NCBI GenBank assembly: GCA_020848745.1
Contig: JADLHM010000013.1
Coordinates: 5,238-69,237, forward strand
Direction of reading: 5' to 3'
DNA length: 64,000 nucleotides
DNA from: Deltaproteobacteria bacterium
Lineage (GTDB): Bacteria > Desulfobacterota > Binatia > UTPRO1
This document shows positions 1-64,000 of this stretch, piece by piece. The notes beneath the pieces were generated by a model, which made no database searches, was not told the origin of the DNA, and worked only from the letters and a program-made list of their open reading frames with translations. Within the stretch, counting starts at the first letter, position 1; the number at the start of each line of letters is the position of its first letter. Made by a program: the position numbers and the translations under genes.

Positions 1-212
1 CCGCCGAGCCGCCACATCGCCGCCTCGAACGAGAGGCGCGTCCGCGTGCTCGGTTCGTAGAAGAGCGTCGCCATGATGCGACCGGCGGCGCTCTTCGGGA
101 TCTGGCCGGCGTCGCGCGTCTCCAGCGCCGCCTCCATCTCCTCCGTGCGGCGCAGGATGCTGTCGATTTCCTCGTCGGAGAGATCGGCGATCGCCAGAAC
201 GTGTCGACTCAT
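1..212 (-). CDS. pyrB: aspartate carbamoyltransferase catalytic subunit, N-terminal ~70 aa (gene runs off window start)
   Basis: Hand translation of minus strand from ATG at 212: [57 protein letters not shown]. Contains the STRTR carbamoyl-phosphate motif. Lies 10 nt downstream of the pyrR stop. Confidence 0.85.
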   Translation of the reverse strand, partial: [70 protein letters not shown]

Positions 213-222
213 GGGAGCGCCC

Positions 223-756
223 TCATACGAGCGCGACCTCGTCGCGGCCGTCGAGCTCGCGGACCCGTACGTGCACGCGGCGGGCCTCGGTGTCGGGAAC
301 GTTCTGGCCTACGAAGTCGGCCCGGATGGGGACCTCGCGGTTGCCGCGGTCGACGAGGACGGCGACCTGGATCGCGTGCGGACGTCCGAGGCCGCCGAGC
401 ACGTCGAGGGCGACCCGTACCGTGCGGCCCGTCGAGAGCACGTCGTCCACCAGGACGACGACGGCGTCGTCGATCGAGAACGCGACGTCGGTCTCCGGTC
501 CCTCGATGCGATCGCGCGGCTCCTCGACGTCGTCGCGGTAGGGCGTGATGTCGATCGCGCCGACCGGCACGATGCGCCCCGCGAGCTCCTCGATCTTCCG
601 CGCGATCCGATGCGCGAGCTGGACGCCGCGCGACCGCACCCCGACCAGGACGAGCTGCTCGACGGCGCGGTCGCGTTCGAGGATCTGGTGCGCGAGGCGC
701 GAGACAGCGCGGCCGATGGCGGTGCCATCGAGGAGGATCGCGGGCACGTCGGTCAC
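223..756 (-). CDS. pyrR: bifunctional pyrimidine operon regulator / uracil phosphoribosyltransferase PyrR
   Basis: 177-aa ORF with GTG start. PRPP-binding loop VVLVDDVLSTGRTVRVAL and typical PyrR N-terminus (AILLDGTAIGRAVSRLAHQILER). Followed by pyrB. Confidence 0.9.
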   Translation of the reverse strand: MTDVPAILLDGTAIGRAVSRLAHQILERDRAVEQLVLVGVRSRGVQLAHRIARKIEELAGRIVPVGAIDITPYRDDVEEPRDRIEGPETDVAFSIDDAVVVLVDDVLSTGRTVRVALDVLGGLGRPHAIQVAVLVDRGNREVPIRADFVGQNVPDTEARRVHVRVRELDGRDEVALV

Positions 757-789
757 TCGGCCGCCGTCCGAAGCGCCGTTGCCGACACG

Positions 790-899
790 AAAAAGCCCTC
801 CCGACCGGAGCCGGGAGGGCTTTCGAACGAGTAAAAACGGAACGTGGAGAGGATCACCGGACCGACCTTTCCTGACCTCGGAGGGTCAGATTAAAAGGT
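790..899 (-). promoter_or_regulatory. pyrR leader: intrinsic terminator/attenuator hairpin plus upstream PyrR-binding-loop-like hairpin
   Basis: Minus-strand RNA has GCCCUCCCG-N8-CGGGAGGGC (795-820) followed by U5 (790-794), 33 nt 5' of the pyrR GTG. Further 5' is a nested hairpin ACCUUUUAAUCUGACC-CUCCGA-GGUCAGGAAAGGU (865-899). Confidence 0.45.
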
Positions 900-978
900 A
901 CGTGGATTTCGTACGCCCGACCGTGAACCAAGTCAAGCTTCGACCACGTGCCTGCGCGTTCTACGGCGTCCGCATGCC

Positions 979-1398
979 ATGACACCTGAGAACACGACGC
1001 GCAAAGCCGCGCCGACTCTCGCCGAGACGCGCCTGGACCACTGGCTCTGGGCCGCACGCTTCTTCAAGACTCGCGGTCTCGCCTCCGAGGCGGTCGCGGG
1101 CGGACTCGTCCACCTGAACGGCGTGCGCACCAAGCCCGCGAAACCCGTGCGCGTCGGCGACACCATCGAGGTCCAGCGCGGGGAGCTCGTGACGGCGGCC
1201 GTCGTCCGCGGCCTGTCCGAGCAGCGCCGGCCGGCCCCCGAAGCCGCCCTCCTCTACGAGGAGACGCCGGCGAGCGTGAGCGCTCGGACCGAGCACCTGG
1301 CGCGCCGGCGGGAGGCGGCTGCCGGACGCTTCGAGCGGCTCGGGCGCCCGACCAAGCAGGACCGCCGCGAGAGCATTCGCCTCCGGCGGGGCCGCTGA
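979..1398 (+). CDS. hslR: ribosome-associated heat shock protein Hsp15 (S4 RNA-binding domain)
   Basis: RLDHWLWAARFFKTRGLASEAV..VHLNG, LSEQRRPAPEAALLYEETPASV and the basic C-terminal tail match the Hsp15 layout. Confidence 0.85.
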   Translation: MTPENTTRKAAPTLAETRLDHWLWAARFFKTRGLASEAVAGGLVHLNGVRTKPAKPVRVGDTIEVQRGELVTAAVVRGLSEQRRPAPEAALLYEETPASVSARTEHLARRREAAAGRFERLGRPTKQDRRESIRLRRGR

Positions 1399-1414
1399 CC
1401 CGGGGAATCCCTAG

Positions 1415-1710
1415 GGAACCTAGCAGGGGGCTGCCCTCGCGCCAGGTGTGAGCGTCGCTGCGCTCCGCTCATTGCTCTTCTCCTCGAGACTCTATTTGAA
1501 TCAAACCATACGGATACGTGTCAGCGGGATTGATGGACGCGAGCGAAGCGAGCGTCCGACAACGCGCACCTGGCAGCCCCCGCAGGTTGCTCAAAAAGGG
1601 TCAGCTGCAAGGCGCGAGGGAGCGAACGCGGAGGCGTAGCGGAGCTACGCCACACAAGTGAGCGACCGAGCAACGCGGCAGATGGCCCTTTTTCAGCAAC
1701 CTGCTAGGGG
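1415..1710. repeat. composite palindromic intergenic element with locally lower GC
   Basis: Three copies of an AACCTnGCnGGGGGCTGCC-like core (about 1415-1436, inverted 1571-1592, 1694-1710). A 27-bp imperfect stem pairs 1582-1608 with 1678-1704 (24/27). Inner hairpins GGCGTAGC-GGA-GCTACGCC and GGACGC-N11-GCGTCC. Confidence 0.4.
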
Positions 1711-2369
1711 CCGAACCAGGCCCCGTGGAACCAGCGCAGGAGGAAGGTCGTCCCGAGCGCACCGAGTACGACGGCGGGTCCGAGCTCGCGAATGCCCTGC
1801 CAGGTCGCCGAGCCGGTGAACGGTAGAAACGGCGTTTCGCGGTAGAACGCCGCGAATTCCACGGGACCGGTCGCGAGCTTCCGCTCGTCCTGATGACGGC
1901 AGCCGATCAAGACAAAGAGGGGGAACCCGCCGAAGAAGGCGACGTCGGCCGCGTTCCCGTTCGGGACCATGTGCAGGAGCCCGAAGAGGCCGAACCCCAT
2001 CAGGAGCGGGTGGCGCGTGAGCCGTTGGGCGCCGCGCGGGCGCGGATCGCCGGGCACGATCGCCGCCGGGCTCGGCCGGAAAAGGCCAGCCACGATCAGG
2101 ATATAGGCGACCAGCATGGCGGCGTAGAGCAGCCATCGCAGCACCGGTCCGAGCGGGATCGACCACAGCAGCGGCCCGGCGTGCTTGTTGGTGAAGTAGA
2201 TCCACACGAGCGGCACGAAGAAGAGGAAGGCCACGATCGAGTAGAGCCCGAGGAACGGACCCGTGCCGATGCGGGAAACCAGGCGCGCCCGGACGCGCAC
2301 GCTCGAAAGGCCCAAGTGGGAGGCTGCAAACCCGATCCAGAGCAACACGATCGCGAGAGTCGCCGACAC
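1704..2369 (-). CDS. NnrU family integral membrane protein
   Basis: 221 aa, multi-TM. RLTRHPLLMGFGLFGLLHM and GCRHQDERK motifs are typical of the NnrU/Z-ISO-like family. Confidence 0.7.
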   Translation of the reverse strand: MSATLAIVLLWIGFAASHLGLSSVRVRARLVSRIGTGPFLGLYSIVAFLFFVPLVWIYFTNKHAGPLLWSIPLGPVLRWLLYAAMLVAYILIVAGLFRPSPAAIVPGDPRPRGAQRLTRHPLLMGFGLFGLLHMVPNGNAADVAFFGGFPLFVLIGCRHQDERKLATGPVEFAAFYRETPFLPFTGSATWQGIRELGPAVVLGALGTTFLLRWFHGAWFGP

Positions 2370-2492
2370 GGGGTCCTCCTTTCGTCGTGCGGCGGGCCCG
2401 CCGCACGGTTGGCGGCGCGATACTGACCAAGACGCGGGGCTACGGCAACGGACGCCGCGGGCGAAACTCAGGGCCAGCTGCTATGAGGCCCC

Positions 2493-3650
2493 GTGCTCGC
2501 GTACCGCCCGACCTGCCACCGCTGCCTCCGGCCGGCCTCGCATTGCTATTGCGCCCACCTGACCCCGATCACGAGCCGGACCCGCGTCGTGTTCCTCCAG
2601 CACCCCCGCGAGTACCGCATGCCGATCGGCACCGCGCGCATGACGAACCTCGGCCTCATGAACTCCGAGCTGCACGTCGGCGCCGACCTCGACCGCCACC
2701 CCCGGGTGCGGGCGCTCACCGACGACCCCCGCGGCGCCGCGCTGCTCTTCCCCGGAGAGGATGCCGTCGAGCCCTGGACGCTCCCCGACGGACCACCGAC
2801 GACCCTGGTCGTCCTCGACGGTACGTGGATCCAGGCGCGGAAGATGCTCGCGCGGAGTCGACGCCTGCAGCGCCTGCCCCGCGTCGCATTCACCCCGCCG
2901 CGCCCCGGACTGTACCGCATCCGCCGCGAGCCCGCCGCGCACTGTCTCGCCACCGTCGAAGCGGTCGTCCAGGTGCTCGGCCGGCTGGAGAATGATCCGG
3001 ACCGCTTCGTGCCGCTGTTGCGGGCCTTCGACCAGATGGTCGAGCAGCAGCTGCGCTACAAGACTACGCGGCCGAACCCCTACTTCCACGCCCCCCGGCC
3101 GCGCCTGCCGGATCGGGAGCGTGTTCGCGCGATGCTCGCCAGGGACCGAGGGCGCGTGGTCCTCGTGCACGGCGAGGCGAACGCCCACGCCATGGCGGCG
3201 CGCGTCCCGGGCGATCCCGAGCTGCTGCAACTCGTCGCCGAGCGGTACGCCACCGGCGAGCGCTACGAAGCCCTGCTGGCGCCGCGCCGGCCGCTCGCAC
3301 CCTCGGTACCGGGCCATCTCGAGCTACCGGCCCACCGCTTCGTCGACGCCGAGCACGTGCGCGCCGCGCTCGACCGCTTCGCGAGCTTCCTTCGCCCGGG
3401 CGACCGGCTCGCGTCCTGGGGCCGCTTCACGCTCGACCTCCTCGCGGCCGAGGGTATTCCCGCCCCGGAGGCGATCAATCTCCGGGACGTGGCCGCACGC
3501 GCGCTCGAGCGAAGCCCGCGGGGTCCGGAGCAGGCGGCCGCCGACCTCGCCGGGAAAGACCCGCCGCGACGGACGTGGACCGACGGACGCGCCGGCCGTC
3601 GCGTCGCGGCGCTCGCGACGATCGTCGCGCGAGTGCTCCGCGAGCCCTGA
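2493..3650 (+). CDS. DTW-domain tRNA-uridine aminocarboxypropyltransferase-like protein with extra ~180-aa C-terminal domain
   Basis: GTG start. N-terminal Cys cluster CHRCLRPASHCYC, VVFLQHPRE, and the DTW motif LVVLDGTWIQARKM. Residues after ~205 have no counterpart in ordinary ~200-230-aa DTW proteins. Confidence 0.8.
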   Translation: MLAYRPTCHRCLRPASHCYCAHLTPITSRTRVVFLQHPREYRMPIGTARMTNLGLMNSELHVGADLDRHPRVRALTDDPRGAALLFPGEDAVEPWTLPDGPPTTLVVLDGTWIQARKMLARSRRLQRLPRVAFTPPRPGLYRIRREPAAHCLATVEAVVQVLGRLENDPDRFVPLLRAFDQMVEQQLRYKTTRPNPYFHAPRPRLPDRERVRAMLARDRGRVVLVHGEANAHAMAARVPGDPELLQLVAERYATGERYEALLAPRRPLAPSVPGHLELPAHRFVDAEHVRAALDRFASFLRPGDRLASWGRFTLDLLAAEGIPAPEAINLRDVAARALERSPRGPEQAAADLAGKDPPRRTWTDGRAGRRVAALATIVARVLREP

Positions 3651-3709
3651 CGGGTCGCGACGGGCGCCCGCGCCAGTCGCGCGGGCCGGCCGCGCGCCGC
3701 GCGATCGCG

Positions 3710-5239
3710 TCACAGCCCGCAGGCCGCGAGGGCCTTCGCGATCCGGGTGCGGGCGCGGTCGTCGGCGAACGGGAAAGAGCGGAAGAAATCGCCGGCGGTG
3801 AACGCGTCCCTCCGCGCGCGCACGTTCGCCGCCCACGCAGCCGCGCGCGCGCGGTCCCCGGCGAGCGCGTGCGCGGCGACGGCGACCACGGCGATCAGCA
3901 CGTGCGCGCCCGGCGAGCGCGCCGCGCGCTCGGCCCAGTCGGCCGCGGCGGCGTGCTCGTCCGCAACGACGTGCGCGAGCGCCCGCGTCGCGGCCATCGC
4001 GTAGTACAGCGGGTCGAGCGGGCTCAGCGCCATCGCGGCGTCCGCATCGGCCCGCCCCGCCGCACCCCGACCCGAGAGGGCATGCGTCCAGGCTCGCGCG
4101 TAGATCCCCTGGGCGTAGCTCGGGCTGAGGGCCGTCGCGCGCTCGAGCCACGCGAGGCTCGTGTCGAGGTCGCCGACCAGCCAGAAGCTTCTCCCCATGG
4201 TGAGGTTCGCGAACGGGTCGAGCGGGTCGAGCGCGACGCTCCGCTCGGCCGCGTCGCGCGCCGCCTGCGCCTCTGCGGCGGCGTCCCCCGTGTACCCGAG
4301 GAAGGCGTTCTGGAAGTGCACGAACGAGCGGCCGGCGTGCGCCCGCGCGAACCGCGGGTCGGCGGCGGCGGCACGCGCGAAGAGCTCGCCCGCGGTCGCG
4401 TTGTCGGCGCGATGGAAGCGGAACATGTGCTGCAGGCCGAGGTGATAGGCCGCCCAGGCATCGAGCGACTCTGGCGCGGCGATGCGCGCCGCCTGCGCCT
4501 CGTGCATGGGGATCTGCAGGTCGAGCGCCGTCACGACGCGGACGGCGATCGACGCCCGCGTCTCGTGGACGTCCTCCAGCCTCGTCGCGCTGCGATCCGC
4601 CCAGACGACGCCGCCGTCACGCGCGTCGAGCAGCTCCACCGTGACGACGACCGAGCGTCCCGCCACCTCCACCGCACCCGACAGGCAATAGCGCGCGCCG
4701 AGCGCCTGGCCGACCTCGCGCGGATCGACCACCGCACCCCGGAAGCGGAAGGTCGACCCGCGCGCGATCACGAAGAGCCAGCGCAGGCGGGAAAGCTCGG
4801 CGATCAGCTCGTCGGGAAGCGCATCCGCCACGGTCGCCGACCGCTCGTCGCCGCCGATCACGCGGAAGGGCAGCACCGCGATCGACGGCCGCGCCGCGTC
4901 GGCCGCGACGACGTCGCGCAGCTCGGCGGCGACGACCCGCACCTCGGCGACGAGGCGAAAACCGCGGCCGTGCACGGTGCGAATGAGCCGCTGCGCCTTG
5001 CCGTCGTCGCCGAGCGCCCGCCGCGCCGACTTCACCCGGCTGTCGAGCGCCGAATCGGAGACGACACGTCCGTCCCAGACCTTCTCGATGATCTCGTCGC
5101 GCGAGACCATCCGGTCGCGATTGTCGGCGAGGAGGTGCAGAAGGCCGAAGACCTGGGGCTCGACGGCGACCACCTCGCCGTCGCGGCGGAGCTCGCCGGC
5201 CGCGGCATCGAGCTCGAAGCCCGCGAACACGTACTTCAT
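3710..5239 (-). CDS. winged-helix (OmpR/CadC-type) DNA-binding protein with TolB_N-like and TPR regions
   Basis: Trimmed to ATG 5239 (MKYVFAGFELD..). FGLLHLLADNRDRMVSRDEIIEKVWDGRVVSDSALDSRVKSARRAL..IRTVHGRGFR is a trans_reg_C domain. The C-terminal half is TPR-like (AWAAYHLG, FARAH..). Confidence 0.7.
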   Translation of the reverse strand: MKYVFAGFELDAAAGELRRDGEVVAVEPQVFGLLHLLADNRDRMVSRDEIIEKVWDGRVVSDSALDSRVKSARRALGDDGKAQRLIRTVHGRGFRLVAEVRVVAAELRDVVAADAARPSIAVLPFRVIGGDERSATVADALPDELIAELSRLRWLFVIARGSTFRFRGAVVDPREVGQALGARYCLSGAVEVAGRSVVVTVELLDARDGGVVWADRSATRLEDVHETRASIAVRVVTALDLQIPMHEAQAARIAAPESLDAWAAYHLGLQHMFRFHRADNATAGELFARAAAADPRFARAHAGRSFVHFQNAFLGYTGDAAAEAQAARDAAERSVALDPLDPFANLTMGRSFWLVGDLDTSLAWLERATALSPSYAQGIYARAWTHALSGRGAAGRADADAAMALSPLDPLYYAMAATRALAHVVADEHAAAADWAERAARSPGAHVLIAVVAVAAHALAGDRARAAAWAANVRARRDAFTAGDFFRSFPFADDRARTRIAKALAACGL

Positions 5240-5386
5240 CGCCGGCCACGATAGCGAATCACCGCCACGGCTCCTAGAAATCTCCCGGAATTCTCCAGGC
5301 GGTCTCCCAGCATCGCGAACGCGGAATCCGTACGAGGACGAGCACGGAGCCGGATCGACCGGCCCCGACACGAAAGGAGAGTCACC

Positions 5387-5611
5387 ATGCCGCTCGTCAC
5401 CATCGATCTGATCGAAGACGTGTTTACCCCGACCCAGAAGCAGGAGCTCATCGAGAAGGTCACGGAGGCCATGATCGCCGTCGAGGGCGAAGCGCTCCGG
5501 CCGGTCACCTGGGTCCGCATCAACGAGGTCGCCCAGGGCGACTGGGCGATCGGCGGCAAATGCCTGCGCGCCGCCGACGTACGGGCCCTCAAGGCGGGAA
5601 AGGCAGCGTAA
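5387..5611 (+). CDS. 4-oxalocrotonate tautomerase family enzyme
   Basis: 74 aa starting [10 protein letters not shown] with catalytic Pro-1 after Met removal. GAAAGGAG Shine-Dalgarno sequence upstream. Confidence 0.85.
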
Positions 5612-5636
5612 CCCCCGCGCTTTCGGTCGTCACGAC

Positions 5637-5657
5637 GCCCCCTGATCAGCAGGGGGC
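5637..5657. terminator. GC hairpin between convergent genes (possible bidirectional terminator, no U-tract)
   Basis: GCCCCCTG-ATCAG-CAGGGGGC, a perfect 8-bp stem, between the tautomerase stop (5611) and the cytochrome c stop (5724). Confidence 0.3.
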
Positions 5658-5723
5658 CACGAAACGACCGCGTGGCGGGAGGGAAGACGCGCGACGGGCA
5701 GCACAGCGCCGCCCGTCGCGGTC

Positions 5724-6608
5724 TCAATGCTGCCGCTGCTTCAGGAAGTCGACGATCGCGTTCGCCGCCGTCTCGGAGACCTCGTGTCGCAGGTGCGGCA
5801 TGCGAGGCTTCTTTTCCTTCAGCATGTGCCAGACGCGATCGGTGACGTAGGCCTGGTCGTGCGCCTCGAAGTACGCGGCGTCGAACCTGGCGGTCGGCTG
5901 CGGCTGGCCCGGAACCGCGACGACGTCGCCGCGACCGGCATCACCGTGGCAGTTGACGCAGTAGCGCGCGTAGACCTCGTATCCGCGCGACAGGATCTTC
6001 ACGTACGCGCCGACGGCCGCGGCGTCCTTCGTCGTGAGCTTCAGTGGCGGCGCATGCCGCTCGCCGACGAGCGCTCGGAGCCGGTCGTCGCTCAGATCGC
6101 GCTGGAACTCCGGATCCGAGAGGTCGTGTGAGGCCACCTTGTCGTTTCCGCCCGCCTGCAGCGGCGGCTTGCCGTAGATCCCATGGCACGAGGCGCACCG
6201 GTCGGCGTACACGTCGTGTCCGGGCTCGACCAGCGCCCAGTCGATCGTCGGCAGACGCCTGAGATGCGCTGCGACGACCTCGACGTCTCCCTCCCGCGCC
6301 TTCAGGGCCGCGGGGTCGAGGGCGAGGTCGAGCGAGCTCCCGCGCCGCACACGACGCGCGAGCTCGGCATTGGAGTACTTCGCGAGAAACCCGCTGCGCA
6401 AATCACGTGGCGGCTCCGGGAAGATGACGGCATCGGGACCGTCGCCCCGGCCGTGCAGGCCGTGGCATCGGGCGCAGTCGCGGTGGAAGAACCGCGCTCC
6501 GTTGCTCGTGTCGGCGTGCGCCGCCACGGCGAAGGCCCACACCACGACCATCACGAGCGCCCTCACGACTCGGGCGGCCCATGCCATCGATCGCCGAGAG
6601 GACGACAT
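5724..6608 (-). CDS. tri-haem c-type cytochrome (three class-I-like domains), secreted
   Basis: Trimmed to ATG 6608 (MSSSRRSMAWAARVVRALVMVVVWAFAVAAHA signal peptide). Three CXXCH motifs: CARCH, CASCH, CVNCH. Confidence 0.8.
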   Translation of the reverse strand: MSSSRRSMAWAARVVRALVMVVVWAFAVAAHADTSNGARFFHRDCARCHGLHGRGDGPDAVIFPEPPRDLRSGFLAKYSNAELARRVRRGSSLDLALDPAALKAREGDVEVVAAHLRRLPTIDWALVEPGHDVYADRCASCHGIYGKPPLQAGGNDKVASHDLSDPEFQRDLSDDRLRALVGERHAPPLKLTTKDAAAVGAYVKILSRGYEVYARYCVNCHGDAGRGDVVAVPGQPQPTARFDAAYFEAHDQAYVTDRVWHMLKEKKPRMPHLRHEVSETAANAIVDFLKQRQH

Positions 6609-6624
6609 AGCCGTCGTTCTATAC

Positions 6625-6667
6625 CTCCAGGCTGGAGAAACACCATCGCGATCGGCCCTCGCGATGG
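6625..6667. promoter_or_regulatory. two perfect palindromes in the divergent cytochrome intergenic region (candidate operators)
   Basis: CTCCAG-G-CTGGAG (6625-6637) and CCATCGCGA-N7-TCGCGATGG (6643-6667) lie between starts at 6608 (-) and 6754 (+). Confidence 0.3.
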
Positions 6668-6753
6668 AGCAGATTTCCGGGCCGGACCTTTGCCGACGCG
6701 AAGCGGACGTGCAACGGTTGACGCCTCGCGGGCGGATGCAAGATTGTGTCACC

Positions 6754-8769
6754 ATGCCCGCCGCGGTTCGCCGCACTCCCGGGTCGCTCGCCCCCGTGGT
6801 CATCGCCTGGCTCTTCGCGGCCGTCCTCGCGTTCCCCGGCAGCGTCGACAGCGCACCGGATCCCGGGCGCGGTCGAGCCGCCGACGAGAACGCGGCCGCG
6901 CCGGAGCCCGAAGAACAGGATTGCCTCTCGTGCCACAAGACCGTTGAAGAAGTCGACGACGTCGATCTCGTCGTCGACGAGTCGACGTGGCTCCGGACCG
7001 TCCACGGCGCCGCCCACGTAGCGTGCCTCGATTGCCACGCCGACGCCGACGGCGATCCGCATACCGGGGTGAAGGCGGTCACACGCTGCCGCGATTGCCA
7101 CGCGAAGTCCGTCGATCGCGTGCGCGCGAGCGTCCACACCGAGACCAACGGACCCATTCCGGCGAAGAAACACCCGCGGTGCAGCTCGTGCCACGGAAAG
7201 ATCCACGCGATGGCGGCCGCGACCGATCCGGCGTCGCCGGTACACCCCAAGCACCTGCCCGAGACGTGCGGCAAGTGTCACGCGGATCCGGGGCTCGCGG
7301 CCGAAGCCGGCGTGAAGCTCGTGCAGCCGATCGCGGCCTACAACGCGAGCGTCCACGCGAACGCCGTCGCCGCCGGAAAAGACGCCGCCACGTGCAGCTC
7401 CTGCCATGGCACCCACGCGATCCGTCGGAGCAGCGACGCTGACTCGCCGACGAATCGGAAGAACGTGCCGACCACGTGCGGCGCGTGCCATGCCGAGATC
7501 GCCGCCGCCTTCGCGACCAGCGTACACGGTCAAGCGGCCGCCGTCGGCATCCGCGAAGCGCCGGTGTGCACGGACTGCCACGGCGAGCACCGGATCCTCG
7601 GTCCCAGCGACCGGGGCTCGCCGGTATTCGCCAGCAGCGTGCCCAAGATGACGTGCGGGCGGTGCCACGGCGACGTGCGGTTGACCGAGAAGTTCAACCT
7701 CAAAGCAACGGCCGTAACGGCCTTCGAGGACAGCTTCCACGGACTCGCGGGCCGCGCCGGCAACCGCTCGGTCGCCAACTGCGCCTCGTGTCACGGCGTC
7801 CACGACATCCTGCAGTCGACGAATCCCCGTTCGCACGTCCACCCGGACAACCTGCCAGCGACGTGCGGCTCCTGTCACCAGGGGGCCGGAACGAGATTCG
7901 CGCTCGGCCCCGTGCACGTCACGAGCAGCGATCCCGGCACGACCCATCCCGTCGTCCACTGGGTTCGCCTCGCATACCTCTGGATCATTGGGCTCTCGAT
8001 CGGCGGCATGGTGCTCCACAACGTACTCGACTTGCGCCGCAAGGCGCTGCTCCCGACGCCGCGGCCGGTGATTCCGGTCGCCGCGCGACGGCGGCGGATG
8101 TCGCGCGGCTTCCGGATCGCGCATGCGCTGCTGTTCGGCAGCTTCTTCATCCTCGTGGCAACGGGCTTCGCGCTCACGTATCCGGAGGCATGGTGGGCGA
8201 CGCCGCTGCTCGCGCTGGAGCACCGATTCGCGTTCCGGGGGTGGCTACACCGCGGCGCGGCGATCGTGCTGCTCGTCAGCGCTGCATTCCACGTGGCGCA
8301 CCTCGTCGCCGACCCGCGGGCTCGCACCACCATCCGCCGCATGCGGCCGACGCTGCACGATCTCCGAGAGCTGCGTGAACGGATCGCCTGGTTCTTCGGC
8401 AGGAGGCCGATGCCGCGATCACCGGAGATCGGCTACGTCGAGAAGGTGGAGTATCTCGCCGTCGTTTGGGGCACGATCATCATGGCAGCAACCGGATTCG
8501 TGCTCTGGTTCTCGACGTGGTCCCTCGCGCATCTCCCCAAGTGGGTGACGGACGTCGCGACCACCATCCACTTCTACGAGGCCGTTCTCGCAACGCTGGC
8601 GATCCTCGTCTGGCACTTCTACTTCGTGTTCTTCGACCCGGTCGTCTATCCGATGGACAGTGCCTGGCTCACCGGCCGCGAAGCGCCCGGACGGACGCTC
8701 GAGCGGACGGCGACTCCCGCCGACGAGCCGGCGGCCGCCGCGCCGGTCGCGGACGAGCCGGGCGCCTGA
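6754..8769 (+). CDS. multihaem cytochrome c (11 CXXCH) fused to FdnI/HydC-type cytochrome b membrane domain (CbcL-like)
   Basis: Signal peptide MPAAVRRTPGSLAPVVIAWLFAAVLAFPGSVDSA. 11 motifs: CLSCH, CLDCH, CRDCH, CSSCH, CGKCH, CSSCH, CGACH, CTDCH, CGRCH, CASCH, CGSCH. The C-terminal ~270 aa has 5 TM helices with conserved His. Alternative ATG at 6736. Confidence 0.85.
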   Translation: MPAAVRRTPGSLAPVVIAWLFAAVLAFPGSVDSAPDPGRGRAADENAAAPEPEEQDCLSCHKTVEEVDDVDLVVDESTWLRTVHGAAHVACLDCHADADGDPHTGVKAVTRCRDCHAKSVDRVRASVHTETNGPIPAKKHPRCSSCHGKIHAMAAATDPASPVHPKHLPETCGKCHADPGLAAEAGVKLVQPIAAYNASVHANAVAAGKDAATCSSCHGTHAIRRSSDADSPTNRKNVPTTCGACHAEIAAAFATSVHGQAAAVGIREAPVCTDCHGEHRILGPSDRGSPVFASSVPKMTCGRCHGDVRLTEKFNLKATAVTAFEDSFHGLAGRAGNRSVANCASCHGVHDILQSTNPRSHVHPDNLPATCGSCHQGAGTRFALGPVHVTSSDPGTTHPVVHWVRLAYLWIIGLSIGGMVLHNVLDLRRKALLPTPRPVIPVAARRRRMSRGFRIAHALLFGSFFILVATGFALTYPEAWWATPLLALEHRFAFRGWLHRGAAIVLLVSAAFHVAHLVADPRARTTIRRMRPTLHDLRELRERIAWFFGRRPMPRSPEIGYVEKVEYLAVVWGTIIMAATGFVLWFSTWSLAHLPKWVTDVATTIHFYEAVLATLAILVWHFYFVFFDPVVYPMDSAWLTGREAPGRTLERTATPADEPAAAAPVADEPGA

Positions 8770-8787
8770 TCCGTCATCCGACGCGCC

Positions 8788-10077
8788 CTACTGCAGCTCG
8801 AAGCGCTCGCGCAGGAGCTTCAGCAGCGCGACGTTGTCGCTGTGGCCCGTCCTGTGGGCCGTGACGAAGCCGCGCAGCGGCCGGCCGAGCAGATAGAAAT
8901 CCCCCATGATGTCGAGGATCTTGTGGCGCGCGAACTCGTCGGGGAAGCGCAGCGGCGTGTTCACGATGCCGTTCTCGCCGATCAGGATACAGTTGTTGAG
9001 GCGTCCCCCGCTCGCGAGCCCCATCTTCTCGAGCGTCTCGATCTCGCGGAGGAATCCGAAGGTGCGCGCGGGCGCGATCTCGGCCTTGAAGCGTTCGCTG
9101 TCGGTGAACTGGAAGACGTGCTCCTGGCGCCCGACCGGCTGCGGATAGTCGAGAACGTAGCGCACCCCGAAGACGTCGGCGGGCTCGATACAGAGGTATT
9201 CGCCGCCGCCGTCGCGGTCGCCGATCTCGTAGCGGCGGTCGATGACGATCTCGTCGACGTAGCCGCCCTGCTCCTCGACCCCCGCGCTCTCGATGAGCCC
9301 GCAGAACTCCGCGGCCGAGCCGTCGAGGATCGGGATCTCGGCCTGCATCTTCACGAGCAGGTTCGTGATGCGGTAGCCGTGGAGCGCCGCCAGCAGGTGC
9401 TCGACGGTCTTCGCGACGATGCCGTTGTGGTAGAGCGTCGTCGCGTAGCCCGTCGAGTCGACGTACTCGATGCGGGCCGGGATCGTCGCCGCGTTCGAGA
9501 TGTTGCCGAAGACGATGCCGCTGCCCGGCGGCAACGGCTGCAGGATGAGGCCGGTGCGGACACCGGAGTGCAGCCCCTGTCCGTTCACGACCACGCTGCG
9601 CTGGATCGTGCGCTGGGTCCACGGCCACGGACGTGCGAGCAGGCGCCGCTCGAGCGCGACCGCGCCCGCCTCGTCGGCGGCGACCGCCTCTCCGTCGACG
9701 CTGCCGGCGATCGGCCGCGCCTCGAGCGCGCGGCCGACGACGTGCAGGAGCCCGTCGAGCGAGAACGGCTTCTCGATGAAATCGAAGGCGCCGAGCTTCG
9801 TCGCCGTGACGGCGGTCTCGATGTTGCCGTGGCCGGAGATCACGATGACGGGCGTCGACGGATGGGACTCGCGAATGTGTCGGAGGAGCTCGATGCCGTC
9901 CATGCCGGGCATCCAGATGTCGAGGATCACGAGACGCGGATGCTCACGCGCGATGAGCTCGAGCGCGCCGCCGCCGTCCTCCGCCTCCAGCACACGGTAG
10001 CCCTCGTCGGCGAGCACGCCGCGGACGCTGCTCCGGATCCCCGTCTCGTCGTCCACGATCAGTATGGTCTTGTCCAC
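8788..10077 (-). CDS. lpxC: response-regulator receiver domain fused to UDP-3-O-acyl-N-acetylglucosamine deacetylase
   Basis: GTG 10077 preceded by GGAGGA. REC motifs: ILIVDDE, VILDIWMPGMDG, VIVISGHG, FDFIEKPF. LpxC motifs: QRTIQRSVVVNGQGLHSG, TVEHLLAALHG, HKILDIMGDFYLLG, AHRTGHSDNVALL. Confidence 0.85.
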   Translation of the reverse strand: MDKTILIVDDETGIRSSVRGVLADEGYRVLEAEDGGGALELIAREHPRLVILDIWMPGMDGIELLRHIRESHPSTPVIVISGHGNIETAVTATKLGAFDFIEKPFSLDGLLHVVGRALEARPIAGSVDGEAVAADEAGAVALERRLLARPWPWTQRTIQRSVVVNGQGLHSGVRTGLILQPLPPGSGIVFGNISNAATIPARIEYVDSTGYATTLYHNGIVAKTVEHLLAALHGYRITNLLVKMQAEIPILDGSAAEFCGLIESAGVEEQGGYVDEIVIDRRYEIGDRDGGGEYLCIEPADVFGVRYVLDYPQPVGRQEHVFQFTDSERFKAEIAPARTFGFLREIETLEKMGLASGGRLNNCILIGENGIVNTPLRFPDEFARHKILDIMGDFYLLGRPLRGFVTAHRTGHSDNVALLKLLRERFELQ

Positions 10078-12398
10078 GATTCCTCCTCGTGCAGGACGAT
10101 CGGCTCGAGCGGCCCTTTCACGGGCAGCTCGACCACGAACCGACTCCCGCGCGGCTCGTTGTCCTTCACCCGCACGAAGCCCTGATGGTCCGCGACGATC
10201 GTCGATACGATGGCGAGACCGAGCCCGGTCCCGCCTTGCTTGGTGGAAAAGTACGGCTCGAAGAGCCGGCCGCGCTCCTCGGGCTTGATGCCGATGCCGG
10301 TATCCGCGACCTCGAGCGCGACGATGCCGTGCGCGCGGTGGAGGCGCGTGCGCACCTCGATGCGAGGCGGGGTGCCATTGGCGCGCGGGGCGCCGTCGCA
10401 AGCCGCGACGGCGTTGTCGAGCATGTTGATGAGCGCACGCTTGATGCCCTCGCGGTCGAGCGGCAGCCGCGGCAGGCTCGGGTCCGGGTCGAAGACGAAC
10501 TCGATGTGGCGATGGCCCTCGCGGAAGAGCACCATTGCCTCCTCGACGAGCGCGTTCAGATCCTCGGGCGTGTGCTCGCCGGCGGGCAGGCGCGCGAAGG
10601 TCGCGAACTCGTTCACCAGCGTCTTCAGCTCCTCGACCTGCCTGACGATGGTCCGGGTGCACTCCTCGAAGAGCGTGCCGTCCTCCTTCAAGCGCTCGGC
10701 GTAGCGCTTGTGGAGCCGCTGCGCCGAGAGCTGAATCGGCGTGAGCGGGTTCTTGATCTCGTGCGCGATGCGGCGCGCGACCTCACGCCACGCCTCCATG
10801 CGCTGCACCTTCACGATCTCGGTGACATCCTCGCAGAAGAGGAGCGCGCCGAGCGCCTGGCCAGCGGAGTCGCGGAGCATGGTGGCGGTGAGGACGAGCG
10901 TGAGCATGCGACCCCCCGCGAGGACCTTCATCTGTCGCTCGACGCGCCCGCCGACCGCCGCGAGCGACACGCCCGCGCGCAGCTCGGCGAGCGTTTCGCG
11001 CGCCGGCGCCAGGTCGGAGCGCGCGAACACGGCCATGTAGTCGCGGCCGATCATGGTCGCGCGGTCGATCACGAACAGACGCGCCGCGGCTTCGTTGAGG
11101 GTCGTGACGCGGCCGTCCGGATCGACGGCGACGACGCCGGCCGTGAGCTCGGCGAGGATGGTCTCCATGCTGCGGCGGCGCTGCTCGAGCTCCAGGTTGC
11201 TGCGCTCGAGATCGGCGGTCATCCGGTTGAACGACGCGACCAGCGTGCCGAACTCGTCGTCGGGCGCCACCTGCGTCGCGTCCCCGAGCCCGATGCGGTA
11301 CTGCCAGTTGCCCTGCGCGACTTCGCGCGTGCCCTCGGCGAGCTTCTGGATCGGCACCGTGATGCCTTTGGCGAGATAGAAGCCCATCCAGGTCGCGCAG
11401 AAGATCACGAGCAACGTCACCAGCACGAGCGTCACCACGTAGTTGCTGGTGATCGGCTGCTTCAGGATCTTGAGCTGCCGGTACTCCTGGAACGAGCGCG
11501 CGATGTCGGCGCTCTGCGTGGCGACGCTCTTCGGTACGAAGTGCTCGACGACGACCGCGCCCTCGACGCCGCCCGGTCCCGGGATCGGCACGGCGGCGCG
11601 GATCACGTCGCCCCGCCCGATCGACTGGATGCGGGTCTCGGCCCGACCTTCGAGCGCGGCCGTGAGAAGCGGCGCCGAAGGCGGCAACGCCGACTCGCCC
11701 GGCACCTCGTCGGCGCGCGCCATCGCGCGGACGTCGCGGTCGATCCCGAAGACCTGGACCGTCCCGACGTGATACTCGCGCTGCTTGTCGGCGACGAACT
11801 CCTGCAGCCGCTCGGCGCCGCCCGGCTTGAGGAGCCCGTCCTCCCGCACCCGGCCCGCGAGCTGCCGCGCGTGCACGAGCGCGTTCTCGGAAGCGTTCCG
11901 ATAGTACGCCTGCGCCACCTCGAGCGAGCCCGAAAGCGAATTCTCGACCTGGACGTTGAACCAGTTCTCGATCGAGCTCGTCATGAAACCGAGCGCGACC
12001 AGGAAGATCAGGATCGCGGGGAAGATCGAGACCGCGACGAACGCCAGCACGAGCCGCGTGCGAAGATGCGAGCCGAGCATCCGGCGCCGGCGCTCGAACA
12101 CGAGCTTCAGGAGATTCCGCGCCACCAGAAAGACCAGCAGCACGAGCAGGATGATGTTGAGGTTGATGAGGAGGAAGAAGATGACGTTGTTGCTCAACGA
12201 GCTGCCGTTCGAGAACTGCGGAAGCCGCGTCTCGAAGAACGCGAACAGCAGGACGGCCAGCGCGGCCGACAGGATGATGAGCCCCTCGCGCCGCCGCTGG
12301 CGCTCGGCCGGCGCCTCGACGGAAGTCGGCGGCTCGCCCGTGGCGTGCTGGCCGCTCGAGACCCGCGAGGCATGTCGGTCGGTGGTCGGGTGGCTCAT
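10059..12398 (-). CDS. NtrY-type sensor histidine kinase (multi-TM, HAMP, PAS, HisKA, HATPase_c)
   Basis: 779 aa. H-box RRIAHEIKNPLTPIQLSAQRL, N-box INMLDNAVAA, G-boxes VADTGIGI and GGTGLGLAIV. N-terminal TM block and HAMP as in NtrY. Confidence 0.85.
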   Translation of the reverse strand: MSHPTTDRHASRVSSGQHATGEPPTSVEAPAERQRRREGLIILSAALAVLLFAFFETRLPQFSNGSSLSNNVIFFLLINLNIILLVLLVFLVARNLLKLVFERRRRMLGSHLRTRLVLAFVAVSIFPAILIFLVALGFMTSSIENWFNVQVENSLSGSLEVAQAYYRNASENALVHARQLAGRVREDGLLKPGGAERLQEFVADKQREYHVGTVQVFGIDRDVRAMARADEVPGESALPPSAPLLTAALEGRAETRIQSIGRGDVIRAAVPIPGPGGVEGAVVVEHFVPKSVATQSADIARSFQEYRQLKILKQPITSNYVVTLVLVTLLVIFCATWMGFYLAKGITVPIQKLAEGTREVAQGNWQYRIGLGDATQVAPDDEFGTLVASFNRMTADLERSNLELEQRRRSMETILAELTAGVVAVDPDGRVTTLNEAAARLFVIDRATMIGRDYMAVFARSDLAPARETLAELRAGVSLAAVGGRVERQMKVLAGGRMLTLVLTATMLRDSAGQALGALLFCEDVTEIVKVQRMEAWREVARRIAHEIKNPLTPIQLSAQRLHKRYAERLKEDGTLFEECTRTIVRQVEELKTLVNEFATFARLPAGEHTPEDLNALVEEAMVLFREGHRHIEFVFDPDPSLPRLPLDREGIKRALINMLDNAVAACDGAPRANGTPPRIEVRTRLHRAHGIVALEVADTGIGIKPEERGRLFEPYFSTKQGGTGLGLAIVSTIVADHQGFVRVKDNEPRGSRFVVELPVKGPLEPIVLHEEESWTRPY

Positions 12399-12417
12399 GG
12401 CATCGGCGTCCGGACGG

Positions 12418-12630
12418 TCAGCGCCGGAAAAGGTACGAAAGCAGCGACAGCAGGAGGCTCAGGAGGAGACACGTCGCGAGCGGCACGTAGACCGTGAGCC
12501 CACCCGAACGGAGGGTGAAGTCGCCGGGGAGCTTCCCGAGCCAGGGAATCCGGGGCGAGAACGACACGACGAGCCCCGCGACGACGAGCACGAGCCCGAA
12601 CAGGATGAGTGTGCGTCCCAAACCTCCCAT
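12418..12630 (-). CDS. DUF2905 family small membrane protein
   Basis: MGGLGRTLILFGLVLVVAGLVV..WLGKLPGDFTLRSGGLTVYVPLATCLLLSLLLSLL. ATG 12630 preferred over the TTG at 12645. Confidence 0.6.
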   Translation of the reverse strand: MGGLGRTLILFGLVLVVAGLVVSFSPRIPWLGKLPGDFTLRSGGLTVYVPLATCLLLSLLLSLLSYLFRR

Positions 12631-12730
12631 GGCTTGGACCGGCAAGGGGCGGATTCTAGAGCCGCTCCGGGGCCTTGTCTACCCAGACACGCTGCGTCAT
12701 TTTCGTTGCCTGTTCGCCTCCGGGGGCGGC

Positions 12731-13753
12731 TCAGAAGAGCCGCGCCTGCGCCGCCCTCTCCGGCTCCGTCCGACCAAAATGACCGAAAGCTCGCGCGGTT
12801 ACGACCCGACCCTTGGGCGTCCTGGCGAGGAACCCCTCTTTGATGAGGTAGGGCTCGTAGACGTCCTCGATCGTGTCGCGTTCCTCGCCGACCGCCGCCG
12901 CGAGCGTATCGAGGCCAACGGGTCCGCCGCTGAACTTGTCGATGATCGCGAGCAGGATCGCGCGGTCCATCTTGTCGAAGCCCCGCCCATCCACCTCGAG
13001 GAGCGTGAGCGCGTCGGCCGCGACCTCCCCGGTGATCTCCCCACCCGCGCGCACCTCCGCGTAGTCGCGAACCCGCTTCAGGAGCCGATTCGCGATGCGC
13101 GGCGTGCCGCGCGACCGGCGAGCGATCTCGCCCGCGCCGCCGCCGTCGAGGGGCACCTTCAGGATCGCGGCCGAGCGCCGCAGGATCCGGCCGAGGTCGT
13201 CCTCGTCGTAGAACTCGAGCCGGAAGTGCGCCCCGAAGCGGTCGCGCAAGGGCGACGTCAGGAGGCCCGTCCGCGTCGTCGCCCCGACCAGCGTGAAGGG
13301 CTTGAGCTCGAGCTTCAGCGTCCGCGCCGACGGTCCCTGGCCGACGATGATGTCGAGCTGGAAGTCCTCCATCGCCGGGTACAGCACCTCCTCGACGACG
13401 CGGTTCAAGCGGTGGATCTCGTCGATGAAGAGGACGTCGCCGCGCTCGAGGTTCGTGAGGATCGCCGCCACATCGCCGGGGCGTTCGAGCACCGGTCCGG
13501 ACGTGCAGCGGACCTGCACCCCCATCTCCTTCGCGATGATGTATGCGAGCGATGTCTTGCCAAGCCCGGGCGGGCCGGCGAGGAGGACGTGGTCGAGCAC
13601 GTCGCCGCGCGCCCGCGCCGCCTCGATCGCGACGCCGAGGTTGTTCTTCACCGCCGCTTGCCCGACGTACTCCGCGAACCCCGTCGGACGGAGCGACACG
13701 TCGAGCCCGGCCTCTTCGTCCAACGTCACGGGATCGACGACGCGTTCGTTCAT
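12731..13753 (-). CDS. ruvB: Holliday junction branch migration helicase RuvB
   Basis: Trimmed to ATG 13753. [12 protein letters not shown], Walker [18 protein letters not shown], and the C-terminal winged helix. Confidence 0.95.
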
Positions 13754-14349
13754 GTGGCCAACCTCCGCAGGGCTTCCCGGATGAGGTCGGCAAGCGCGCG
13801 GGTACCGGCCTCCTCGGCCCGGGCGACCGCACGCTCCGCCTCGTGCTGCTTGTACCCCAGGTTCACGAGCGCGGACACCGCCTCGGCGGCGTCGCCGCCG
13901 ACCCGCGTCGCCGGCGCGCCGGCCGACGCCGCGCGGCTCCGCTGCAGGACCTTCACCTTCTCGCGGAGCTGGAGGACCATGAGGTCCGCCTTCTTCCTGC
14001 CGATGCCGGGCACCGCGACGAGCCGGCGCACGTTGCCCTCGGCGATGGCGTTCTCGAGGTCCGGCGTGTCCATGCCCGACAGCACCGCGAGCGCGGCCTT
14101 CGGCCCGATCGTCGCGACCTGCAAGAGCAGGAGGAAGAGCGCGCGCTCGGCCGCCTCGAGGAACCCGTAGAGCTGGAGCGCGTCCTCGCGCACGTGCGTA
14201 TGGACGTAGACGTCGACCTCGGCGCCCGGATTCGGCAGCCGGTAGAACGCGTTCAACGACACGAACAGCTGGTAGCCGACGCCGCCGGCATCGACGACGA
14301 TCTGCTCGGGCGCCTTCTCGAGCAGCCGGCCGCGGAGGCGGGCGATCAC
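13750..14349 (-). CDS. ruvA: Holliday junction DNA helicase RuvA
   Basis: GTG 14349 ([31 protein letters not shown]). HhH motif VPGIGRKKA. 4-nt overlaps with ruvC and ruvB. Confidence 0.9.
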
Positions 14350-14846
14350 CGTACGCCCACCCTGGCGAGCGCCGTCGCGAGATGCGCCGAGTGCACATGG
14401 CAGAGCGCGATCGCGAGCGCGTCCGCCGCATCGGGTCCGAGCCGGTCGGCGACGCCGAGCTCGCGCGCGATCGCGCGCTGCACCTGGTCCTTCTCGGCGC
14501 GACCGCTTCCGGTGACGGCGAGCTTCACCGTCGCGGGCGGATACTGCGCAACGTCGATCCCGGCCGCCGCCGCTACCAGCATCGCGACCCCGCGCACCTC
14601 GCCGAGGCGAAAGGCGCTTTGCACGTTCCGCCCGACGAAGTTGCGCTCGAGGACGACGACGTCGGGCCGCCACGCCCGGCAGAGGTCGGTGAGCGCGCCA
14701 TGGATCGCGGCGAGCTTCGCTGCCGGCGTCACGCGCGGCGACGGCGCGACGGAGCCGTGCGCGAGGTGCGCGACGCGCCCCGCACGCCGCTCGATCACGC
14801 CCCATCCGGTGACGGCCGTGCCGGGATCGACGCCGAGCACCCGCAT
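14346..14846 (-). CDS. ruvC: crossover junction endodeoxyribonuclease RuvC
   Basis: [19 protein letters not shown]...[12 protein letters not shown]. Start trimmed to ATG 14846. Confidence 0.9.
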
Positions 14847-14931
14847 CGACGTCTCCGCTCGACTCTCCCCTCCCCTCGCCATGCCCCCTCCACCTCGCCG
14901 ATCGGCCCGCGCCGACCCGGCGGAGTTCGCG

Positions 14932-15681
14932 CTACGCGCTCAGGCGCTCGACCTCGTCCTGCGGGATGTCCGCGTTCGCCGACACCTTCTGCACGTCGTC
15001 GTGGTCTTCCAACGCCTCGAGCAGCTTGATCGTCTGCTCGGCATCCGAGCCGCGGACGGTGATCGTGTTCTGGGCGACCATCGTCACCTCCGCGGACGTG
15101 GTCGCGATGCCGGCCTGGTCCAGGGCGTTCTTCACGTCCTCGAGGGCCTCCGGCGGCGTCGTGACCTCGAACGCCTCGCCGACGTCCTCGATGTCGTCCG
15201 CCCCGGCCTCGAGCGCCACCTCGAAGAGCTTGTCCTCGGCGCTCGCGCTCTTGTCGACGGTAATGACGCCCTTCTTGGAAAACATCCAGCCGACGCAACC
15301 GTTCTCACCGAGATTGCCGCCGTTCTTGCCGAAGAGGTTGCGGATCTCCGCGACGGTACGGTTCCGGTTGTCGGTGAGGATCTGCAGCATGATGGCGACG
15401 CCCGCCGGGCCGTAGCCCTCGTACTGCACCTCTTCGTACGTCACGCCCTCGAGCTCGCCCGTGCCCTTCTTGATGGCGCGCTCGATGTTGTCGGTCGGCA
15501 TGCTCTGCGCTCGCGCGGTCGTGACCGCCGTTCGCAGCCGCGGATTCGCGTTGACGTCGCCGCCACCCATGCGCGCCGCGACCGTGATCTCCTTGATCAG
15601 CTTGGTGAAGATCTTGCCGCGCTTGGCATCCTTGGCCGCCTTCTTGTGCTTGATCGTGCTCCATTTGGAGTGGCCGGACAT
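14932..15681 (-). CDS. yebC: YebC/PmpR family DNA-binding transcriptional regulator
   Basis: [32 protein letters not shown].. is a canonical YebC N-terminus. Sits upstream of ruvCAB. Confidence 0.95.
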
Positions 15682-15905
15682 GACGTTTCCCCTTCCCCGT
15701 CGGCACCGCGGCGGACGCGCGCGTCCTCCTGTCGGCGGTTCGAATCTGGTGTGAGATCTCGGCGTTGCGCCAGTCGGACGGGTAGTGCGTGGTTACCATA
15801 GGGCGCGCGAACAAGTAAACGCCGTGCCCCGCGCGGTGACGCGGCCGACCATCGCTTCGCCGGCTTCGCTCGGGACGGTCCTGTCGGTCCGCCACCAGCG
15901 ATCTG

Positions 15906-16324
15906 TCAGGATGACCCGGGCACCCCGAGGCGCTGAAGATCGCGAAGAAGGTCGTCTTTTCTCAGGGGGGATATGACCACGGACTGCGCAGCTCCATACT
16001 CGATGCGGATACGATCGAGCGACAAGGCCGGGCTGGATACCGGATCGTTGGTTCGCTCGACCTTCGAGATCGTGTGAATGGGAATATCCCAGGTGAAGAA
16101 GCCGCTTCGAATCCTCAGTGCTGCGTCATTGATCCTGTAGGTCGTGAAAAAGAGGAGGGAGAGCGGAAGACATACGCCGAGCAGCAGGATTGGAACCGCG
16201 AGAAGCCCACGACCCGGGATAGGCGCATGGATCATCTGCCAGGCGGCGAATAGTGACGCGAGGGGAACGCCCCCAAGATGATGCCGATCCATGTGTCGAC
16301 CTTGGATCTATAGAATGCGTTCAT
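15906..16324 (-). pseudogene. bacterial PH-domain (bPH_4/DUF1200-like) membrane protein, apparent frameshift near a homopolymer run
   Basis: Frame A from ATG 16324 gives MNAFYRSKVDTWIGIILGAFPSRHYSPPGR*. The 128-aa ORF (15906-16292) continues in another frame: ..VPLASLFAAWQM..TYRINDAALRIRSGFFTWDIP..SLDRIRIEYG. Frames join at the G5/C4 run (16262-16274). Confidence 0.55.
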
Positions 16325-16609
16325 TGGAGCCCTCCGAGACATGGCGTTGGATCTGCATGGGCCGCCCGCGTTCGATACCGCCGCGACCAGCTCGGCCGAC
16401 GTGGACCTCGCCATGCCAGCCCGGAGGATCGGCGTCGATGCCGAGCACGTCACAGACGCGCGTCCGGAGTCGTGCCGCGCCATCCGTCATCGGTCAGCCG
16501 TGGCCGATAAGACGGCCGCACCCTCGAAGAAAGCCGCCGTCCGGCGCGCTCCCGACGATCGCTGAACGCCCGGATTGCGGTCGATCGGCCCGACGCATAG
16601 ACCGTCGGC

Positions 16610-17059
16610 ATGGGACGTCTTGTCGCTCTCGGCGGGATCGCCGATTGGGCATGGCAGATCGTCGGCGAGATCGGCGGTCTCCCCGAGGCGCTCGCGAGCG
16701 CACGCGCGACGCTCGAGCGGTTGCCGGATCAGATCGAATCGCTCGTCGTCGCCCTCGAGCAGACGACCGCCGCGCTCGACCGTACCCTGCCGGAATTGAC
16801 GCGCGCGATCGCCGCGATGGAAGAACGCCTCGAGCACGTCGATCACCTCGCCTCGGAGCTCGTCCTCGATCTCGGACGTGCGGTAGCGGGCGTCGAGCGC
16901 GTCTTGCCGGAGGTGACGGGCGCGATCGGGGGCATGGATAGCCGCGTGAGGAACCTCGACACGACCATCTCGGGCCTCGGCCAGATCGTGTTCGGGCTGA
17001 TCGACGTGATCCCGGGAGCGCGCCGCGTGCTGAAGCGTCCGGGTCCGACCGGCGAATGA
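16610..17059 (+). CDS. hypothetical coiled-coil protein with internal duplication
   Basis: 149 aa with high third-position GC. Repeat RTLPELTRAIAAMEERLEHV / RVLPEVTGAIGGMDSRVRNL. The overlapping minus-strand ORFs are Arg-rich junk. Confidence 0.45.
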   Translation: MGRLVALGGIADWAWQIVGEIGGLPEALASARATLERLPDQIESLVVALEQTTAALDRTLPELTRAIAAMEERLEHVDHLASELVLDLGRAVAGVERVLPEVTGAIGGMDSRVRNLDTTISGLGQIVFGLIDVIPGARRVLKRPGPTGE

Positions 17060-17136
17060 ACGCGCGCGCGCCGAGCACGACGCGGCATGGCGCACGTCGG
17101 CGCGGACGCCACGCCGGTCTCGCCCTCCGTTCGGTT

Positions 17137-18003
17137 TCAGCCTGCGGCGTTCCAGTGCGCGCGGAGCTCCTCGTTGCAACGAGCGGCGCGCTCTTCCGGG
17201 AAGAAGAGGCGTGCCCCCGGAAGCTCGACGCGCCGCCGCGTGCCCGGGATCGTGCGCGCCAGCCACTCCGACCAGCGCACCGGGAAGTACACGTCATCCG
17301 TTCCCCACACGACGAGCGTCGGCACGTGCAGTGTCTTCAGCCGCGACTCGATCGCGACCGTCTGCGCGCAATCGAACGCGGCCAGAAACCGCTCGAGATC
17401 GCGCACGCGCTCACCTGAGGTCAGGAACGGCCGGAGATAGATCTCGATCGTCTCGTCGCTGACGGCCTCGGGGCGCTCGTACGCGGGTCCGAGGGCCTCG
17501 GCCGACCGGTAGAACGGCTTGTTCCCGAGCATGCTCTCGAGGGCGCTCCGCAGTCCGCCCGCAGCGGACATCGCGAGGAAGCCCTTGAAGGCTTCCGGCG
17601 GCCAGTTGTCGTGCACGTCGCAGTCCGTGAGCGTCAGGCTGCGGAGGCGCTGCCCGTGGTTGGCGGCCATGATGAGCGCCATGCCGCCTCCGCTGTCGTT
17701 GCCGACGACGTCGGCCTGGTCGATCCCGAGCGCATCGAGGAACTCGACGAGCATCGCCGCGTTGGCGGTCGACGACACGTCCCGCGACGGATCGATCGCG
17801 GTCGCTCCGTGCGCCAGCAGATCGACGGCGATGCAGCGTCGCAGGTCGGAAAGCCCCGCGAGTTGATGGCGCCAGAGCCATCCGTTCATCAGCACGCCGT
17901 GCACGAAGAGGGCGACCGGCCCCGTGCCGTGCTCGACGTAGCTGATGCGTCCCGACGGTGTGTCGACGGTGCGGCGTGTGCTCTCGAAAGTCGTCCGATC
18001 CAT
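17137..18003 (-). CDS. alpha/beta-fold hydrolase
   Basis: HGTGPVALFVHG, nucleophile elbow VVGNDSGGG, C-terminal VVWGTDDVYFP. Confidence 0.85.
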   Translation of the reverse strand: MDRTTFESTRRTVDTPSGRISYVEHGTGPVALFVHGVLMNGWLWRHQLAGLSDLRRCIAVDLLAHGATAIDPSRDVSSTANAAMLVEFLDALGIDQADVVGNDSGGGMALIMAANHGQRLRSLTLTDCDVHDNWPPEAFKGFLAMSAAGGLRSALESMLGNKPFYRSAEALGPAYERPEAVSDETIEIYLRPFLTSGERVRDLERFLAAFDCAQTVAIESRLKTLHVPTLVVWGTDDVYFPVRWSEWLARTIPGTRRRVELPGARLFFPEERAARCNEELRAHWNAAG

Positions 18004-18048
18004 CTCGCGATTCCTCCTCGACGAAGTGTGGGCCGGCGGCCCCGCTCG

Positions 18049-18909
18049 TCAGTCTGTAGCGGAGAAGGCGAATCGACACTTTGCGTTTCTTGCGCTCGGA
18101 TACGGCGAGCCGCCCGCGCGTCGAAAGGCCCGCGGCGCGCGCCCGAACGCGCGCCCGAACGAGCGAATGAAGTGCGCGAGATCGCCGAACCCGACGTCGT
18201 ACGCGATCGCGGTGATCGGTGCGTCGGTGTCGAGCAGCATCGCCGCCGCGTGCACGAGGCGGCGGCGGACCAGGTACTGGTGCGGCGTGACGCCGACCGT
18301 CGTGCGGAAGGTCCGCAGGAAGTGGAACGGGCTCGTGCCGGCGATGCGCGCCACGGCGGCGAGCGTCAAGGCATCGGCGGAATGCTCGTCGAGATAGAGC
18401 ATGGCGGCGACGACGCGTCCCGTGTCGCGCGCGGTCGGGCGAATCGCGCGCGGCGCTCGGCGGGCGTCCGTTTGCTCCCGGAGCACCCAGACCGCGAGTC
18501 CCAGGGCGAGCTCGTCCGCCGACCACGCAACGCCCCCGCGAAGCGCGGCCGCCATCGCATGTGCGAAGACGCCCCCGTAGGGCAGCGGGGGCAGGGCCGG
18601 GATGCCGAACGGCGCGGAGAGCTTGCGAACGCCGAAGACCTCGCCGACCTCCGCGATCACCTCGGCGTCGTACGAAACCGCGAGGCAGTAATCGCCCCCG
18701 ACGTGCTCGTGCGAGCAGACGTACGACGCGCCCGCATTCCCGAGCATGATCGATCCGGGTCCGAGGGTCGTCGCGGTCGAGCCGAGACGATAGGTGAAGC
18801 TGCCGCTCCGGACGACATTGATGCAGGTGCGCTCGTGACGTTCTTCGTACGGGCGATCGCCGCGGCGGGCGCCGCAATGACGATCGGCCACCTGAATCGG
18901 CGAGGTCAT
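18049..18909 (-). CDS. AraC family transcriptional regulator
   Basis: Trimmed to ATG 18909. C-terminal HTH pair LTLAAVARIAGTSPFHFLRTFRTTVGVTPHQYL..ITAIAYDVGFGDLAHFIRSFGRAFG. Confidence 0.85.
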   Translation of the reverse strand: MTSPIQVADRHCGARRGDRPYEERHERTCINVVRSGSFTYRLGSTATTLGPGSIMLGNAGASYVCSHEHVGGDYCLAVSYDAEVIAEVGEVFGVRKLSAPFGIPALPPLPYGGVFAHAMAAALRGGVAWSADELALGLAVWVLREQTDARRAPRAIRPTARDTGRVVAAMLYLDEHSADALTLAAVARIAGTSPFHFLRTFRTTVGVTPHQYLVRRRLVHAAAMLLDTDAPITAIAYDVGFGDLAHFIRSFGRAFGRAPRAFRRAGGSPYPSARNAKCRFAFSATD

Positions 18910-19222
18910 CCGCTTTCGATCGCACGGCCGGGGCGCCGCGCGCTCGCCGTTTTCGGACGCGATGGCCGGTGCGACGATTCGAACCGCCGCACCGACGCCG
19001 CCGGCGCCGGCGGGCGCGCCGCAAACCGGGACCGCGCACGATCGTTTGCGGTCCGCCAAGCAGGGTTGGCGGGCGACCGCGGCCGCGCGCGCCTCGCCCG
19101 CGCCGCAACACGACTTTTCGCGACCCGCCGCCCCTCGCGCGCACGGCTCACGGCTTGCTCTTTCGTCGAACGACGCCGCGGGACGTCCGCGGGGCCCAAA
19201 CCAGACGACGGAGGGTGCGACC

Positions 19223-19741
19223 ATGCGATCGATCATCAGCGTTACCGCGGCGGCAGCCGTGCTCGGGCTCACAGTCCCCGCCATCGCCCTCGAAGGAGCC
19301 GCGGCGCTCCGCTGCGACGCCGCCATCGCCAAGGGGGAATCGCGGTTGTTCGGCTGCCTCGCCGGGTGCCGAGACAAGGCGGAGAAGCGAGGGCCGGCAT
19401 TCTCCGCGGCCGACGAAGCGCGCTGTACCGACCGCTGCGAGCGGCCTCTCGCCCGCATCGCCGACGGACCGCGCTGCGCCGGGGCGGCGATGGAGCGCGT
19501 GTCGATCGAAAGCGTCGCCGGCCTGGACGCAACGACGCTCCGCTGCCGATCGACGGCGAGCGGCCTCGCGAGCCGGCTCTCGAGCTGCCTTGCCGACTGC
19601 TCGGAGCTCGCCGAGCACGCGGCGCTTCGCGGCATCGCGTACGACGGCGCGCTGTGCGTCGCGGCCTGCGAGGCCAACGACGCGACGGCCCTCGCGCTCG
19701 CCGAAGCCCGGACGGGCTGCCAACTCGGCGCGGTCGAGTGA
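19223..19741 (+). CDS. secreted cysteine-rich protein with two-fold internal repeat
   Basis: GGAGGG Shine-Dalgarno sequence, signal peptide MRSIISVTAAAAVLGLTVPAIA. Repeat LRCxxxxxxxxSRLxxCLAxCxxxAE...C...CE occurs twice. Confidence 0.6.
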   Translation: MRSIISVTAAAAVLGLTVPAIALEGAAALRCDAAIAKGESRLFGCLAGCRDKAEKRGPAFSAADEARCTDRCERPLARIADGPRCAGAAMERVSIESVAGLDATTLRCRSTASGLASRLSSCLADCSELAEHAALRGIAYDGALCVAACEANDATALALAEARTGCQLGAVE

Positions 19742-19746
19742 GGGGC

Positions 19747-20454
19747 ATGGCCATGACCGCTCGATCGGACGCCGTCGCCACCTTCGGCCACGACATCCTC
19801 GGAGGAGCGCCCGTGAGGATCCGCGTGCTGCTGGTCCACCGCAACGACCGCGTGCGCCGCGAGCTGCGCCGCATCCTGGAGGACGAGCCTGCGATCCACG
19901 TCATCGGCGAGGCGCGGGACGTGGACGCGGCACGCGCCCCAGCGTCCGATCCACCACACGTAGTCGTCACCGACGCCGCCGCCCCCGCCGCACGGGGCTC
20001 CGCCATCGGACGAGCCGCCACGGCGCCGGGCGACCCCGGCGTCGTCCTGGTGGCCCGCCGCGTCCACCCGGAATCGTTGCGCGACGCCCTGCGATCGGGA
20101 GCGCTGGGCTACGTCATCGAGGACTCGATCGCCTCCGACCTCGTCTCCGGCGTCCGAGCGGCCGCCGCGAGGCGCCGCTATCTGAGCGCTCGCGCCGAGC
20201 AGCTGCTGGTGGACGGCTGCCTCGCCCAGGCCGCCCGCCCGTCCGCCGCCGACCCCGTCGCGCGGCTCACCGGCCGCGAGCGCGAGATCCTCCAGCTCAT
20301 CGGCGAAGGCCGCCGGCCGCAGGAGATCGCACGGCTCCTCGGGATCGCGCGCACGACGGTCGGCACGCATCGCCGGTCGCTGATGACCAAGCTCGGCTTG
20401 CACAACGTCGCGCAGATCGTGCGCTTCGCGATGCGCTCGCGGATGGTGTCCTGA
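19747..20454 (+). CDS. LuxR/NarL-family regulator with degenerate (pseudo-)receiver domain
   Basis: C-terminal LTGREREILQLIGEGRRPQEIARLLGIARTTVGTHRRSLMTKLG. In the N-terminal REC-like fold, the DD pair is replaced (VLLVHRND), and the conserved T and K positions are also substituted. Confidence 0.75.
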   Translation: MAMTARSDAVATFGHDILGGAPVRIRVLLVHRNDRVRRELRRILEDEPAIHVIGEARDVDAARAPASDPPHVVVTDAAAPAARGSAIGRAATAPGDPGVVLVARRVHPESLRDALRSGALGYVIEDSIASDLVSGVRAAAARRRYLSARAEQLLVDGCLAQAARPSAADPVARLTGREREILQLIGEGRRPQEIARLLGIARTTVGTHRRSLMTKLGLHNVAQIVRFAMRSRMVS

Positions 20455-20510
20455 CGGACCGGAGCCCGGCGAGGCCCTCGCGCGCCGGCGCGGGTCTCAG
20501 TCGCTCCCCG

Positions 20511-20942
20511 TCAGGCCAGCGGTGTCCGGGAGGCTTCGTCGAGCGCATGGTGCTTGCCCGTCAGCCAGTACGCGACGCCGGCCACGAGAAATCCCACCGA
20601 CGTCGCCGTCGTCTCGTTCCAGAACATGCAGACGGGGCCGCAGGTCGGGACCGCGAGCGACATGATCCCGCACGGCAGCATGACGAAGAAGCCGCAGAGC
20701 GGCCCGCGGAGATACCAGCGAGGCGGCCACCACGTGATGCCCACCAGCGTGCCGACGAGCAGCCGCGCCGTGTACCAGCTCCACACCGCGACCGCCCCCT
20801 TCAGATAGTAGAGGTTGAACTTCTCCGGGATCGGCCCGTGCAAGAACATCGGAACCCACCCGAGCGCGAAGCCGACGAGGGCGCAGAGGAGCGGATACGG
20901 CAACCGACGCACCACCCGCGTGTAGCCCGGAGCGCGCGACAC
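20511..20942 (-). CDS. hypothetical 4-TM membrane protein
   Basis: Only the C-terminal ~143 aa of the 546-aa track ORF looks protein-like (LPYPLLCALVGFALGWVPMFLHGPIPEKFNLYYLKG..). GTG 20942 is a provisional start. Confidence 0.45.
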   Translation of the reverse strand: MSRAPGYTRVVRRLPYPLLCALVGFALGWVPMFLHGPIPEKFNLYYLKGAVAVWSWYTARLLVGTLVGITWWPPRWYLRGPLCGFFVMLPCGIMSLAVPTCGPVCMFWNETTATSVGFLVAGVAYWLTGKHHALDEASRTPLA

Positions 20943-21028
20943 CCGCAAGATCCCGGACGCCGCGCGCCCGTCTCCTTCGTGTCGAGCGCCGGCTCCTCGT
21001 CGCCATCGTGCAGTCGCGAACGGCCGGC

Positions 21029-22204
21029 CTACTCGGGAATCAAGTGCTCGTACCGGCGATCGGTGAGAAGCCGCATGAACGCAACCAGGGCGTCGACCTC
21101 GTCGTCGGTCAATCCCGGACCATGCTCGAGATCTTCCAAGGCGACCGTCTCGGCGACCTCCGGATCGCCCCACGGCTCGCCGGTCTCCGGATTCGTAACG
21201 CGCTCGGGGTTGTTGAACTTGTCGTAGAACAGGACGACCGTTCGCAGATCGGCGAACACCCCGTTGTGCATGTAGGGGCCGGTCACGGCGACGTTGCGGA
21301 GGGTCGGCACCTTGAATTTGCCGTTCTGGGCGGGGTCGGTGATCGCCGGATTTCCGAAGAGGCCCTTGTCGACGAAGCCGTCGGGGGTTCCGTTGACCGC
21401 TCGGACCGACGCATTCACGGGCACGCCGATGTTCTCGTACTCGTAGTTGCTGAAGGTCTCCTTCGGCCGGAAGGGCAACGTCTGCAACTGGTGGCAGATG
21501 TTGCAGTTGGTGAACTGCTCGGAGAAGAACAGGACCTTGCCGAGGGATTCCTGGCTCGTCAGCTCGTACTCGCCCCGCAGGTGGCGGTCGTACTTCGAGT
21601 CGAACGGGGCGAACAGATCGTCGCGCTCCTCCTCGAACGCCGCGATGCTCTCGGCCATGGCGGCGTAGGCGGCATCGGCGTCGTCGAAGATGCGATCGCC
21701 GTAGAGGGACTCGAAGGCCTCCACGTATTCGCTGCTCTCCTGGATGCGCGCCACCACGGAGGCCTTGTCGGGCATGCCCATCTCGATGGGGTTCAACGGC
21801 GGGCCGGCCGCCTGGTCCGCCAGCGTCGCGGCCCGGCCGTCGAGGAACTGGCCGCCCCGCGGGAGGCCGTCGGCCGCGATCGCGAAGGCCGGGCTGTGCC
21901 GAGCATAGGCCGCCGTCGGCGTGTTGCGATCGCCGAGCGAGACGCCGTCGTCTCCGAGGGAAACCGCGCCCCCCACGCCGTTGTCCCTGGGGTCGACGAA
22001 GGCGTGCTCCGGATCGTGACACGTCGCGCAGGATTGCGTTCGGTTCCTGGAAAGGTTGGTGTCCGCGAACAGCCGCTCGCCGAGCAGGGCGCGCGTACTC
22101 AATGCCGGCGAGTCGTCCCCGGAGCTTCCACCGGAGCCTCCGCCCGAACACCCAGCCAAGCCAACGACGACGAACCCGAACGCCACGATACGGTGTAATC
22201 GCAT
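21029..22204 (-). CDS. di-haem cytochrome c peroxidase family lipoprotein
   Basis: Lipobox MRLHRIVAFGFVVVGLAGCS. Haem motifs CATCH and CNICH. FKVPTLRNVAVTGPYMHNG is typical of the CCP/MauG family. Confidence 0.9.
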   Translation of the reverse strand: MRLHRIVAFGFVVVGLAGCSGGGSGGSSGDDSPALSTRALLGERLFADTNLSRNRTQSCATCHDPEHAFVDPRDNGVGGAVSLGDDGVSLGDRNTPTAAYARHSPAFAIAADGLPRGGQFLDGRAATLADQAAGPPLNPIEMGMPDKASVVARIQESSEYVEAFESLYGDRIFDDADAAYAAMAESIAAFEEERDDLFAPFDSKYDRHLRGEYELTSQESLGKVLFFSEQFTNCNICHQLQTLPFRPKETFSNYEYENIGVPVNASVRAVNGTPDGFVDKGLFGNPAITDPAQNGKFKVPTLRNVAVTGPYMHNGVFADLRTVVLFYDKFNNPERVTNPETGEPWGDPEVAETVALEDLEHGPGLTDDEVDALVAFMRLLTDRRYEHLIPE

Positions 22205-22216
22205 GCGGCGACTATG

Positions 22217-22235
22217 TTGAGAATGATTATCAGTT
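22217..22235. promoter_or_regulatory. putative Fur box upstream of the peroxidase gene
   Basis: TTGAGAATGATTATCAGTT. The minus strand reads TGATAATCATTCTC, 13/14 to the TGATAATCATTATC half of the Fur consensus. It is an AT-rich island in GC-rich DNA, 13 nt from the ATG. Confidence 0.4.
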
Positions 22236-22671
22236 GCAAGTCTCGTTGCGCGCTCCGGGTCATGAATCCGCGTGACATCCGTCATCGAGCGACGCCCGTT
22301 GCGAGAGGCCGGGCGCTCGACGCGATCCATTCCTTGGACGAGGTGCTCGGTCGCGCCGCGAGATACTGCAGCGGGACGCGGGAGGATTGGCAGGGCTGGG
22401 CCAAGCGGCCGTAGGAACACTCGCCGCCGGGCACCCAGCGGGACCACTCGGTGCTCCAGCGACAGCGCTACGGCCCCATCCGTGGGCGCGACCCCTACCA
22501 CGGTCGCGCGCGGAGGACGCGGCTCCGCTCCGCGTAACGCGCGTCGGGTGCGCCGAAGGAAAGCCGAAGTCGTAACCGTCGCTCAGGGCCGCGCGGCGCC
22601 GTACGCGGCCGAAAGCGGAGGAGCGCCGACGACCAGTGTACGGCCCCGGCCTCGCCGCTTCGAAGCGACGC

Positions 22672-23901
22672 TCAGCCGAGCAGTTTGCTCGCCTTGATGG
22701 CGGCGATCTTCGCCGCGTCGTAGCCGAGCACGTCGCGCAGCACTTCGTCGCCGTGCTCGCCGACGGTCGGCGCCCTGGCCGGCTCCAGGGTCGGTTCACC
22801 GACGAACCGCACCGGGAAGCCGAGCATGTCGGCGCCGTGCCGCTCGTGCGGCCAGATCTCGAAACGGCTCTGGAACTGCGGATCGTCGACGATGTTCTTC
22901 GGTGTGTTCACCGGCGCGATCGGCGTGTTGACCCGGATACTGAAGTCCAACCACTCCCGACTGCGCTTGGTCTTGAAGATGTCGCGCAGCACGGTCTGCA
23001 GCTCGCGGTTGCCGCGCGCGTGGTCGGCGAACTTCGAGCCAGGCCACTTCTCGAACAGGTCCATGCGGCCGACGCCCTCGCAGAAGTTCCGCCAGAGGGA
23101 TTGCTCCGACGCCATGAACAGCACGTGGCCGTCCTGCGATTCGTACAACTGATACCGCACGCCTTCCCGCATGCCGGCCGTCGCGACCGGGCGGCGCTCG
23201 TAACCGTCGGCCTTGTTGCCGGTGACGATCGCTGCGGGGCGCGCATAGGCGAGGTAGCTCTCGCTGCGGTACCAGTCGAAGGCGGCGGCAGCGTCGCTCT
23301 GAGCGAGATCCATGAAGCACCCCTCACCGGTGGCACGCGCCCGGATGACGCCGGCCAGCACGCCCAACCCGCCGAACAAGGGGGCGGCATTGATACCGAT
23401 GCTGACGTGCTCGGGGATGTAGCAGAACCCCTCGTCGTCATAGGCCGGCGAGACGACTCCCGCCCAGGTGTCGTAGGCGATGCCGTGCGAAGGCATGTCG
23501 CGGTAGGGGCCGGTCATGCCGTAACCCGACACCGTGCAGAAGACGATCTTCGGGTTGACCTTCTTCAGGTCGTCGAACCCGAGACCGTACTTGTCCAACG
23601 TACCGGGCTTCGACGCCTCGATGACGACGTCGGCATCTCTCACCAGATCGCGGTAGATCTCGCGCGCCTCCTCCCGCTTGAGATCGAGCGTGATGCTCTT
23701 CTTGCCGCGGTTGAGGTGGTAGTGCATCAGCGAAACTCCCTCGATGATCGGCCACGTCATTTCGCGAATGTAGTCCCCGGACGGGGACTCGACCTTGATG
23801 ACCTCCGCACCAAGGTCGACGAGAGCGGTGGTGATGGCGGCGGGTCCGAGAATGGAGCTTTCGATGATGCGCAAGCCGGCGAGCGGAGCCTGTGTGTTCA
23901 T
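22672..23901 (-). CDS. CaiB/BaiF family (class III) CoA-transferase
   Basis: Trimmed to ATG 23901. LAGLRIIESSILGPAAITTALVDLGAEVIKVE, GKKSITLDLK, DVVIEASKPG. Confidence 0.9.
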   Translation of the reverse strand: MNTQAPLAGLRIIESSILGPAAITTALVDLGAEVIKVESPSGDYIREMTWPIIEGVSLMHYHLNRGKKSITLDLKREEAREIYRDLVRDADVVIEASKPGTLDKYGLGFDDLKKVNPKIVFCTVSGYGMTGPYRDMPSHGIAYDTWAGVVSPAYDDEGFCYIPEHVSIGINAAPLFGGLGVLAGVIRARATGEGCFMDLAQSDAAAAFDWYRSESYLAYARPAAIVTGNKADGYERRPVATAGMREGVRYQLYESQDGHVLFMASEQSLWRNFCEGVGRMDLFEKWPGSKFADHARGNRELQTVLRDIFKTKRSREWLDFSIRVNTPIAPVNTPKNIVDDPQFQSRFEIWPHERHGADMLGFPVRFVGEPTLEPARAPTVGEHGDEVLRDVLGYDAAKIAAIKASKLLG

Positions 23902-24145
23902 GGGGGCAAGGTCTGTAGCAAAGGGCAGCGCAGCAATACAAAGCCGTGCCGCTCCACGAGCGGACGCTGGCACCGTCCGGGCATCCGGCATCGCCCAGCA
24001 CGCGCCCGAATGAATGGCAGCTCGGCGTCCCGCCGGGCGACATGAGCCTTGCCGCCGCCTCGCCGCTCGCGCGGCGAGCAACGTGGACCTGGCGCGAGAT
24101 GCGGGCTAGAGTCGCGGCGGAATGGTGGGGCGGGGCGGGGAGAGC

Positions 24146-24808
24146 ATGCAGTGCCGCGCGGGCGGCCGGCACGTGGCCGTGGCGCTCGCGCTCGCGGTCC
24201 TCGCGGGGTGCAGCACGCGCGCGGTCGCACCGACGCCGGGCCATCCGCAGAGTGGCATTGCGTCCTGGTACGGGCCGGGGTTCCACGGGCAGCCGACGAG
24301 CAGCGGCGCGATCTACGACCAGCACGCGCTCACGGCCGCCCACCAGAAGCTGCCGCTCGGCACGCGCGCGCGCGTCACCAACCTCGAAAACGGCAAGTCG
24401 GTCGAGGTGCTCATCAACGACCGGGGCCCGTTCGCGAAGGGCCGCATCATCGACCTCTCGTACGGCGCCGCCCGCGAGATAGGCATGATCGGTCCGGGCA
24501 CGGCGCGCGTCCGCGTCGACGTGGTGGCGCGGCCCGCGAATGGCGCGTCGCACGTCGCGTACTGCGTGCAGGTCGGCGCCTTCGGCGACGAGGACAAGGC
24601 GCGCGCGCTGCGCGCGCGCCTCGCGCCGAGCTACGACGACGTCTACATCAGTCCCGTGCAGGCGCAGCCCGAACGCATGCCTGCACCCCAGAGGGTGTAC
24701 CGCGTGCGCGTCGGCCCGTACGCGGAGCGCACCCGCGCCGAATACCGCGCCGCCGCGCTCGCCGACCTCGGCCTGCCGGCCGTCGTGACCGAAGAGCCGC
24801 AGCAATGA
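24146..24808 (+). CDS. rlpA: septal ring lytic transglycosylase RlpA (DPBB + SPOR) lipoprotein
   Basis: Lipobox LAVLAGCS. GIASWYGPGFHGQPTSSGAIYD, INDRGPFAKGRIIDLS. C-terminal SPOR (YCVQVGAFGDEDKARALR). Alternative ATG at 24122. Confidence 0.85.
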   Translation: MQCRAGGRHVAVALALAVLAGCSTRAVAPTPGHPQSGIASWYGPGFHGQPTSSGAIYDQHALTAAHQKLPLGTRARVTNLENGKSVEVLINDRGPFAKGRIIDLSYGAAREIGMIGPGTARVRVDVVARPANGASHVAYCVQVGAFGDEDKARALRARLAPSYDDVYISPVQAQPERMPAPQRVYRVRVGPYAERTRAEYRAAALADLGLPAVVTEEPQQ

Positions 24809-24923
24809 TCCGGCGCGCGAGAATCCGAAACGGCGGCTCGTCGCCATCCGCGTGAGCAGGAGCAAGAGCGCAGCAACGGCCGCGGAGACGCGCCTCGAGG
24901 CACCCCGCGAAGATTCTCTCGGG

Positions 24924-25316
24924 CTAGCGCGGCCGCGGCCGGACCGATCGTGGCGCCGGTGGCGCGGGCGCCGACCGGCGCCGTCGCTTCGCTCGCGGCG
25001 CGCTCGTTTCGGCGGCGAGCCAGCGGAGATACGGCGCCGACCCGGAAGCGATCGGCAGCACGATCGCCTCGGGCACGTCGTACCCGTGGAGCGCGCGCAA
25101 GCGCGCCGTCAGCCTGGCCGCGCGGGCGCGTCGCGTCTTGATGACCATCAGCACCTCGGCGGCGCGCGCGACCTTCCCCTGCCAGCGATAGATCGACGTG
25201 ATCGGGTCGACGAGGTTCACGCAGGCCGCCAAGCGCTCCTCGACGAGCGCCGCCGCGATCCGCTCCGCCTCGTCCCGCGAGCCGGCGGTCGACAGGATCA
25301 CGACCGCCGCGGTCAC
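24924..25316 (-). CDS. cutA: divalent-cation tolerance protein CutA
   Basis: GTG 25316 overlaps the upstream stop (GTGA). VVILSTAGSRDEAERIAAALVEERLAACVNL..SIYRWQGKV..VLPI..YLRWL. Confidence 0.85.
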   Translation of the reverse strand: MTAAVVILSTAGSRDEAERIAAALVEERLAACVNLVDPITSIYRWQGKVARAAEVLMVIKTRRARAARLTARLRALHGYDVPEAIVLPIASGSAPYLRWLAAETSAPRAKRRRRSAPAPPAPRSVRPRPR

Positions 25317-26419
25317 GACGCGGCCTCGCCGGGACGTCCGCCGCTCGCGAGCCACGCGTCGACGAGCCGAGGATAGTCGATCACCACGGGCCGCTTCGCC
25401 GGCAACGGCTTCGGCGTCGGCCGGCGCCGCCGCAACCGCCGCCAGAGCCGTTGCGTCCACGAGCCCTGCGCCGCCGTCGAGGGCAGCACCCCCGACTCTT
25501 CGAGATCGCGGCGCAGCGCCGGCTCGTCGTCGCGGAGGTGTCCGCGCCGGACGAGGTCATCGAGCGAGTTCCGGAGCTGCGCGCGCGTATAGGCCGCGCG
25601 GTCGATCAGCGAGTGGCCAACGGCCACCACGGCGGCGAGCGGCACCATTCCCTCCTCGTGCAGCACGAGCGCGGTCTGGAAGTAGTTGAACGTCGGGACC
25701 AGGCGAGCGCCGAAGGTGCGGAAGCGCCCCGGCGGCGTGCGCCGCTCGAGGTTGATGAAAATGCGTCGCACGGCGTCCGCGGTCGGAATCTTGCGGGCCA
25801 GGCCGCGGATCTCGACGAGACGCGCCGGGTCGATCCGCAGCCTGACCAGGATGTCGCCGAGGGCCTGGTGGTCGAGCCGTCCCGCCACCACGTCGGCGTA
25901 GAGCGAGTAGCAGAGCGAATCGGACTCCCAGTCGTCGCCGAAGAGGTATTCCACGGCGCCGGCGGGCGCGGCGAGCCGCGCTTGCAGGAGCTCGGCGAGC
26001 TTGAAGCCGATCTGCTCGCGGAGGAAGCGGAACCGTCCGCGCACCAGGTGCTGCAGCTGGTCCTTGAAGACGATGCCGTCGATCTCGACGCCGTCGAGCG
26101 CGAGCTTCTCGCGGATGGCGCGGCCAATCTGCGGCGGGCTCGCGGAGACGAAATACACGAGAACCCTGCGGCCCTCGGCGCGAGCTCCCGCGCGCAGCGC
26201 GCGCATCAGCGCCACCACGCCCGGCTCGTCGACCTTGTCCTCGGCGCGCTCGAACGGCACGCGCATCATCTTGGTGAGGCTGTCGAAGTCGGACTTGAGG
26301 TAGGTCTTGTCGAGATCCCAGCGGTAGACGACGGGCGGCAGCGCCGCGGAGGCGCGCCGGCGTGGACGCCGCGTCCGCAACGCGTCGGCCCAGCCGAGGC
26401 GCTTCTCCCGCGCGCTCAC
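25313..26419 (-). CDS. App1-like (DUF2183) HAD-type phosphatase
   Basis: GTG 26419 overlaps the plsX stop. DxDxT motif WDLDKTYL, YFVSASPPQIG, LFGDDWESDSLCY. This order matches App1/DUF2183 phosphatidate-phosphatase-like proteins. Confidence 0.55.
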   Translation of the reverse strand: MSAREKRLGWADALRTRRPRRRASAALPPVVYRWDLDKTYLKSDFDSLTKMMRVPFERAEDKVDEPGVVALMRALRAGARAEGRRVLVYFVSASPPQIGRAIREKLALDGVEIDGIVFKDQLQHLVRGRFRFLREQIGFKLAELLQARLAAPAGAVEYLFGDDWESDSLCYSLYADVVAGRLDHQALGDILVRLRIDPARLVEIRGLARKIPTADAVRRIFINLERRTPPGRFRTFGARLVPTFNYFQTALVLHEEGMVPLAAVVAVGHSLIDRAAYTRAQLRNSLDDLVRRGHLRDDEPALRRDLEESGVLPSTAAQGSWTQRLWRRLRRRRPTPKPLPAKRPVVIDYPRLVDAWLASGGRPGEAAS

Positions 26420-27435
26420 GCCCGCACCGCCTGGATGCCCGCCGCGATCTCGGCGACGACGCCGTCGCGCACCGTCTTCGCCGCGAGCTTCACCGCGTTG
26501 GCGATCGCCGGCGCGCGCGAGCGCTCGTGCGCCTTCACCAGGAGCTGCTCGAAGCCGAGGAGCGGCGCGCCCGCGTAGGTCGCGTGATCGGTGAGATGCG
26601 CCACCTCGCGGAGTCCGCGCGACAGGAGACGCATGCCGAGCCGCCACACGAAACGCTGCTTCACGGCGTGGCTCGCCACGTCGTTCACGACGTCGGTGAT
26701 GCCCTCGATGAACTTCAGCACGACGCTGCCGAGCAGCCCCTCGCACACGATCACGTCGGCGCGGCCCTTCGCGACGTCGCTGCCCTCCACGTTGCCGACG
26801 AAGTCGATCGCCGGCAGCGCCGCCAGGCGCTCGTGCGCCTCGGCGAGCACGTCGCCGCCGCGGAACGGCTCCGCTCCCATGTTGAGGAGACCGACCCGCG
26901 GCCGCGCGACCTTCGACACGCAGTGCGCCCACGCGCTGCCCATCACGGCGAACTGCACGAGGTCGGCAGCATCGCAGCGCACGGTCGCGCCGACGTCGAG
27001 CAGCATCGCCAGCGGGTCCTGCCCCGGATGATCGGTGTGCCGTGAGTAGACGCTCGCGAGCGCGGGTTTCCGTACGCCCTTGATGGTGCGGAACTCGCGG
27101 GCGCACGCGAGGAGGCACGCCCCCGTGTTGCCGGCGCTCACGAGCGCGTCCGCCTGTCCTTCGGCGACGAGCGACGCGCCGACCCGGATCGACGCGTCGC
27201 GCTTCGCCCGCAAGGCCTCGCGCGGCGGCTCCTGCATGCCGACCGCGTCGGCGGCGTGATGGATGCGGATGTGCGCCGGGTCGTACGACAGAGTGTCCAA
27301 CACCGCCTGGATGCGCGGCTCGTCGCCGACGAGCACGCACTCGATCGCAGTCGCGAGCGACGCGGCGGCGACGCCCTTCACGATCTCCTCGGGAGCCAAG
27401 TCTCCTCCCATCGCATCCACCGCTATGACTGGCAT
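26416..27435 (-). CDS. plsX: phosphate acyltransferase PlsX
   Basis: MPVIAVDAMGGDLAPEEIVKG, ALVSAGNTGA, GLLNMGAE, VEGSDV..ADVIVCEG. Confidence 0.92.
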   Translation of the reverse strand: MPVIAVDAMGGDLAPEEIVKGVAAASLATAIECVLVGDEPRIQAVLDTLSYDPAHIRIHHAADAVGMQEPPREALRAKRDASIRVGASLVAEGQADALVSAGNTGACLLACAREFRTIKGVRKPALASVYSRHTDHPGQDPLAMLLDVGATVRCDAADLVQFAVMGSAWAHCVSKVARPRVGLLNMGAEPFRGGDVLAEAHERLAALPAIDFVGNVEGSDVAKGRADVIVCEGLLGSVVLKFIEGITDVVNDVASHAVKQRFVWRLGMRLLSRGLREVAHLTDHATYAGAPLLGFEQLLVKAHERSRAPAIANAVKLAAKTVRDGVVAEIAAGIQAVRA

Positions 27436-27508
27436 CGGAGGGCGAGATCATAGCGGGACGCGCGCGGCGCCCCAAGCCGTGACGCGCGACCGCGCCGCGG
27501 CGCCGCTC

Positions 27509-28393
<885 letters not shown>

Positions 28394-28483
28394 GATGGCG
28401 CGTCCGTCCGAGCCTCGCCATGCCCGCGCGCCCGCCCCGCGAGTTGACAGCCGCCCCCTCGTCGCGTATCGACCTCGGTTCCC

Positions 28484-28810
28484 ATGGACTACGCGGTCAT
28501 CCGTTCCGGCGGCAAGCAGTATCGGGTCAGCCCCGGCGACACCCTCCGGCTCGAGAAGCTCGCGGGAGAACCCGGCTCCAGCTTCGCGTTCGAGGAGGTG
28601 CTGCTCGCCTCCGGTGACGGCGGGATCCAGGTGGGCAAGCCGCTGGTCCCGGGCCTCCGGGTCCTCGGCGAGATCGTGCGCCACGAGAAGGCCAAGAAGA
28701 TCCTGGTCTTCAAGAAGAAGCGCCGGAAGAACTACCGCCGGAAGCAGGGTCATCGGCAGAACCTCACGATCGTGCGAGTGACCGGCATCGAGCGCGGAGC
28801 AGGAGCGTAA
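28484..28810 (+). CDS. rplU: 50S ribosomal protein L21
   Basis: [42 protein letters not shown]. Confidence 0.95.
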
Positions 28811-28814
28811 GGCC

Positions 28815-29072
28815 ATGGCGCACAAGAAGGGGCAGGGCAGCAGCCGGAACGGGCGAGACAGCGCCGGGCAGCGACGGGGCGTCAAGGTCTTCGGCGGCGA
28901 GGTCGCGAAGGCCGGCCACATCCTCGTGCGCCAGGTCGGGACCAAGATCCACCCCGGGAAGAACGTCGGATTGGGCCGCGACTACACCCTCTTTGCCACC
29001 ACCGACGGCATCGTGAAGTACGAGCGGCTCGGCAAGGATCGCCGGCGCGTCTCGGTATATCCCCCCGCCTGA
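28815..29072 (+). CDS. rpmA: 50S ribosomal protein L27
   Basis: [43 protein letters not shown]. Confidence 0.95.
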
Positions 29073-29194
29073 CGCGCGCGCGAAGCGCCCCCCGTCCGTT
29101 CGGAAAGTCGCCGCCGCCCTCGGAGAGGGTGCGACGCAGCGTCGATCGAGGGCGCGCGGCGTCGCCAGGCATGGGCGATCACGCGCGGACGGCA

Positions 29195-29428
29195 CTAATC
29201 GACGCGCCGGACCGCGCGCGCCAGGATGTCGTTGATGAGCGACTGGTACGGCTCGCCCCGCTTCGTCGCCATCTTCTTCAACTTCGTGAGCACGTCCGGA
29301 TCGAGTCGCAATGAAACCGCCCGGCGCGGTGCGCGCCCGAGCGGCGGTCGTCCGCCGCGGCGCATGCTGCGTAGTTGCGCGTCCGAGAGCTCGGGAATGT
29401 CGCTGAAGTCGATCTTAGGCCTGCGCAT
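29195..29428 (-). CDS. brnA: BrnA-family antitoxin
   Basis: 77 aa. IDFSDIPELSDAQL..AVSLRLDPDVLTKLKKMATKRGEPYQSLINDILA matches the BrnA pattern. Overlaps the brnT stop by 14 nt. Confidence 0.8.
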   Translation of the reverse strand: MRRPKIDFSDIPELSDAQLRSMRRGGRPPLGRAPRRAVSLRLDPDVLTKLKKMATKRGEPYQSLINDILARAVRRVD

Positions 29429-29684
29429 ACCTCACGCGCTCCTTCCGGCCGGCCAGCCTCGCGCTGATGATCCGAACGCCCACGCCCCGCATCGTGTAGG
29501 CCACGACCAGGATCCGACCCCGCGCGCTCCGTCCGAGGCGCAGGCGTCGAGATTCGAGGAAGGAATGGGACACATCGGGACCATCGAGTGCTCGTTCATC
29601 GTCGAACGTCGTCGCGGCCTCGGCAAACGAGACGCCATGCTTGTCCGCGTTCCGGAGCGCCCTGCGCGTATCCCACTGAAACAC
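29415..29684 (-). CDS. brnT: BrnT-family (DUF497) ribonuclease toxin
   Basis: GTG start. FQWDTRRALRNADKHGVSFAEAATTFDDE..VVAYTMRGVGVRIISARLAGRKERVRY matches the BrnT pattern. Confidence 0.85.
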   Translation of the reverse strand: MFQWDTRRALRNADKHGVSFAEAATTFDDERALDGPDVSHSFLESRRLRLGRSARGRILVVAYTMRGVGVRIISARLAGRKERVRYAQA

Positions 29685-29707
29685 AGGTTACGTATATACT
29701 CAACCTG
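29684..29707. promoter_or_regulatory. palindrome at the brnT start (candidate BrnA operator)
   Basis: CAGGTTAC-GTATATAC-TCAACCTG. Outer arms CAGGTT/AACCTG, inner perfect palindrome GTATATAC. AT-rich. Confidence 0.3.
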
Positions 29708-29795
29708 CCGAATCGGTCGGGAGAGCTACTCGTAGCGCCTTCTTCCGCCGTTTTCCGTCGCTTGTCGTGATTCCGGAGGTTCGGGTACAGTCTGA

Positions 29796-32007
<2,212 letters not shown>

Positions 32008-32011
<4 letters not shown>

Positions 32012-33258
32012 GCCTCGAACAAGACGTCGTCGCCCTCTGTCGGGCCGCGCGCGCCGCGGCGCCCGCGATCGCGCGCGCTACGACCGCGGAGAAGGACGCC
32101 GCGCTCCACGCCGGCGCCGCGGCGCTGCGGGCGCGCACCGGCGAGCTCATCGCCGCCAACGCGATCGACGTCGAGGCGGCGCGCGCCGCCGGCGTCGCCG
32201 CCGCCTTCCTCGACCGCCTGACGCTCACACCGGCGCGGGTCGACGCGATGGCGGTCGGGCTCGAGCAGATCGCCGCCCTGCCCGACCCGGTCGGCGAGGA
32301 GATCGCGCGCTGGAGCCGGCCGAACGGGCTCGACATCCAGCAGGTCCGTGTGCCCCTCGGCGTGATCGGCATCATCTACGAGTCGCGGCCGAACGTGACC
32401 GCCGACGCCGCCGGCCTCTGCGTGAAGTCCGGCAACGCGGTCGTGCTGCGCGGCGGCAGCGAGGCGTTCCGCACGAACTGCCTCATCGCCGACGTGCTGC
32501 GCGACGCCGCCACCACCATCCCGCGCGACGCGATCGCGCTCGTGCGCAGCACCGACCGCGCCGCCGTTCAGATCCTCCTCAAGCAGGACGATCTCATCGA
32601 CGTCATCATCCCGCGCGGCGGCGAGGAGCTGATCCGCGCCATCACCGAGGGCTCGCGCATCCCGGTGATCCAGCATCTGAAGGGCGTCTGCCAGCTCTAC
32701 GTCGACGCCAAGGCCGATCTGGCGCTCGCCGAGAAGCTCGTCATGAATGCCAAGACGCAGCGACCCGGCGTCTGCAACGCGATCGAGAACCTGCTGGTGC
32801 ACCGCGACGTCGCCGCGCGGTTCCTGCCTGCGATCGCGCAGCGACTCGTCGCCGCGGGCGTCGAGCTGCGCGGTTGCGCGGAAACGGTCCGGCTCGTACC
32901 CGGCACGAAGGCCGCGACCGACGCCGACTGGAGCACCGAATACCTCGACCTCGTGCTGTCGGTGAAGGTCGTCGATGGGATCGACGAGGCGATGGCATTC
33001 ATCCGCCGCCACGGATCGGGGCTCGCGGAGGCGGTCGTCACGACCGACCGGACCGCCGCCGATCGCTTCACCGCCGAGGTCGACTCCGCAGCCGTGTTCG
33101 TGAACGCGTCGACCCGCTTCACCGACGGCTTCGAGTTCGGGTTCGGCGCGGAGATCGGCATCAGCACGAACCGCCTGCACGCGCGCGGACCGATGGGGCT
33201 CCGCGAGCTCACCACGTACAAGTACGTCGTGCGCGGCAACGGTCAGATCCGCACCTGA
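32008..33258 (+). CDS. proA: glutamate-5-semialdehyde dehydrogenase
   Basis: GTG 32008 after AAAGGAG, overlapping the proB stop. VPLGVIGIIYESRPNVT, GNAVVLRGGSEA, CNAIENLLVH, NASTRFTDG. Confidence 0.92.
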
Positions 33259-33267
33259 CGGAACGCG

Positions 33268-33921
33268 ATGCGGCGCATCGGCCTCTTCGGCGGCACCTTC
33301 GATCCCGTGCACCTGGCGCACCTCCGGACCGCCGAGGAGGCGCGCGAAGCGCTCGCGCTCGACCGCGTCGACCTGGTGCTCGCCGCGACGCCGCCGCACA
33401 AGCCGCCCGGCGCGCAGGCCCCGGCGGCCGACCGGCGGCGGATGCTGGAGCTCGCGGTCGCGGGCGATCCGCATCTCGGGCTCGACTTCTCGGAGCTCGA
33501 CCGCGAGGGACCGTCGTACTCGATCGACACGGTCCGCCACGTCCAGGCGCGCGAGCCCGACGCGGCGCTCACTTTCATCTTGGGCGCCGACGCGTTCGCG
33601 GAGATCGGCACCTGGAAGGACGTTGCGACCATCCTCACCCTCTGTGACTTCTGCGTCATATCGCGTCCGGGAACGCGCGACGGTGAACTTCCGATTGCCG
33701 TCGAAAATGCGTTCTGTTATGACTCGAAGCGTGGAGTGTACGTGCATCGCTCCGGTCGAGCGCTTCGTTTCCTCCCGGTGACGGCACTGATGATCTCCGC
33801 TTCCGACATTCGTCGACGCCGTGCCGAAGAGCGATCCATTCGGTATCTCGTCCCCGACGCCGTCGCCGAATACATCGCGGCCCACGGGCTCTACTCCACG
33901 GGGAGGACCGCCGCCCGTTGA
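33268..33921 (+). CDS. nadD: nicotinate-nucleotide adenylyltransferase
   Basis: IGLFGGTFDPVHLAHL, PSYSIDTV, ISASDIRRR. Confidence 0.9.
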   Translation: MRRIGLFGGTFDPVHLAHLRTAEEAREALALDRVDLVLAATPPHKPPGAQAPAADRRRMLELAVAGDPHLGLDFSELDREGPSYSIDTVRHVQAREPDAALTFILGADAFAEIGTWKDVATILTLCDFCVISRPGTRDGELPIAVENAFCYDSKRGVYVHRSGRALRFLPVTALMISASDIRRRRAEERSIRYLVPDAVAEYIAAHGLYSTGRTAAR

Positions 33922-34319
33922 CGGCTTCCGACGGTCTCACGAAGGCGCTCCAGTGCGCGGCGGCCGCGCTGGACAAGAAAGCGATCGATCTCGTCGTCCT
34001 CGACGTCCGCGGCCTCACCTCGATCGCGGATTACCTCCTGATCTGCACCGGACGCTCCGACCGGCAGGTGCAGGCGATCGGGCAGGCGGTCGACGAGGAG
34101 CTCCGCACGCGCGGCCATCGACCGATCGCCGTCGAGGGCATGACGCGCGGACAATGGGTGCTGATGGACTTCAACGACGTCATCGTCCACGTGTTCCAGA
34201 AGCCGATCCGCGAGTTCTACGACCTCGAGCGCCTCTGGGAGCACGCGGCCGAGGTGCCGCTGCCCGAGCCGCTCCGCAGTCAGGCGCTGGGATTCGACAG
34301 CGAGACCGCCGCGGTCTGA
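33918..34319 (+). CDS. rsfS: ribosome silencing factor RsfS
   Basis: KKAIDLVVLDVRGLTSIADYLLICTGRSDRQVQAI..WVLMDFNDVIVHVFQKPIREFYDLERLW. Confidence 0.9.
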   Translation: MTASDGLTKALQCAAAALDKKAIDLVVLDVRGLTSIADYLLICTGRSDRQVQAIGQAVDEELRTRGHRPIAVEGMTRGQWVLMDFNDVIVHVFQKPIREFYDLERLWEHAAEVPLPEPLRSQALGFDSETAAV

Positions 34320-34335
34320 GCGGAACGACTCGTCC

Positions 34336-35679
34336 GTGCTCCGACTCACCATCCTCCTCGCGACGATCGCCGCCGCCCTGATCGGGGTCGGTTGGCTGCT
34401 GCACCTGAATCCGGAGTCCGTAACCGTCCGCTTCAGCGCGACCCGGGAATGGACGGGACCTTTGCCGCTCGTGCTGCTCTCGGCGTTCCTCGCGGGCGCA
34501 GCGGTGACGTTCGTCGGGTCGCTCGTGCGCGCGAGCCGGACGGCCGTGAGCGGCTGGCGCGCCGAGCGCCTCGCGCGCCGGCAGCGCCGCCAGCAGGTGC
34601 GCAAGGAGCAGGGCCTCTCCTTCGCGTGGCTTGGCGAGACCGAGAAGGCGCGGACGTCGCTCGCGAAAGCGCTCCGCGACGGCCCCGACGACCTCGCGGC
34701 GTTCCTGATGTTCGCGCGCACGTACCTCGACGAAGGCGACTTCCGCGGCGCGCGCACGGTGCTCGAGGAAGGGCTCGATCGGCGCGGCCCCGATCCGAAG
34801 CTCCTTCTCTTCCTCGCCGAGGCGCAGCGCGGCGGCGGCGACGACGCGGCGGCGATCGAGGCCCTCGAGCGCGCGCGCCGCGCCGATCCCGCGAGCCCGC
34901 GCGTCCTGACCGCACTGCGCGACGCCTACACCGCGCTCGGCCGCTGGCGCGACGCCGGTCGGGTCCAGGAAGCGCTGCTGCTCGTCGCGCGCGACGCGGC
35001 GACGCGCGTCGAGAGCGAGCGCGCGCTCGTCGGCATGCGGTACCAGAGCGCGCTCGAAATCTCCGAGCCCGCGGCGCGCATCGCGGAGCTGCGCGCCGTC
35101 CTGCGCGCGCACCCCGACTTCGAGCCCGCTGCCGTGAGCCTCGGCGACGCCCTCCTCGCGGCCGACCAGCCGCGCCAGGCCGAGCGCGTCTGGCGGCGCG
35201 CGGTGCTCCGCGGCGGGCGCGGCGGCGCCCTCGAGCGGCTCGAGCGCCTGCTCGCCGGTGGACCGCGCGCGCACCGCCTCGACGTCTTCACACGCCGGCT
35301 CCTCCGCCGCCGCCCCGACGACGGCACCGCGCGCCTCTTTCGGGCGCGTCAGCTCATCCGCACCGGGCAGCTCGACGAGGCGGGTGCGGAGCTCACGCGC
35401 ATCGGTCCGCCCTGGAACGGGCTCGCCGGGTATCACGGGCTCCTCGCCGAGCTGCACGTACGGCGCGGCGCGCAGGAAGACGCCGTGCGCGCGTTCCGCC
35501 ACGCGCTCGCGGCCTCGGCGAGCGGCGTGTTCCGCTGCCAGGTCTGCGGCGCCGAGGCCGAGGAGTGGCGCGGCTACTGCGAGGGGTGTCGCAGCTGGGA
35601 CAGCTACCGCTCGAGCTACGAGGCCGCGGGCGCCACGCTACGGACGCCGAGCGGCGCGACGCTCCCGGCCGGACGCTGA
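34336..35679 (+). CDS. lapB: LapA/LapB-like lipopolysaccharide assembly regulator (DUF1049-type TM domain, TPR, C-terminal rubredoxin-like zinc finger)
   Basis: N-terminal 2-TM LapA-like segment, TPR-like repeats, and C-terminal FRCQVCGAEAEEWRGYCEGCRSWDSY matching the LapB CxxC..CxxC finger. Confidence 0.7.
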   Translation: MLRLTILLATIAAALIGVGWLLHLNPESVTVRFSATREWTGPLPLVLLSAFLAGAAVTFVGSLVRASRTAVSGWRAERLARRQRRQQVRKEQGLSFAWLGETEKARTSLAKALRDGPDDLAAFLMFARTYLDEGDFRGARTVLEEGLDRRGPDPKLLLFLAEAQRGGGDDAAAIEALERARRADPASPRVLTALRDAYTALGRWRDAGRVQEALLLVARDAATRVESERALVGMRYQSALEISEPAARIAELRAVLRAHPDFEPAAVSLGDALLAADQPRQAERVWRRAVLRGGRGGALERLERLLAGGPRAHRLDVFTRRLLRRRPDDGTARLFRARQLIRTGQLDEAGAELTRIGPPWNGLAGYHGLLAELHVRRGAQEDAVRAFRHALAASASGVFRCQVCGAEAEEWRGYCEGCRSWDSYRSSYEAAGATLRTPSGATLPAGR

Positions 35680-35731
35680 CTCGTCCGGCGCGCCGGCGCG
35701 TCGACCGCGAATCGCCGCCGCGCGCCGCGAC

Positions 35732-36937
35732 TCAGTCGCGGGTGCGGCGGCGCCGCCGCGTGGCACGGGGCGGGACGCCATCCGCGGATCCGAACAGGTA
35801 CGCGTGCATGCGCGTCAGACTCGCGAGGTCGTGGACGTCGGTGTCGAAGTTCGGCACCGTCACGAACGGCACGCGCCGCGAGAGTCCCGCCCGGAACTGC
35901 TCCATGCGGATCGCCTCGCCGCGCGCGAGCAGCTGGTAGTCGACGAAGTTCGACGCGAGCCACCCGACGTGCGCGCCGGCGACACCGGCGTCGACGAGCG
36001 CCGTGCGCACGAGATCCTCGTCGAGCCGCGTCACCGTGCCGCCGGGAAACGTATCCGGATCGGCGGAGAGCTCCTCGTGCACGCGGTTGAAGACCACCCC
36101 ACCGAGCGGCATCCGCATCGACCGCATCCGCTCCGAGAAGAACTCCGCCTCCGTCAGCACCTGCTCCTCGGGGCCAGTGACCAGCACGAACGCGGTCGTC
36201 GGCGCGCGCAGGATGTCGTGGATGACGTCGGTGCGGGCAGTGAACGCGTCGAACATACCGCTCATGGCGGAGAAGAAGTCGCTCACCTCCGCGAGCGCGC
36301 TCACGCCGGTCGCCTCCTCGAGCTTCCGGAAGAGGAATCCGACGGTCCGGTTCATCGCCTTCGCCGCAGCCCAGCCCTGGGAGAGGTACGGCATCAGGAA
36401 CCAGCGCACGACCTTGCGATCGAGGAAGTCGCGGATGCGCTCGGGGGCTTCGAAGAAGTCGAGCGCGCGCTTGGTCGGCGGCGTGTCGAGGACGACGAGG
36501 TCGTAGGCGTCGCTTTCGCAGAGCAGGCAGAGCTGCTCGATCGCCATGTACTCGTGCGAGCCGGCGAAGTTCTGCGACAGGTTGAGATAGAAGCGGTTCT
36601 GGAGAATCCGCTCGCGCACCTCGTCCGACGGCGCGTGACGCGCGACGAGCCGGTCCCACGCGTTCTTCTGGTCGAGCATCATCGCGGCGAGCGAGCCGCG
36701 CACCGGCCGTCCCCTCGTCGCGAGCAGCGCGGGATCCACCTGCCGCGGCTCGTCGCCGAGATCCGCGATGCCGAGCGAGCTCGCGAGGCGGCGCGCCGGG
36801 TCGATCGTGAGCACGACGGCCCGCCGCCCGGTGAGCGCACCCCAGAGCGCGATCGTCGCCGCGGTCGTCGTCTTGCCGACGCCGCCGCTGCCGACGCAGA
36901 CGACGACGCGGTGGTCGCGCACGAGGCCGGCGAGCAT
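35732..36937 (-). CDS. ArsA/Get3-family ATPase (paralog 2)
   Basis: Deviant Walker A VCVGSGGVGKTT, TIDPARR, VLDTPPT. ATGA overlap with the upstream paralog. Confidence 0.8.
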   Translation of the reverse strand: MLAGLVRDHRVVVCVGSGGVGKTTTAATIALWGALTGRRAVVLTIDPARRLASSLGIADLGDEPRQVDPALLATRGRPVRGSLAAMMLDQKNAWDRLVARHAPSDEVRERILQNRFYLNLSQNFAGSHEYMAIEQLCLLCESDAYDLVVLDTPPTKRALDFFEAPERIRDFLDRKVVRWFLMPYLSQGWAAAKAMNRTVGFLFRKLEEATGVSALAEVSDFFSAMSGMFDAFTARTDVIHDILRAPTTAFVLVTGPEEQVLTEAEFFSERMRSMRMPLGGVVFNRVHEELSADPDTFPGGTVTRLDEDLVRTALVDAGVAGAHVGWLASNFVDYQLLARGEAIRMEQFRAGLSRRVPFVTVPNFDTDVHDLASLTRMHAYLFGSADGVPPRATRRRRRTRD

Positions 36938-37881
36938 CAGGCGAACTCCCGGCCCGGCTCGGGAGCGAGCTGCCGGCGCGCGTTCGCCATGAGGGCGCGC
37001 ACCTCGGCGAGGCCGAACTCCTCCGCGAAGAGGAACGGCAGGAGCACCGTCGGCATGGGCACCGCCTCGTGCAGGCGGTCGAGGTAGCGGCGGTTGATCG
37101 CCGCCCAGCCGGCCTCCTCGCGCGCGCAGCGCAGCACGTCGGCGACGAGCGGCGACGCTCCGTCCGGCGCGGCCGGCACGGCGTCGGGGGCCAGCGGCGC
37201 CGTGTGCACGCGGTTCACGAAGAGCACGCCGAGGGGCATGCGCAGGCGGTCGCGCAGCTGGTGGTACATCTCGGTCGTCTCGGTGACGGGCATCTCCTCG
37301 GCGGTGGTGACCGGACAGACCGCGGTGCGCTCGGGGTCAGCGAGGAGCTCCATCACCTTCTGCGCCTCGCGGCGAACGAGCCCGGGCCCGAAGGCCTCGG
37401 CCGCCGCGCTCGGCATGCGGAGGCACTGCAGCACGTGGCCCGTCGCCGGCGCGTCGACGACGATCACGTCCCACTTCCGGCGGCCCTGTACGACGAGCTG
37501 CTCCTCGTACCAGATCTTGCCGACCGTCATGAGCTCCTTGAGCCCCGGCGCCGCGGCGACGAAGTGGTGGTAGAGCTTGCTCTCGACGACCATCTTCTGC
37601 ACGCGGCGGACGGGGAGCACGAGCCCGAGATACTCGCTGAGCGCGGACTCGCCGTCGACGGTGAGCACGCAGAGGTTCGGCAGCGCCTCCACCATGCCGG
37701 CGTCGTTGGTCGGGAGGTCGAGGAACTCGGCGAGGCGCCGGCTCGACTCCAGTTGCGTGAGGAGTACGCGCTTCCCCTCCTCCGCGAACGCGACCGCGAG
37801 CGCCGTCGCGACCGTGCTCTTCCCGACGCCGCCCTTCCCGACCACGAAGATCACGCGACGACCCGCGAGCGCTCCGAGCAT
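36937..37881 (-). CDS. ArsA/Get3-family ATPase (paralog 1)
   Basis: Trimmed to ATG 37881. FVVGKGGVGKSTVA, VVDAPATGH. Confidence 0.8.
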   Translation of the reverse strand: MLGALAGRRVIFVVGKGGVGKSTVATALAVAFAEEGKRVLLTQLESSRRLAEFLDLPTNDAGMVEALPNLCVLTVDGESALSEYLGLVLPVRRVQKMVVESKLYHHFVAAAPGLKELMTVGKIWYEEQLVVQGRRKWDVIVVDAPATGHVLQCLRMPSAAAEAFGPGLVRREAQKVMELLADPERTAVCPVTTAEEMPVTETTEMYHQLRDRLRMPLGVLFVNRVHTAPLAPDAVPAAPDGASPLVADVLRCAREEAGWAAINRRYLDRLHEAVPMPTVLLPFLFAEEFGLAEVRALMANARRQLAPEPGREFA

Positions 37882-38056
37882 GACGCGGCGACGGTAGGGC
37901 ACCGGTCCCCGCGTGGCAAGTCGCGCGCCATCGCGACGCATGCCGGCGCGTCGGCACCGCGCGAGCAGTCCGTCCGACGGCGACGCGCGGGTCGTGACTC
38001 GCTCGTAGCGACGCACCGGAGCCTCGGTCTGCCGCGAGCGGCCTTTCGATCGGTGT

Positions 38057-38196
38057 CGCCGGCGGGTGGGTCCGGGATCGCTTCTACGGTCGCCGGGTCG
38101 CTGCCACCCGGCGCGTAGAGCCCGCCGGAGTTTCTCCGCCTTGCGCACTACGCGAGCTGCGGCTCCCCGAAGCGATCCCGGACCCACCCGCCGGCG
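38057..38196. repeat. 140-bp element bounded by perfect 28-bp inverted repeats (copy 1)
   Basis: CGCCGGCGGGTGGGTCCGGGATCGCTTC (38057-38084) is the exact reverse complement of 38169-38196, with an 84-nt interior. Confidence 0.75.
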
Positions 38197-38304
38197 ATCC
38201 AAGCTCACACGGAGCTCGGCGGACGCGCTCGCGAACGCGCCGCTCACGTCGCTGCGCGGGTAGCTGCGCTCCGAACGCGGTCGGCATCGAACCCGATGGC
38301 TGCA

Positions 38305-38441
38305 GCAGGCGGGCGGGTCGGGGGTGGCTCCGGGGAGCGGCAGCTCGCTTGACCGAAACACGGCGTGGCTGCGGCGGGCTTTATGCGCTGGGTGTCAGGA
38401 ACCCCGCGACCGTAGGAGGCACCCCCGACCCGCCCGCCTGC
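38305..38441. repeat. 137-bp element bounded by perfect 22-bp inverted repeats (copy 2, inverted and diverged relative to copy 1)
   Basis: GCAGGCGGGCGGGTCGGGGGTG (38305-38326) is the exact reverse complement of 38420-38441. The interior aligns to the reverse complement of the copy 1 interior (GGGGAGCsGCAGCTCGC...CGGCGGGCTyTAyGCGCyGGGTG..GCGACCGTA). Confidence 0.75.
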
Positions 38442-38543
38442 GGCCACCGCTTTCGGTTGCCTGACACGTGGAAGCATCCGGAGGCGCGACCGACGCGCGC
38501 GGGATCCTGGACACGTGCGACCGCGGCGTGGCAAGGCCGACGC

Positions 38544-39443
38544 ATGGCGAGCCCCGAGTTGCGGACGGTCCTGGATCTCTTGTCGGCGAACCCCCTGCTC
38601 GGCGAGCGTCCGGCCGAGGAAATGCGCGCCGGACTCGAAGCGATGGCGGGCGGCTTTCCGCTCGAGCCCGACGTGCGGGTCGAGCCGATGCGGGTCGGCG
38701 CCATGGCGGCGGAGTGGATCACGGCGCCTGGCGCGTCCGGCGATCACACGATCCTCTACCTCCACGGCGGCGGCTACGTCGTCGGCTCGCTGAACACGCA
38801 CCGCGAGCTCGCCTCGCGCCTCGGCCGCGCCGCGAACGCGCGCGTGCTCACGATCGACTACCGCCTCGCCCCCGAGCACCCGCACCCCGCCGCCGTCGAC
38901 GATGCGGTGGCAGCCTACCGCTGGCTTCTCGCGCAGGGCCTCGCGCCGGAACGCGTCGCGATCGCGGGCGACTCGGCCGGCGGCGGCCTCACGATCGCGA
39001 CGTTGCTCGCGCTCCGCGATCGCGGCGGCGCGCTTCCGAGCGGCGGCGTCTGCTTCTCGCCGTGGGTCGACCTCGAGGGAACCGGCGAGTCGATGGACAC
39101 GATCCGGAACGACCCGATGTTGAACCGCGCGCTCATCCTGCACTTCGCGCGCTTCTACCTCGGGGGCGGCGCGATCGACGCGCAAACGCCGCTCGCGGCG
39201 CCGCTGCACGCCGACCTTCGCGGCCTGCCGCCGCTCCTCATCCAGGCGAGCCGGCACGAGGTGCTGCGCGACGACGCCGTCCGCATCGCCGACAAGGCGC
39301 GCGCCGCCGGGGTCGCCTGCGAGCTCGAGCTCACCGACGAGGTGCCGCACGTATGGCAGATCTTCGCGAGCATCCTGCCCGAGGGACGCGAGGCGATCGC
39401 GCGCGCCGGCGCCTTTCTGCGCCGCCGCCTCGGCGCGGCATAG
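38544..39443 (+). CDS. alpha/beta hydrolase fold-3 esterase/lipase (HSL family)
   Basis: Trimmed to ATG 38544. Oxyanion motif YLHGGGY, nucleophile GDSAGGG, C-terminal HVW. Confidence 0.85.
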   Translation: MASPELRTVLDLLSANPLLGERPAEEMRAGLEAMAGGFPLEPDVRVEPMRVGAMAAEWITAPGASGDHTILYLHGGGYVVGSLNTHRELASRLGRAANARVLTIDYRLAPEHPHPAAVDDAVAAYRWLLAQGLAPERVAIAGDSAGGGLTIATLLALRDRGGALPSGGVCFSPWVDLEGTGESMDTIRNDPMLNRALILHFARFYLGGGAIDAQTPLAAPLHADLRGLPPLLIQASRHEVLRDDAVRIADKARAAGVACELELTDEVPHVWQIFASILPEGREAIARAGAFLRRRLGAA

Positions 39444-39490
39444 GGCGAGCGCGGGGCGCCGACACGAGCCCTCGAGGCCACCCCCGGCGG

Positions 39491-40105
39491 CTACTTCGCG
39501 CCCGAGCTGCGGTTCGAGCCCAACCGCGGCACCAGCAAGTCTTCGAGGAAGAAGGCGGCGAGGTCGGCGCGGCCCTCCAATCCCGCTTTGGCGTAGAGAG
39601 CGCGCGCTTGCTGGCGAACGGTGGCTTCGCTGACGTTGCGGATGGTGCCGATCTCCTTGTGGCTGAGGCCTTTGAGAAGGAGGAGCGCCACCTCTTTCTC
39701 CGCGGGTGAGAGGCCCCAGCGGTCGAGCTGGCGGTCGATGGCATCGGCGAGGCCGGCGATCAGATCACCGGCCTCCTGGCGCCAGCGCGCCGCTTCCTGC
39801 TCGGAATCGACGAGGCGGCGGGCCAGGCGATCGGCGTGGGCGGTGAGCGCACGGTGCTCCGAGGCGAGCGCCCGGACGCGCGCCACCATCCAGACGCTGC
39901 CGACGAGGCCGACGACGACGACACCCCCCTCGACCACGAGGTGGGCGAGGCTCACCGCCGAACCGGCGTCGCCGGCGAGATCGACCGCGGCGAGCAGCGC
40001 GACGGCCCCGAACAGCACCGCGAGCGCCGCCGTGGAGCGCCGCTCGCGTACGCCGGACGGCGGAGTCACGGCCGCCAACGCCTCGGATTCGCTTGCATAC
40101 GACAT
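39491..40105 (-). CDS. membrane-anchored LuxR-family HTH regulator
   Basis: Trimmed to ATG 40105. Two N-terminal TM helices, a coiled-coil linker, and C-terminal LSPAEKEVALLLLKGLSHKEIGTIRNVSEATVRQQARALYAKAG. Confidence 0.7.
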   Translation of the reverse strand: MSYASESEALAAVTPPSGVRERRSTAALAVLFGAVALLAAVDLAGDAGSAVSLAHLVVEGGVVVVGLVGSVWMVARVRALASEHRALTAHADRLARRLVDSEQEAARWRQEAGDLIAGLADAIDRQLDRWGLSPAEKEVALLLLKGLSHKEIGTIRNVSEATVRQQARALYAKAGLEGRADLAAFFLEDLLVPRLGSNRSSGAK

Positions 40106-40171
40106 TCGTTCAATGGACGGCCTCGCACGACGGATGCATGGTCGGTGCATCTCTCGAAGGAGGTCAGTGTC

Positions 40172-40684
40172 ATGGATCAGCTCTTTTTTCACCCCAAGGT
40201 CGTGCACCTGCCGATGGCGCTCGCGGTGCTGATGCCGCTCGTGTCGGCGGGGCTCCTCGCGACGTGGTGGGCCGGCCTGCTCCCCCGCCGCGCCTGGCTC
40301 GTGGCCGTGGCGCTGCAGCTGGTGCTGGTAGGGAGCGGCGTCGTCGCGCTCCGGAGCGGCGAGCACGAGGAGGAGCGCGTCGAGCGGGTCGTCGCCGAGA
40401 AGCTCATCAAGGCGCACGAGGAGGCGGCCGAGGCGTTCGTGTGGAGCGCGGGGGCGATCCTCCTCCTGCAGCTCGCCGCGGCGGCGCTGCGGCGCGAGGA
40501 GAGCGCGCGTGCGGCGGCCGCGGCCGCGGTGGCGGGCACCCTGCTCATACTCTTCCTCGGCTACCGCACCGGAGAGGCCGGCGGCCGGCTCGTGTACCAG
40601 CACGGCGCGGCCGCGGCCTACACGTCGGGATCATCCGGCGGCGCGGACGGCTCGGCCGCGAGCGCCGCCCACGACGACGACTGA
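40172..40684 (+). CDS. DUF2231-like membrane protein
   Basis: GAAGGAGG Shine-Dalgarno sequence. MDQLFFHPKVVHLPMALAVLMPLV.., 4 TM helices, YRTGEAGGRLVYQHG near the C-terminus. Confidence 0.55.
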   Translation: MDQLFFHPKVVHLPMALAVLMPLVSAGLLATWWAGLLPRRAWLVAVALQLVLVGSGVVALRSGEHEEERVERVVAEKLIKAHEEAAEAFVWSAGAILLLQLAAAALRREESARAAAAAAVAGTLLILFLGYRTGEAGGRLVYQHGAAAAYTSGSSGGADGSAASAAHDDD

Positions 40685-40710
40685 ACGCAGCCGCTCTTGT
40701 CGCCTGCCGG

Positions 40711-41475
40711 CTACCGGAGCGTCGCCAGCACCTGATCGCGGAGCGCCGCCGGCATCGCGAGCGCCGAGCCGCCGTAGATCGTCGGCGTCCCGTCCCAGGC
40801 GCAGAAGCAGCCGCCGGCCTCCTCGACGATCGGCTTCACCGCCGCCGCGTCCCACGCGTTCATCAGCGGATCGAGCATCACCTCGGCGCGGCCGGTCGCG
40901 ACGAGCGCGTAGCCGTAGCAGTCGCCCCAGCCGCGGTGGCGGGCCGTCGCGCGCAGCAGAAGCTCGAAGCCTGCGTACTTGTCGCCGAAGTGGCGCGGGC
41001 TCGCGTCGCTCGTGCAGATCGTCGCGCCGGCAAGCGCGGTCGCGGCAACGCGCGCCGGCGCGCCGTTCGCGAAGGCGCCCTGCCCGCGCACCGCCCAGAG
41101 CGTCTCGCCGAGCGCCGGCAGCGCGACGACGCCGAGCACGCACTCGCCGCGGTCCTCGAGGGCAACCAGCACACCCCAGAGCGGCACGCCGCGGATGAAC
41201 GACTGCGTGCCGTCGATCGGGTCGATGATCCAGCGCCTGCCGCTCGTGCCGCTCGCTTCGCCGAGCTCCTCGCCGAGGAAGCCGTCCGCGGGAAACGCGC
41301 CGCCGAGGACGGCCCGGAGGCGCTCCTCGGCGCCGCGGTCGGCGAGCGTCACCGGGCTGCCGTCGGCCTTCGCCTCGACGGCGAGCCGCGTCTTGAAGTG
41401 ACCGAGCGCGAAGCGCCCGGCCTCGTCGGCGGCGCGCCGCGCGGCCGCGAGCTCGTCGGCGTACGGTAGGGACAT
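40711..41475 (-). CDS. inositol monophosphatase family / histidinol-phosphatase-like enzyme
   Basis: Trimmed to ATG 41475. FLGEE, WIIDPIDGT, WDAAA motifs. Confidence 0.85.
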   Translation of the reverse strand: MSLPYADELAAARRAADEAGRFALGHFKTRLAVEAKADGSPVTLADRGAEERLRAVLGGAFPADGFLGEELGEASGTSGRRWIIDPIDGTQSFIRGVPLWGVLVALEDRGECVLGVVALPALGETLWAVRGQGAFANGAPARVAATALAGATICTSDASPRHFGDKYAGFELLLRATARHRGWGDCYGYALVATGRAEVMLDPLMNAWDAAAVKPIVEEAGGCFCAWDGTPTIYGGSALAMPAALRDQVLATLR

Positions 41476-41532
41476 GGGCGCCAGGCCATAGCACGCGGTT
41501 GCATCTGCCGGCCATGCCGCCCAGAGTGCGGC

Positions 41533-42036
41533 ATGGCCGACACCGCCTCGCCGCCGCTCGGAAGCGGCGACCACGGACGCGAGTTCCCGCCGCTCCCCGC
41601 GGAGAGGCGGGCGGCCATCATCGCGAGCTTCAGCGCCAGCAACCAGCGCTACTTCTCGGGCACGATGGGCTTCGTCGTCGTCGACCTGCGCGCGGGCTAC
41701 GCGCGGCTCACCGCCGACAACACGACGGCACACCAGCAGCCGGCCGGCGTCATGCACGGCGGCGCGAGCTTCGGCCTCGCCGACACCGCCGTCGCGGCCG
41801 CGCTCTTCACCATCTACGGCTTCGAGCAGTTGCTCCTGACGATCGAGATGAAGATCAACTATCTCGAGCCGATCCCGCCGGGCGAGGTGATCGCGGAGGC
41901 GTACGTCCTGCGCTCGAGCCGCCGGAGCGCCTACGCCGAGGTCGACATCTGGGCCGCGGGCAAGCTCGCCGCCCGCGCCACGACGACCTACATGGTCAAA
42001 CCCCTGCCCGCGGCGGCACCGTCGGGCGCGGCGTGA
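41533..42036 (+). CDS. PaaI-family hotdog-fold thioesterase
   Basis: QPAGVMHGGASFGLADTAVAAAL is the typical PaaI active-site region. Confidence 0.8.
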   Translation: MADTASPPLGSGDHGREFPPLPAERRAAIIASFSASNQRYFSGTMGFVVVDLRAGYARLTADNTTAHQQPAGVMHGGASFGLADTAVAAALFTIYGFEQLLLTIEMKINYLEPIPPGEVIAEAYVLRSSRRSAYAEVDIWAAGKLAARATTTYMVKPLPAAAPSGAA

Positions 42037-42881
42037 CCGTCGCCCTCCTCGACGTCGCCAATCCGTTCGGTCCGACGGAAGCGCGCCTGCGCCTGCTCGA
42101 GCCCGCCGACGCGGATCGCGACGCCCTCGCGGCCCGCCTCCGCGACGGCAGCTATGACAAGCCGTTCCTCGCCGAGGACGGCCGGACCCGCGCGCTCCAC
42201 TTCTGCTGGAGGTACGTGCAGAGCCGCATGCGCCTCGACGACCCCGTCGCGCTCCAGATGTCGTACACGCGCGCGATGACGAGCTTCTTGTTGCTGCACC
42301 CGAACCCGCGCAAGCTGCTCTTGCTCGGCCTCGGCGGCGGCTCGCTCGCGAAATTCTGCCATCGCCATCTGCCCGAAGCCCGCATCGTCGTCGTCGAAAG
42401 CCATCCCGACGTCCTGACCCTGCGCGAGGAGTTCGCCGTGCCGCGCGACGACGGCCGCTTCCGGGTCGTCGCGGGCGACGCCGGCGCGTACGTCCGCACG
42501 TGCCGCGATCGCTACGACGTCGTCTTGCTGGACGCGTTCGACCGCCGCGGGCTCGCGCCCGGGCTCGATCGGCTCGAGTTCCACGACGCGCTGCGGTCGC
42601 GCCTCCATCCGAACGGCATGATGGTCGCCAACGTCGCCGGCCCGCGCGCCGAGCGGAGCCGCCACATCGACCTGATGCGACGGGCATGGGGCGGAGCCAT
42701 TCTCGTCCTCCCGGTCGAAGAAGACGATGATGACGTCGTCTTCGGCTTCTGTGATCCCGGCTTCGAGCCGCGCTGGCGTTGGATCGAGCGTCAGGGAGAA
42801 GCCCTGGGGCGCCGCTACGGAATCGAGTTTCCCGCGCTCGCGCGCCGGCTGAAACGAAGTCGCCGCGCGCTGGTGGTCTAG
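42033..42881 (+). CDS. spermidine synthase-like SAM-dependent methyltransferase-fold protein
   Basis: GTG 42033 overlaps the upstream stop. LLLGLGGGSLAKF, VVVESHPDV, VVLLDAFD. Confidence 0.65.
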   Translation: MTVALLDVANPFGPTEARLRLLEPADADRDALAARLRDGSYDKPFLAEDGRTRALHFCWRYVQSRMRLDDPVALQMSYTRAMTSFLLLHPNPRKLLLLGLGGGSLAKFCHRHLPEARIVVVESHPDVLTLREEFAVPRDDGRFRVVAGDAGAYVRTCRDRYDVVLLDAFDRRGLAPGLDRLEFHDALRSRLHPNGMMVANVAGPRAERSRHIDLMRRAWGGAILVLPVEEDDDDVVFGFCDPGFEPRWRWIERQGEALGRRYGIEFPALARRLKRSRRALVV

Positions 42882-42921
42882 CGCGGACGCGCCGGCAGAC
42901 GAGCGGACCACGCGCGGCTCG

Positions 42922-43830
42922 TCACGCCGGCATGCTCGCGGCGTGGCCCCGAAGAAGCGCGCGCCGCTCCCGCTCGGAGAGGTGGGCCGGCAGGGTCGTG
43001 TCGACGAAATCCTCGAGGCAGGTGAGGAAGCGCTCCGGCGCTTCGACGTGCGGGAAGTGCCCGACTCCCGGGAAGATCTCGAGGCGACTGCCGGGAATCG
43101 CGGCGTGCGCGGCGTGGGCATGCGCCACGGGGATGAGCGCATCCTCGGCCCCCCACACGATCAAGAGCGGCGCATGCGACGCGAGATACAGCCGATCGAC
43201 CGCGCTCACGGCTTGCCCGCCCGGATCGACGACCGCACGCAGCGTACGGAAGAAGGGGGCTTGCGCGTCGTGATCGGCGAGACCGGCGTAGCCGCGCCAG
43301 ATCTCCTCGAGCACCGGACCGGCTCGCAGCCCGAGCCCGGCCAGCCACGCGCCCGTGCGCACGCCCGCGGCCCGCAGCCGGGGCGAGCACAGGAGCGGCA
43401 GCACGTGGTCGGCTCCCGGGAGGCTCAGCAGGCGGAGGAGCGTGCCGACCTCGCGGCCGAGGCCGCCGCTCGAAACCAGCACCAACCGCTCGCAGTACGC
43501 CGGAAACTGATAGGCGAGTTGCATCACGACACCCCCGCCGAGCGACTGGCCGACGAACGTCGCCCGCTCGTGGCCGAGCGCGGACAGCAGATCGTGCAGC
43601 AGGTTCGCGTGCCCGCTGATCGAGTATTCGCCGAGCGGCTGTTTCGACGAGCCGCCGTGCCCCGGGAGATCGGGTGCGACGACCGTGAAGCGACGCGCGA
43701 GCGCCGGCATCAAACGCGACCACGTTCCCGAGTTGCCGGCCATGCCGTGGACCAGGAGCACGACCGGTCCTTCGCCGGCGGATCGGTACGCGATCGTGTG
43801 TCCGTGCAGCCTGACGGTACGAAGCTCCAT
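42922..43830 (-). CDS. alpha/beta-fold hydrolase
   Basis: VVLLVHGMAGNS, VGQSLGGG, GHFPHVE. Confidence 0.85.
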   Translation of the reverse strand: MELRTVRLHGHTIAYRSAGEGPVVLLVHGMAGNSGTWSRLMPALARRFTVVAPDLPGHGGSSKQPLGEYSISGHANLLHDLLSALGHERATFVGQSLGGGVVMQLAYQFPAYCERLVLVSSGGLGREVGTLLRLLSLPGADHVLPLLCSPRLRAAGVRTGAWLAGLGLRAGPVLEEIWRGYAGLADHDAQAPFFRTLRAVVDPGGQAVSAVDRLYLASHAPLLIVWGAEDALIPVAHAHAAHAAIPGSRLEIFPGVGHFPHVEAPERFLTCLEDFVDTTLPAHLSERERRALLRGHAASMPA

Positions 43831-43833
43831 CGA

Positions 43834-44277
43834 TCACCCCTCCTTCGAAAGAGCGGCGAGGCACTCGCGACACAAGAACGCGCGGGACCCGGGCCGCTCC
43901 CCGACGCCGATCGCCGCATGACTGCCCTTGCGCAGCACGGCGTTGCAGCGGCCGCAGACGGCGTTCAGGTTGAGGACCGCCTCCTGCCAGCCGAGCACGA
44001 CGTCGTCGCCGCCGGCATCGCGAGCGGCCGTCCCTCCGCGGCGCGCCGGGCCCGCGCGCGGCGCCGGAGGGTCCTGCCCGCCGAGCGCCAGCGCCACGTT
44101 CGTACTGTCGGCGACGATGTCCTCGACGAGGCCGAAGGTATTGAGCAGGACGTGGCGGACGATCGTCGAGACCGACATGCCGAGCGCGCGCGCGCGCTGC
44201 TTCAATTGGTCATCGAGCGAGGGCGGAACGCGCGTATGGAGGACCCGCTCTTTGCGCTCGTCTTTCTCGTCACCCAT
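43834..44277 (-). CDS. ribbon-helix-helix protein with C-terminal CxxC..CxxC zinc-ribbon
   Basis: Trimmed to ATG 44277. RVLHTRVPPSLDDQLKQRARALGMSVSTIVRHVLL is RHH-like. C-terminal CGRC..CREC. Stop lies 3 nt before the hydrolase start. Confidence 0.5.
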   Translation of the reverse strand: MGDEKDERKERVLHTRVPPSLDDQLKQRARALGMSVSTIVRHVLLNTFGLVEDIVADSTNVALALGGQDPPAPRAGPARRGGTAARDAGGDDVVLGWQEAVLNLNAVCGRCNAVLRKGSHAAIGVGERPGSRAFLCRECLAALSKEG

Positions 44278-44368
44278 CTGAACGATGCCCGTACTCGAAT
44301 GTGACACATAATGCAATCGTCGTGACACACGCCGACACGACAGCTCTCGGCGCCCGGAGACGGGGCGA

Positions 44369-44950
44369 TCATCGCAACGGGTCGCGGTAGAGCGCGTCGA
44401 CGTCGAGCGTGACGCCGAGCGCCCGCAGCTCGAGCCGCATGCCGCGGCGCGCCTCGACGAGCTCCCACGCGCCGGCGTCCGTCCGCCGGAACACCTCGAT
44501 CAGCGGCGCGCGTTGGCTCACGAGCACGTACTCGCGGAGCGACGGGATGCAGCGATAGGTCGCCGCCTTGGCGCCGCGATCGTAGGCTTCGGTCGAATCG
44601 GAGAGCACCTCGACGATCACGGTCGGGTTGACGACGGCGTGCGGATCGTCGGGCAGCGTGTCCGGTCGATCGCAGACCACGGTCACGTCGGGATAGGTGG
44701 CGAGCTCGGTCGTGAGGTCGGTCGCCTGGATGCGCACCCGGAGATCCGAGCTGAAGACGCGGCAGCGCTTGCCGCGCAACTGCAGCGTCAGCTCCGCAGT
44801 GATCGCGGCGGCGAGGCCCGCATGCTCGATCGTGCCGCCGCTCATCGCGAAGACCTCGCCGCGGATGAACTCGTGCTTCACGTCGGCGACGGCTTCGCGG
44901 GCAACGTACTCGGCGTAGGACATGCGCTCGCCGGGCGCGCGGTGGCTCAT
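44369..44950 (-). CDS. Uma2 family (DUF820) endonuclease
   Basis: EFIRGEVFAMSGGT, PDVTVV, PTVIVEVLSDST..DRG.K...Y. This is a PD-(D/E)xK-like pattern typical of Uma2. Confidence 0.8.
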   Translation of the reverse strand: MSHRAPGERMSYAEYVAREAVADVKHEFIRGEVFAMSGGTIEHAGLAAAITAELTLQLRGKRCRVFSSDLRVRIQATDLTTELATYPDVTVVCDRPDTLPDDPHAVVNPTVIVEVLSDSTEAYDRGAKAATYRCIPSLREYVLVSQRAPLIEVFRRTDAGAWELVEARRGMRLELRALGVTLDVDALYRDPLR

Positions 44951-45019
44951 GGGACGAACGTAGCCGTAGACCGGCCCGGGGTCGAGGCTATTCGTATCCC
45001 CTCGAGAGCCGCGTCGCTC

Positions 45020-46294
45020 CTACTCACCCCAGCGCCGGAACACCAGACACGCGTTGGCGCCGCCGAAACCGAACGAGTTCGAGAGCGCGACGGTCGCGTC
45101 GGTGGCGCGCGCCTGGTTCGGAACGTAGTCGAGGTCGCAGGCGGGGTCCGGCTCCTCGTAGTTGATCGTGGGCGGGAGCCGGCCGCGCTCGAGCGCGAGC
45201 ATGGTGTAGATCGCCTCGATGCCGCCGGCGGCGCCGAGCGTGTGCCCGGTCATCGACTTGGTCGAGCTCACGGCGAGGCGATCGGCGTGCGCCCCGAAGA
45301 CCTTGCGGATCGCCTCGGTCTCGCTCGCGTCGTTGTACTCGGTGGAGGTGCCGTGGGCGTTGACGTAGCCGATCGCCTCGGGCGCGACCCCGGCGTCGGC
45401 GAGCGCCTGCTGCATGCAGCGCGCCGCGCCCTCGCCGCCCGGCGCCGGCGCGGTGATGTGGAACGCGTCGGCGTTGGCGCCGTAGCCGACGATCTCCCCG
45501 AGGATGCGGGCCGCGCGCGCGCGCGCGTGCGCCAGCGACTCGAGCACGAGGATGCCGGCTCCCTCCGCGATGACGAAACCGTCGCGACTGCGGTCGAACG
45601 GACGGCTCGCGCGTTCGGGCTCTTCGTTGCGGGTCGAGAGGGCGCGCATGGCGATGAAGCCGCCGAGGCCGAGGCCGCAGAGCGCGGCCTCCGCGCCGCC
45701 AGCGATCACCGCGTCCTGGTAGCCGTCGCGGATGTTGCGGAACGCCTCGCCGACGGCGTTCGCCCCCGACGCGCAGGCGCTCGTCGGCGTGTAGTTGATG
45801 CCGCGCGAGCCGAAGCGGATCGAGATCTGCCCGGGCGCCAAGTTCGCGATGACCTTCGCGACGAAGAACGGCGACACGCGCCGGAGGCGGCTCTCGAGGT
45901 ACAGCGTATGGAACTGCTCGATCGACTGCAGCCCGCCCATGCCGACGCCGACGATCGTGCCGACGCGGTCGGCTTCCTCAGGCGCGATCTTCCAGTCCGC
46001 CTGGTCCATCGCCATCTGCGCGGCGGCGACGGCGAACTGGATGAACGGATCCATCTTCTTGATCTCGCGCCGCTCGATCCAGTCCTCGGCGACGAAGTCG
46101 CGGACCTCGCCGGCGATGCGGGTCGGGAAGTCGGCACACTCGAAGCGGGTGATCGGGCCGATGCCGGAGCGCCCGGCCATGAGCGCCGTCCAGTTCTTCT
46201 CGACGCCGGTGCCGAGAGACGTGACGAGGCCCACGCCCGTCACAACGACCCGCCGCTCGTCGCCCTGTGCGCGATTCCCCACGAGCCGCGGCAT
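45020..46294 (-). CDS. fabF: beta-ketoacyl-ACP synthase II
   Basis: [14 protein letters not shown], active-site [35 protein letters not shown] 46294 follows GGAGG; alternative ATG at 46321. Confidence 0.92.
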
Positions 46295-46338
46295 GCTAGG
46301 AAGCACCTCCTGGGGAGTCAAGGTCGTGGAGATGCGCG

Positions 46339-46902
46339 GTGCGTGACGGACGCGAGACGACGATCGGCGGGTGTCGGCTCACCCTCGGGCGGGGTGACCT
46401 CACGCTCGCCGCCGTCGACGCGATCGTGAACGCGGCCAATCATTCCCTGCTCGGTGGGGACGGCGTCGACGGCGCGATCCATCGTAGCGGCGGTCCCGAG
46501 CTCCTCGACGCGTGCAAGCACATCCGCGCGACCCGATGGCCCGACGGCCTCCCGACCGGCGAGGCCGTGCTCACGACCGCCGGACGCCTCGTCGCGCGCC
46601 ACGTCATCCACACCGTCGGCCCGGTCTACAGCCGCAAGCCCGAGGTTCCGGGGCTGCTCGCGGCCTGCCACGCGAACAGCCTGGCGCTCGCGGCGTCGGC
46701 GGGAATCCGTACGATCGCCTTCCCCGCGATCTCGACCGGCGTCTACGGCTACCCGGTCGAGCTCGCGGCGCCGATCGCGCTCGGCGCGACCGCCGCGCAC
46801 CTCGAAGCGCATCCGGGAGCGCACGACGAGGTGCGCTTCGTCCTCTTCGACGCGGCGACACTCGCGGCCTTCGTCGCCGCGCTCGCGGCCCTCAGTAGGT
46901 AA
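46339..46902 (+). CDS. macro-domain protein (O-acetyl-ADP-ribose deacetylase-like)
   Basis: [43 protein letters not shown]. Confidence 0.88.
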
Positions 46903-47470
46903 CGGTCACCCCGGCGCAGAAGATGTTGGTGTTGAGCCCGGGGTTCACCTCGTCCTGACCCGCGTTCGAGATGTGGCGGAAGCGGTAGCCGGCCGTGACG
47001 CCGACCCGCTCGGTCACCGGGATCTGGGCGCCGATCGCGCCGTTCACCGAGAAGAGGACGCGCGAGCTCAGCGAGAAGTTCTTGAGGTCGTTGTACAGCA
47101 TCCCGACCCCGACCTCGGCGTACGGCTGCACCCAGGGTCGCACCCAGCGCCAGCGGAGATACGGCCCGCCACCGAGCTCCATGGCGCTGTTGGTCTCGTA
47201 GAAATGGGTGAAGATGCCTTCGATGCCGAGGCTCACGGCCCCCGGCGTCTCGCTCTCGCTCACCCAGACCATCCGGCCGAGGCGCGGCATGAACGTCACC
47301 GCCTGGGAGTTGTTGGTGACGCCGAAGAGGTAGCCCGCCTGAAGCCCGACGTCCCAGTCGCCGAAGACGGGCGGGTCGGCGGCGCGCACGGCGGTCGCGC
47401 CCGCGGCGAGGAGCAGGATGGCGGCGAAGAAACGGAGGATGATCACGGGCATCGGCATGGCGACGCTCAT
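46892..47470 (-). CDS. pagL: PagL-like lipid A 3-O-deacylase (outer-membrane beta-barrel)
   Basis: Trimmed to ATG 47470, with a signal peptide. C-terminal GYRFRHISNAG reproduces the PagL catalytic H-x-S-N-A-G motif. PYAEVGVGM.. parallels PagL strand order. Confidence 0.75.
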   Translation of the reverse strand: MSVAMPMPVIILRFFAAILLLAAGATAVRAADPPVFGDWDVGLQAGYLFGVTNNSQAVTFMPRLGRMVWVSESETPGAVSLGIEGIFTHFYETNSAMELGGGPYLRWRWVRPWVQPYAEVGVGMLYNDLKNFSLSSRVLFSVNGAIGAQIPVTERVGVTAGYRFRHISNAGQDEVNPGLNTNIFCAGVTVTY

Positions 47471-47478
47471 TGCCGCGT

Positions 47479-47874
47479 CTACTGCTCCTTGGTCGCGCGC
47501 AGCACGGGTTGGCAGTCGTCGGCGCACGACGCGTTCGGGTCTGGCGCCGCGGCGGGACGATGGAGCACCGCCTTGCTGGGCGCGATCCGGATGCGCCGTT
47601 TCCCTTCGCCCGGCGCGACGGCCGCCGTGCCGTCGACGATCAAGCTGTACCCGCCCGGTTCGGCGGCCGGATAGAGGAGCGCTACCGCCGGCCGGCTCGC
47701 CGCGTTTTGCGCGCTCCGAGCGCCGACCTCGGCGATGAGCAGGTCGCCCTCCCATCCGAGCGCGACGTGCACCGCGTGCGGCCGGGCATCGTCCGTGACG
47801 GTCAGGAGGTAGGCGCCGCCCACACGCTCGGCGATCGCCGCGCGCAGGCCCTCGAGAGCAACGGGAATGGTCAT
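47479..47874 (-). CDS. pyridoxamine 5'-phosphate oxidase-like split-barrel protein
   Basis: Trimmed to ATG 47874. GGAYLLTVTDDARPHAVHV..SRPAVALLY resembles PPOX-class small proteins. Weak assignment. Confidence 0.45.
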   Translation of the reverse strand: MTIPVALEGLRAAIAERVGGAYLLTVTDDARPHAVHVALGWEGDLLIAEVGARSAQNAASRPAVALLYPAAEPGGYSLIVDGTAAVAPGEGKRRIRIAPSKAVLHRPAAAPDPNASCADDCQPVLRATKEQ

Positions 47875-48030
47875 GGCTCCGGCGTAGCGCGCCCCCCGGG
47901 GTTTTGCGAGGCCGGGAACACGCACCACCGCGGTTCCCCCGCCTGGGAACGAGAGCGCCCGACCGGGCGCCGTTTTCCCGGCCGTCCGGCGGCGGCGCGC
48001 CTGGCACGCCCCCTGCTGCCGCTTCGAGGG

Positions 48031-48879
48031 GTGACGAGCGCCGCCGTCATCGGTCACCGCCCGACCCGCCCCGAGCTCGCCGCCGCGAAGCTCCTCCTCG
48101 AGCCGTGGCGCATGCTGACCTCGCCCTGCTTCTACGGGGTGAGCCGGGTGCCGCGCGACCGTCCGGTCCTTCTCGTCGGCAATCACACGCTGATGGGGCT
48201 CCTCGACGTCCCGCTCATGGTCCTCGGGCTGCACGAGCGGACGGGGATCGTTCCCCGCTCGCTCGGCGACCACGTACACTTCCAGGTGCCGCTCTGGCGC
48301 GACCTCCTGACCCGCTTCGGCGCCGTCGACGGCACGCGCGCGAGCTGCGAGGCGCTCATGCGAGCCGGCGAGTCGATCCTCGTCTTTCCCGGCGGCGCGC
48401 GGGAAGTCTTCAAGCACAAGGGCGCGCGCTACCGCCTCCTCTGGAAGGACCGGGTCGGCTTCGCGGTGCTCGCGATCGCGCACGGCTACCCGATCGTGCC
48501 GTTCTCGGCCGTCGGCGCCGAGGAGTGCTACGACATCCTCGTCGACAGCGACGACCTCCGACGGACGCCGCTCGGAACCCTCCTCGACTGGCTGACGCCC
48601 CGCGCCGACGAGCTACCGCCGCTCGTGAACGGGCTCGGGCTCCTGCCGCGGCCGCAGCGCTTCTACTTCCGCTTCGAGACGCCGATCGAGACGACGCCCT
48701 GGGCCGGACGGAGCGCCGACCGCGACGCGTGCCTCGAGCTCCGCGCCGTCGTAGCGGCCGCGGTCGAGCGCGGCATCACGGCGCTCCGCCGGACGCGGCG
48801 CCGCGACCCCGAGCGCGCGCTCGGCCTCAGGATCGCGCGCGAGCTCCGCGGCAAGGGACCAGGCCGCCGCCGGCGATGA
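48031..48879 (+). CDS. PlsC-family lysophospholipid acyltransferase
   Basis: Acyltransferase motif VGNHTLMGLLD, then VFPGGAREV. GTG 48031 is a provisional start. Confidence 0.7.
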   Translation: MTSAAVIGHRPTRPELAAAKLLLEPWRMLTSPCFYGVSRVPRDRPVLLVGNHTLMGLLDVPLMVLGLHERTGIVPRSLGDHVHFQVPLWRDLLTRFGAVDGTRASCEALMRAGESILVFPGGAREVFKHKGARYRLLWKDRVGFAVLAIAHGYPIVPFSAVGAEECYDILVDSDDLRRTPLGTLLDWLTPRADELPPLVNGLGLLPRPQRFYFRFETPIETTPWAGRSADRDACLELRAVVAAAVERGITALRRTRRRDPERALGLRIARELRGKGPGRRRR

Positions 48880-48894
48880 GGCTGGCGGCGCGGC

Positions 48895-51800
48895 TCACCG
48901 ACCTCCCTTGCACACCTCGCTCTGCCCGCCGCTCTTGGCCGCGCACGGCAGCGTGGCGGCGAAGCAGTCGTCGCCGACCCGCACCAGCGTCGTCCCCTCG
49001 GGCGCCGCCGAGCCCGTGGCGTCGATGCCCGCGACCGACGCCGTCACCTTGAAGCGGCGGCCGTCCTTGCTCGTCACCCGCACGCTCAATGTTCCGCCCC
49101 CGGCCGCCGGGCCGCGGTACTTGAAGCCGTGGCGGATCGGCGGGAGACCGGCCGCGACGGTCGCGTCCGCGACGGTTGCCGACCCCGCGAGCCGGAGCTC
49201 GAACGGCTCCGTCTCGAAGTCGAGGGCGTTTCCGGCGAGCACGAACGTGCCCCGCATACGCAGGCTGTCGGTGCCCGCGTTCGCGCGGTTCTTGAGACGC
49301 GTCGATTGGAGATCGAGCGTCCAGACGCCGGCGTCGCAACCCGCCGGCGTGAGCCCGGCGGGCACGCCGGAGCCGAGCGCGCCGGTCCGTTGCCGGTCGT
49401 GACGGAAGCCCTGCCAGCGCACTGCGCGCGCCGACGCGGCGCCGGGCGCGTCCCACACGTAGAGGAATCCCTCACGGCTCGCGGTCGCGACCTCGAGCAA
49501 GCCGTCGCCGTCGAGGTCGCCCGCGACCGGGATCGGGATCATCCAGCCGTTGGTGAACTTCGGCCAGCCGACCGGCTGAGCGCCGAGGTGGTTCACGGCG
49601 TGCACGAAGCCGCCGCCGCTTCCCTGCACGACCTCCGGCACGCCGTCGTCGTCGAGGTCGAAAACCGCCGGGTTCCCGAAGAACATCATGTCCTCGATGA
49701 TGCGCGGGAAGGTCGCGACCATGTGACCCGTCGCCGTCCGCCACGCCGAGAGCTGATGGTCGCCCGGCTCCTGCCGGCCAGGCGCTTGCTGGTCGACGAA
49801 CTTCGTCGTGCCGATCGTGCCGGCTATCACCTCGAACCGCCCATCGGAGTCGAGGTCGGCCAGGCTCGGGCTCCCGAGGAGCGCGAGGCTGATCGGAAAG
49901 TCCGTCGACTCCGCCTGCAGCGGACGTGCCAGGCTCACGTCGTAGTCGAGCGTGACGTGCGCGCCGTTCGAGGCGATGCCGTAGTAGGACGAGCCGTCGC
50001 CGCGCAGGACGTAAACCGGCCCGTTGTTGCCCTGCACGACGACCTCGGCGATGCCGTCGCCATCGACGTCGCCGAGCACCGCGCCCTGGGTGACGCCGTG
50101 CGCGACCGTGGGCAGCAGGTCCTCGCTGAAGAGCGCGATCTTCACCGGCCAGCCCGGCAGATACGGCCCCGCCGGATTGCCGGCGACGCGCGGACTGAGA
50201 CTCCCCTCGTGGTCGATCGCGTAGAGCCGGCCGTTCACCGGATCGAGCCCGGCGACGCCCGCGAAGAAGGAGAGCTCCACGTTGGCGTCCTCGCCGCGCA
50301 CGTACTCCTCGTTCGTGCCCTGCACGATCTCGAGGAAGCCGTCGCCGTCGATGTCGCCGATCGCGGGCGCGGCGACGATCTTGGTGCCGCGCGAGCCGCG
50401 CGGCTGGCCGCCGACCAGGTCCCAGGCGACCTTGCCGGTCATCGGATCGACGGTCGTGACGGTGCGATCCACCATCAGGATCGGGAAGCCGGGTTGCGGC
50501 GTGCCGTCGGCGCGCCACACGTACAGGTGGCGGTCCGAGGCGCCGATCACGATCTCGAGCGTCCCGTCGCGGTCGAGATCGGCGAGCGCAGGCGTCGCGA
50601 GGAAGCCGGGATCGAGGCGGTTCGCCTCGTCGCGGATCGCCGGAGCGGAGAACGCCGCCGTCGTGCTCACCGGAAAGCCGGCGCGCCGCGTACCGTCGGC
50701 GGCGAACACGTAGAGCTTCCCTTGGGTCGAGGCGACCACCACCTCGAGCGCGCCGTCGCGGTCGAGGTCGCCGACCGCAGCCGAGCCGAGGATCGACTCG
50801 CGCACGGCGCTGCTCACCGCGCCGCTCGTGAAGCCCGCCGAGCCGGTGTGCAGCACGTCGAGGTCGGTCGTGGCGGGCCAGCCCTGCAGGTCGCTGCCGT
50901 CGCCGCGGATCGCGTGCACCTCGCCCGCGGCGGTCGCGAGCACCACGTCGAGGGTGCCGTCGCCGTCGAGGTCCGCGAGCGCCGGGGAGCTGTCGCCCGA
51001 CGCGTGCAAGACGCGCGGGAAGCCGGGGTGGAGATCGGGATCGTGGAACACCGCCACGGCGCGCGTGTCCTCGCCCACGTTGCCGAGGTCGTCGACCACC
51101 CTGAGGCGCAGCGTCACGTTGTAGACTTCGTCGAACCGGTCGCGATCGGCGACCGGCAGCGTGACCGCATCGAACGCGCAGTCCGCCGCGACCGCCGCGA
51201 TGGCCCACGTCCCGAGGATCGCCTCGTCGATCGGCGCCGCGGGCGTGCCCGTCGCGATCAGGTGGCCCGCCCGCGCGTACTCGCTCGCGACCGGGTCGAC
51301 GCCGCAGCCGTACTCGAGCGTGTAGGTGTAGGCGTTGGCGCGGCGGTGCGCGGCGGTCGAGCCGGTGATCGTCACCATCGGCGTCGCCGTCGGATCGAGC
51401 GTGTGGAACCAGCCGGGCGAGGCGAGCTCGGCCTCGGGCGGGATCGTCGTCGCCGAGAGCGCCCGCACCGCCCGGTCGGCGTTCACGCGGCCGTAGCCGA
51501 AGTACTTGTCCCGGCCGGGATGGGTCGGGAAGCGCGTCGACACGAGGTCCGAGAGGAAGCCGAACTTCACCGACGGCGACGTCGAGAGCGCCAGGTTGCC
51601 GCTGAAGTCGATGTCGTCGGCGGTCGCACCGAGAATCTGCTTCACCTCGTTGGCGGAAAGCGCCGTGCCGGTCACGGGATGGTTCGCGAGCAGGCCCGCG
51701 TCGACGAGGTTCCGCGCCCGCGACACGATCAGCGCCGCGATGCCGGCGCCGCGCCCGGTCGCCTCCGACGAGCACGAGTTCGACGGCACCGAGACGTGCA

Positions 51801-52896
51801 CGTTGTGCGCGCCGTAGTTCGTGCAGCCGTTCAGGAGGAGATACGTGTCGTTCTGGACGAAGGTCCCGTCCTCGGCGCGGATCGAGTTCACCGGGATCGT
51901 GTGCTCGTAGTTCGACGGCCAGTTGTGGTGGTAGGACTCCTCGTCCGCCGCCGACGCGATCACCGGCACGCCGCGCGCGTAGGCGTAGTCGATCGCGTCC
52001 TGACCGAACGCGGTATGGTCGAGCGCGCCGTTCGCCTCCTGGATCACGGCGGCGCCGCTGTCGACGGCGAAGACGACGCCGCGCGCGAAGTCGTTCACCT
52101 CCGAGACGAAGCTGTCGCTCACCTTGATCGGGATGAAGGTCGCGTTCGGCGCGGTGCCGACGCCGCCGCCGTTCGCCGCCTCGGCGGTCGAGTCCTCGGC
52201 CTCACCGGTGCCGTGCCCGTAGTGCACGTCGTCGTAGGGATCGTTGTCGTCTTGATGGAAATCCCAGCCCGCGATGTCGTCGACGTAACCGTTCGCGTCG
52301 GCGTCGGTGCCGTCGGAGAAGGCGCGGAGCAGATCCTGCGGATCGACGATGCCGTTGCCGTTCGCGTCGACGACGCGCGAGTCCCCGGCATGCGTGCCGT
52401 CGGCGCGGTAGTCGCGGACGTCGAAGACGCCGTCCTCGTTGCGGTCGTATCCGTTGCTCGTCGACTCCGGGAGCGGCAGCTCCGCCGCGTGCAACCGCAC
52501 CTTCGTCGCGAGGTCGTTCATCGCGCCCCCGTCGCTCCAGTCGAGGCCCGAGTCGAGGATCGCGATCACGACGTCGGGGCGGCCGGTCGTCACCTGCCAC
52601 GCCTTGTCGACGCTCGGTCCGCGCACCCCGAAGAGCTCCTGCGCGGTCGCCGGCACGGCGGGGTCGACGAGGCTCGAGAAGCGGAAGTTGTTCGGATCGA
52701 GGTCGGACGGCACCGTCGGCGGGACGGTCGTCGGCAAGAAGAGGTAGGAGGCGAAGTCGGTCGGGTCGGTGCAGCTCGCGGCGAGCGGGCCGCCGCACTT
52801 CGGGTAGGGGAACTCGGCGCGCGCGTCGAGCGGCGCGAGCAAGACCGCGACGAGGAGCGCTGAACGGCTGAGGGAACGGTTCGGCATCGGGGGCAC
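48895..52896 (-). CDS. secreted S8 subtilisin-like peptidase fused to an FG-GAP beta-propeller
   Basis: Signal peptide. Catalytic triad contexts VVIAILDSGLD, HGTGEA, SSEATGRGAG. Eight DxDxDG repeats (DLDGDGTLDV, DLDRDGALEV, DLDRDGTLEI, DIDGDGFLEI, DVDGDGIAEV, DLDSDGRFEV, DLDDDGVPEV, DLDGDGLLEV). Confidence 0.8.
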   Translation of the reverse strand: MPPMPNRSLSRSALLVAVLLAPLDARAEFPYPKCGGPLAASCTDPTDFASYLFLPTTVPPTVPSDLDPNNFRFSSLVDPAVPATAQELFGVRGPSVDKAWQVTTGRPDVVIAILDSGLDWSDGGAMNDLATKVRLHAAELPLPESTSNGYDRNEDGVFDVRDYRADGTHAGDSRVVDANGNGIVDPQDLLRAFSDGTDADANGYVDDIAGWDFHQDDNDPYDDVHYGHGTGEAEDSTAEAANGGGVGTAPNATFIPIKVSDSFVSEVNDFARGVVFAVDSGAAVIQEANGALDHTAFGQDAIDYAYARGVPVIASAADEESYHHNWPSNYEHTIPVNSIRAEDGTFVQNDTYLLLNGCTNYGAHNVHVSVPSNSCSSEATGRGAGIAALIVSRARNLVDAGLLANHPVTGTALSANEVKQILGATADDIDFSGNLALSTSPSVKFGFLSDLVSTRFPTHPGRDKYFGYGRVNADRAVRALSATTIPPEAELASPGWFHTLDPTATPMVTITGSTAAHRRANAYTYTLEYGCGVDPVASEYARAGHLIATGTPAAPIDEAILGTWAIAAVAADCAFDAVTLPVADRDRFDEVYNVTLRLRVVDDLGNVGEDTRAVAVFHDPDLHPGFPRVLHASGDSSPALADLDGDGTLDVVLATAAGEVHAIRGDGSDLQGWPATTDLDVLHTGSAGFTSGAVSSAVRESILGSAAVGDLDRDGALEVVVASTQGKLYVFAADGTRRAGFPVSTTAAFSAPAIRDEANRLDPGFLATPALADLDRDGTLEIVIGASDRHLYVWRADGTPQPGFPILMVDRTVTTVDPMTGKVAWDLVGGQPRGSRGTKIVAAPAIGDIDGDGFLEIVQGTNEEYVRGEDANVELSFFAGVAGLDPVNGRLYAIDHEGSLSPRVAGNPAGPYLPGWPVKIALFSEDLLPTVAHGVTQGAVLGDVDGDGIAEVVVQGNNGPVYVLRGDGSSYYGIASNGAHVTLDYDVSLARPLQAESTDFPISLALLGSPSLADLDSDGRFEVIAGTIGTTKFVDQQAPGRQEPGDHQLSAWRTATGHMVATFPRIIEDMMFFGNPAVFDLDDDGVPEVVQGSGGGFVHAVNHLGAQPVGWPKFTNGWMIPIPVAGDLDGDGLLEVATASREGFLYVWDAPGAASARAVRWQGFRHDRQRTGALGSGVPAGLTPAGCDAGVWTLDLQSTRLKNRANAGTDSLRMRGTFVLAGNALDFETEPFELRLAGSATVADATVAAGLPPIRHGFKYRGPAAGGGTLSVRVTSKDGRRFKVTASVAGIDATGSAAPEGTTLVRVGDDCFAATLPCAAKSGGQSEVCKGGR

Positions 52897-53115
52897 CTCG
52901 CTTGGTCGACGGCCGCGCGAAGGACGCGGAACGCGGGACTCGACGTGTAGCGCCGCGTGAAGTTGGCTGTAAAGCGATTTCGTCGGCGGGCACGCCGTCC
53001 TGTCGCACCCCGCCCCAACGGCGCGCGGCGAGCGTCCGGCGGCGGACGCCGGCCCGAGCCTGGCGGCGCCCGGGCGGCTGCGCTACGACGGCGCGGACCG
53101 CGAGCCCGCACGCGC

Positions 53116-54270
53116 ATGAGTCCCCCGCCGCCGCCCGACCGTCGCCGTCGCCTCGCGCTCGCGTTCGTCGGCTGGAAGGTCCTCGGCCTGCTCGCGCTCG
53201 CGACCGTCGTGCCGCGCCTGCGCTGGGAAGGGGCCACGGGTCTCGCCGCCAGCACCGACCCGCTCCGCGCCTTCTACAACTGGGACGCCTTCCACTACGT
53301 CCGCATCGCAACCGACGGCTACGCCGCCCGGGAGACGCACGCCTTCTACCCGCTCTTCCCGATGCTGCTCCGCGCCGTCATGGTCCCGTTCGGCGATGCC
53401 GCGGCCGCGGGGATCGCGCTCACGACGCTCCTCACGGCGCTCTTCGCGGTCGTCTACTGGCGCTTCGCGCGCGACCTCCTCTCGACGCGGACGGCGACGG
53501 TCGCGCTCGTCGCGTGCCTCGCGCTGCCGAGCGCGTTCTTCCTGCACTGTCTCTACACCGAGTCGTTGTTCCTTCTGTTGCTCTTCCTCTTCCTCGGCGC
53601 GTTCCTACGCGCGTCCTGGCTCGCCGCGGCGATCGCCCCCGCCCTCGTGCTGACGCGCGGGCAGGGCCTCTTCGTCGGCCTCGCGGTCGGCCTCGTCTTC
53701 CTCGGCGAGCTGCCGCGCCTCTGGCGCGAGCGCGACGCGGCCCGTGCGGCCTATCTCGTCGGCGTCGGCCTCGCGTTCGTCGCCGCGTTCGCGGGCTTCC
53801 TCGCCTGGGAGCGCTCGGCGTTCGGCGACCCGTTCGAGTTCGTGAAGGTCCAGGCGCTCTACTGGCCGGCGTTCGAGAACTCGATCCTCAACAGCCTCGA
53901 TCCGCGCCACGTTCTGGTGGTGCTCTTCACGCCGCCCCGCGACCTGAACGGTCCGGCTTTCGGCGTGATCGACAAGCTCGCCATCTTCGCGAGCCTCGGG
54001 CTCGCTCCCGCGGTGTGGCGGCTCGATCGGCGGCTCTTCGCCTTCTACTTCTGCCTCGCCTGGTTCCCCGCCACGATGGGCACCGGCGGCTCGTACTTCC
54101 GCTTCTTCCTGCTGCCGTGGAGCATCGCGGCGCTCGCGGTCGCCGACCGCCATTGCGCGGCCGGCGCGACCAGCGCGCGGCGCCGCCTGGCCGTCGCGGC
54201 CGCCGCCCTCGGCCTCATCCTGCAGTGGGGCTTCTCGCTCCTCCATGCCGGTCACCGCTGGGTCGGCTGA
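53116..54270 (+). CDS. PIG-V-like GT-C family membrane mannosyltransferase
   Basis: Trimmed to ATG 53116. FYNWDAFHYVRIATDGYAARETHAFYPLFPMLLR motif and about 9 TM helices. Confidence 0.55.
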   Translation: MSPPPPPDRRRRLALAFVGWKVLGLLALATVVPRLRWEGATGLAASTDPLRAFYNWDAFHYVRIATDGYAARETHAFYPLFPMLLRAVMVPFGDAAAAGIALTTLLTALFAVVYWRFARDLLSTRTATVALVACLALPSAFFLHCLYTESLFLLLLFLFLGAFLRASWLAAAIAPALVLTRGQGLFVGLAVGLVFLGELPRLWRERDAARAAYLVGVGLAFVAAFAGFLAWERSAFGDPFEFVKVQALYWPAFENSILNSLDPRHVLVVLFTPPRDLNGPAFGVIDKLAIFASLGLAPAVWRLDRRLFAFYFCLAWFPATMGTGGSYFRFFLLPWSIAALAVADRHCAAGATSARRRLAVAAAALGLILQWGFSLLHAGHRWVG

Positions 54271-54374
54271 GAGGGCCCGCGCGCCGCGCGGTTACCGCCC
54301 GGGCGCGTCGAGTCGAGCGATGCGCGCCACGCCCGCCGCGACGCGCCACCGCTCGAATCCTTCCGCCGACCGGC

Positions 54375-55637
54375 TCAGCTCATGCCCTTCATCGCCTCGG
54401 CCAGGATGCGCGACGTCGACGGCCGCATGATGCGCGGGTCGACTTCCTTCCCTTCGGTGAGGGTCTTCCGCACGTCCTTGCCGGAGATGAAGACGGGCTT
54501 CTCGTTCGGGTGGAGATCCATGAGATCGACCCGGCCGGCCGACTCGTAGTACGCCGCGAAGCCCACCTTGAGCGGCCTGATCCGGAGATCGCCGCCGAGC
54601 TTGCCGAAGATCTCCTGCGCGTCGAAGTCGCCCCAGATCGCGGTGCCGTCGTAGTACGGAGCGTCGGCGTGCTTGCGGCCGATGACGATGTCGGTGAAGC
54701 CGAAGTTCTGGCGGTAGATGCCGTGCATGACGGCTTCCTTCGGCCCGCCGTAGAACATCTTGATGTCGAGGCCGAGGAGGATGACGCGATCGGGCACGGC
54801 TTCCTTGCGCGGCCCCCACAGCGCCTGGTCGCTATCGCCCTCGCCGAGCGACCGGTTCGCGATGAGCGCCTCGTAGGTGCGCATGCGGACGCGCGCGTTC
54901 ACGTCGTCGCCCTTGGTCTCGCCGATCAACGGATTCAGCACGGCGCCCGCATCGTGGCCCTCGCGGACGAGCGTCTCGAGCCCGTAGACGAGCGCGTACT
55001 CGTGGGCGCGGTGCAGCGGGTTGCGGGTCTGGAACGCGACGACGCGCTTCCAGCCCTTGGCGGCGACGAGCGCGCGCACCTCGCGCGGCGAGAGCACGTA
55101 CTTCCCGAACTCGGCGTCCTTCGGCTGCGGCAGCACGCGGATCGTTCCGCCGACGAGATGCGTCTTGTCGGCGTCGCCCTTCAGCACCATGTCGGCGCCC
55201 GGGTGATCGGTGCGCTCGGTGCCGTAGACGCTCTTGATGTACTTCATCTTGTCCCAGGCGAAGACGTCGCTGATCTCGAGGCGCGCGACCGGCGTCCCGG
55301 CGGCGTTCGCAAGCGCCACGACCTGCCCCTTCTTCAGCGTCTTCGCCAACGCCTCGGTCACCGGGAACGCGAGGGGGATCGTCCAGGCGTAGCGCTTCCC
55401 GGCGCGCTCGATGAACGCCTGCTCGAGCACCTGCACGTAGGTGGCGCCATCCATCGGTCCGGTGAGCGGCGAGAGCGTTCCGTCGCCGAAGCGGTAGACG
55501 GCCGAGAGGTCCGCGTCGGACACCGGCACCGTCGGGAGCTTCGCGAGCTCCGCCTTGAACGCGGTTTCCTCCGCGGGCGGAACGGTCAGATCGAGGGGCT
55601 CGGCGAGACCGCCGTGAGCAGGGACGAGACTGGCCAT
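54375..55637 (-). CDS. sat: sulfate adenylyltransferase (ATP sulfurylase)
   Basis: [36 protein letters not shown]. Confidence 0.9.
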
Positions 55638-55773
55638 GAATGGAGATCCTTTCTTCTGGGCGGCGATAGTGGGCGGCGATGCGTTCGGCGGTGCTCAGCC
55701 GAGGTCGGCGGCCGGAATCCGCGGAGCCGGCGACACTAGCGCAGCAGACGCGAGCGGGCAACGACCCGGGCCA

Positions 55774-56646
55774 TCATCGCTGGCGTGGTTTCGCGATCGT
55801 CGAACCATCGCAGGCCCCTTCCCAGAGGGCGGCGGTGAGGACGGCGGCGTGGCCGAGCTGGGCGGCCATGACCTCGCCGAGATCGGCGTGCAGGCGGCGA
55901 TAGTAGAGGCGCGAGCCGACCTTGGTACCGCGCGCGGCGGTGCGGTCGGCGGCGAGCACCGCGTCGATCCGCTCGTAGGCCTGCTCGAGCGCCGCGAAGA
56001 GCGCGCCCTGCGCGCCCTCGGGAGCGATCGCACGGCGCGGGGCGACCTGCCACGCGCGCCGCGTGTACTCGCCCAGGTTCTCGTCCACGAGCTCCGCCTC
56101 GACGCGCCGGTGCACGCCGCGCTGGCCCGTCTCCCGACCGTCGAAGTTCTCCGTCGCGTGGAGCGGCATGGTCGCGTCGGCGGCGTAGTGCGCGAGGTGT
56201 CCGGCCGTCCGTCGCGCGGCAGCGACGTCGCCGCGGCGGAGCTCGTCGCGCAGCCGACGCGCGACGCTCGCGCCGTACCACGGTAGCGTCCCCTCGCGCT
56301 CCACGGTCTTCCGTCCGAAGCGCGCCTCGGCGGCGCCCAGGTCGCGCGGCAAGGCGCGAAACGGCGGCGGCCCGTAGTGGTCGAGGTTCAGGAAGTGGCG
56401 CACGCCCTCGCGCCGGCCGTCGCGCCGCTTGAGCACCGTGTCGGGCTCGACCGCGGCGTCGCCGAGCGCCTTCCGCGGCGCGGCGCCGAGCGCGGGACAG
56501 CGCGCGCGGACGAGCTCGGCCGCGCGCGTCGCGACCCAGCGATGCGCCGCGAGCCCCCACGCCGACGCGTCGGGCGGCGCCGCGAGCGCGAGCAGAGACG
56601 CGGCAACGAGCCCCGTGGCCGTGCGCACCGCGATCCGGCCCCTCAT
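55774..56646 (-). CDS. secreted S1/P1-type zinc nuclease family protein
   Basis: Trimmed to ATG 56646 (ATGA overlap with ecfT). After the signal peptide the mature end is WGLAAHRWV (W1/H6 as in P1 nuclease WGALGH). HYAADATMPLH reproduces the H-x3-D-x5-H spacing of HFIGDMTQPLH. Confidence 0.65.
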   Translation of the reverse strand: MRGRIAVRTATGLVAASLLALAAPPDASAWGLAAHRWVATRAAELVRARCPALGAAPRKALGDAAVEPDTVLKRRDGRREGVRHFLNLDHYGPPPFRALPRDLGAAEARFGRKTVEREGTLPWYGASVARRLRDELRRGDVAAARRTAGHLAHYAADATMPLHATENFDGRETGQRGVHRRVEAELVDENLGEYTRRAWQVAPRRAIAPEGAQGALFAALEQAYERIDAVLAADRTAARGTKVGSRLYYRRLHADLGEVMAAQLGHAAVLTAALWEGACDGSTIAKPRQR

Positions 56647-57413
56647 TGCGCCACCAGCCGACCGATGCCGGCGACCCGCAGCGCGACGACCGCCGCGGTG
56701 ATCGCGAGGCCGACGCCGAGCAGGAGGAGATCGCCCGCGTCGGCGCCCGGGCGCGGCAGCGACGTCCGCGGCCGGCCGGCGCTGAACCCGCGCACCTCGA
56801 GCGCGAACGCCATCTGGTCGGCGCGCCGCAAGCCGCCGATGAACACCGGCACGATCACCGGCACGTAGCGCGCGAGGCGCGCCGCGACGTTGCCGGTCGT
56901 GAAATCGAGGCCGCGGCAGCGCTGCGCGTCGCGCACGGCGAGCGCGGCGTCGAGGAACACCGGCACCAGGCGAAACGCGAGCGTCAGCACGAAGCCGGCG
57001 CGGTACGGGACGCCGAGGCGCGAGAGCGCGAAGGCGAACTCCTCGATCGTGGTGGTGGCGAGGAAGACGAAGCCGGTCGCGAGGAAGGTCTCGAGTCGGA
57101 GCGCCATACCGAGGCCGTAGCGGAACGCCACCCAGCGATCGACGGGGGCGCCAGCCGTTGCCGGGTAGAAGACCGTCCAGATGATCGTCGTGAAGACGAA
57201 CACCGGAATCAGCAGCCAGCGCATCCGATACAGCACCGGCAGCGCCCGCGCGCTCGCGGCGACGGCGAGCGCGAGCGCGAGGAGCAGGCCGAGCGGCGCC
57301 GGGTGATCGAGAAGGAACGCGGCGACGAACAGCAGCGCGAGCACCAGCACCTTCGCGATCGGATGCCGGCGATGGAGCCAGCTCGGCTGGTCCAGGTGGA
57401 GCGAGAGCGCCAT
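56643..57413 (-). CDS. ecfT: ECF transporter transmembrane (T) component
   Basis: 256 aa, multi-TM. ARxxRG-type motifs (AVRDAQRCRG, ALEVRGF) typical of EcfT/CbiQ. Confidence 0.85.
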   Translation of the reverse strand: MALSLHLDQPSWLHRRHPIAKVLVLALLFVAAFLLDHPAPLGLLLALALAVAASARALPVLYRMRWLLIPVFVFTTIIWTVFYPATAGAPVDRWVAFRYGLGMALRLETFLATGFVFLATTTIEEFAFALSRLGVPYRAGFVLTLAFRLVPVFLDAALAVRDAQRCRGLDFTTGNVAARLARYVPVIVPVFIGGLRRADQMAFALEVRGFSAGRPRTSLPRPGADAGDLLLLGVGLAITAAVVALRVAGIGRLVAQ

Positions 57414-57416
57414 CGC

Positions 57417-59132
57417 TCAGTCTCCCGCCCCGAGCGCGCAGGCGAGCTCGTCGACGGTGCGCGCGGGAATGCCGAGCGCGCGCGCGACCCGCGCCGCCGG
57501 CGGCGCCTCGAACGCCGCCGAGCGCAGGAGCGGTTCGTCGGCGAGGAGCTCGTCGAGGGCGCCGTCGAACACGAGGCGGCCGCCGCGCATGAGGAGCGCG
57601 CGCTCCGCGTACTCGACCACGACCCACGGGCTGTGCGTGATGACGACGATCGTGGTGCCCGCGGCGCGCAGCCGGGCCAGCAGCTCCAGCATCGTGCGCA
57701 CCTGCGGATAGTCGAGGCCGGTCGTCGGCTCGTCGAGGATCAGCACGCGCGGCGCCATGGCGAGCACCGTCGCGACCGCGAGGCGCTGGCGCTCGCCCTT
57801 GCGGAGCAGGAACGGGTCCTCGTCGCGCTCCGCGGTCAGCCCGACGGCCGCGAGCGTCTCGTCGACGCGCGCCGCGAGCGCGGCGCCCGCGAGCCCGAAG
57901 TTGCGCGGCCCGAACGCGACCTCGTCGGCGACGGTCGCCGCGAACAACTGATGATCGGGGTTCTGGAACACGTAACCGACCTCGCGCGCGACGCGCTCGA
58001 GCGGCAGCGTGCGGAGGTCGGTGCCATCGAGTCGCACCGTACCGCCCTCCGCCTGGAGAAGCCCGTTCAGGTGCTTCGCGAGCGTCGTCTTGCCGGAGCC
58101 GTTCTGGCCGATGAGCGCCACGAACTCGCCCGCGCCGAGCGTGAGGCCGACGCCGTCGAGCGCGCGCGTGCCGCCCTCGTAGACGCGCGTGAGCCCGCGA
58201 ACTTCGAGGATCGGCGCGGGGCCGGCCGCCGCCGGCCCCGCCGTCGCGCCGGCCGCCCTCGGACGCGCGGCGGCCGCCGCCGCGGGCCCGCCGCGCGCCC
58301 GCAGCGCCGCGACCGCCGCATCGACCTCGAGCGGCAGCACGCAGCCGAGGCGGCGCCCGAGCACCGCGAGGTCGTGCGGCCGGACGCCGCAGGCGAGGAA
58401 GAGATCCACGTCGTGGACGAGCATCGCCGCCGGTCCGGACGCCACCACCCGGCCGTCCTTCATGAGAATCAACCGGTCCGCGCGCACGACCGGGTCGACC
58501 TCGTGCTCGACCGCGAGCAGCACGAGCCGCGCGCCGCGCACGCCTTCGAGCGCGGCGTAGAGCTCGCGGCGGCCGATCGGGTCGAGGTCGGTCGCGGGCT
58601 CGTCGAGGAGGAGCACCTCGGGCTCCATCGCGAGGATGCTCGCGATCGCGAGCCGCTGCTTCTGGCCGCCGGAGAGCGTCGAGGGGTCGCGGCCGCCGCA
58701 GTCCGCGAGGTTCACGAGCGCGAGCGTGCGCTCGACCCGCGCGGCGATCTCCTCCGGCGCGACGCCGAGCTGCCCCGGCCCGAACGCCACCTCGAGGCGC
58801 ACGTTGGTCGAGAAGAGCTGGGCCTCGAAGTCCTGGAACACCATCGCGACGCGGCCATCGAGCTCCCGGACCTCCGCGCCGAGCAGCTCGCGCGATCCGA
58901 GCCGGATCGCGCCGGCGCACGCCGCCGGCGCGAGCGACGGCACGAGCGCGTTGACGCAGCGAAGCAGCGTCGACTTGCCGGCGCCGCTCGCGCCCATGAT
59001 CGCGACGAGCTCGCCGGGCGCGGCTTCGAGCGAGACGCCGGCGAGCGCCTGCGCGGGCGGATCGGCGTAGCGACACGTGAGGTCGCGTACGACGAGCGTC
59101 GCGCCGCCCGCGCGGCCGGCGGCGTCGCTCAC
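57417..59132 (-). CDS. ecfA: fused tandem ECF/ABC ATPase (EcfA1-EcfA2)
   Basis: GTG 59132 overlaps the S-component stop. Two Walker A motifs (GASGAGKST, GQNGSGKTT), signature motifs LSGGQKQR and RKGERQR, Walker B LLLDEP and LILDEP. Confidence 0.88.
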   Translation of the reverse strand: MSDAAGRAGGATLVVRDLTCRYADPPAQALAGVSLEAAPGELVAIMGASGAGKSTLLRCVNALVPSLAPAACAGAIRLGSRELLGAEVRELDGRVAMVFQDFEAQLFSTNVRLEVAFGPGQLGVAPEEIAARVERTLALVNLADCGGRDPSTLSGGQKQRLAIASILAMEPEVLLLDEPATDLDPIGRRELYAALEGVRGARLVLLAVEHEVDPVVRADRLILMKDGRVVASGPAAMLVHDVDLFLACGVRPHDLAVLGRRLGCVLPLEVDAAVAALRARGGPAAAAAARPRAAGATAGPAAAGPAPILEVRGLTRVYEGGTRALDGVGLTLGAGEFVALIGQNGSGKTTLAKHLNGLLQAEGGTVRLDGTDLRTLPLERVAREVGYVFQNPDHQLFAATVADEVAFGPRNFGLAGAALAARVDETLAAVGLTAERDEDPFLLRKGERQRLAVATVLAMAPRVLILDEPTTGLDYPQVRTMLELLARLRAAGTTIVVITHSPWVVVEYAERALLMRGGRLVFDGALDELLADEPLLRSAAFEAPPAARVARALGIPARTVDELACALGAGD

Positions 59133-59896
59133 AGGAGGACGAGACCCGCGACGGCGAGCGCCAGACCGGGGAGAACGATCGCGGCGAGCGTGAGGTTCGG
59201 GGTCGCCGCGACGAGGCTCGGCGGCAGCGCGCCGGCGGCGGCGACATTGCCGCCGACGAACGCGACGAGCACGCCCGCGAGCGCGAGCCCGACCCCGAGC
59301 GCGCGCCGAGCGGGGGCGAGCGCGGGGCGCGGTCCCATCACGTCGGCGTACAGGAGACGGACGCGGCGGACGCGCGGGTACAGCACCGCGAGGAGCAGCG
59401 GCGCCAGCACGAGCGCCGTCACGCAGTTGTTCACGATGACGACGTTCGCGAGCACCGCGAACGGCACGAAGCCGAGCACCTGGAGCCCGAAGCCGACGGT
59501 CGCGGCGCAGAGGCCGGCGCCCGTCACGACGACGACGACGAAGAGCAGCCACGCGCCCGGCGTCTTCGGTACGGGGTCGCCGGTCGTGCAGGCGCGCCAC
59601 AGACGATACGGGGCGAGCGCGTAGAGGAAGTTGCCGACGAAGCCGAAGAGGTCGCCCGGCCCGAGGCCCGCGAAGAAGTCGCCGATCAGGTTGCCGATCG
59701 CGGCGCCCCACGCGGCCGCGGGACCGAAGAGGAACGAGCACACCACCGGCAGCGCGTTCGCCGGCCGGAAGTGCGTCACGCCCGGAATGATCGGCACGAC
59801 CATGAACGGAATCAGCACCGCGGCGTAGAACGACGCGCACATGGCCGTCAGCACGACCATGCGCGTGTTGCGCCACATCAGCGTGAGCTCCTGCAT
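59129..59896 (-). CDS. ECF transporter substrate-specific (S) component, QueT-like
   Basis: Multi-TM. IIPGVTHFRPANALPVV..FGPAAAWGAAIGNLIGDFFAGLGPGDLFGFVGN follows the QueT pattern (G-x4-R-x3-AL ... G.G..D..FG). Substrate assignment is tentative. Confidence 0.55.
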   Translation of the reverse strand: MQELTLMWRNTRMVVLTAMCASFYAAVLIPFMVVPIIPGVTHFRPANALPVVCSFLFGPAAAWGAAIGNLIGDFFAGLGPGDLFGFVGNFLYALAPYRLWRACTTGDPVPKTPGAWLLFVVVVVTGAGLCAATVGFGLQVLGFVPFAVLANVVIVNNCVTALVLAPLLLAVLYPRVRRVRLLYADVMGPRPALAPARRALGVGLALAGVLVAFVGGNVAAAGALPPSLVAATPNLTLAAIVLPGLALAVAGLVLL

Positions 59897-59988
59897 GCGG
59901 GTCGGTGGTCGCCTCGGTCGATCTCGCGTTGCCGGCCCGGAAGCGGGCCGGCTATGCTAAGACCCGTCCGCGCGGGCGGGGTCAAGAG

Positions 59989-60567
59989 ATGAGAATGTCG
60001 CGCACCGCGTTTCTCCGGCTCGAGTGGCTCCTGTCGCTCGCCCTCGTCGCGGTCTCGCTCGCCTGGGCCGCGCTGCGCGACCTGCCGCTGGCGGCGCCGC
60101 TCACCCCGACGCCCGGCCGTGTGATCGCGGGCGGGCTCGCCGGAGCGCTCTTGTGGACCACGATCCCGCTCCTGCTGCGCGCCCCGAGCATGCGACGCGT
60201 CTGGCACGAGGTGCTGCGCCCCTTCGCCGGGACGCTCTCGGTCGCCGACGTCGTCGTGATCGCGGCGCTCTCCGGCACGACCGAGGAGCTCTTCTTCCGC
60301 GGCGTGCTCCTGCCCGAAACCGGGGTCGTCGCCTCGAGCCTCTGCTTCGGCGCGCTGCACGCGCTCACCCCGACCTACTTCGCCTGGGCGACGGCCGTCG
60401 GCGCGGGCATGAGCGCGCTCACGCTCACCGCCGACTCGCTCGTCGTGCCGATCGTCGCGCACGCGACCTACAACTTCGGCGCGTTGCTCCTGCTGCGTCG
60501 GGCGGCGACGGCGCCGGTCGCCGCGGAAACGGCCGCGACGATTGCGTCCCCGCATGGCATCGGTTAG
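59989..60567 (+). CDS. CPBP family intramembrane glutamic endopeptidase
   Basis: Trimmed to ATG 59989. EELFFRG motif, then FGALHA and HATYN. Confidence 0.8.
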   Translation: MRMSRTAFLRLEWLLSLALVAVSLAWAALRDLPLAAPLTPTPGRVIAGGLAGALLWTTIPLLLRAPSMRRVWHEVLRPFAGTLSVADVVVIAALSGTTEELFFRGVLLPETGVVASSLCFGALHALTPTYFAWATAVGAGMSALTLTADSLVVPIVAHATYNFGALLLLRRAATAPVAAETAATIASPHGIG

Positions 60568-60576
60568 GAACCGCGG

Positions 60577-61518
60577 ATGTTTTTTCGTCGTGTCGCTCCG
60601 GCGCTCCTGGTCGTCGCGCTGGGGATGGCGGCGTGCAGCGCGCCCCCGCGCCTCACCGCCGACAAGTACTATTCCGAGGGCAAGGCCGCCTTCGATGACG
60701 AGAACTACGAAAGCGCGATCCGCAACTACAAGGATCTGCTGGACCAGTATCCCTTCGATCCCCACGCCGAAGAGGCGGAGCTCACGATCGCGGAGTCGCA
60801 CTTCAAGAAGGGGCAGTACGCCGAGGCGATCGCCGCCTTCAACGACTTCCAGCGCATGCACCCGATGAGCCCGGCGCTGCCGAAGGTCTACTACCTGCTC
60901 GGCAAAAGCTTCGACAAGCAGATGACGACGATCGACCGCGATCAGCAAGCGGCCGACAACGCGCAGGGCTGGTATCGCGTCGTCGTCGACCGCTACCCGG
61001 AGAGCGACTACGCACCGAAGGCGCGACGCCGGATGGCGCGTTGCCGCGAGTCGATGGCCGAGCACGACCGCTACGTCGCCCGCTTCTACTTCAGGCAGGA
61101 CAACATGCGGGCCGGCGAGAACCGGGTGAAGAGCATCCTCGAGAGGTTCCCCGACACCGTCGCCGCGACGGGCGCGCTGGAAGACCTGGCGGCGGCGTAC
61201 GAGCGCCGCGGCGACGAGGCCGCCGCGGCAAAGGTGCGAGCGGCAGTGAAGGAGCGCACCGACATCTACGCGAGCATGCCTGAGACGGGTCCGGGCTCGC
61301 GCGCCGCGGGGGCCGTCCCGGCGGCGCGCACGCCGGTTTCCGACGCGCTGCTCGAGGAACTCGTGGCGAGCTACGGGCCGAGCGAGAGCGGCAGCGCGGT
61401 CGTCGCGGCGCCGGCGCTCGTCGACCCGGTCACGGGCCCGAAGATCCCGCAAGGCGCGGGCGGCGACGCGGGCGCGTATCAGCCGATCGGGCGCGGCGGT
61501 GGCATGGGCCGTTACTGA
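60577..61518 (+). CDS. bamD: outer membrane protein assembly factor BamD
   Basis: Lipobox LGMAACS. TPR-like YYSEGKAAFDDENYESAIRNYKDL, YPFDPHAEEAEL, RYPESDYAPKARRRM..FYF. Confidence 0.85.
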   Translation: MFFRRVAPALLVVALGMAACSAPPRLTADKYYSEGKAAFDDENYESAIRNYKDLLDQYPFDPHAEEAELTIAESHFKKGQYAEAIAAFNDFQRMHPMSPALPKVYYLLGKSFDKQMTTIDRDQQAADNAQGWYRVVVDRYPESDYAPKARRRMARCRESMAEHDRYVARFYFRQDNMRAGENRVKSILERFPDTVAATGALEDLAAAYERRGDEAAAAKVRAAVKERTDIYASMPETGPGSRAAGAVPAARTPVSDALLEELVASYGPSESGSAVVAAPALVDPVTGPKIPQGAGGDAGAYQPIGRGGGMGRY

Positions 61519-62239
61519 GGCCCACGTGACCCTGCCCTCCCAGGTCGGCGTGCTCGTGATCGGCGCCGGCGCGCTCGGCTGCGCCGCCGCCGAGGCTCTC
61601 GCGGCCGCCGGAATCGGCCGCCTCACCCTCGTCGACCACGACCGCGTCGAGCGCTCGAACCTGCACCGCCAACTGCTCCATCGCGCCCGCGACCTCGGCC
61701 GCTCGAAGGTCGAGTCGGCGCGCGACGCCCTGGCCGCGCGTCATCCCGCGCTCGCCACGGCGACCGCGCCGGTCCGCTTCGCCGCCGACAACGCCGCCGC
61801 GCTCGTCCGCGACCACGCGTGCGCCGTCGACGCGACCGACGGCGTCGCGACCAAGTTCCTGATCAACGATCTCGTGGTCGGGCTCGGAACGCCGCTCGTG
61901 CATGCCGGCATCGTACGGTTCCAGGGACAGCTGATGACGATCCTGCCGGGAGTCTCGGCGTGCTACCGCTGCCTCTTCGGGGCGCCGCCGCCCGAGGGGA
62001 GCGTCCCGTCGTGCCAGGAGGCGGGCGTGCTCGGCTCGCTCGCCGGGACGATCGGCACGCTCCAGGCGGCCGAGGCGATCCGGATCGCGACCGGGAGCGA
62101 AGCGCTCCTCGCCGACCGTCTGCTCACCTACGACGCCCTCGCCGGACGCTTCCGGCACGTGAAGCTCCGGCGCAATCCCGCCTGCCCGGCCTGCCGGCAC
62201 GTCCGCGCCCCCTTGGCCGCGGACGCGGGCACCGGCTAG
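61499..62239 (+). CDS. ThiF/MoeB-type E1-like adenylyltransferase (no rhodanese domain)
   Basis: VLVIGAGALGCAAAEALAAAGIGRLTLVDHDRVERSNLHRQ. Zinc tetrad CYRC...CPAC. GTG 61499 overlaps bamD by 20 nt; alternative in-frame GTG at 61526. Confidence 0.8.
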   Translation: MAWAVTEAHVTLPSQVGVLVIGAGALGCAAAEALAAAGIGRLTLVDHDRVERSNLHRQLLHRARDLGRSKVESARDALAARHPALATATAPVRFAADNAAALVRDHACAVDATDGVATKFLINDLVVGLGTPLVHAGIVRFQGQLMTILPGVSACYRCLFGAPPPEGSVPSCQEAGVLGSLAGTIGTLQAAEAIRIATGSEALLADRLLTYDALAGRFRHVKLRRNPACPACRHVRAPLAADAGTG

Positions 62240-62278
62240 AACCTAGAGCCTTCGACCCTCAAGGAAGGAGATCCACCC

Positions 62279-62578
62279 ATGCCGATACAGGTTCGCATCC
62301 CGACCCCTCTTCGCAAGTTCACCGGCGGCGCCGAGAGCGTCACCGCCAGCGGCGCCACCGTAGCCGCCATCGTCCAGGACGTCGATGCTCGCCATCCGGG
62401 ACTCAAGGAGCGCATCTGCGACGAGGCCGGCAAGGTACGCCGCTTCGTCAACCTCTACGTGAACGGCGAGGACATCCGGTTCCTCTCGAGCCTCGACACG
62501 CCGGTGAAGGACGGCGACGAGATCTCGATCGTACCCGCGATCGCCGGCGGCGCGGCGGCACGCACCCGGGACGAGTGA
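62279..62578 (+). CDS. cysO: CysO-like MoaD/ThiS-family sulfur carrier protein with C-terminal extension
   Basis: Closely parallels mycobacterial CysO as I recall it (IPTxLRxxTGG..SVxASGxT, RFVNxYVNxEDxRF, DGDxxxIxPAxAGG), but continues AAARTRDE after the Gly-Gly. Confidence 0.8.
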   Translation: MPIQVRIPTPLRKFTGGAESVTASGATVAAIVQDVDARHPGLKERICDEAGKVRRFVNLYVNGEDIRFLSSLDTPVKDGDEISIVPAIAGGAAARTRDE

Positions 62579-63489
62579 CGGCGAGCGTCCTCGACCTCGT
62601 CGGCAACACGCCGATGGTGCGGATCCGGGTCCTCGCCCGCGATCTGCCGCCGGACGTGCGCGTCTACGCCAAGCTCGAGGGCTTCAACCCGGGCGGCTCC
62701 GTGAAGGACCGGCCGGCCCTCAACATGATCCGCGACGGGATCGCCACGGGCCGGCTGCGTCCGGGCAAGACGATCCTCGATTCGACGTCGGGTAACACCG
62801 GCATCGCGCTCGCGATGATCGGCGCGGCGCTCGGCTATCCGGTCGAGCTCGTCATGCCGGAGAACGTGAGCATCGAACGCAAGAAGATCATCCGCGCCTA
62901 CGGCGCCGGCATCATCTTCTCGAGCGGGCTCGAGGGCTCCGACGGCGCCATCCAGCTCTGCCGCGAGGTCCTGAAGCGGGATCCGGAGAAGTACTTCAAG
63001 CCCGATCAGTACTTCAACGAAGCCAACCCGCAGGCCCACTACCTCGGGACCGGCCCCGAGATCTGGCGCCAGACGGGCGGCCAGGTCACACACTTCGTGA
63101 CCGGTCTCGGCACCGGCGGCACGATCATGGGGACGGGTCGCGCCCTCAAGGAGCTGAACCCCGCGATCGAGGTGATCGGCGTCGAGCCCGACGACGCGTT
63201 CCACGGCCTCGAGGGGCTCAAGCACATGGCGTCGTCGATCGTGCCGGGCATCTACCACGAGAACGAGCTCGACGAGAAAATCCCGGTCGCCACCGACGAC
63301 GCCTACGACATGGTGCACAAGCTCGGCACGATCGAGGGCATCGTCGTCGGGCAGTCGTCGGGTGCGAACCTCGTCGGCGCGCTCGCGGTCGCGCGCCGGC
63401 TCGAGCGCGGCGTCGTCGTGACGATCTTCTGCGACTTCGGCGTTCGCTATCTCAGCACCAATCTCTGGATCGGCCACGAACGGTCGTAG
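62575..63489 (+). CDS. cysM: PLP-dependent cysteine synthase (CysM/CysK family)
   Basis: GTG 62575 overlaps the cysO stop. GNTPMVR, NPGGSVKDRPA (PLP lysine), STSGNTGIALA, GLGTGGTIMG. Confidence 0.88.
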   Translation: MTASVLDLVGNTPMVRIRVLARDLPPDVRVYAKLEGFNPGGSVKDRPALNMIRDGIATGRLRPGKTILDSTSGNTGIALAMIGAALGYPVELVMPENVSIERKKIIRAYGAGIIFSSGLEGSDGAIQLCREVLKRDPEKYFKPDQYFNEANPQAHYLGTGPEIWRQTGGQVTHFVTGLGTGGTIMGTGRALKELNPAIEVIGVEPDDAFHGLEGLKHMASSIVPGIYHENELDEKIPVATDDAYDMVHKLGTIEGIVVGQSSGANLVGALAVARRLERGVVVTIFCDFGVRYLSTNLWIGHERS

Positions 63490-63505
63490 CGGCGCCGGTG
63501 CTCCC

Positions 63506-64000
63506 ATGCGGCTCGACGACGAGCAGATCGAGCGCTACAGCCGCCAGCTGATCCTCCGGGAGGTCGGACCGCGAGGACAAGAGCGCCTGCTCGCGGCGCG
63601 CGTGGCGGTCGTCGGCGCCGATGCCGCGGCCGCGCGCGTGGTCGCGTACCTCGCCGCGGCGGGCGTCGGATGGATCGCGGCCGAGGCGGCGTTGCGCACG
63701 GTCGTCGACCCGGACCAGCCCGACCTCACGCTGGCCCCGCTCGCCACCGCGGCGGACGCGCCGTGCGACGCCGCCGTGGTCGCCGCGGCGACGACCGACG
63801 CGGTCGCCGACGCCCTCTCCCCGTGGCGGACCCGCGCCGCGACCGTCTTCTGGATCGCCGCCGGGCGCGCGGGCGCGCTCCCGCCCTGCCCACGCTGCGC
63901 GGCCGCGGCGATCGACGCCGGCGACGGCGCACCCGCGCTCGCGCGGCTCCGCGATGTCGTGCTCGCGACCGTCGTCGCGACCGAGGTCGTAAAGGCGGTG
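63506..64000 (+). CDS. degenerate ThiF/MoeB-like protein, N-terminal part (runs off window end)
   Basis: Hand translation: MRLDDEQIERYSRQLILREVGPRGQERLLAARVAVVGADAAAARVVAYLAAAGVG.. The canonical E1 N-terminus is present, but the GxGxxG nucleotide loop reads GADAAA. A CPRC motif comes later. Absent from the ORF track because it is open-ended. Confidence 0.55.
   Translation, partial: MRLDDEQIERYSRQLILREVGPRGQERLLAARVAVVGADAAAARVVAYLAAAGVGWIAAEAALRTVVDPDQPDLTLAPLATAADAPCDAAVVAAATTDAVADALSPWRTRAATVFWIAAGRAGALPPCPRCAAAAIDAGDGAPALARLRDVVLATVVATEVVKAV

Follow-up and report, generated by a model that had tools for sequence, protein, structure and literature searches.

LpxC carries out an essential, flux-controlling step of LPS synthesis and is a major antibiotic target, and what is understood of its regulation comes mainly from enterobacteria (FtsH/LapB/YejM). 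Outside the enterobacteria, that regulation has been described as "still emerging" (PMC12444477). In a 64-kb stretch of DNA from a bacterium of the Binatia, an uncultured group (hereafter, the window), this committed-step enzyme of lipid A synthesis is joined to a phospho-receiver (REC) and encoded beside a sensor kinase, an arrangement suggesting direct signal control. The locus raises the question of whether this fusion is real, what it is likely to do, and from what kind of system it might have arisen. We find that REC-LpxC is a real fusion and an uncharacterized enzymatic response regulator, the most likely function of which, as judged from its sequence, is phosphorylation-dependent control of LpxC.

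Domain architecture of the fused protein

A reading of the nucleotide sequence made without database searches (the sequence-only reading) had proposed that a functional-looking receiver of the NtrC/NtrX type, an Ala-rich linker of about 40 aa, and a full-length LpxC with intact metal-binding and catalytic residues lie in one chain starting at a GTG preceded by GGAGGA. The gene is a single open frame with that GTG start, ahead of which GGAGGA lies by 3 nt (Table 1), and the Pfam profile check which that reading had suggested recovered both PF00072 and PF03331 in the single chain of 429 aa.

The receiver matches PF00072 with 115.8 bits (E = 1.4 × 10−33; profile positions 1 to 109 of 111) and retains all signature residues, namely, D9/D10, D53, S81, F100, and K103, with the codon of the phospho-acceptor Asp53 at 9919 to 9921. 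AlphaFold models it as five strand-helix units, (beta-alpha)5, with a pLDDT of about 76 to 94. Among PDB structures, the Brucella NtrX receiver (4d6x/5m7n; 118 to 120 bits) matches it best, and NtrX also ranks first among the NCBIfam receiver models, in line with the type proposed. Two broader assignments were rejected. The score with the NtrX model NF051870 is 147.8 bits, far short of the cut-off (600), with the match confined to the receiver (residues 4 to 121), and both the AAA+ and the Fis-type HTH domains of an NtrX response regulator are absent; likewise, the protein has no AAA+ domain with Walker A/B and GAFTGA motifs, as a sigma54 enhancer-binding protein of the NtrC family would.

The LpxC domain matches PF03331 with 274.3 bits (cut-off, 27; E = 1.5 × 10−81) over profile positions 1 to 266 of 268 and the NCBIfam model TIGR00325 with 239.6 bits (cut-off, 187.25). 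Alignment to Pseudomonas aeruginosa LpxC identifies H227, H385, and D389 as zinc ligands and E226, H412, T339, K386, and D393 as catalytic residues (in Escherichia coli numbering, zinc H79, H238, and D242 and catalytic E78, H265, T191, K239, and D246); they lie in the motifs TVEH (E226/H227), ARTFGF (T339), HKILDxxGD (H385/K386/D389/D393), and GHSDN (H412). The domain is thus complete in sequence with its catalytic residues intact, and deacetylase activity is predicted. Beyond it, the chain continues for 7 residues versus about 30 in E. coli. A bifunctional LpxC-FabZ enzyme was also rejected: model NF009667 gives 210.6 bits (cut-off, 465) by matching the LpxC part alone, and there is no C-terminal FabZ.

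Conservation is lowest in the linker (mean of 0.42 versus 0.80 for REC and 0.82 for LpxC in 116 homologs), which is about 30 to 40 aa long; its residues 122 to 147 have a pLDDT of <50, predicting disorder. The AlphaFold model of the whole protein comprises two well-folded domains (mean pLDDT, 86; pTM, 0.78); no chain among its PDB matches spans both.

The probability that a separate receiver gene was joined to lpxC by an artifact of assembly or gene calling is negligible. The frame is uninterrupted, and the linker contains no in-frame start codon able to yield a complete LpxC. Both domains are present in 120/120 of the best homologs (62 to 96% identity; NCBI, JGI, ENA, and Logan sources) and in all 120 further Acidobacteriota homologs listed. 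In all, more than 240 listed homologs of 420 to 450 aa, some on contigs of up to 7 Mb, have both domains and come from independent projects, with more than 200 counted from independent assemblies, and this excludes a chimeric join between REC and LpxC, the assembly error that the sequence-only reading had named as a danger.

Table 1. Positions of the fusion gene, its parts, and neighboring features in the window
Feature	Coordinates	Strand	Basis
REC-LpxC fusion gene	8788-10077	-	429 codons plus stop, one open frame
Receiver (REC) domain, residues 5-113	9739-10065	-	PF00072, alignment, AlphaFold
Linker, residues 114-154	9616-9738	-	End of helix alpha5, then Ala/Gly/Pro-rich; variable length and sequence
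LpxC deacetylase domain, residues 155-422	8812-9615	-	PF03331, TIGR00325, alignment
NtrY-type sensor histidine kinase, 779 aa, H-box AHEIKNPLTPIQ	10059-12398	-	N-terminal membrane/NtrY_N, HAMP, PAS, HisKA, HATPase_c
Overlap of kinase stop and fusion start, 19 nt	10059-10077	-	TGA 10061-10059, GTG 10077, GGAGGA 10086-10081
DUF2905 small membrane protein	12418-12645	-	PF11146, 69.5 bits; ends 20 nt ahead of kinase start
Candidate sigma70-type promoter, TAGACA-17 nt-TAGAAT	12653-12681	-	10/12 consensus matches, upstream of DUF2905 gene
LapB-like protein	34336-35679	+	LapA_dom, TPR repeats, Zn_ribbon_LapB (24.4 bits, just below 25.7 cut-off)
PagL-like protein	about 46892-47450	-	PF09411, 66.7 bits

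The linked kinase and the gene neighborhood

The kinase had been assigned the NtrY architecture, and each of its expected parts was matched: NtrY_N (PF19312) with 30.3 bits against a cut-off of 23.2, a partial match over profile positions 9 to 170 of 291, and PF00672, PF00989, PF00512, and PF02518 each above its own Pfam cut-off. The overlap of its stop with the fusion start is exactly the 19 nt first read, and together with the GGAGGA this suggests that the two genes are translationally coupled. The LapB-like and PagL-like genes said to lie in the same window were both located, the former with its Zn_ribbon_LapB match slightly under the cut-off.

In 15 related loci, the gene directly upstream of the fusion encodes an NtrY-type kinase, and this arrangement occurs in Binatia, Syntrophobacter(aceae), Thermodesulfovibrionia, and loci of the longer fused forms (see below). 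There are also numerous orphan fusions with no kinase within 6 kb, namely, the Acidobacteriota short forms and Nitrospinota long forms; thus, a partner kinase is not universal. The DUF2905 gene precedes the kinase in two related Binatia loci (L001 and L002) as well. The candidate promoter ahead of it lies in the gap after ruvB, where there is one sigma70-type site and shuffled sequences gave an expectation of 0.3. Identified by consensus match alone, it may be where a transcription unit comprising the DUF2905, kinase, and fusion genes begins.

Phyletic spread and conservation

Fusions of REC and LpxC are found in Binatia, Acidobacteriota, Thermodesulfobacteriota, Nitrospinota, Nitrospirota, and Entotheonellia. 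The architecture is not rare: it accounts for hundreds of database entries in at least six lineages, named there simply as LpxC or, by JGI, as NtrX. This is a large family, and several of the phyla in question are environmentally abundant yet poorly cultured.

Homologs were clustered at 50% identity, and conservation was counted in 37 full-length cluster representatives. In the receiver, the acceptor Asp is retained in 35/37, the Lys in 36/37, the Ser/Thr in 37/37, and the acidic pair in 35 to 37; in LpxC, E78, H79, H238, K239, D242, D246, and H265 (E. coli numbering) are invariant, and the full zinc and catalytic set is present in 36 to 37 of the 37. Retention of these residues in such diverged representatives indicates that both halves are under selection across phyla.

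The acceptor is replaced by N in one of the two exceptions (P0141) and by S in the other (P0147), which suggests that some lineages work without phosphorylation. These exceptions and the many orphan fusions would suit a receiver that is the leftover of a fused regulator, with a role in folding or dimerization only, while the kinase signals to another regulator. We regard this as very unlikely: the receiver signature has been kept through repeated decay or loss of the AAA+ and HTH domains, the end of the kinase gene in the window overlaps the start of the fusion gene, and the neighborhood encodes no further NtrX-like regulator.

A further question is whether the fused enzyme is the only LpxC of its host. 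In neighbor-joining trees, the LpxC domains of fusions from several phyla cluster with one another and apart from the stand-alone LpxCs of the same phyla, a pattern typical of a paralog or horizontally spread module, although with a bootstrap of just 40/100, and Syntrophobacteraceae, Nitrospirota, and Acidobacteriota include both fused and stand-alone forms, albeit in different genomes. It is conceivable on these grounds, but rather unlikely, that an ordinary stand-alone lpxC does the housekeeping and that REC-LpxC either supplies additional deacetylase activity under certain conditions, in response to a signal, or has a shifted substrate preference, tuning lipid A synthesis rather than gating it. 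Against this, TIGR00325, on which the window protein exceeds the cut-off, is an equivalog model, and the catalytic residues are invariant. No second lpxC was found in the window or in any retrieved locus; the "stand-alone" close relatives that were checked proved to be a frameshifted fusion (P0156/L002) and a decayed fragment (L016); and one short fusion sits on a 1.09-Mb "chromosome" record (L015).

A series of unfused and fused forms

Relatives of the window protein include long forms of 650 to 750 aa with the architecture REC-AAA+-HTH-LpxC and intermediate forms of about 500 aa with the architecture REC-HTH-LpxC. Of the long forms examined, 15/15 have lost both the GAFTGA loop and the Glu of Walker B, indicating that the transcription activation machinery had already decayed while REC and LpxC were kept. 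In two separate cases, a bootstrap of 100/100 joins short or intermediate forms to long ones, which points to repeated loss of the AAA+ domain.

Ten loci have an unfused cluster in which lpxC is followed by an NtrY-like kinase gene and then by a sigma54 activator gene. Their kinases are 36 to 49% identical to the window kinase, and the receivers of their activators are 50 to 63% identical to the window receiver. GAFTGA is kept by the activator in 8 of the 10. Six of the loci have a sigma54-type element (TGGCA-N6-7-T[TC]GC) 40 to 80 nt before lpxC; under one fixed pattern alone, the figure is 4/10 loci versus 4% of control windows.

Every stage of a graded series thus exists among the relatives, and the window protein looks like its reduced end. 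As to order, we infer that lpxC would first have stood beside the genes of an NtrY-like kinase and of the sigma54 activator by which it was controlled; the regulator would then have been fused to LpxC, with decay of its AAA+ domain; this domain would have been dropped; and loss of the HTH would have given REC-LpxC. The sequence-only reading had LpxC replacing the output domains of an NtrX-like protein: the AAA+ and HTH are indeed absent, but the REC-AAA+-HTH-LpxC and REC-HTH-LpxC relatives are better explained by fusion followed by loss than by replacement. From unfused sigma54 system through full regulator-LpxC with a dead AAA+ domain and REC-HTH-LpxC to REC-LpxC, the series would be a clear case of regulatory rewiring from transcriptional to posttranslational control.

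Proposed mechanism

We propose that the cotranscribed NtrY-type membrane kinase senses some envelope, periplasmic, or redox signal and would pass phosphate to Asp53, the state of the receiver then determining cellular LpxC activity. Physically, the flexible, nonconserved tether of about 30 residues makes either docking of the receiver on the catalytic domain and undocking from it, by analogy with CheB, or receiver-driven dimerization most likely; rigid helical transmission from REC to LpxC is unlikely. Since the unfused kinase/activator pair appears to turn lpxC transcription on, phosphorylation is predicted to activate LpxC, by lifting inhibition. The direction is uncertain: whereas the unfused sigma54 systems imply activation, loss of NtrYX in alphaproteobacteria raises lpxC mRNA. 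For the explanation as a whole, in which a kinase-Asp53 phosphorelay sets LpxC activity and REC-LpxC is the reduced end state of the series, we estimate a probability of about 0.65.

Regulated LpxC stability would be an alternative readout. The receiver might be a phosphorylation-dependent degron or adaptor-binding module that sets the half-life of LpxC and leaves catalysis unchanged, as an equivalent of FtsH/LapB. Proteolysis controls the LpxC level in E. coli, and Lon may do so in alphaproteobacteria (PMC12444477); the fusion has no C-terminal tail of the kind that serves as the FtsH degron in E. coli, so that another handle would be needed if it were controlled by proteolysis; the window encodes a LapA/LapB-like protein; and RssB-type regulators are among the best-matching receivers. 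The LapB homolog is, however, 24 kb from the fusion and unlinked to it in other loci, and the flexible tether and strict two-domain conservation suit an intramolecular mechanism at least equally well. We consider control through stability unlikely.

If the proposed phosphorelay is correct, receiver-LpxC would represent a third kind of control beside proteolysis and transcription, namely, direct two-component control of the enzyme, and it offers a simple hypothesis for in vitro work with a two-protein system and Asp53 variants. Tentatively, and with rather less than even confidence, we suggest that Binatia, together with many Acidobacteriota, Nitrospinota, and Thermodesulfobacteriota, have no LpxC other than REC-LpxC, which would take the place of the FtsH/LapB proteolysis paradigm in their outer membrane homeostasis, and that the family records stepwise how a transcription factor was joined to the protein encoded by its target gene and then reduced to a posttranslational switch.

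Relation to known systems

The sequence-only reading knew of no characterized receiver-LpxC enzyme; the literature searched likewise yielded no description of one. A 2025 review of LpxC regulation does not list phosphotransfer to a fused domain as a control mode, and the words "fused" and "fusion" do not occur in it (PMC12444477).

Among the closest known systems is NtrY/NtrX of alphaproteobacteria (Brucella, Rhodobacter sphaeroides, and Caulobacter crescentus), to which the kinase architecture, the receiver, and the whole layout of the long forms, including an AAA+ domain without GAFTGA, correspond; JGI names these long forms NtrX. NtrX differs in that it binds DNA, has a regulon of dozens of genes, and affects lpxC indirectly, whereas the receiver of the window protein is covalently linked to the enzyme LpxC in one chain. 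Both lpxC mRNA and the LPS level are under NtrYX control in R. sphaeroides and C. crescentus (PMC7240162; PMC12444477), and the fusion, as a "Rosetta stone," gives independent support to this indirect, experimentally observed link.

In Desulfovibrio vulgaris, lpxC is the single mapped target of the NtrC-family regulator DVU2934, and in Syntrophobacter fumaroxidans, lpxC adjoins an operon orthologous to that of DVU2934 (PMC3333781). DVU2931/DVU2934 and the unfused clusters of Desulfobacterota and Acidobacteriota resemble the window locus as two-component systems dedicated to lpxC, DVU2934 being likened to the activators of these clusters by its published description; the kinases and receivers of the clusters are as close to those of the window as are those of other fused lineages. 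They differ in that LpxC is a separate protein and is controlled at the level of transcription by a functional sigma54 activator with GAFTGA and Walker B intact.

CheB, PleD/WspR, RpfG, and RssB resemble REC-LpxC in that a receiver at the N terminus is tethered by a flexible linker to an enzyme at the C terminus, the activity of which should depend on receiver phosphorylation, CheB being the best mechanistic analogy; the output here is, however, a zinc amidase from a biosynthetic pathway that is essential rather than a signaling or second-messenger enzyme. With E. coli LpxC and its P. aeruginosa and Neisseria variants, REC-LpxC shares the enzyme itself, the committed step as the control point, and, for E. 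coli, a LapB-like protein; it departs from E. coli LpxC in the missing degron tail and in the proposed His-Asp phosphotransfer to a fused domain. LpxC-FabZ is another natural fusion of LpxC with a second domain, the partner in that case being a C-terminal metabolic enzyme and not an N-terminal signaling domain.

A receiver fused to a complete LpxC

We found that the window protein, a 429-aa polypeptide, holds in one chain the two Pfam domains expected by the sequence-only reading, namely, Response_reg (residues 5 to 113; 115.8 bits) and LpxC (residues 155 to 422; 274.3 bits), the latter covering profile positions 1 to 266 of 268. It scores 239.6 bits against the NCBIfam equivalog model for lpxC (TIGR00325; cut-off, 187.25), and its top receiver-only match in NCBIfam is NtrX (147.8 bits; residues 4 to 121). 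The closest receiver structure in the PDB is likewise that of Brucella NtrX (4d6x, 120 bits; 5m7n, 118 bits), in agreement with the earlier assignment to the NtrC/NtrX type, and a PDB search with the protein matched no chain covering both halves. In a comparison with solved structures, the LpxC part aligned over its full length to the Pseudomonas aeruginosa, A. aeolicus, and Escherichia coli enzymes, with the general base, the three zinc ligands, T191, K239, D246, and H265 (E. coli numbering) present within the TVEH, ARTFGF, HKILDxxGD, and GHSDN motifs. This alignment and the profile coverage bear out the claim of a complete LpxC with intact metal-binding and catalytic residues. By domain content, the protein is both a receiver protein and an LpxC and is neither an NtrX, nor a sigma54 activator, nor an LpxC-FabZ fusion; we regard it as a response regulator whose output domain is new and metabolically central.

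The nearest known systems are NtrY/NtrX, the DVU2931/DVU2934-lpxC regulon, the CheB-type enzymatic response regulators, FtsH/LapB control in E. coli, and the LpxC-FabZ fusion. A 2025 review of lipid A regulation covers proteolysis, MurA, Ght, and transcription through NtrYX/ChvGI and describes neither such a fusion nor phosphorylation (PMC12444477). The sequence-only reading knew of no characterized receiver-LpxC protein, and we found none described in the full-text literature searched, a scope outside which most subscription journals lie.

The gene directly upstream encodes a histidine kinase with NtrY_N, HAMP, PAS, HisKA, and HATPase_c domains, which is the NtrY architecture that had been proposed for it. 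The fusion gene starts at a GTG (10077), 3 nt after a GGAGGA (10086 to 10081), and the kinase gene stops at a TGA (10061 to 10059), giving a 19-nt overlap; both start signal and overlap are as first read. Judged from the sequence, translation of the fusion gene is probably coupled to that of the kinase gene. A candidate promoter just upstream of a DUF2905 gene suggests that DUF2905, kinase, and fusion form a three-gene unit. DUF2905 keeps its position before the kinase in two related Binatia loci (L001 and L002).

Features of the window, with positions, strands, and supporting details
Feature	Positions	Strand	Details
Tri-heme cytochrome c	5724-6599	-	
Multiheme cytochrome c (c7/c3-type motifs) fused to cytochrome b561-like membrane domain	6370-8769	+	
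REC-LpxC fusion gene	8788-10077	-	One uninterrupted frame, 429 codons
NtrY-type histidine kinase gene	10059-12398	-	779 aa
Candidate sigma70-like promoter	12653-12681	-	TAGACA-17-TAGAAT, 10/12 matches; just upstream of DUF2905 gene; genome 71% G+C
LapA domain, TPR repeats, and LapB-type zinc ribbon in one ORF	34336-35679	+	Zinc ribbon 24.4 bits, below the 25.7 cut-off
Beta-ketoacyl synthase	45020-46378	-	
PagL lipid A 3-O-deacylase homolog	~46892-47450	-	PF09411, 66.7 bits
PlsC-type acyltransferase	47470-48879	+	
Subtilase (S8) domain with FG-GAP repeats	48895-53082	-	1395-aa ORF
BamD/YfiO outer-membrane assembly lipoprotein	60568-61518	+	

Distribution of the family

An assembly artifact as the source of the fusion is excluded: a chimeric join, tested through homologs, is contradicted by all 120 of the best listed homologs (62 to 96% identical; 420 to 445 aa), which carry both Pfam domains in one chain and come from independent assemblies of four sources (NCBI, JGI, ENA, and Logan), some on contigs of 0.4 to 7 Mb. 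Their named hosts are "Candidatus Binatia" or "Deltaproteobacteria" MAGs. An exact search of the contig index did not find the window protein, and its close homolog P0013 stood in for it; the 6.99-Mb contig of this homolog shares with the window the gene order yebC, ruvC, ruvA, ruvB, DUF2905, kinase, fusion. Nor is the architecture rare: among 1.84 billion cluster representatives, a profile-free HMMER scan recovered the fusion in dozens of 50%-identity clusters. A further scan covered one genome per GTDB species, and among the matches listed (the best 80 of at least 600 stretches), the fusion occurs in MAGs named Binatia/Binataceae, Syntrophobacter, Syntrophobacteraceae, Desulfomonile, and Desulfocapsaceae, as well as Thermodesulfovibrionia, Nitrospina/Nitrospinota, Thermoanaerobaculia, Holophagae, and Terriglobia. 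Entotheonellia is another name among the fusion cluster members, and Acidobacteriota alone contribute at least 120 further clusters at 90% identity. The best 120 homologs of an Acidobacteriota fusion all derive from metagenome assemblies, with no cultured host among them, and no cultured strain appears among the fusion-bearing loci listed from the genome scan.

The fusion might be an accessory isozyme that accompanies an ordinary second lpxC in the same genome. We consider this less likely than not. The only "stand-alone" close relatives examined proved to be a frameshifted fusion and a pseudogene fragment. The former (P0156; 292 aa, 61% identical) is not a second type of lpxC, because its locus, L002, keeps the Binatia gene order but is extensively disrupted, with ruvB and the kinase among the genes that are split. 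The latter (L016, 4416 to 4694) comes from a Thermoanaerobaculia MAG, where an intact REC-LpxC gene lies ~1 kb upstream of it, and is a pseudogene remnant, given that it is a decayed C-terminal third whose catalytic HK has become CR.

Domain architectures and conservation

The family displays three architectures, all of which pair an intact LpxC with an NtrX-like receiver: (i) a long form of 650 to 750 aa, with receiver, Sigma54_activat AAA+, AAA lid, Fis-type HTH, and LpxC; (ii) an intermediate form of ~490 to 510 aa, with receiver, HTH, and LpxC; and (iii) a short form of 420 to 460 aa, with receiver and LpxC, which includes the window protein. Among 37 full-length representatives, the seven key LpxC residues are invariant and T191 is present in 36; in the receiver, 35 retain the acceptor Asp, 36 the Lys, and all 37 the Ser/Thr. 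The AAA+ domain of the long forms is predicted to be hardly able to activate sigma54, since all 15 that were aligned have a substituted Walker B glutamate and lack the GAFTGA loop. In neighbor-joining trees of the LpxC domain, the intermediate form P0131 pairs with the long form P0132, and the short form P0141 pairs with the long forms P0128 and P0158, each with 100/100 bootstrap support; there was therefore more than one loss of the AAA+ module. Support for a single clade of all fused LpxC domains reached only 40/100, and we accordingly claim no single origin; nor do we claim any particular long form as the ancestor of the window lineage, as placement among the long forms shifted between trees.

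Loss of the acceptor Asp in two representatives and the many orphan members, with no kinase within 6 kb, speak for a receiver that is merely vestigial. This is nevertheless unlikely, because the phospho-site was selectively kept while AAA+ and HTH decayed. Around orphan Acidobacteriota fusions, we found neither lipid A genes nor a kinase, and their neighborhoods are unrelated. The acceptor-less fusion proteins P0141 (Asp to N) and P0147 (Asp to S, also K to Q) may be pseudo-receiver variants working without phosphorylation. A very divergent small REC-LpxC group (P0190, P0192, and P0197; 34 to 36% identical to the window protein) branches outside the main fused group and may represent an independent fusion.

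Unfused relatives and a possible origin

In at least 10 loci among the listed matches of the genome scan, from Desulfobacterota and Acidobacteriota (L035, L036, L038, L040, L041, L042, L045, L047, L049, and L070), a stand-alone lpxC precedes, on the same strand, the genes for an NtrY-like kinase and then a regulator. These kinases are 36 to 49% identical to the window kinase, in sensor and catalytic halves alike, and the regulator receivers are 50 to 63% identical to the window receiver, values equal to what the window shows in comparisons with fused loci from other phyla. With GAFTGA in 8/10 and intact Walker A and Walker B (LFLDE-type) motifs, the regulators are, by their motifs, true sigma54 activators. 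A -24/-12-type element (TGGCA-N6-7-T[TC]GC) lies 40 to 80 nt before lpxC in 6/10 loci when two patterns are combined; one pattern alone finds it in 4/10, versus 4% of control windows. A pattern search upstream of the window kinase operon found no sigma54-type promoter. These clusters agree with work on Desulfovibrio vulgaris, where lpxC is the single mapped target of the NtrC-family regulator DVU2934, and on S. fumaroxidans, where lpxC adjoins the orthologous operon (PMC3333781).

The most economical reading is a three-step origin, whose stages are observed and whose order we infer: a kinase/activator pair would have become devoted to lpxC transcription, the regulator would then have fused to LpxC, and the transcription parts would have decayed and been repeatedly lost, leaving the receiver on the enzyme. 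In a 3.9-Mb genome (L003, 7135 to 12133), a 710-aa long-form fusion is preceded by a DUF4390 gene and an NtrY-like kinase, with an overlap of 8 nt, and the surrounding 10 kb also contain a LapA-domain gene, lolA, rseP, and ftsH.

Proposed mode of action

The linker, rich in Ala, Gly, and Pro and variable in length, shows the lowest conservation within the protein (0.42, versus 0.80 and 0.82 for the domains). AlphaFold predicts residues 122 to 147 to be disordered (pLDDT <50) and both domains to be confidently folded (mean pLDDT, 86; pTM, 0.78). Such a floppy tether disfavors signal transmission through a rigid helix and favors a model in which the receiver would either dock reversibly on the catalytic domain, by analogy with CheB, or mediate dimerization. 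Because the phosphorylated activator of unfused systems would switch lpxC on, we predict that LpxC would become more active on phosphorylation of the fused receiver. Of the whole model, this step is the weakest, as loss of NtrYX increases lpxC mRNA in alphaproteobacteria (PMC7240162). Instead of catalysis, the receiver could set the stability of LpxC. The window protein stops 7 residues past its LpxC domain, and the E. coli enzyme continues for ~30 more, so a C-terminal FtsH degron of the E. coli type is absent.

Envelope context and other genes

The LapB-like protein and the PagL-like deacylase that had been noticed in the window were both recovered, the former with a zinc ribbon slightly below cut-off. 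E. coli carries lapA and lapB as two genes. The single LapA/LapB-like ORF, 24 kb from the fusion gene, indicates that LpxC may have a partner of the LapB type alongside its fused receiver. Given PagL, BamD, the LapA/LapB-like protein, PlsX, and a KAS enzyme, all encoded in the window, the source organism is therefore, by gene content, a diderm making lipid A. The PagL homolog is flanked by the PlsC-type acyltransferase and the beta-ketoacyl synthase. The multiheme cytochrome gene is convergent with the fusion gene and is adjoined on the opposite strand by the tri-heme cytochrome gene.
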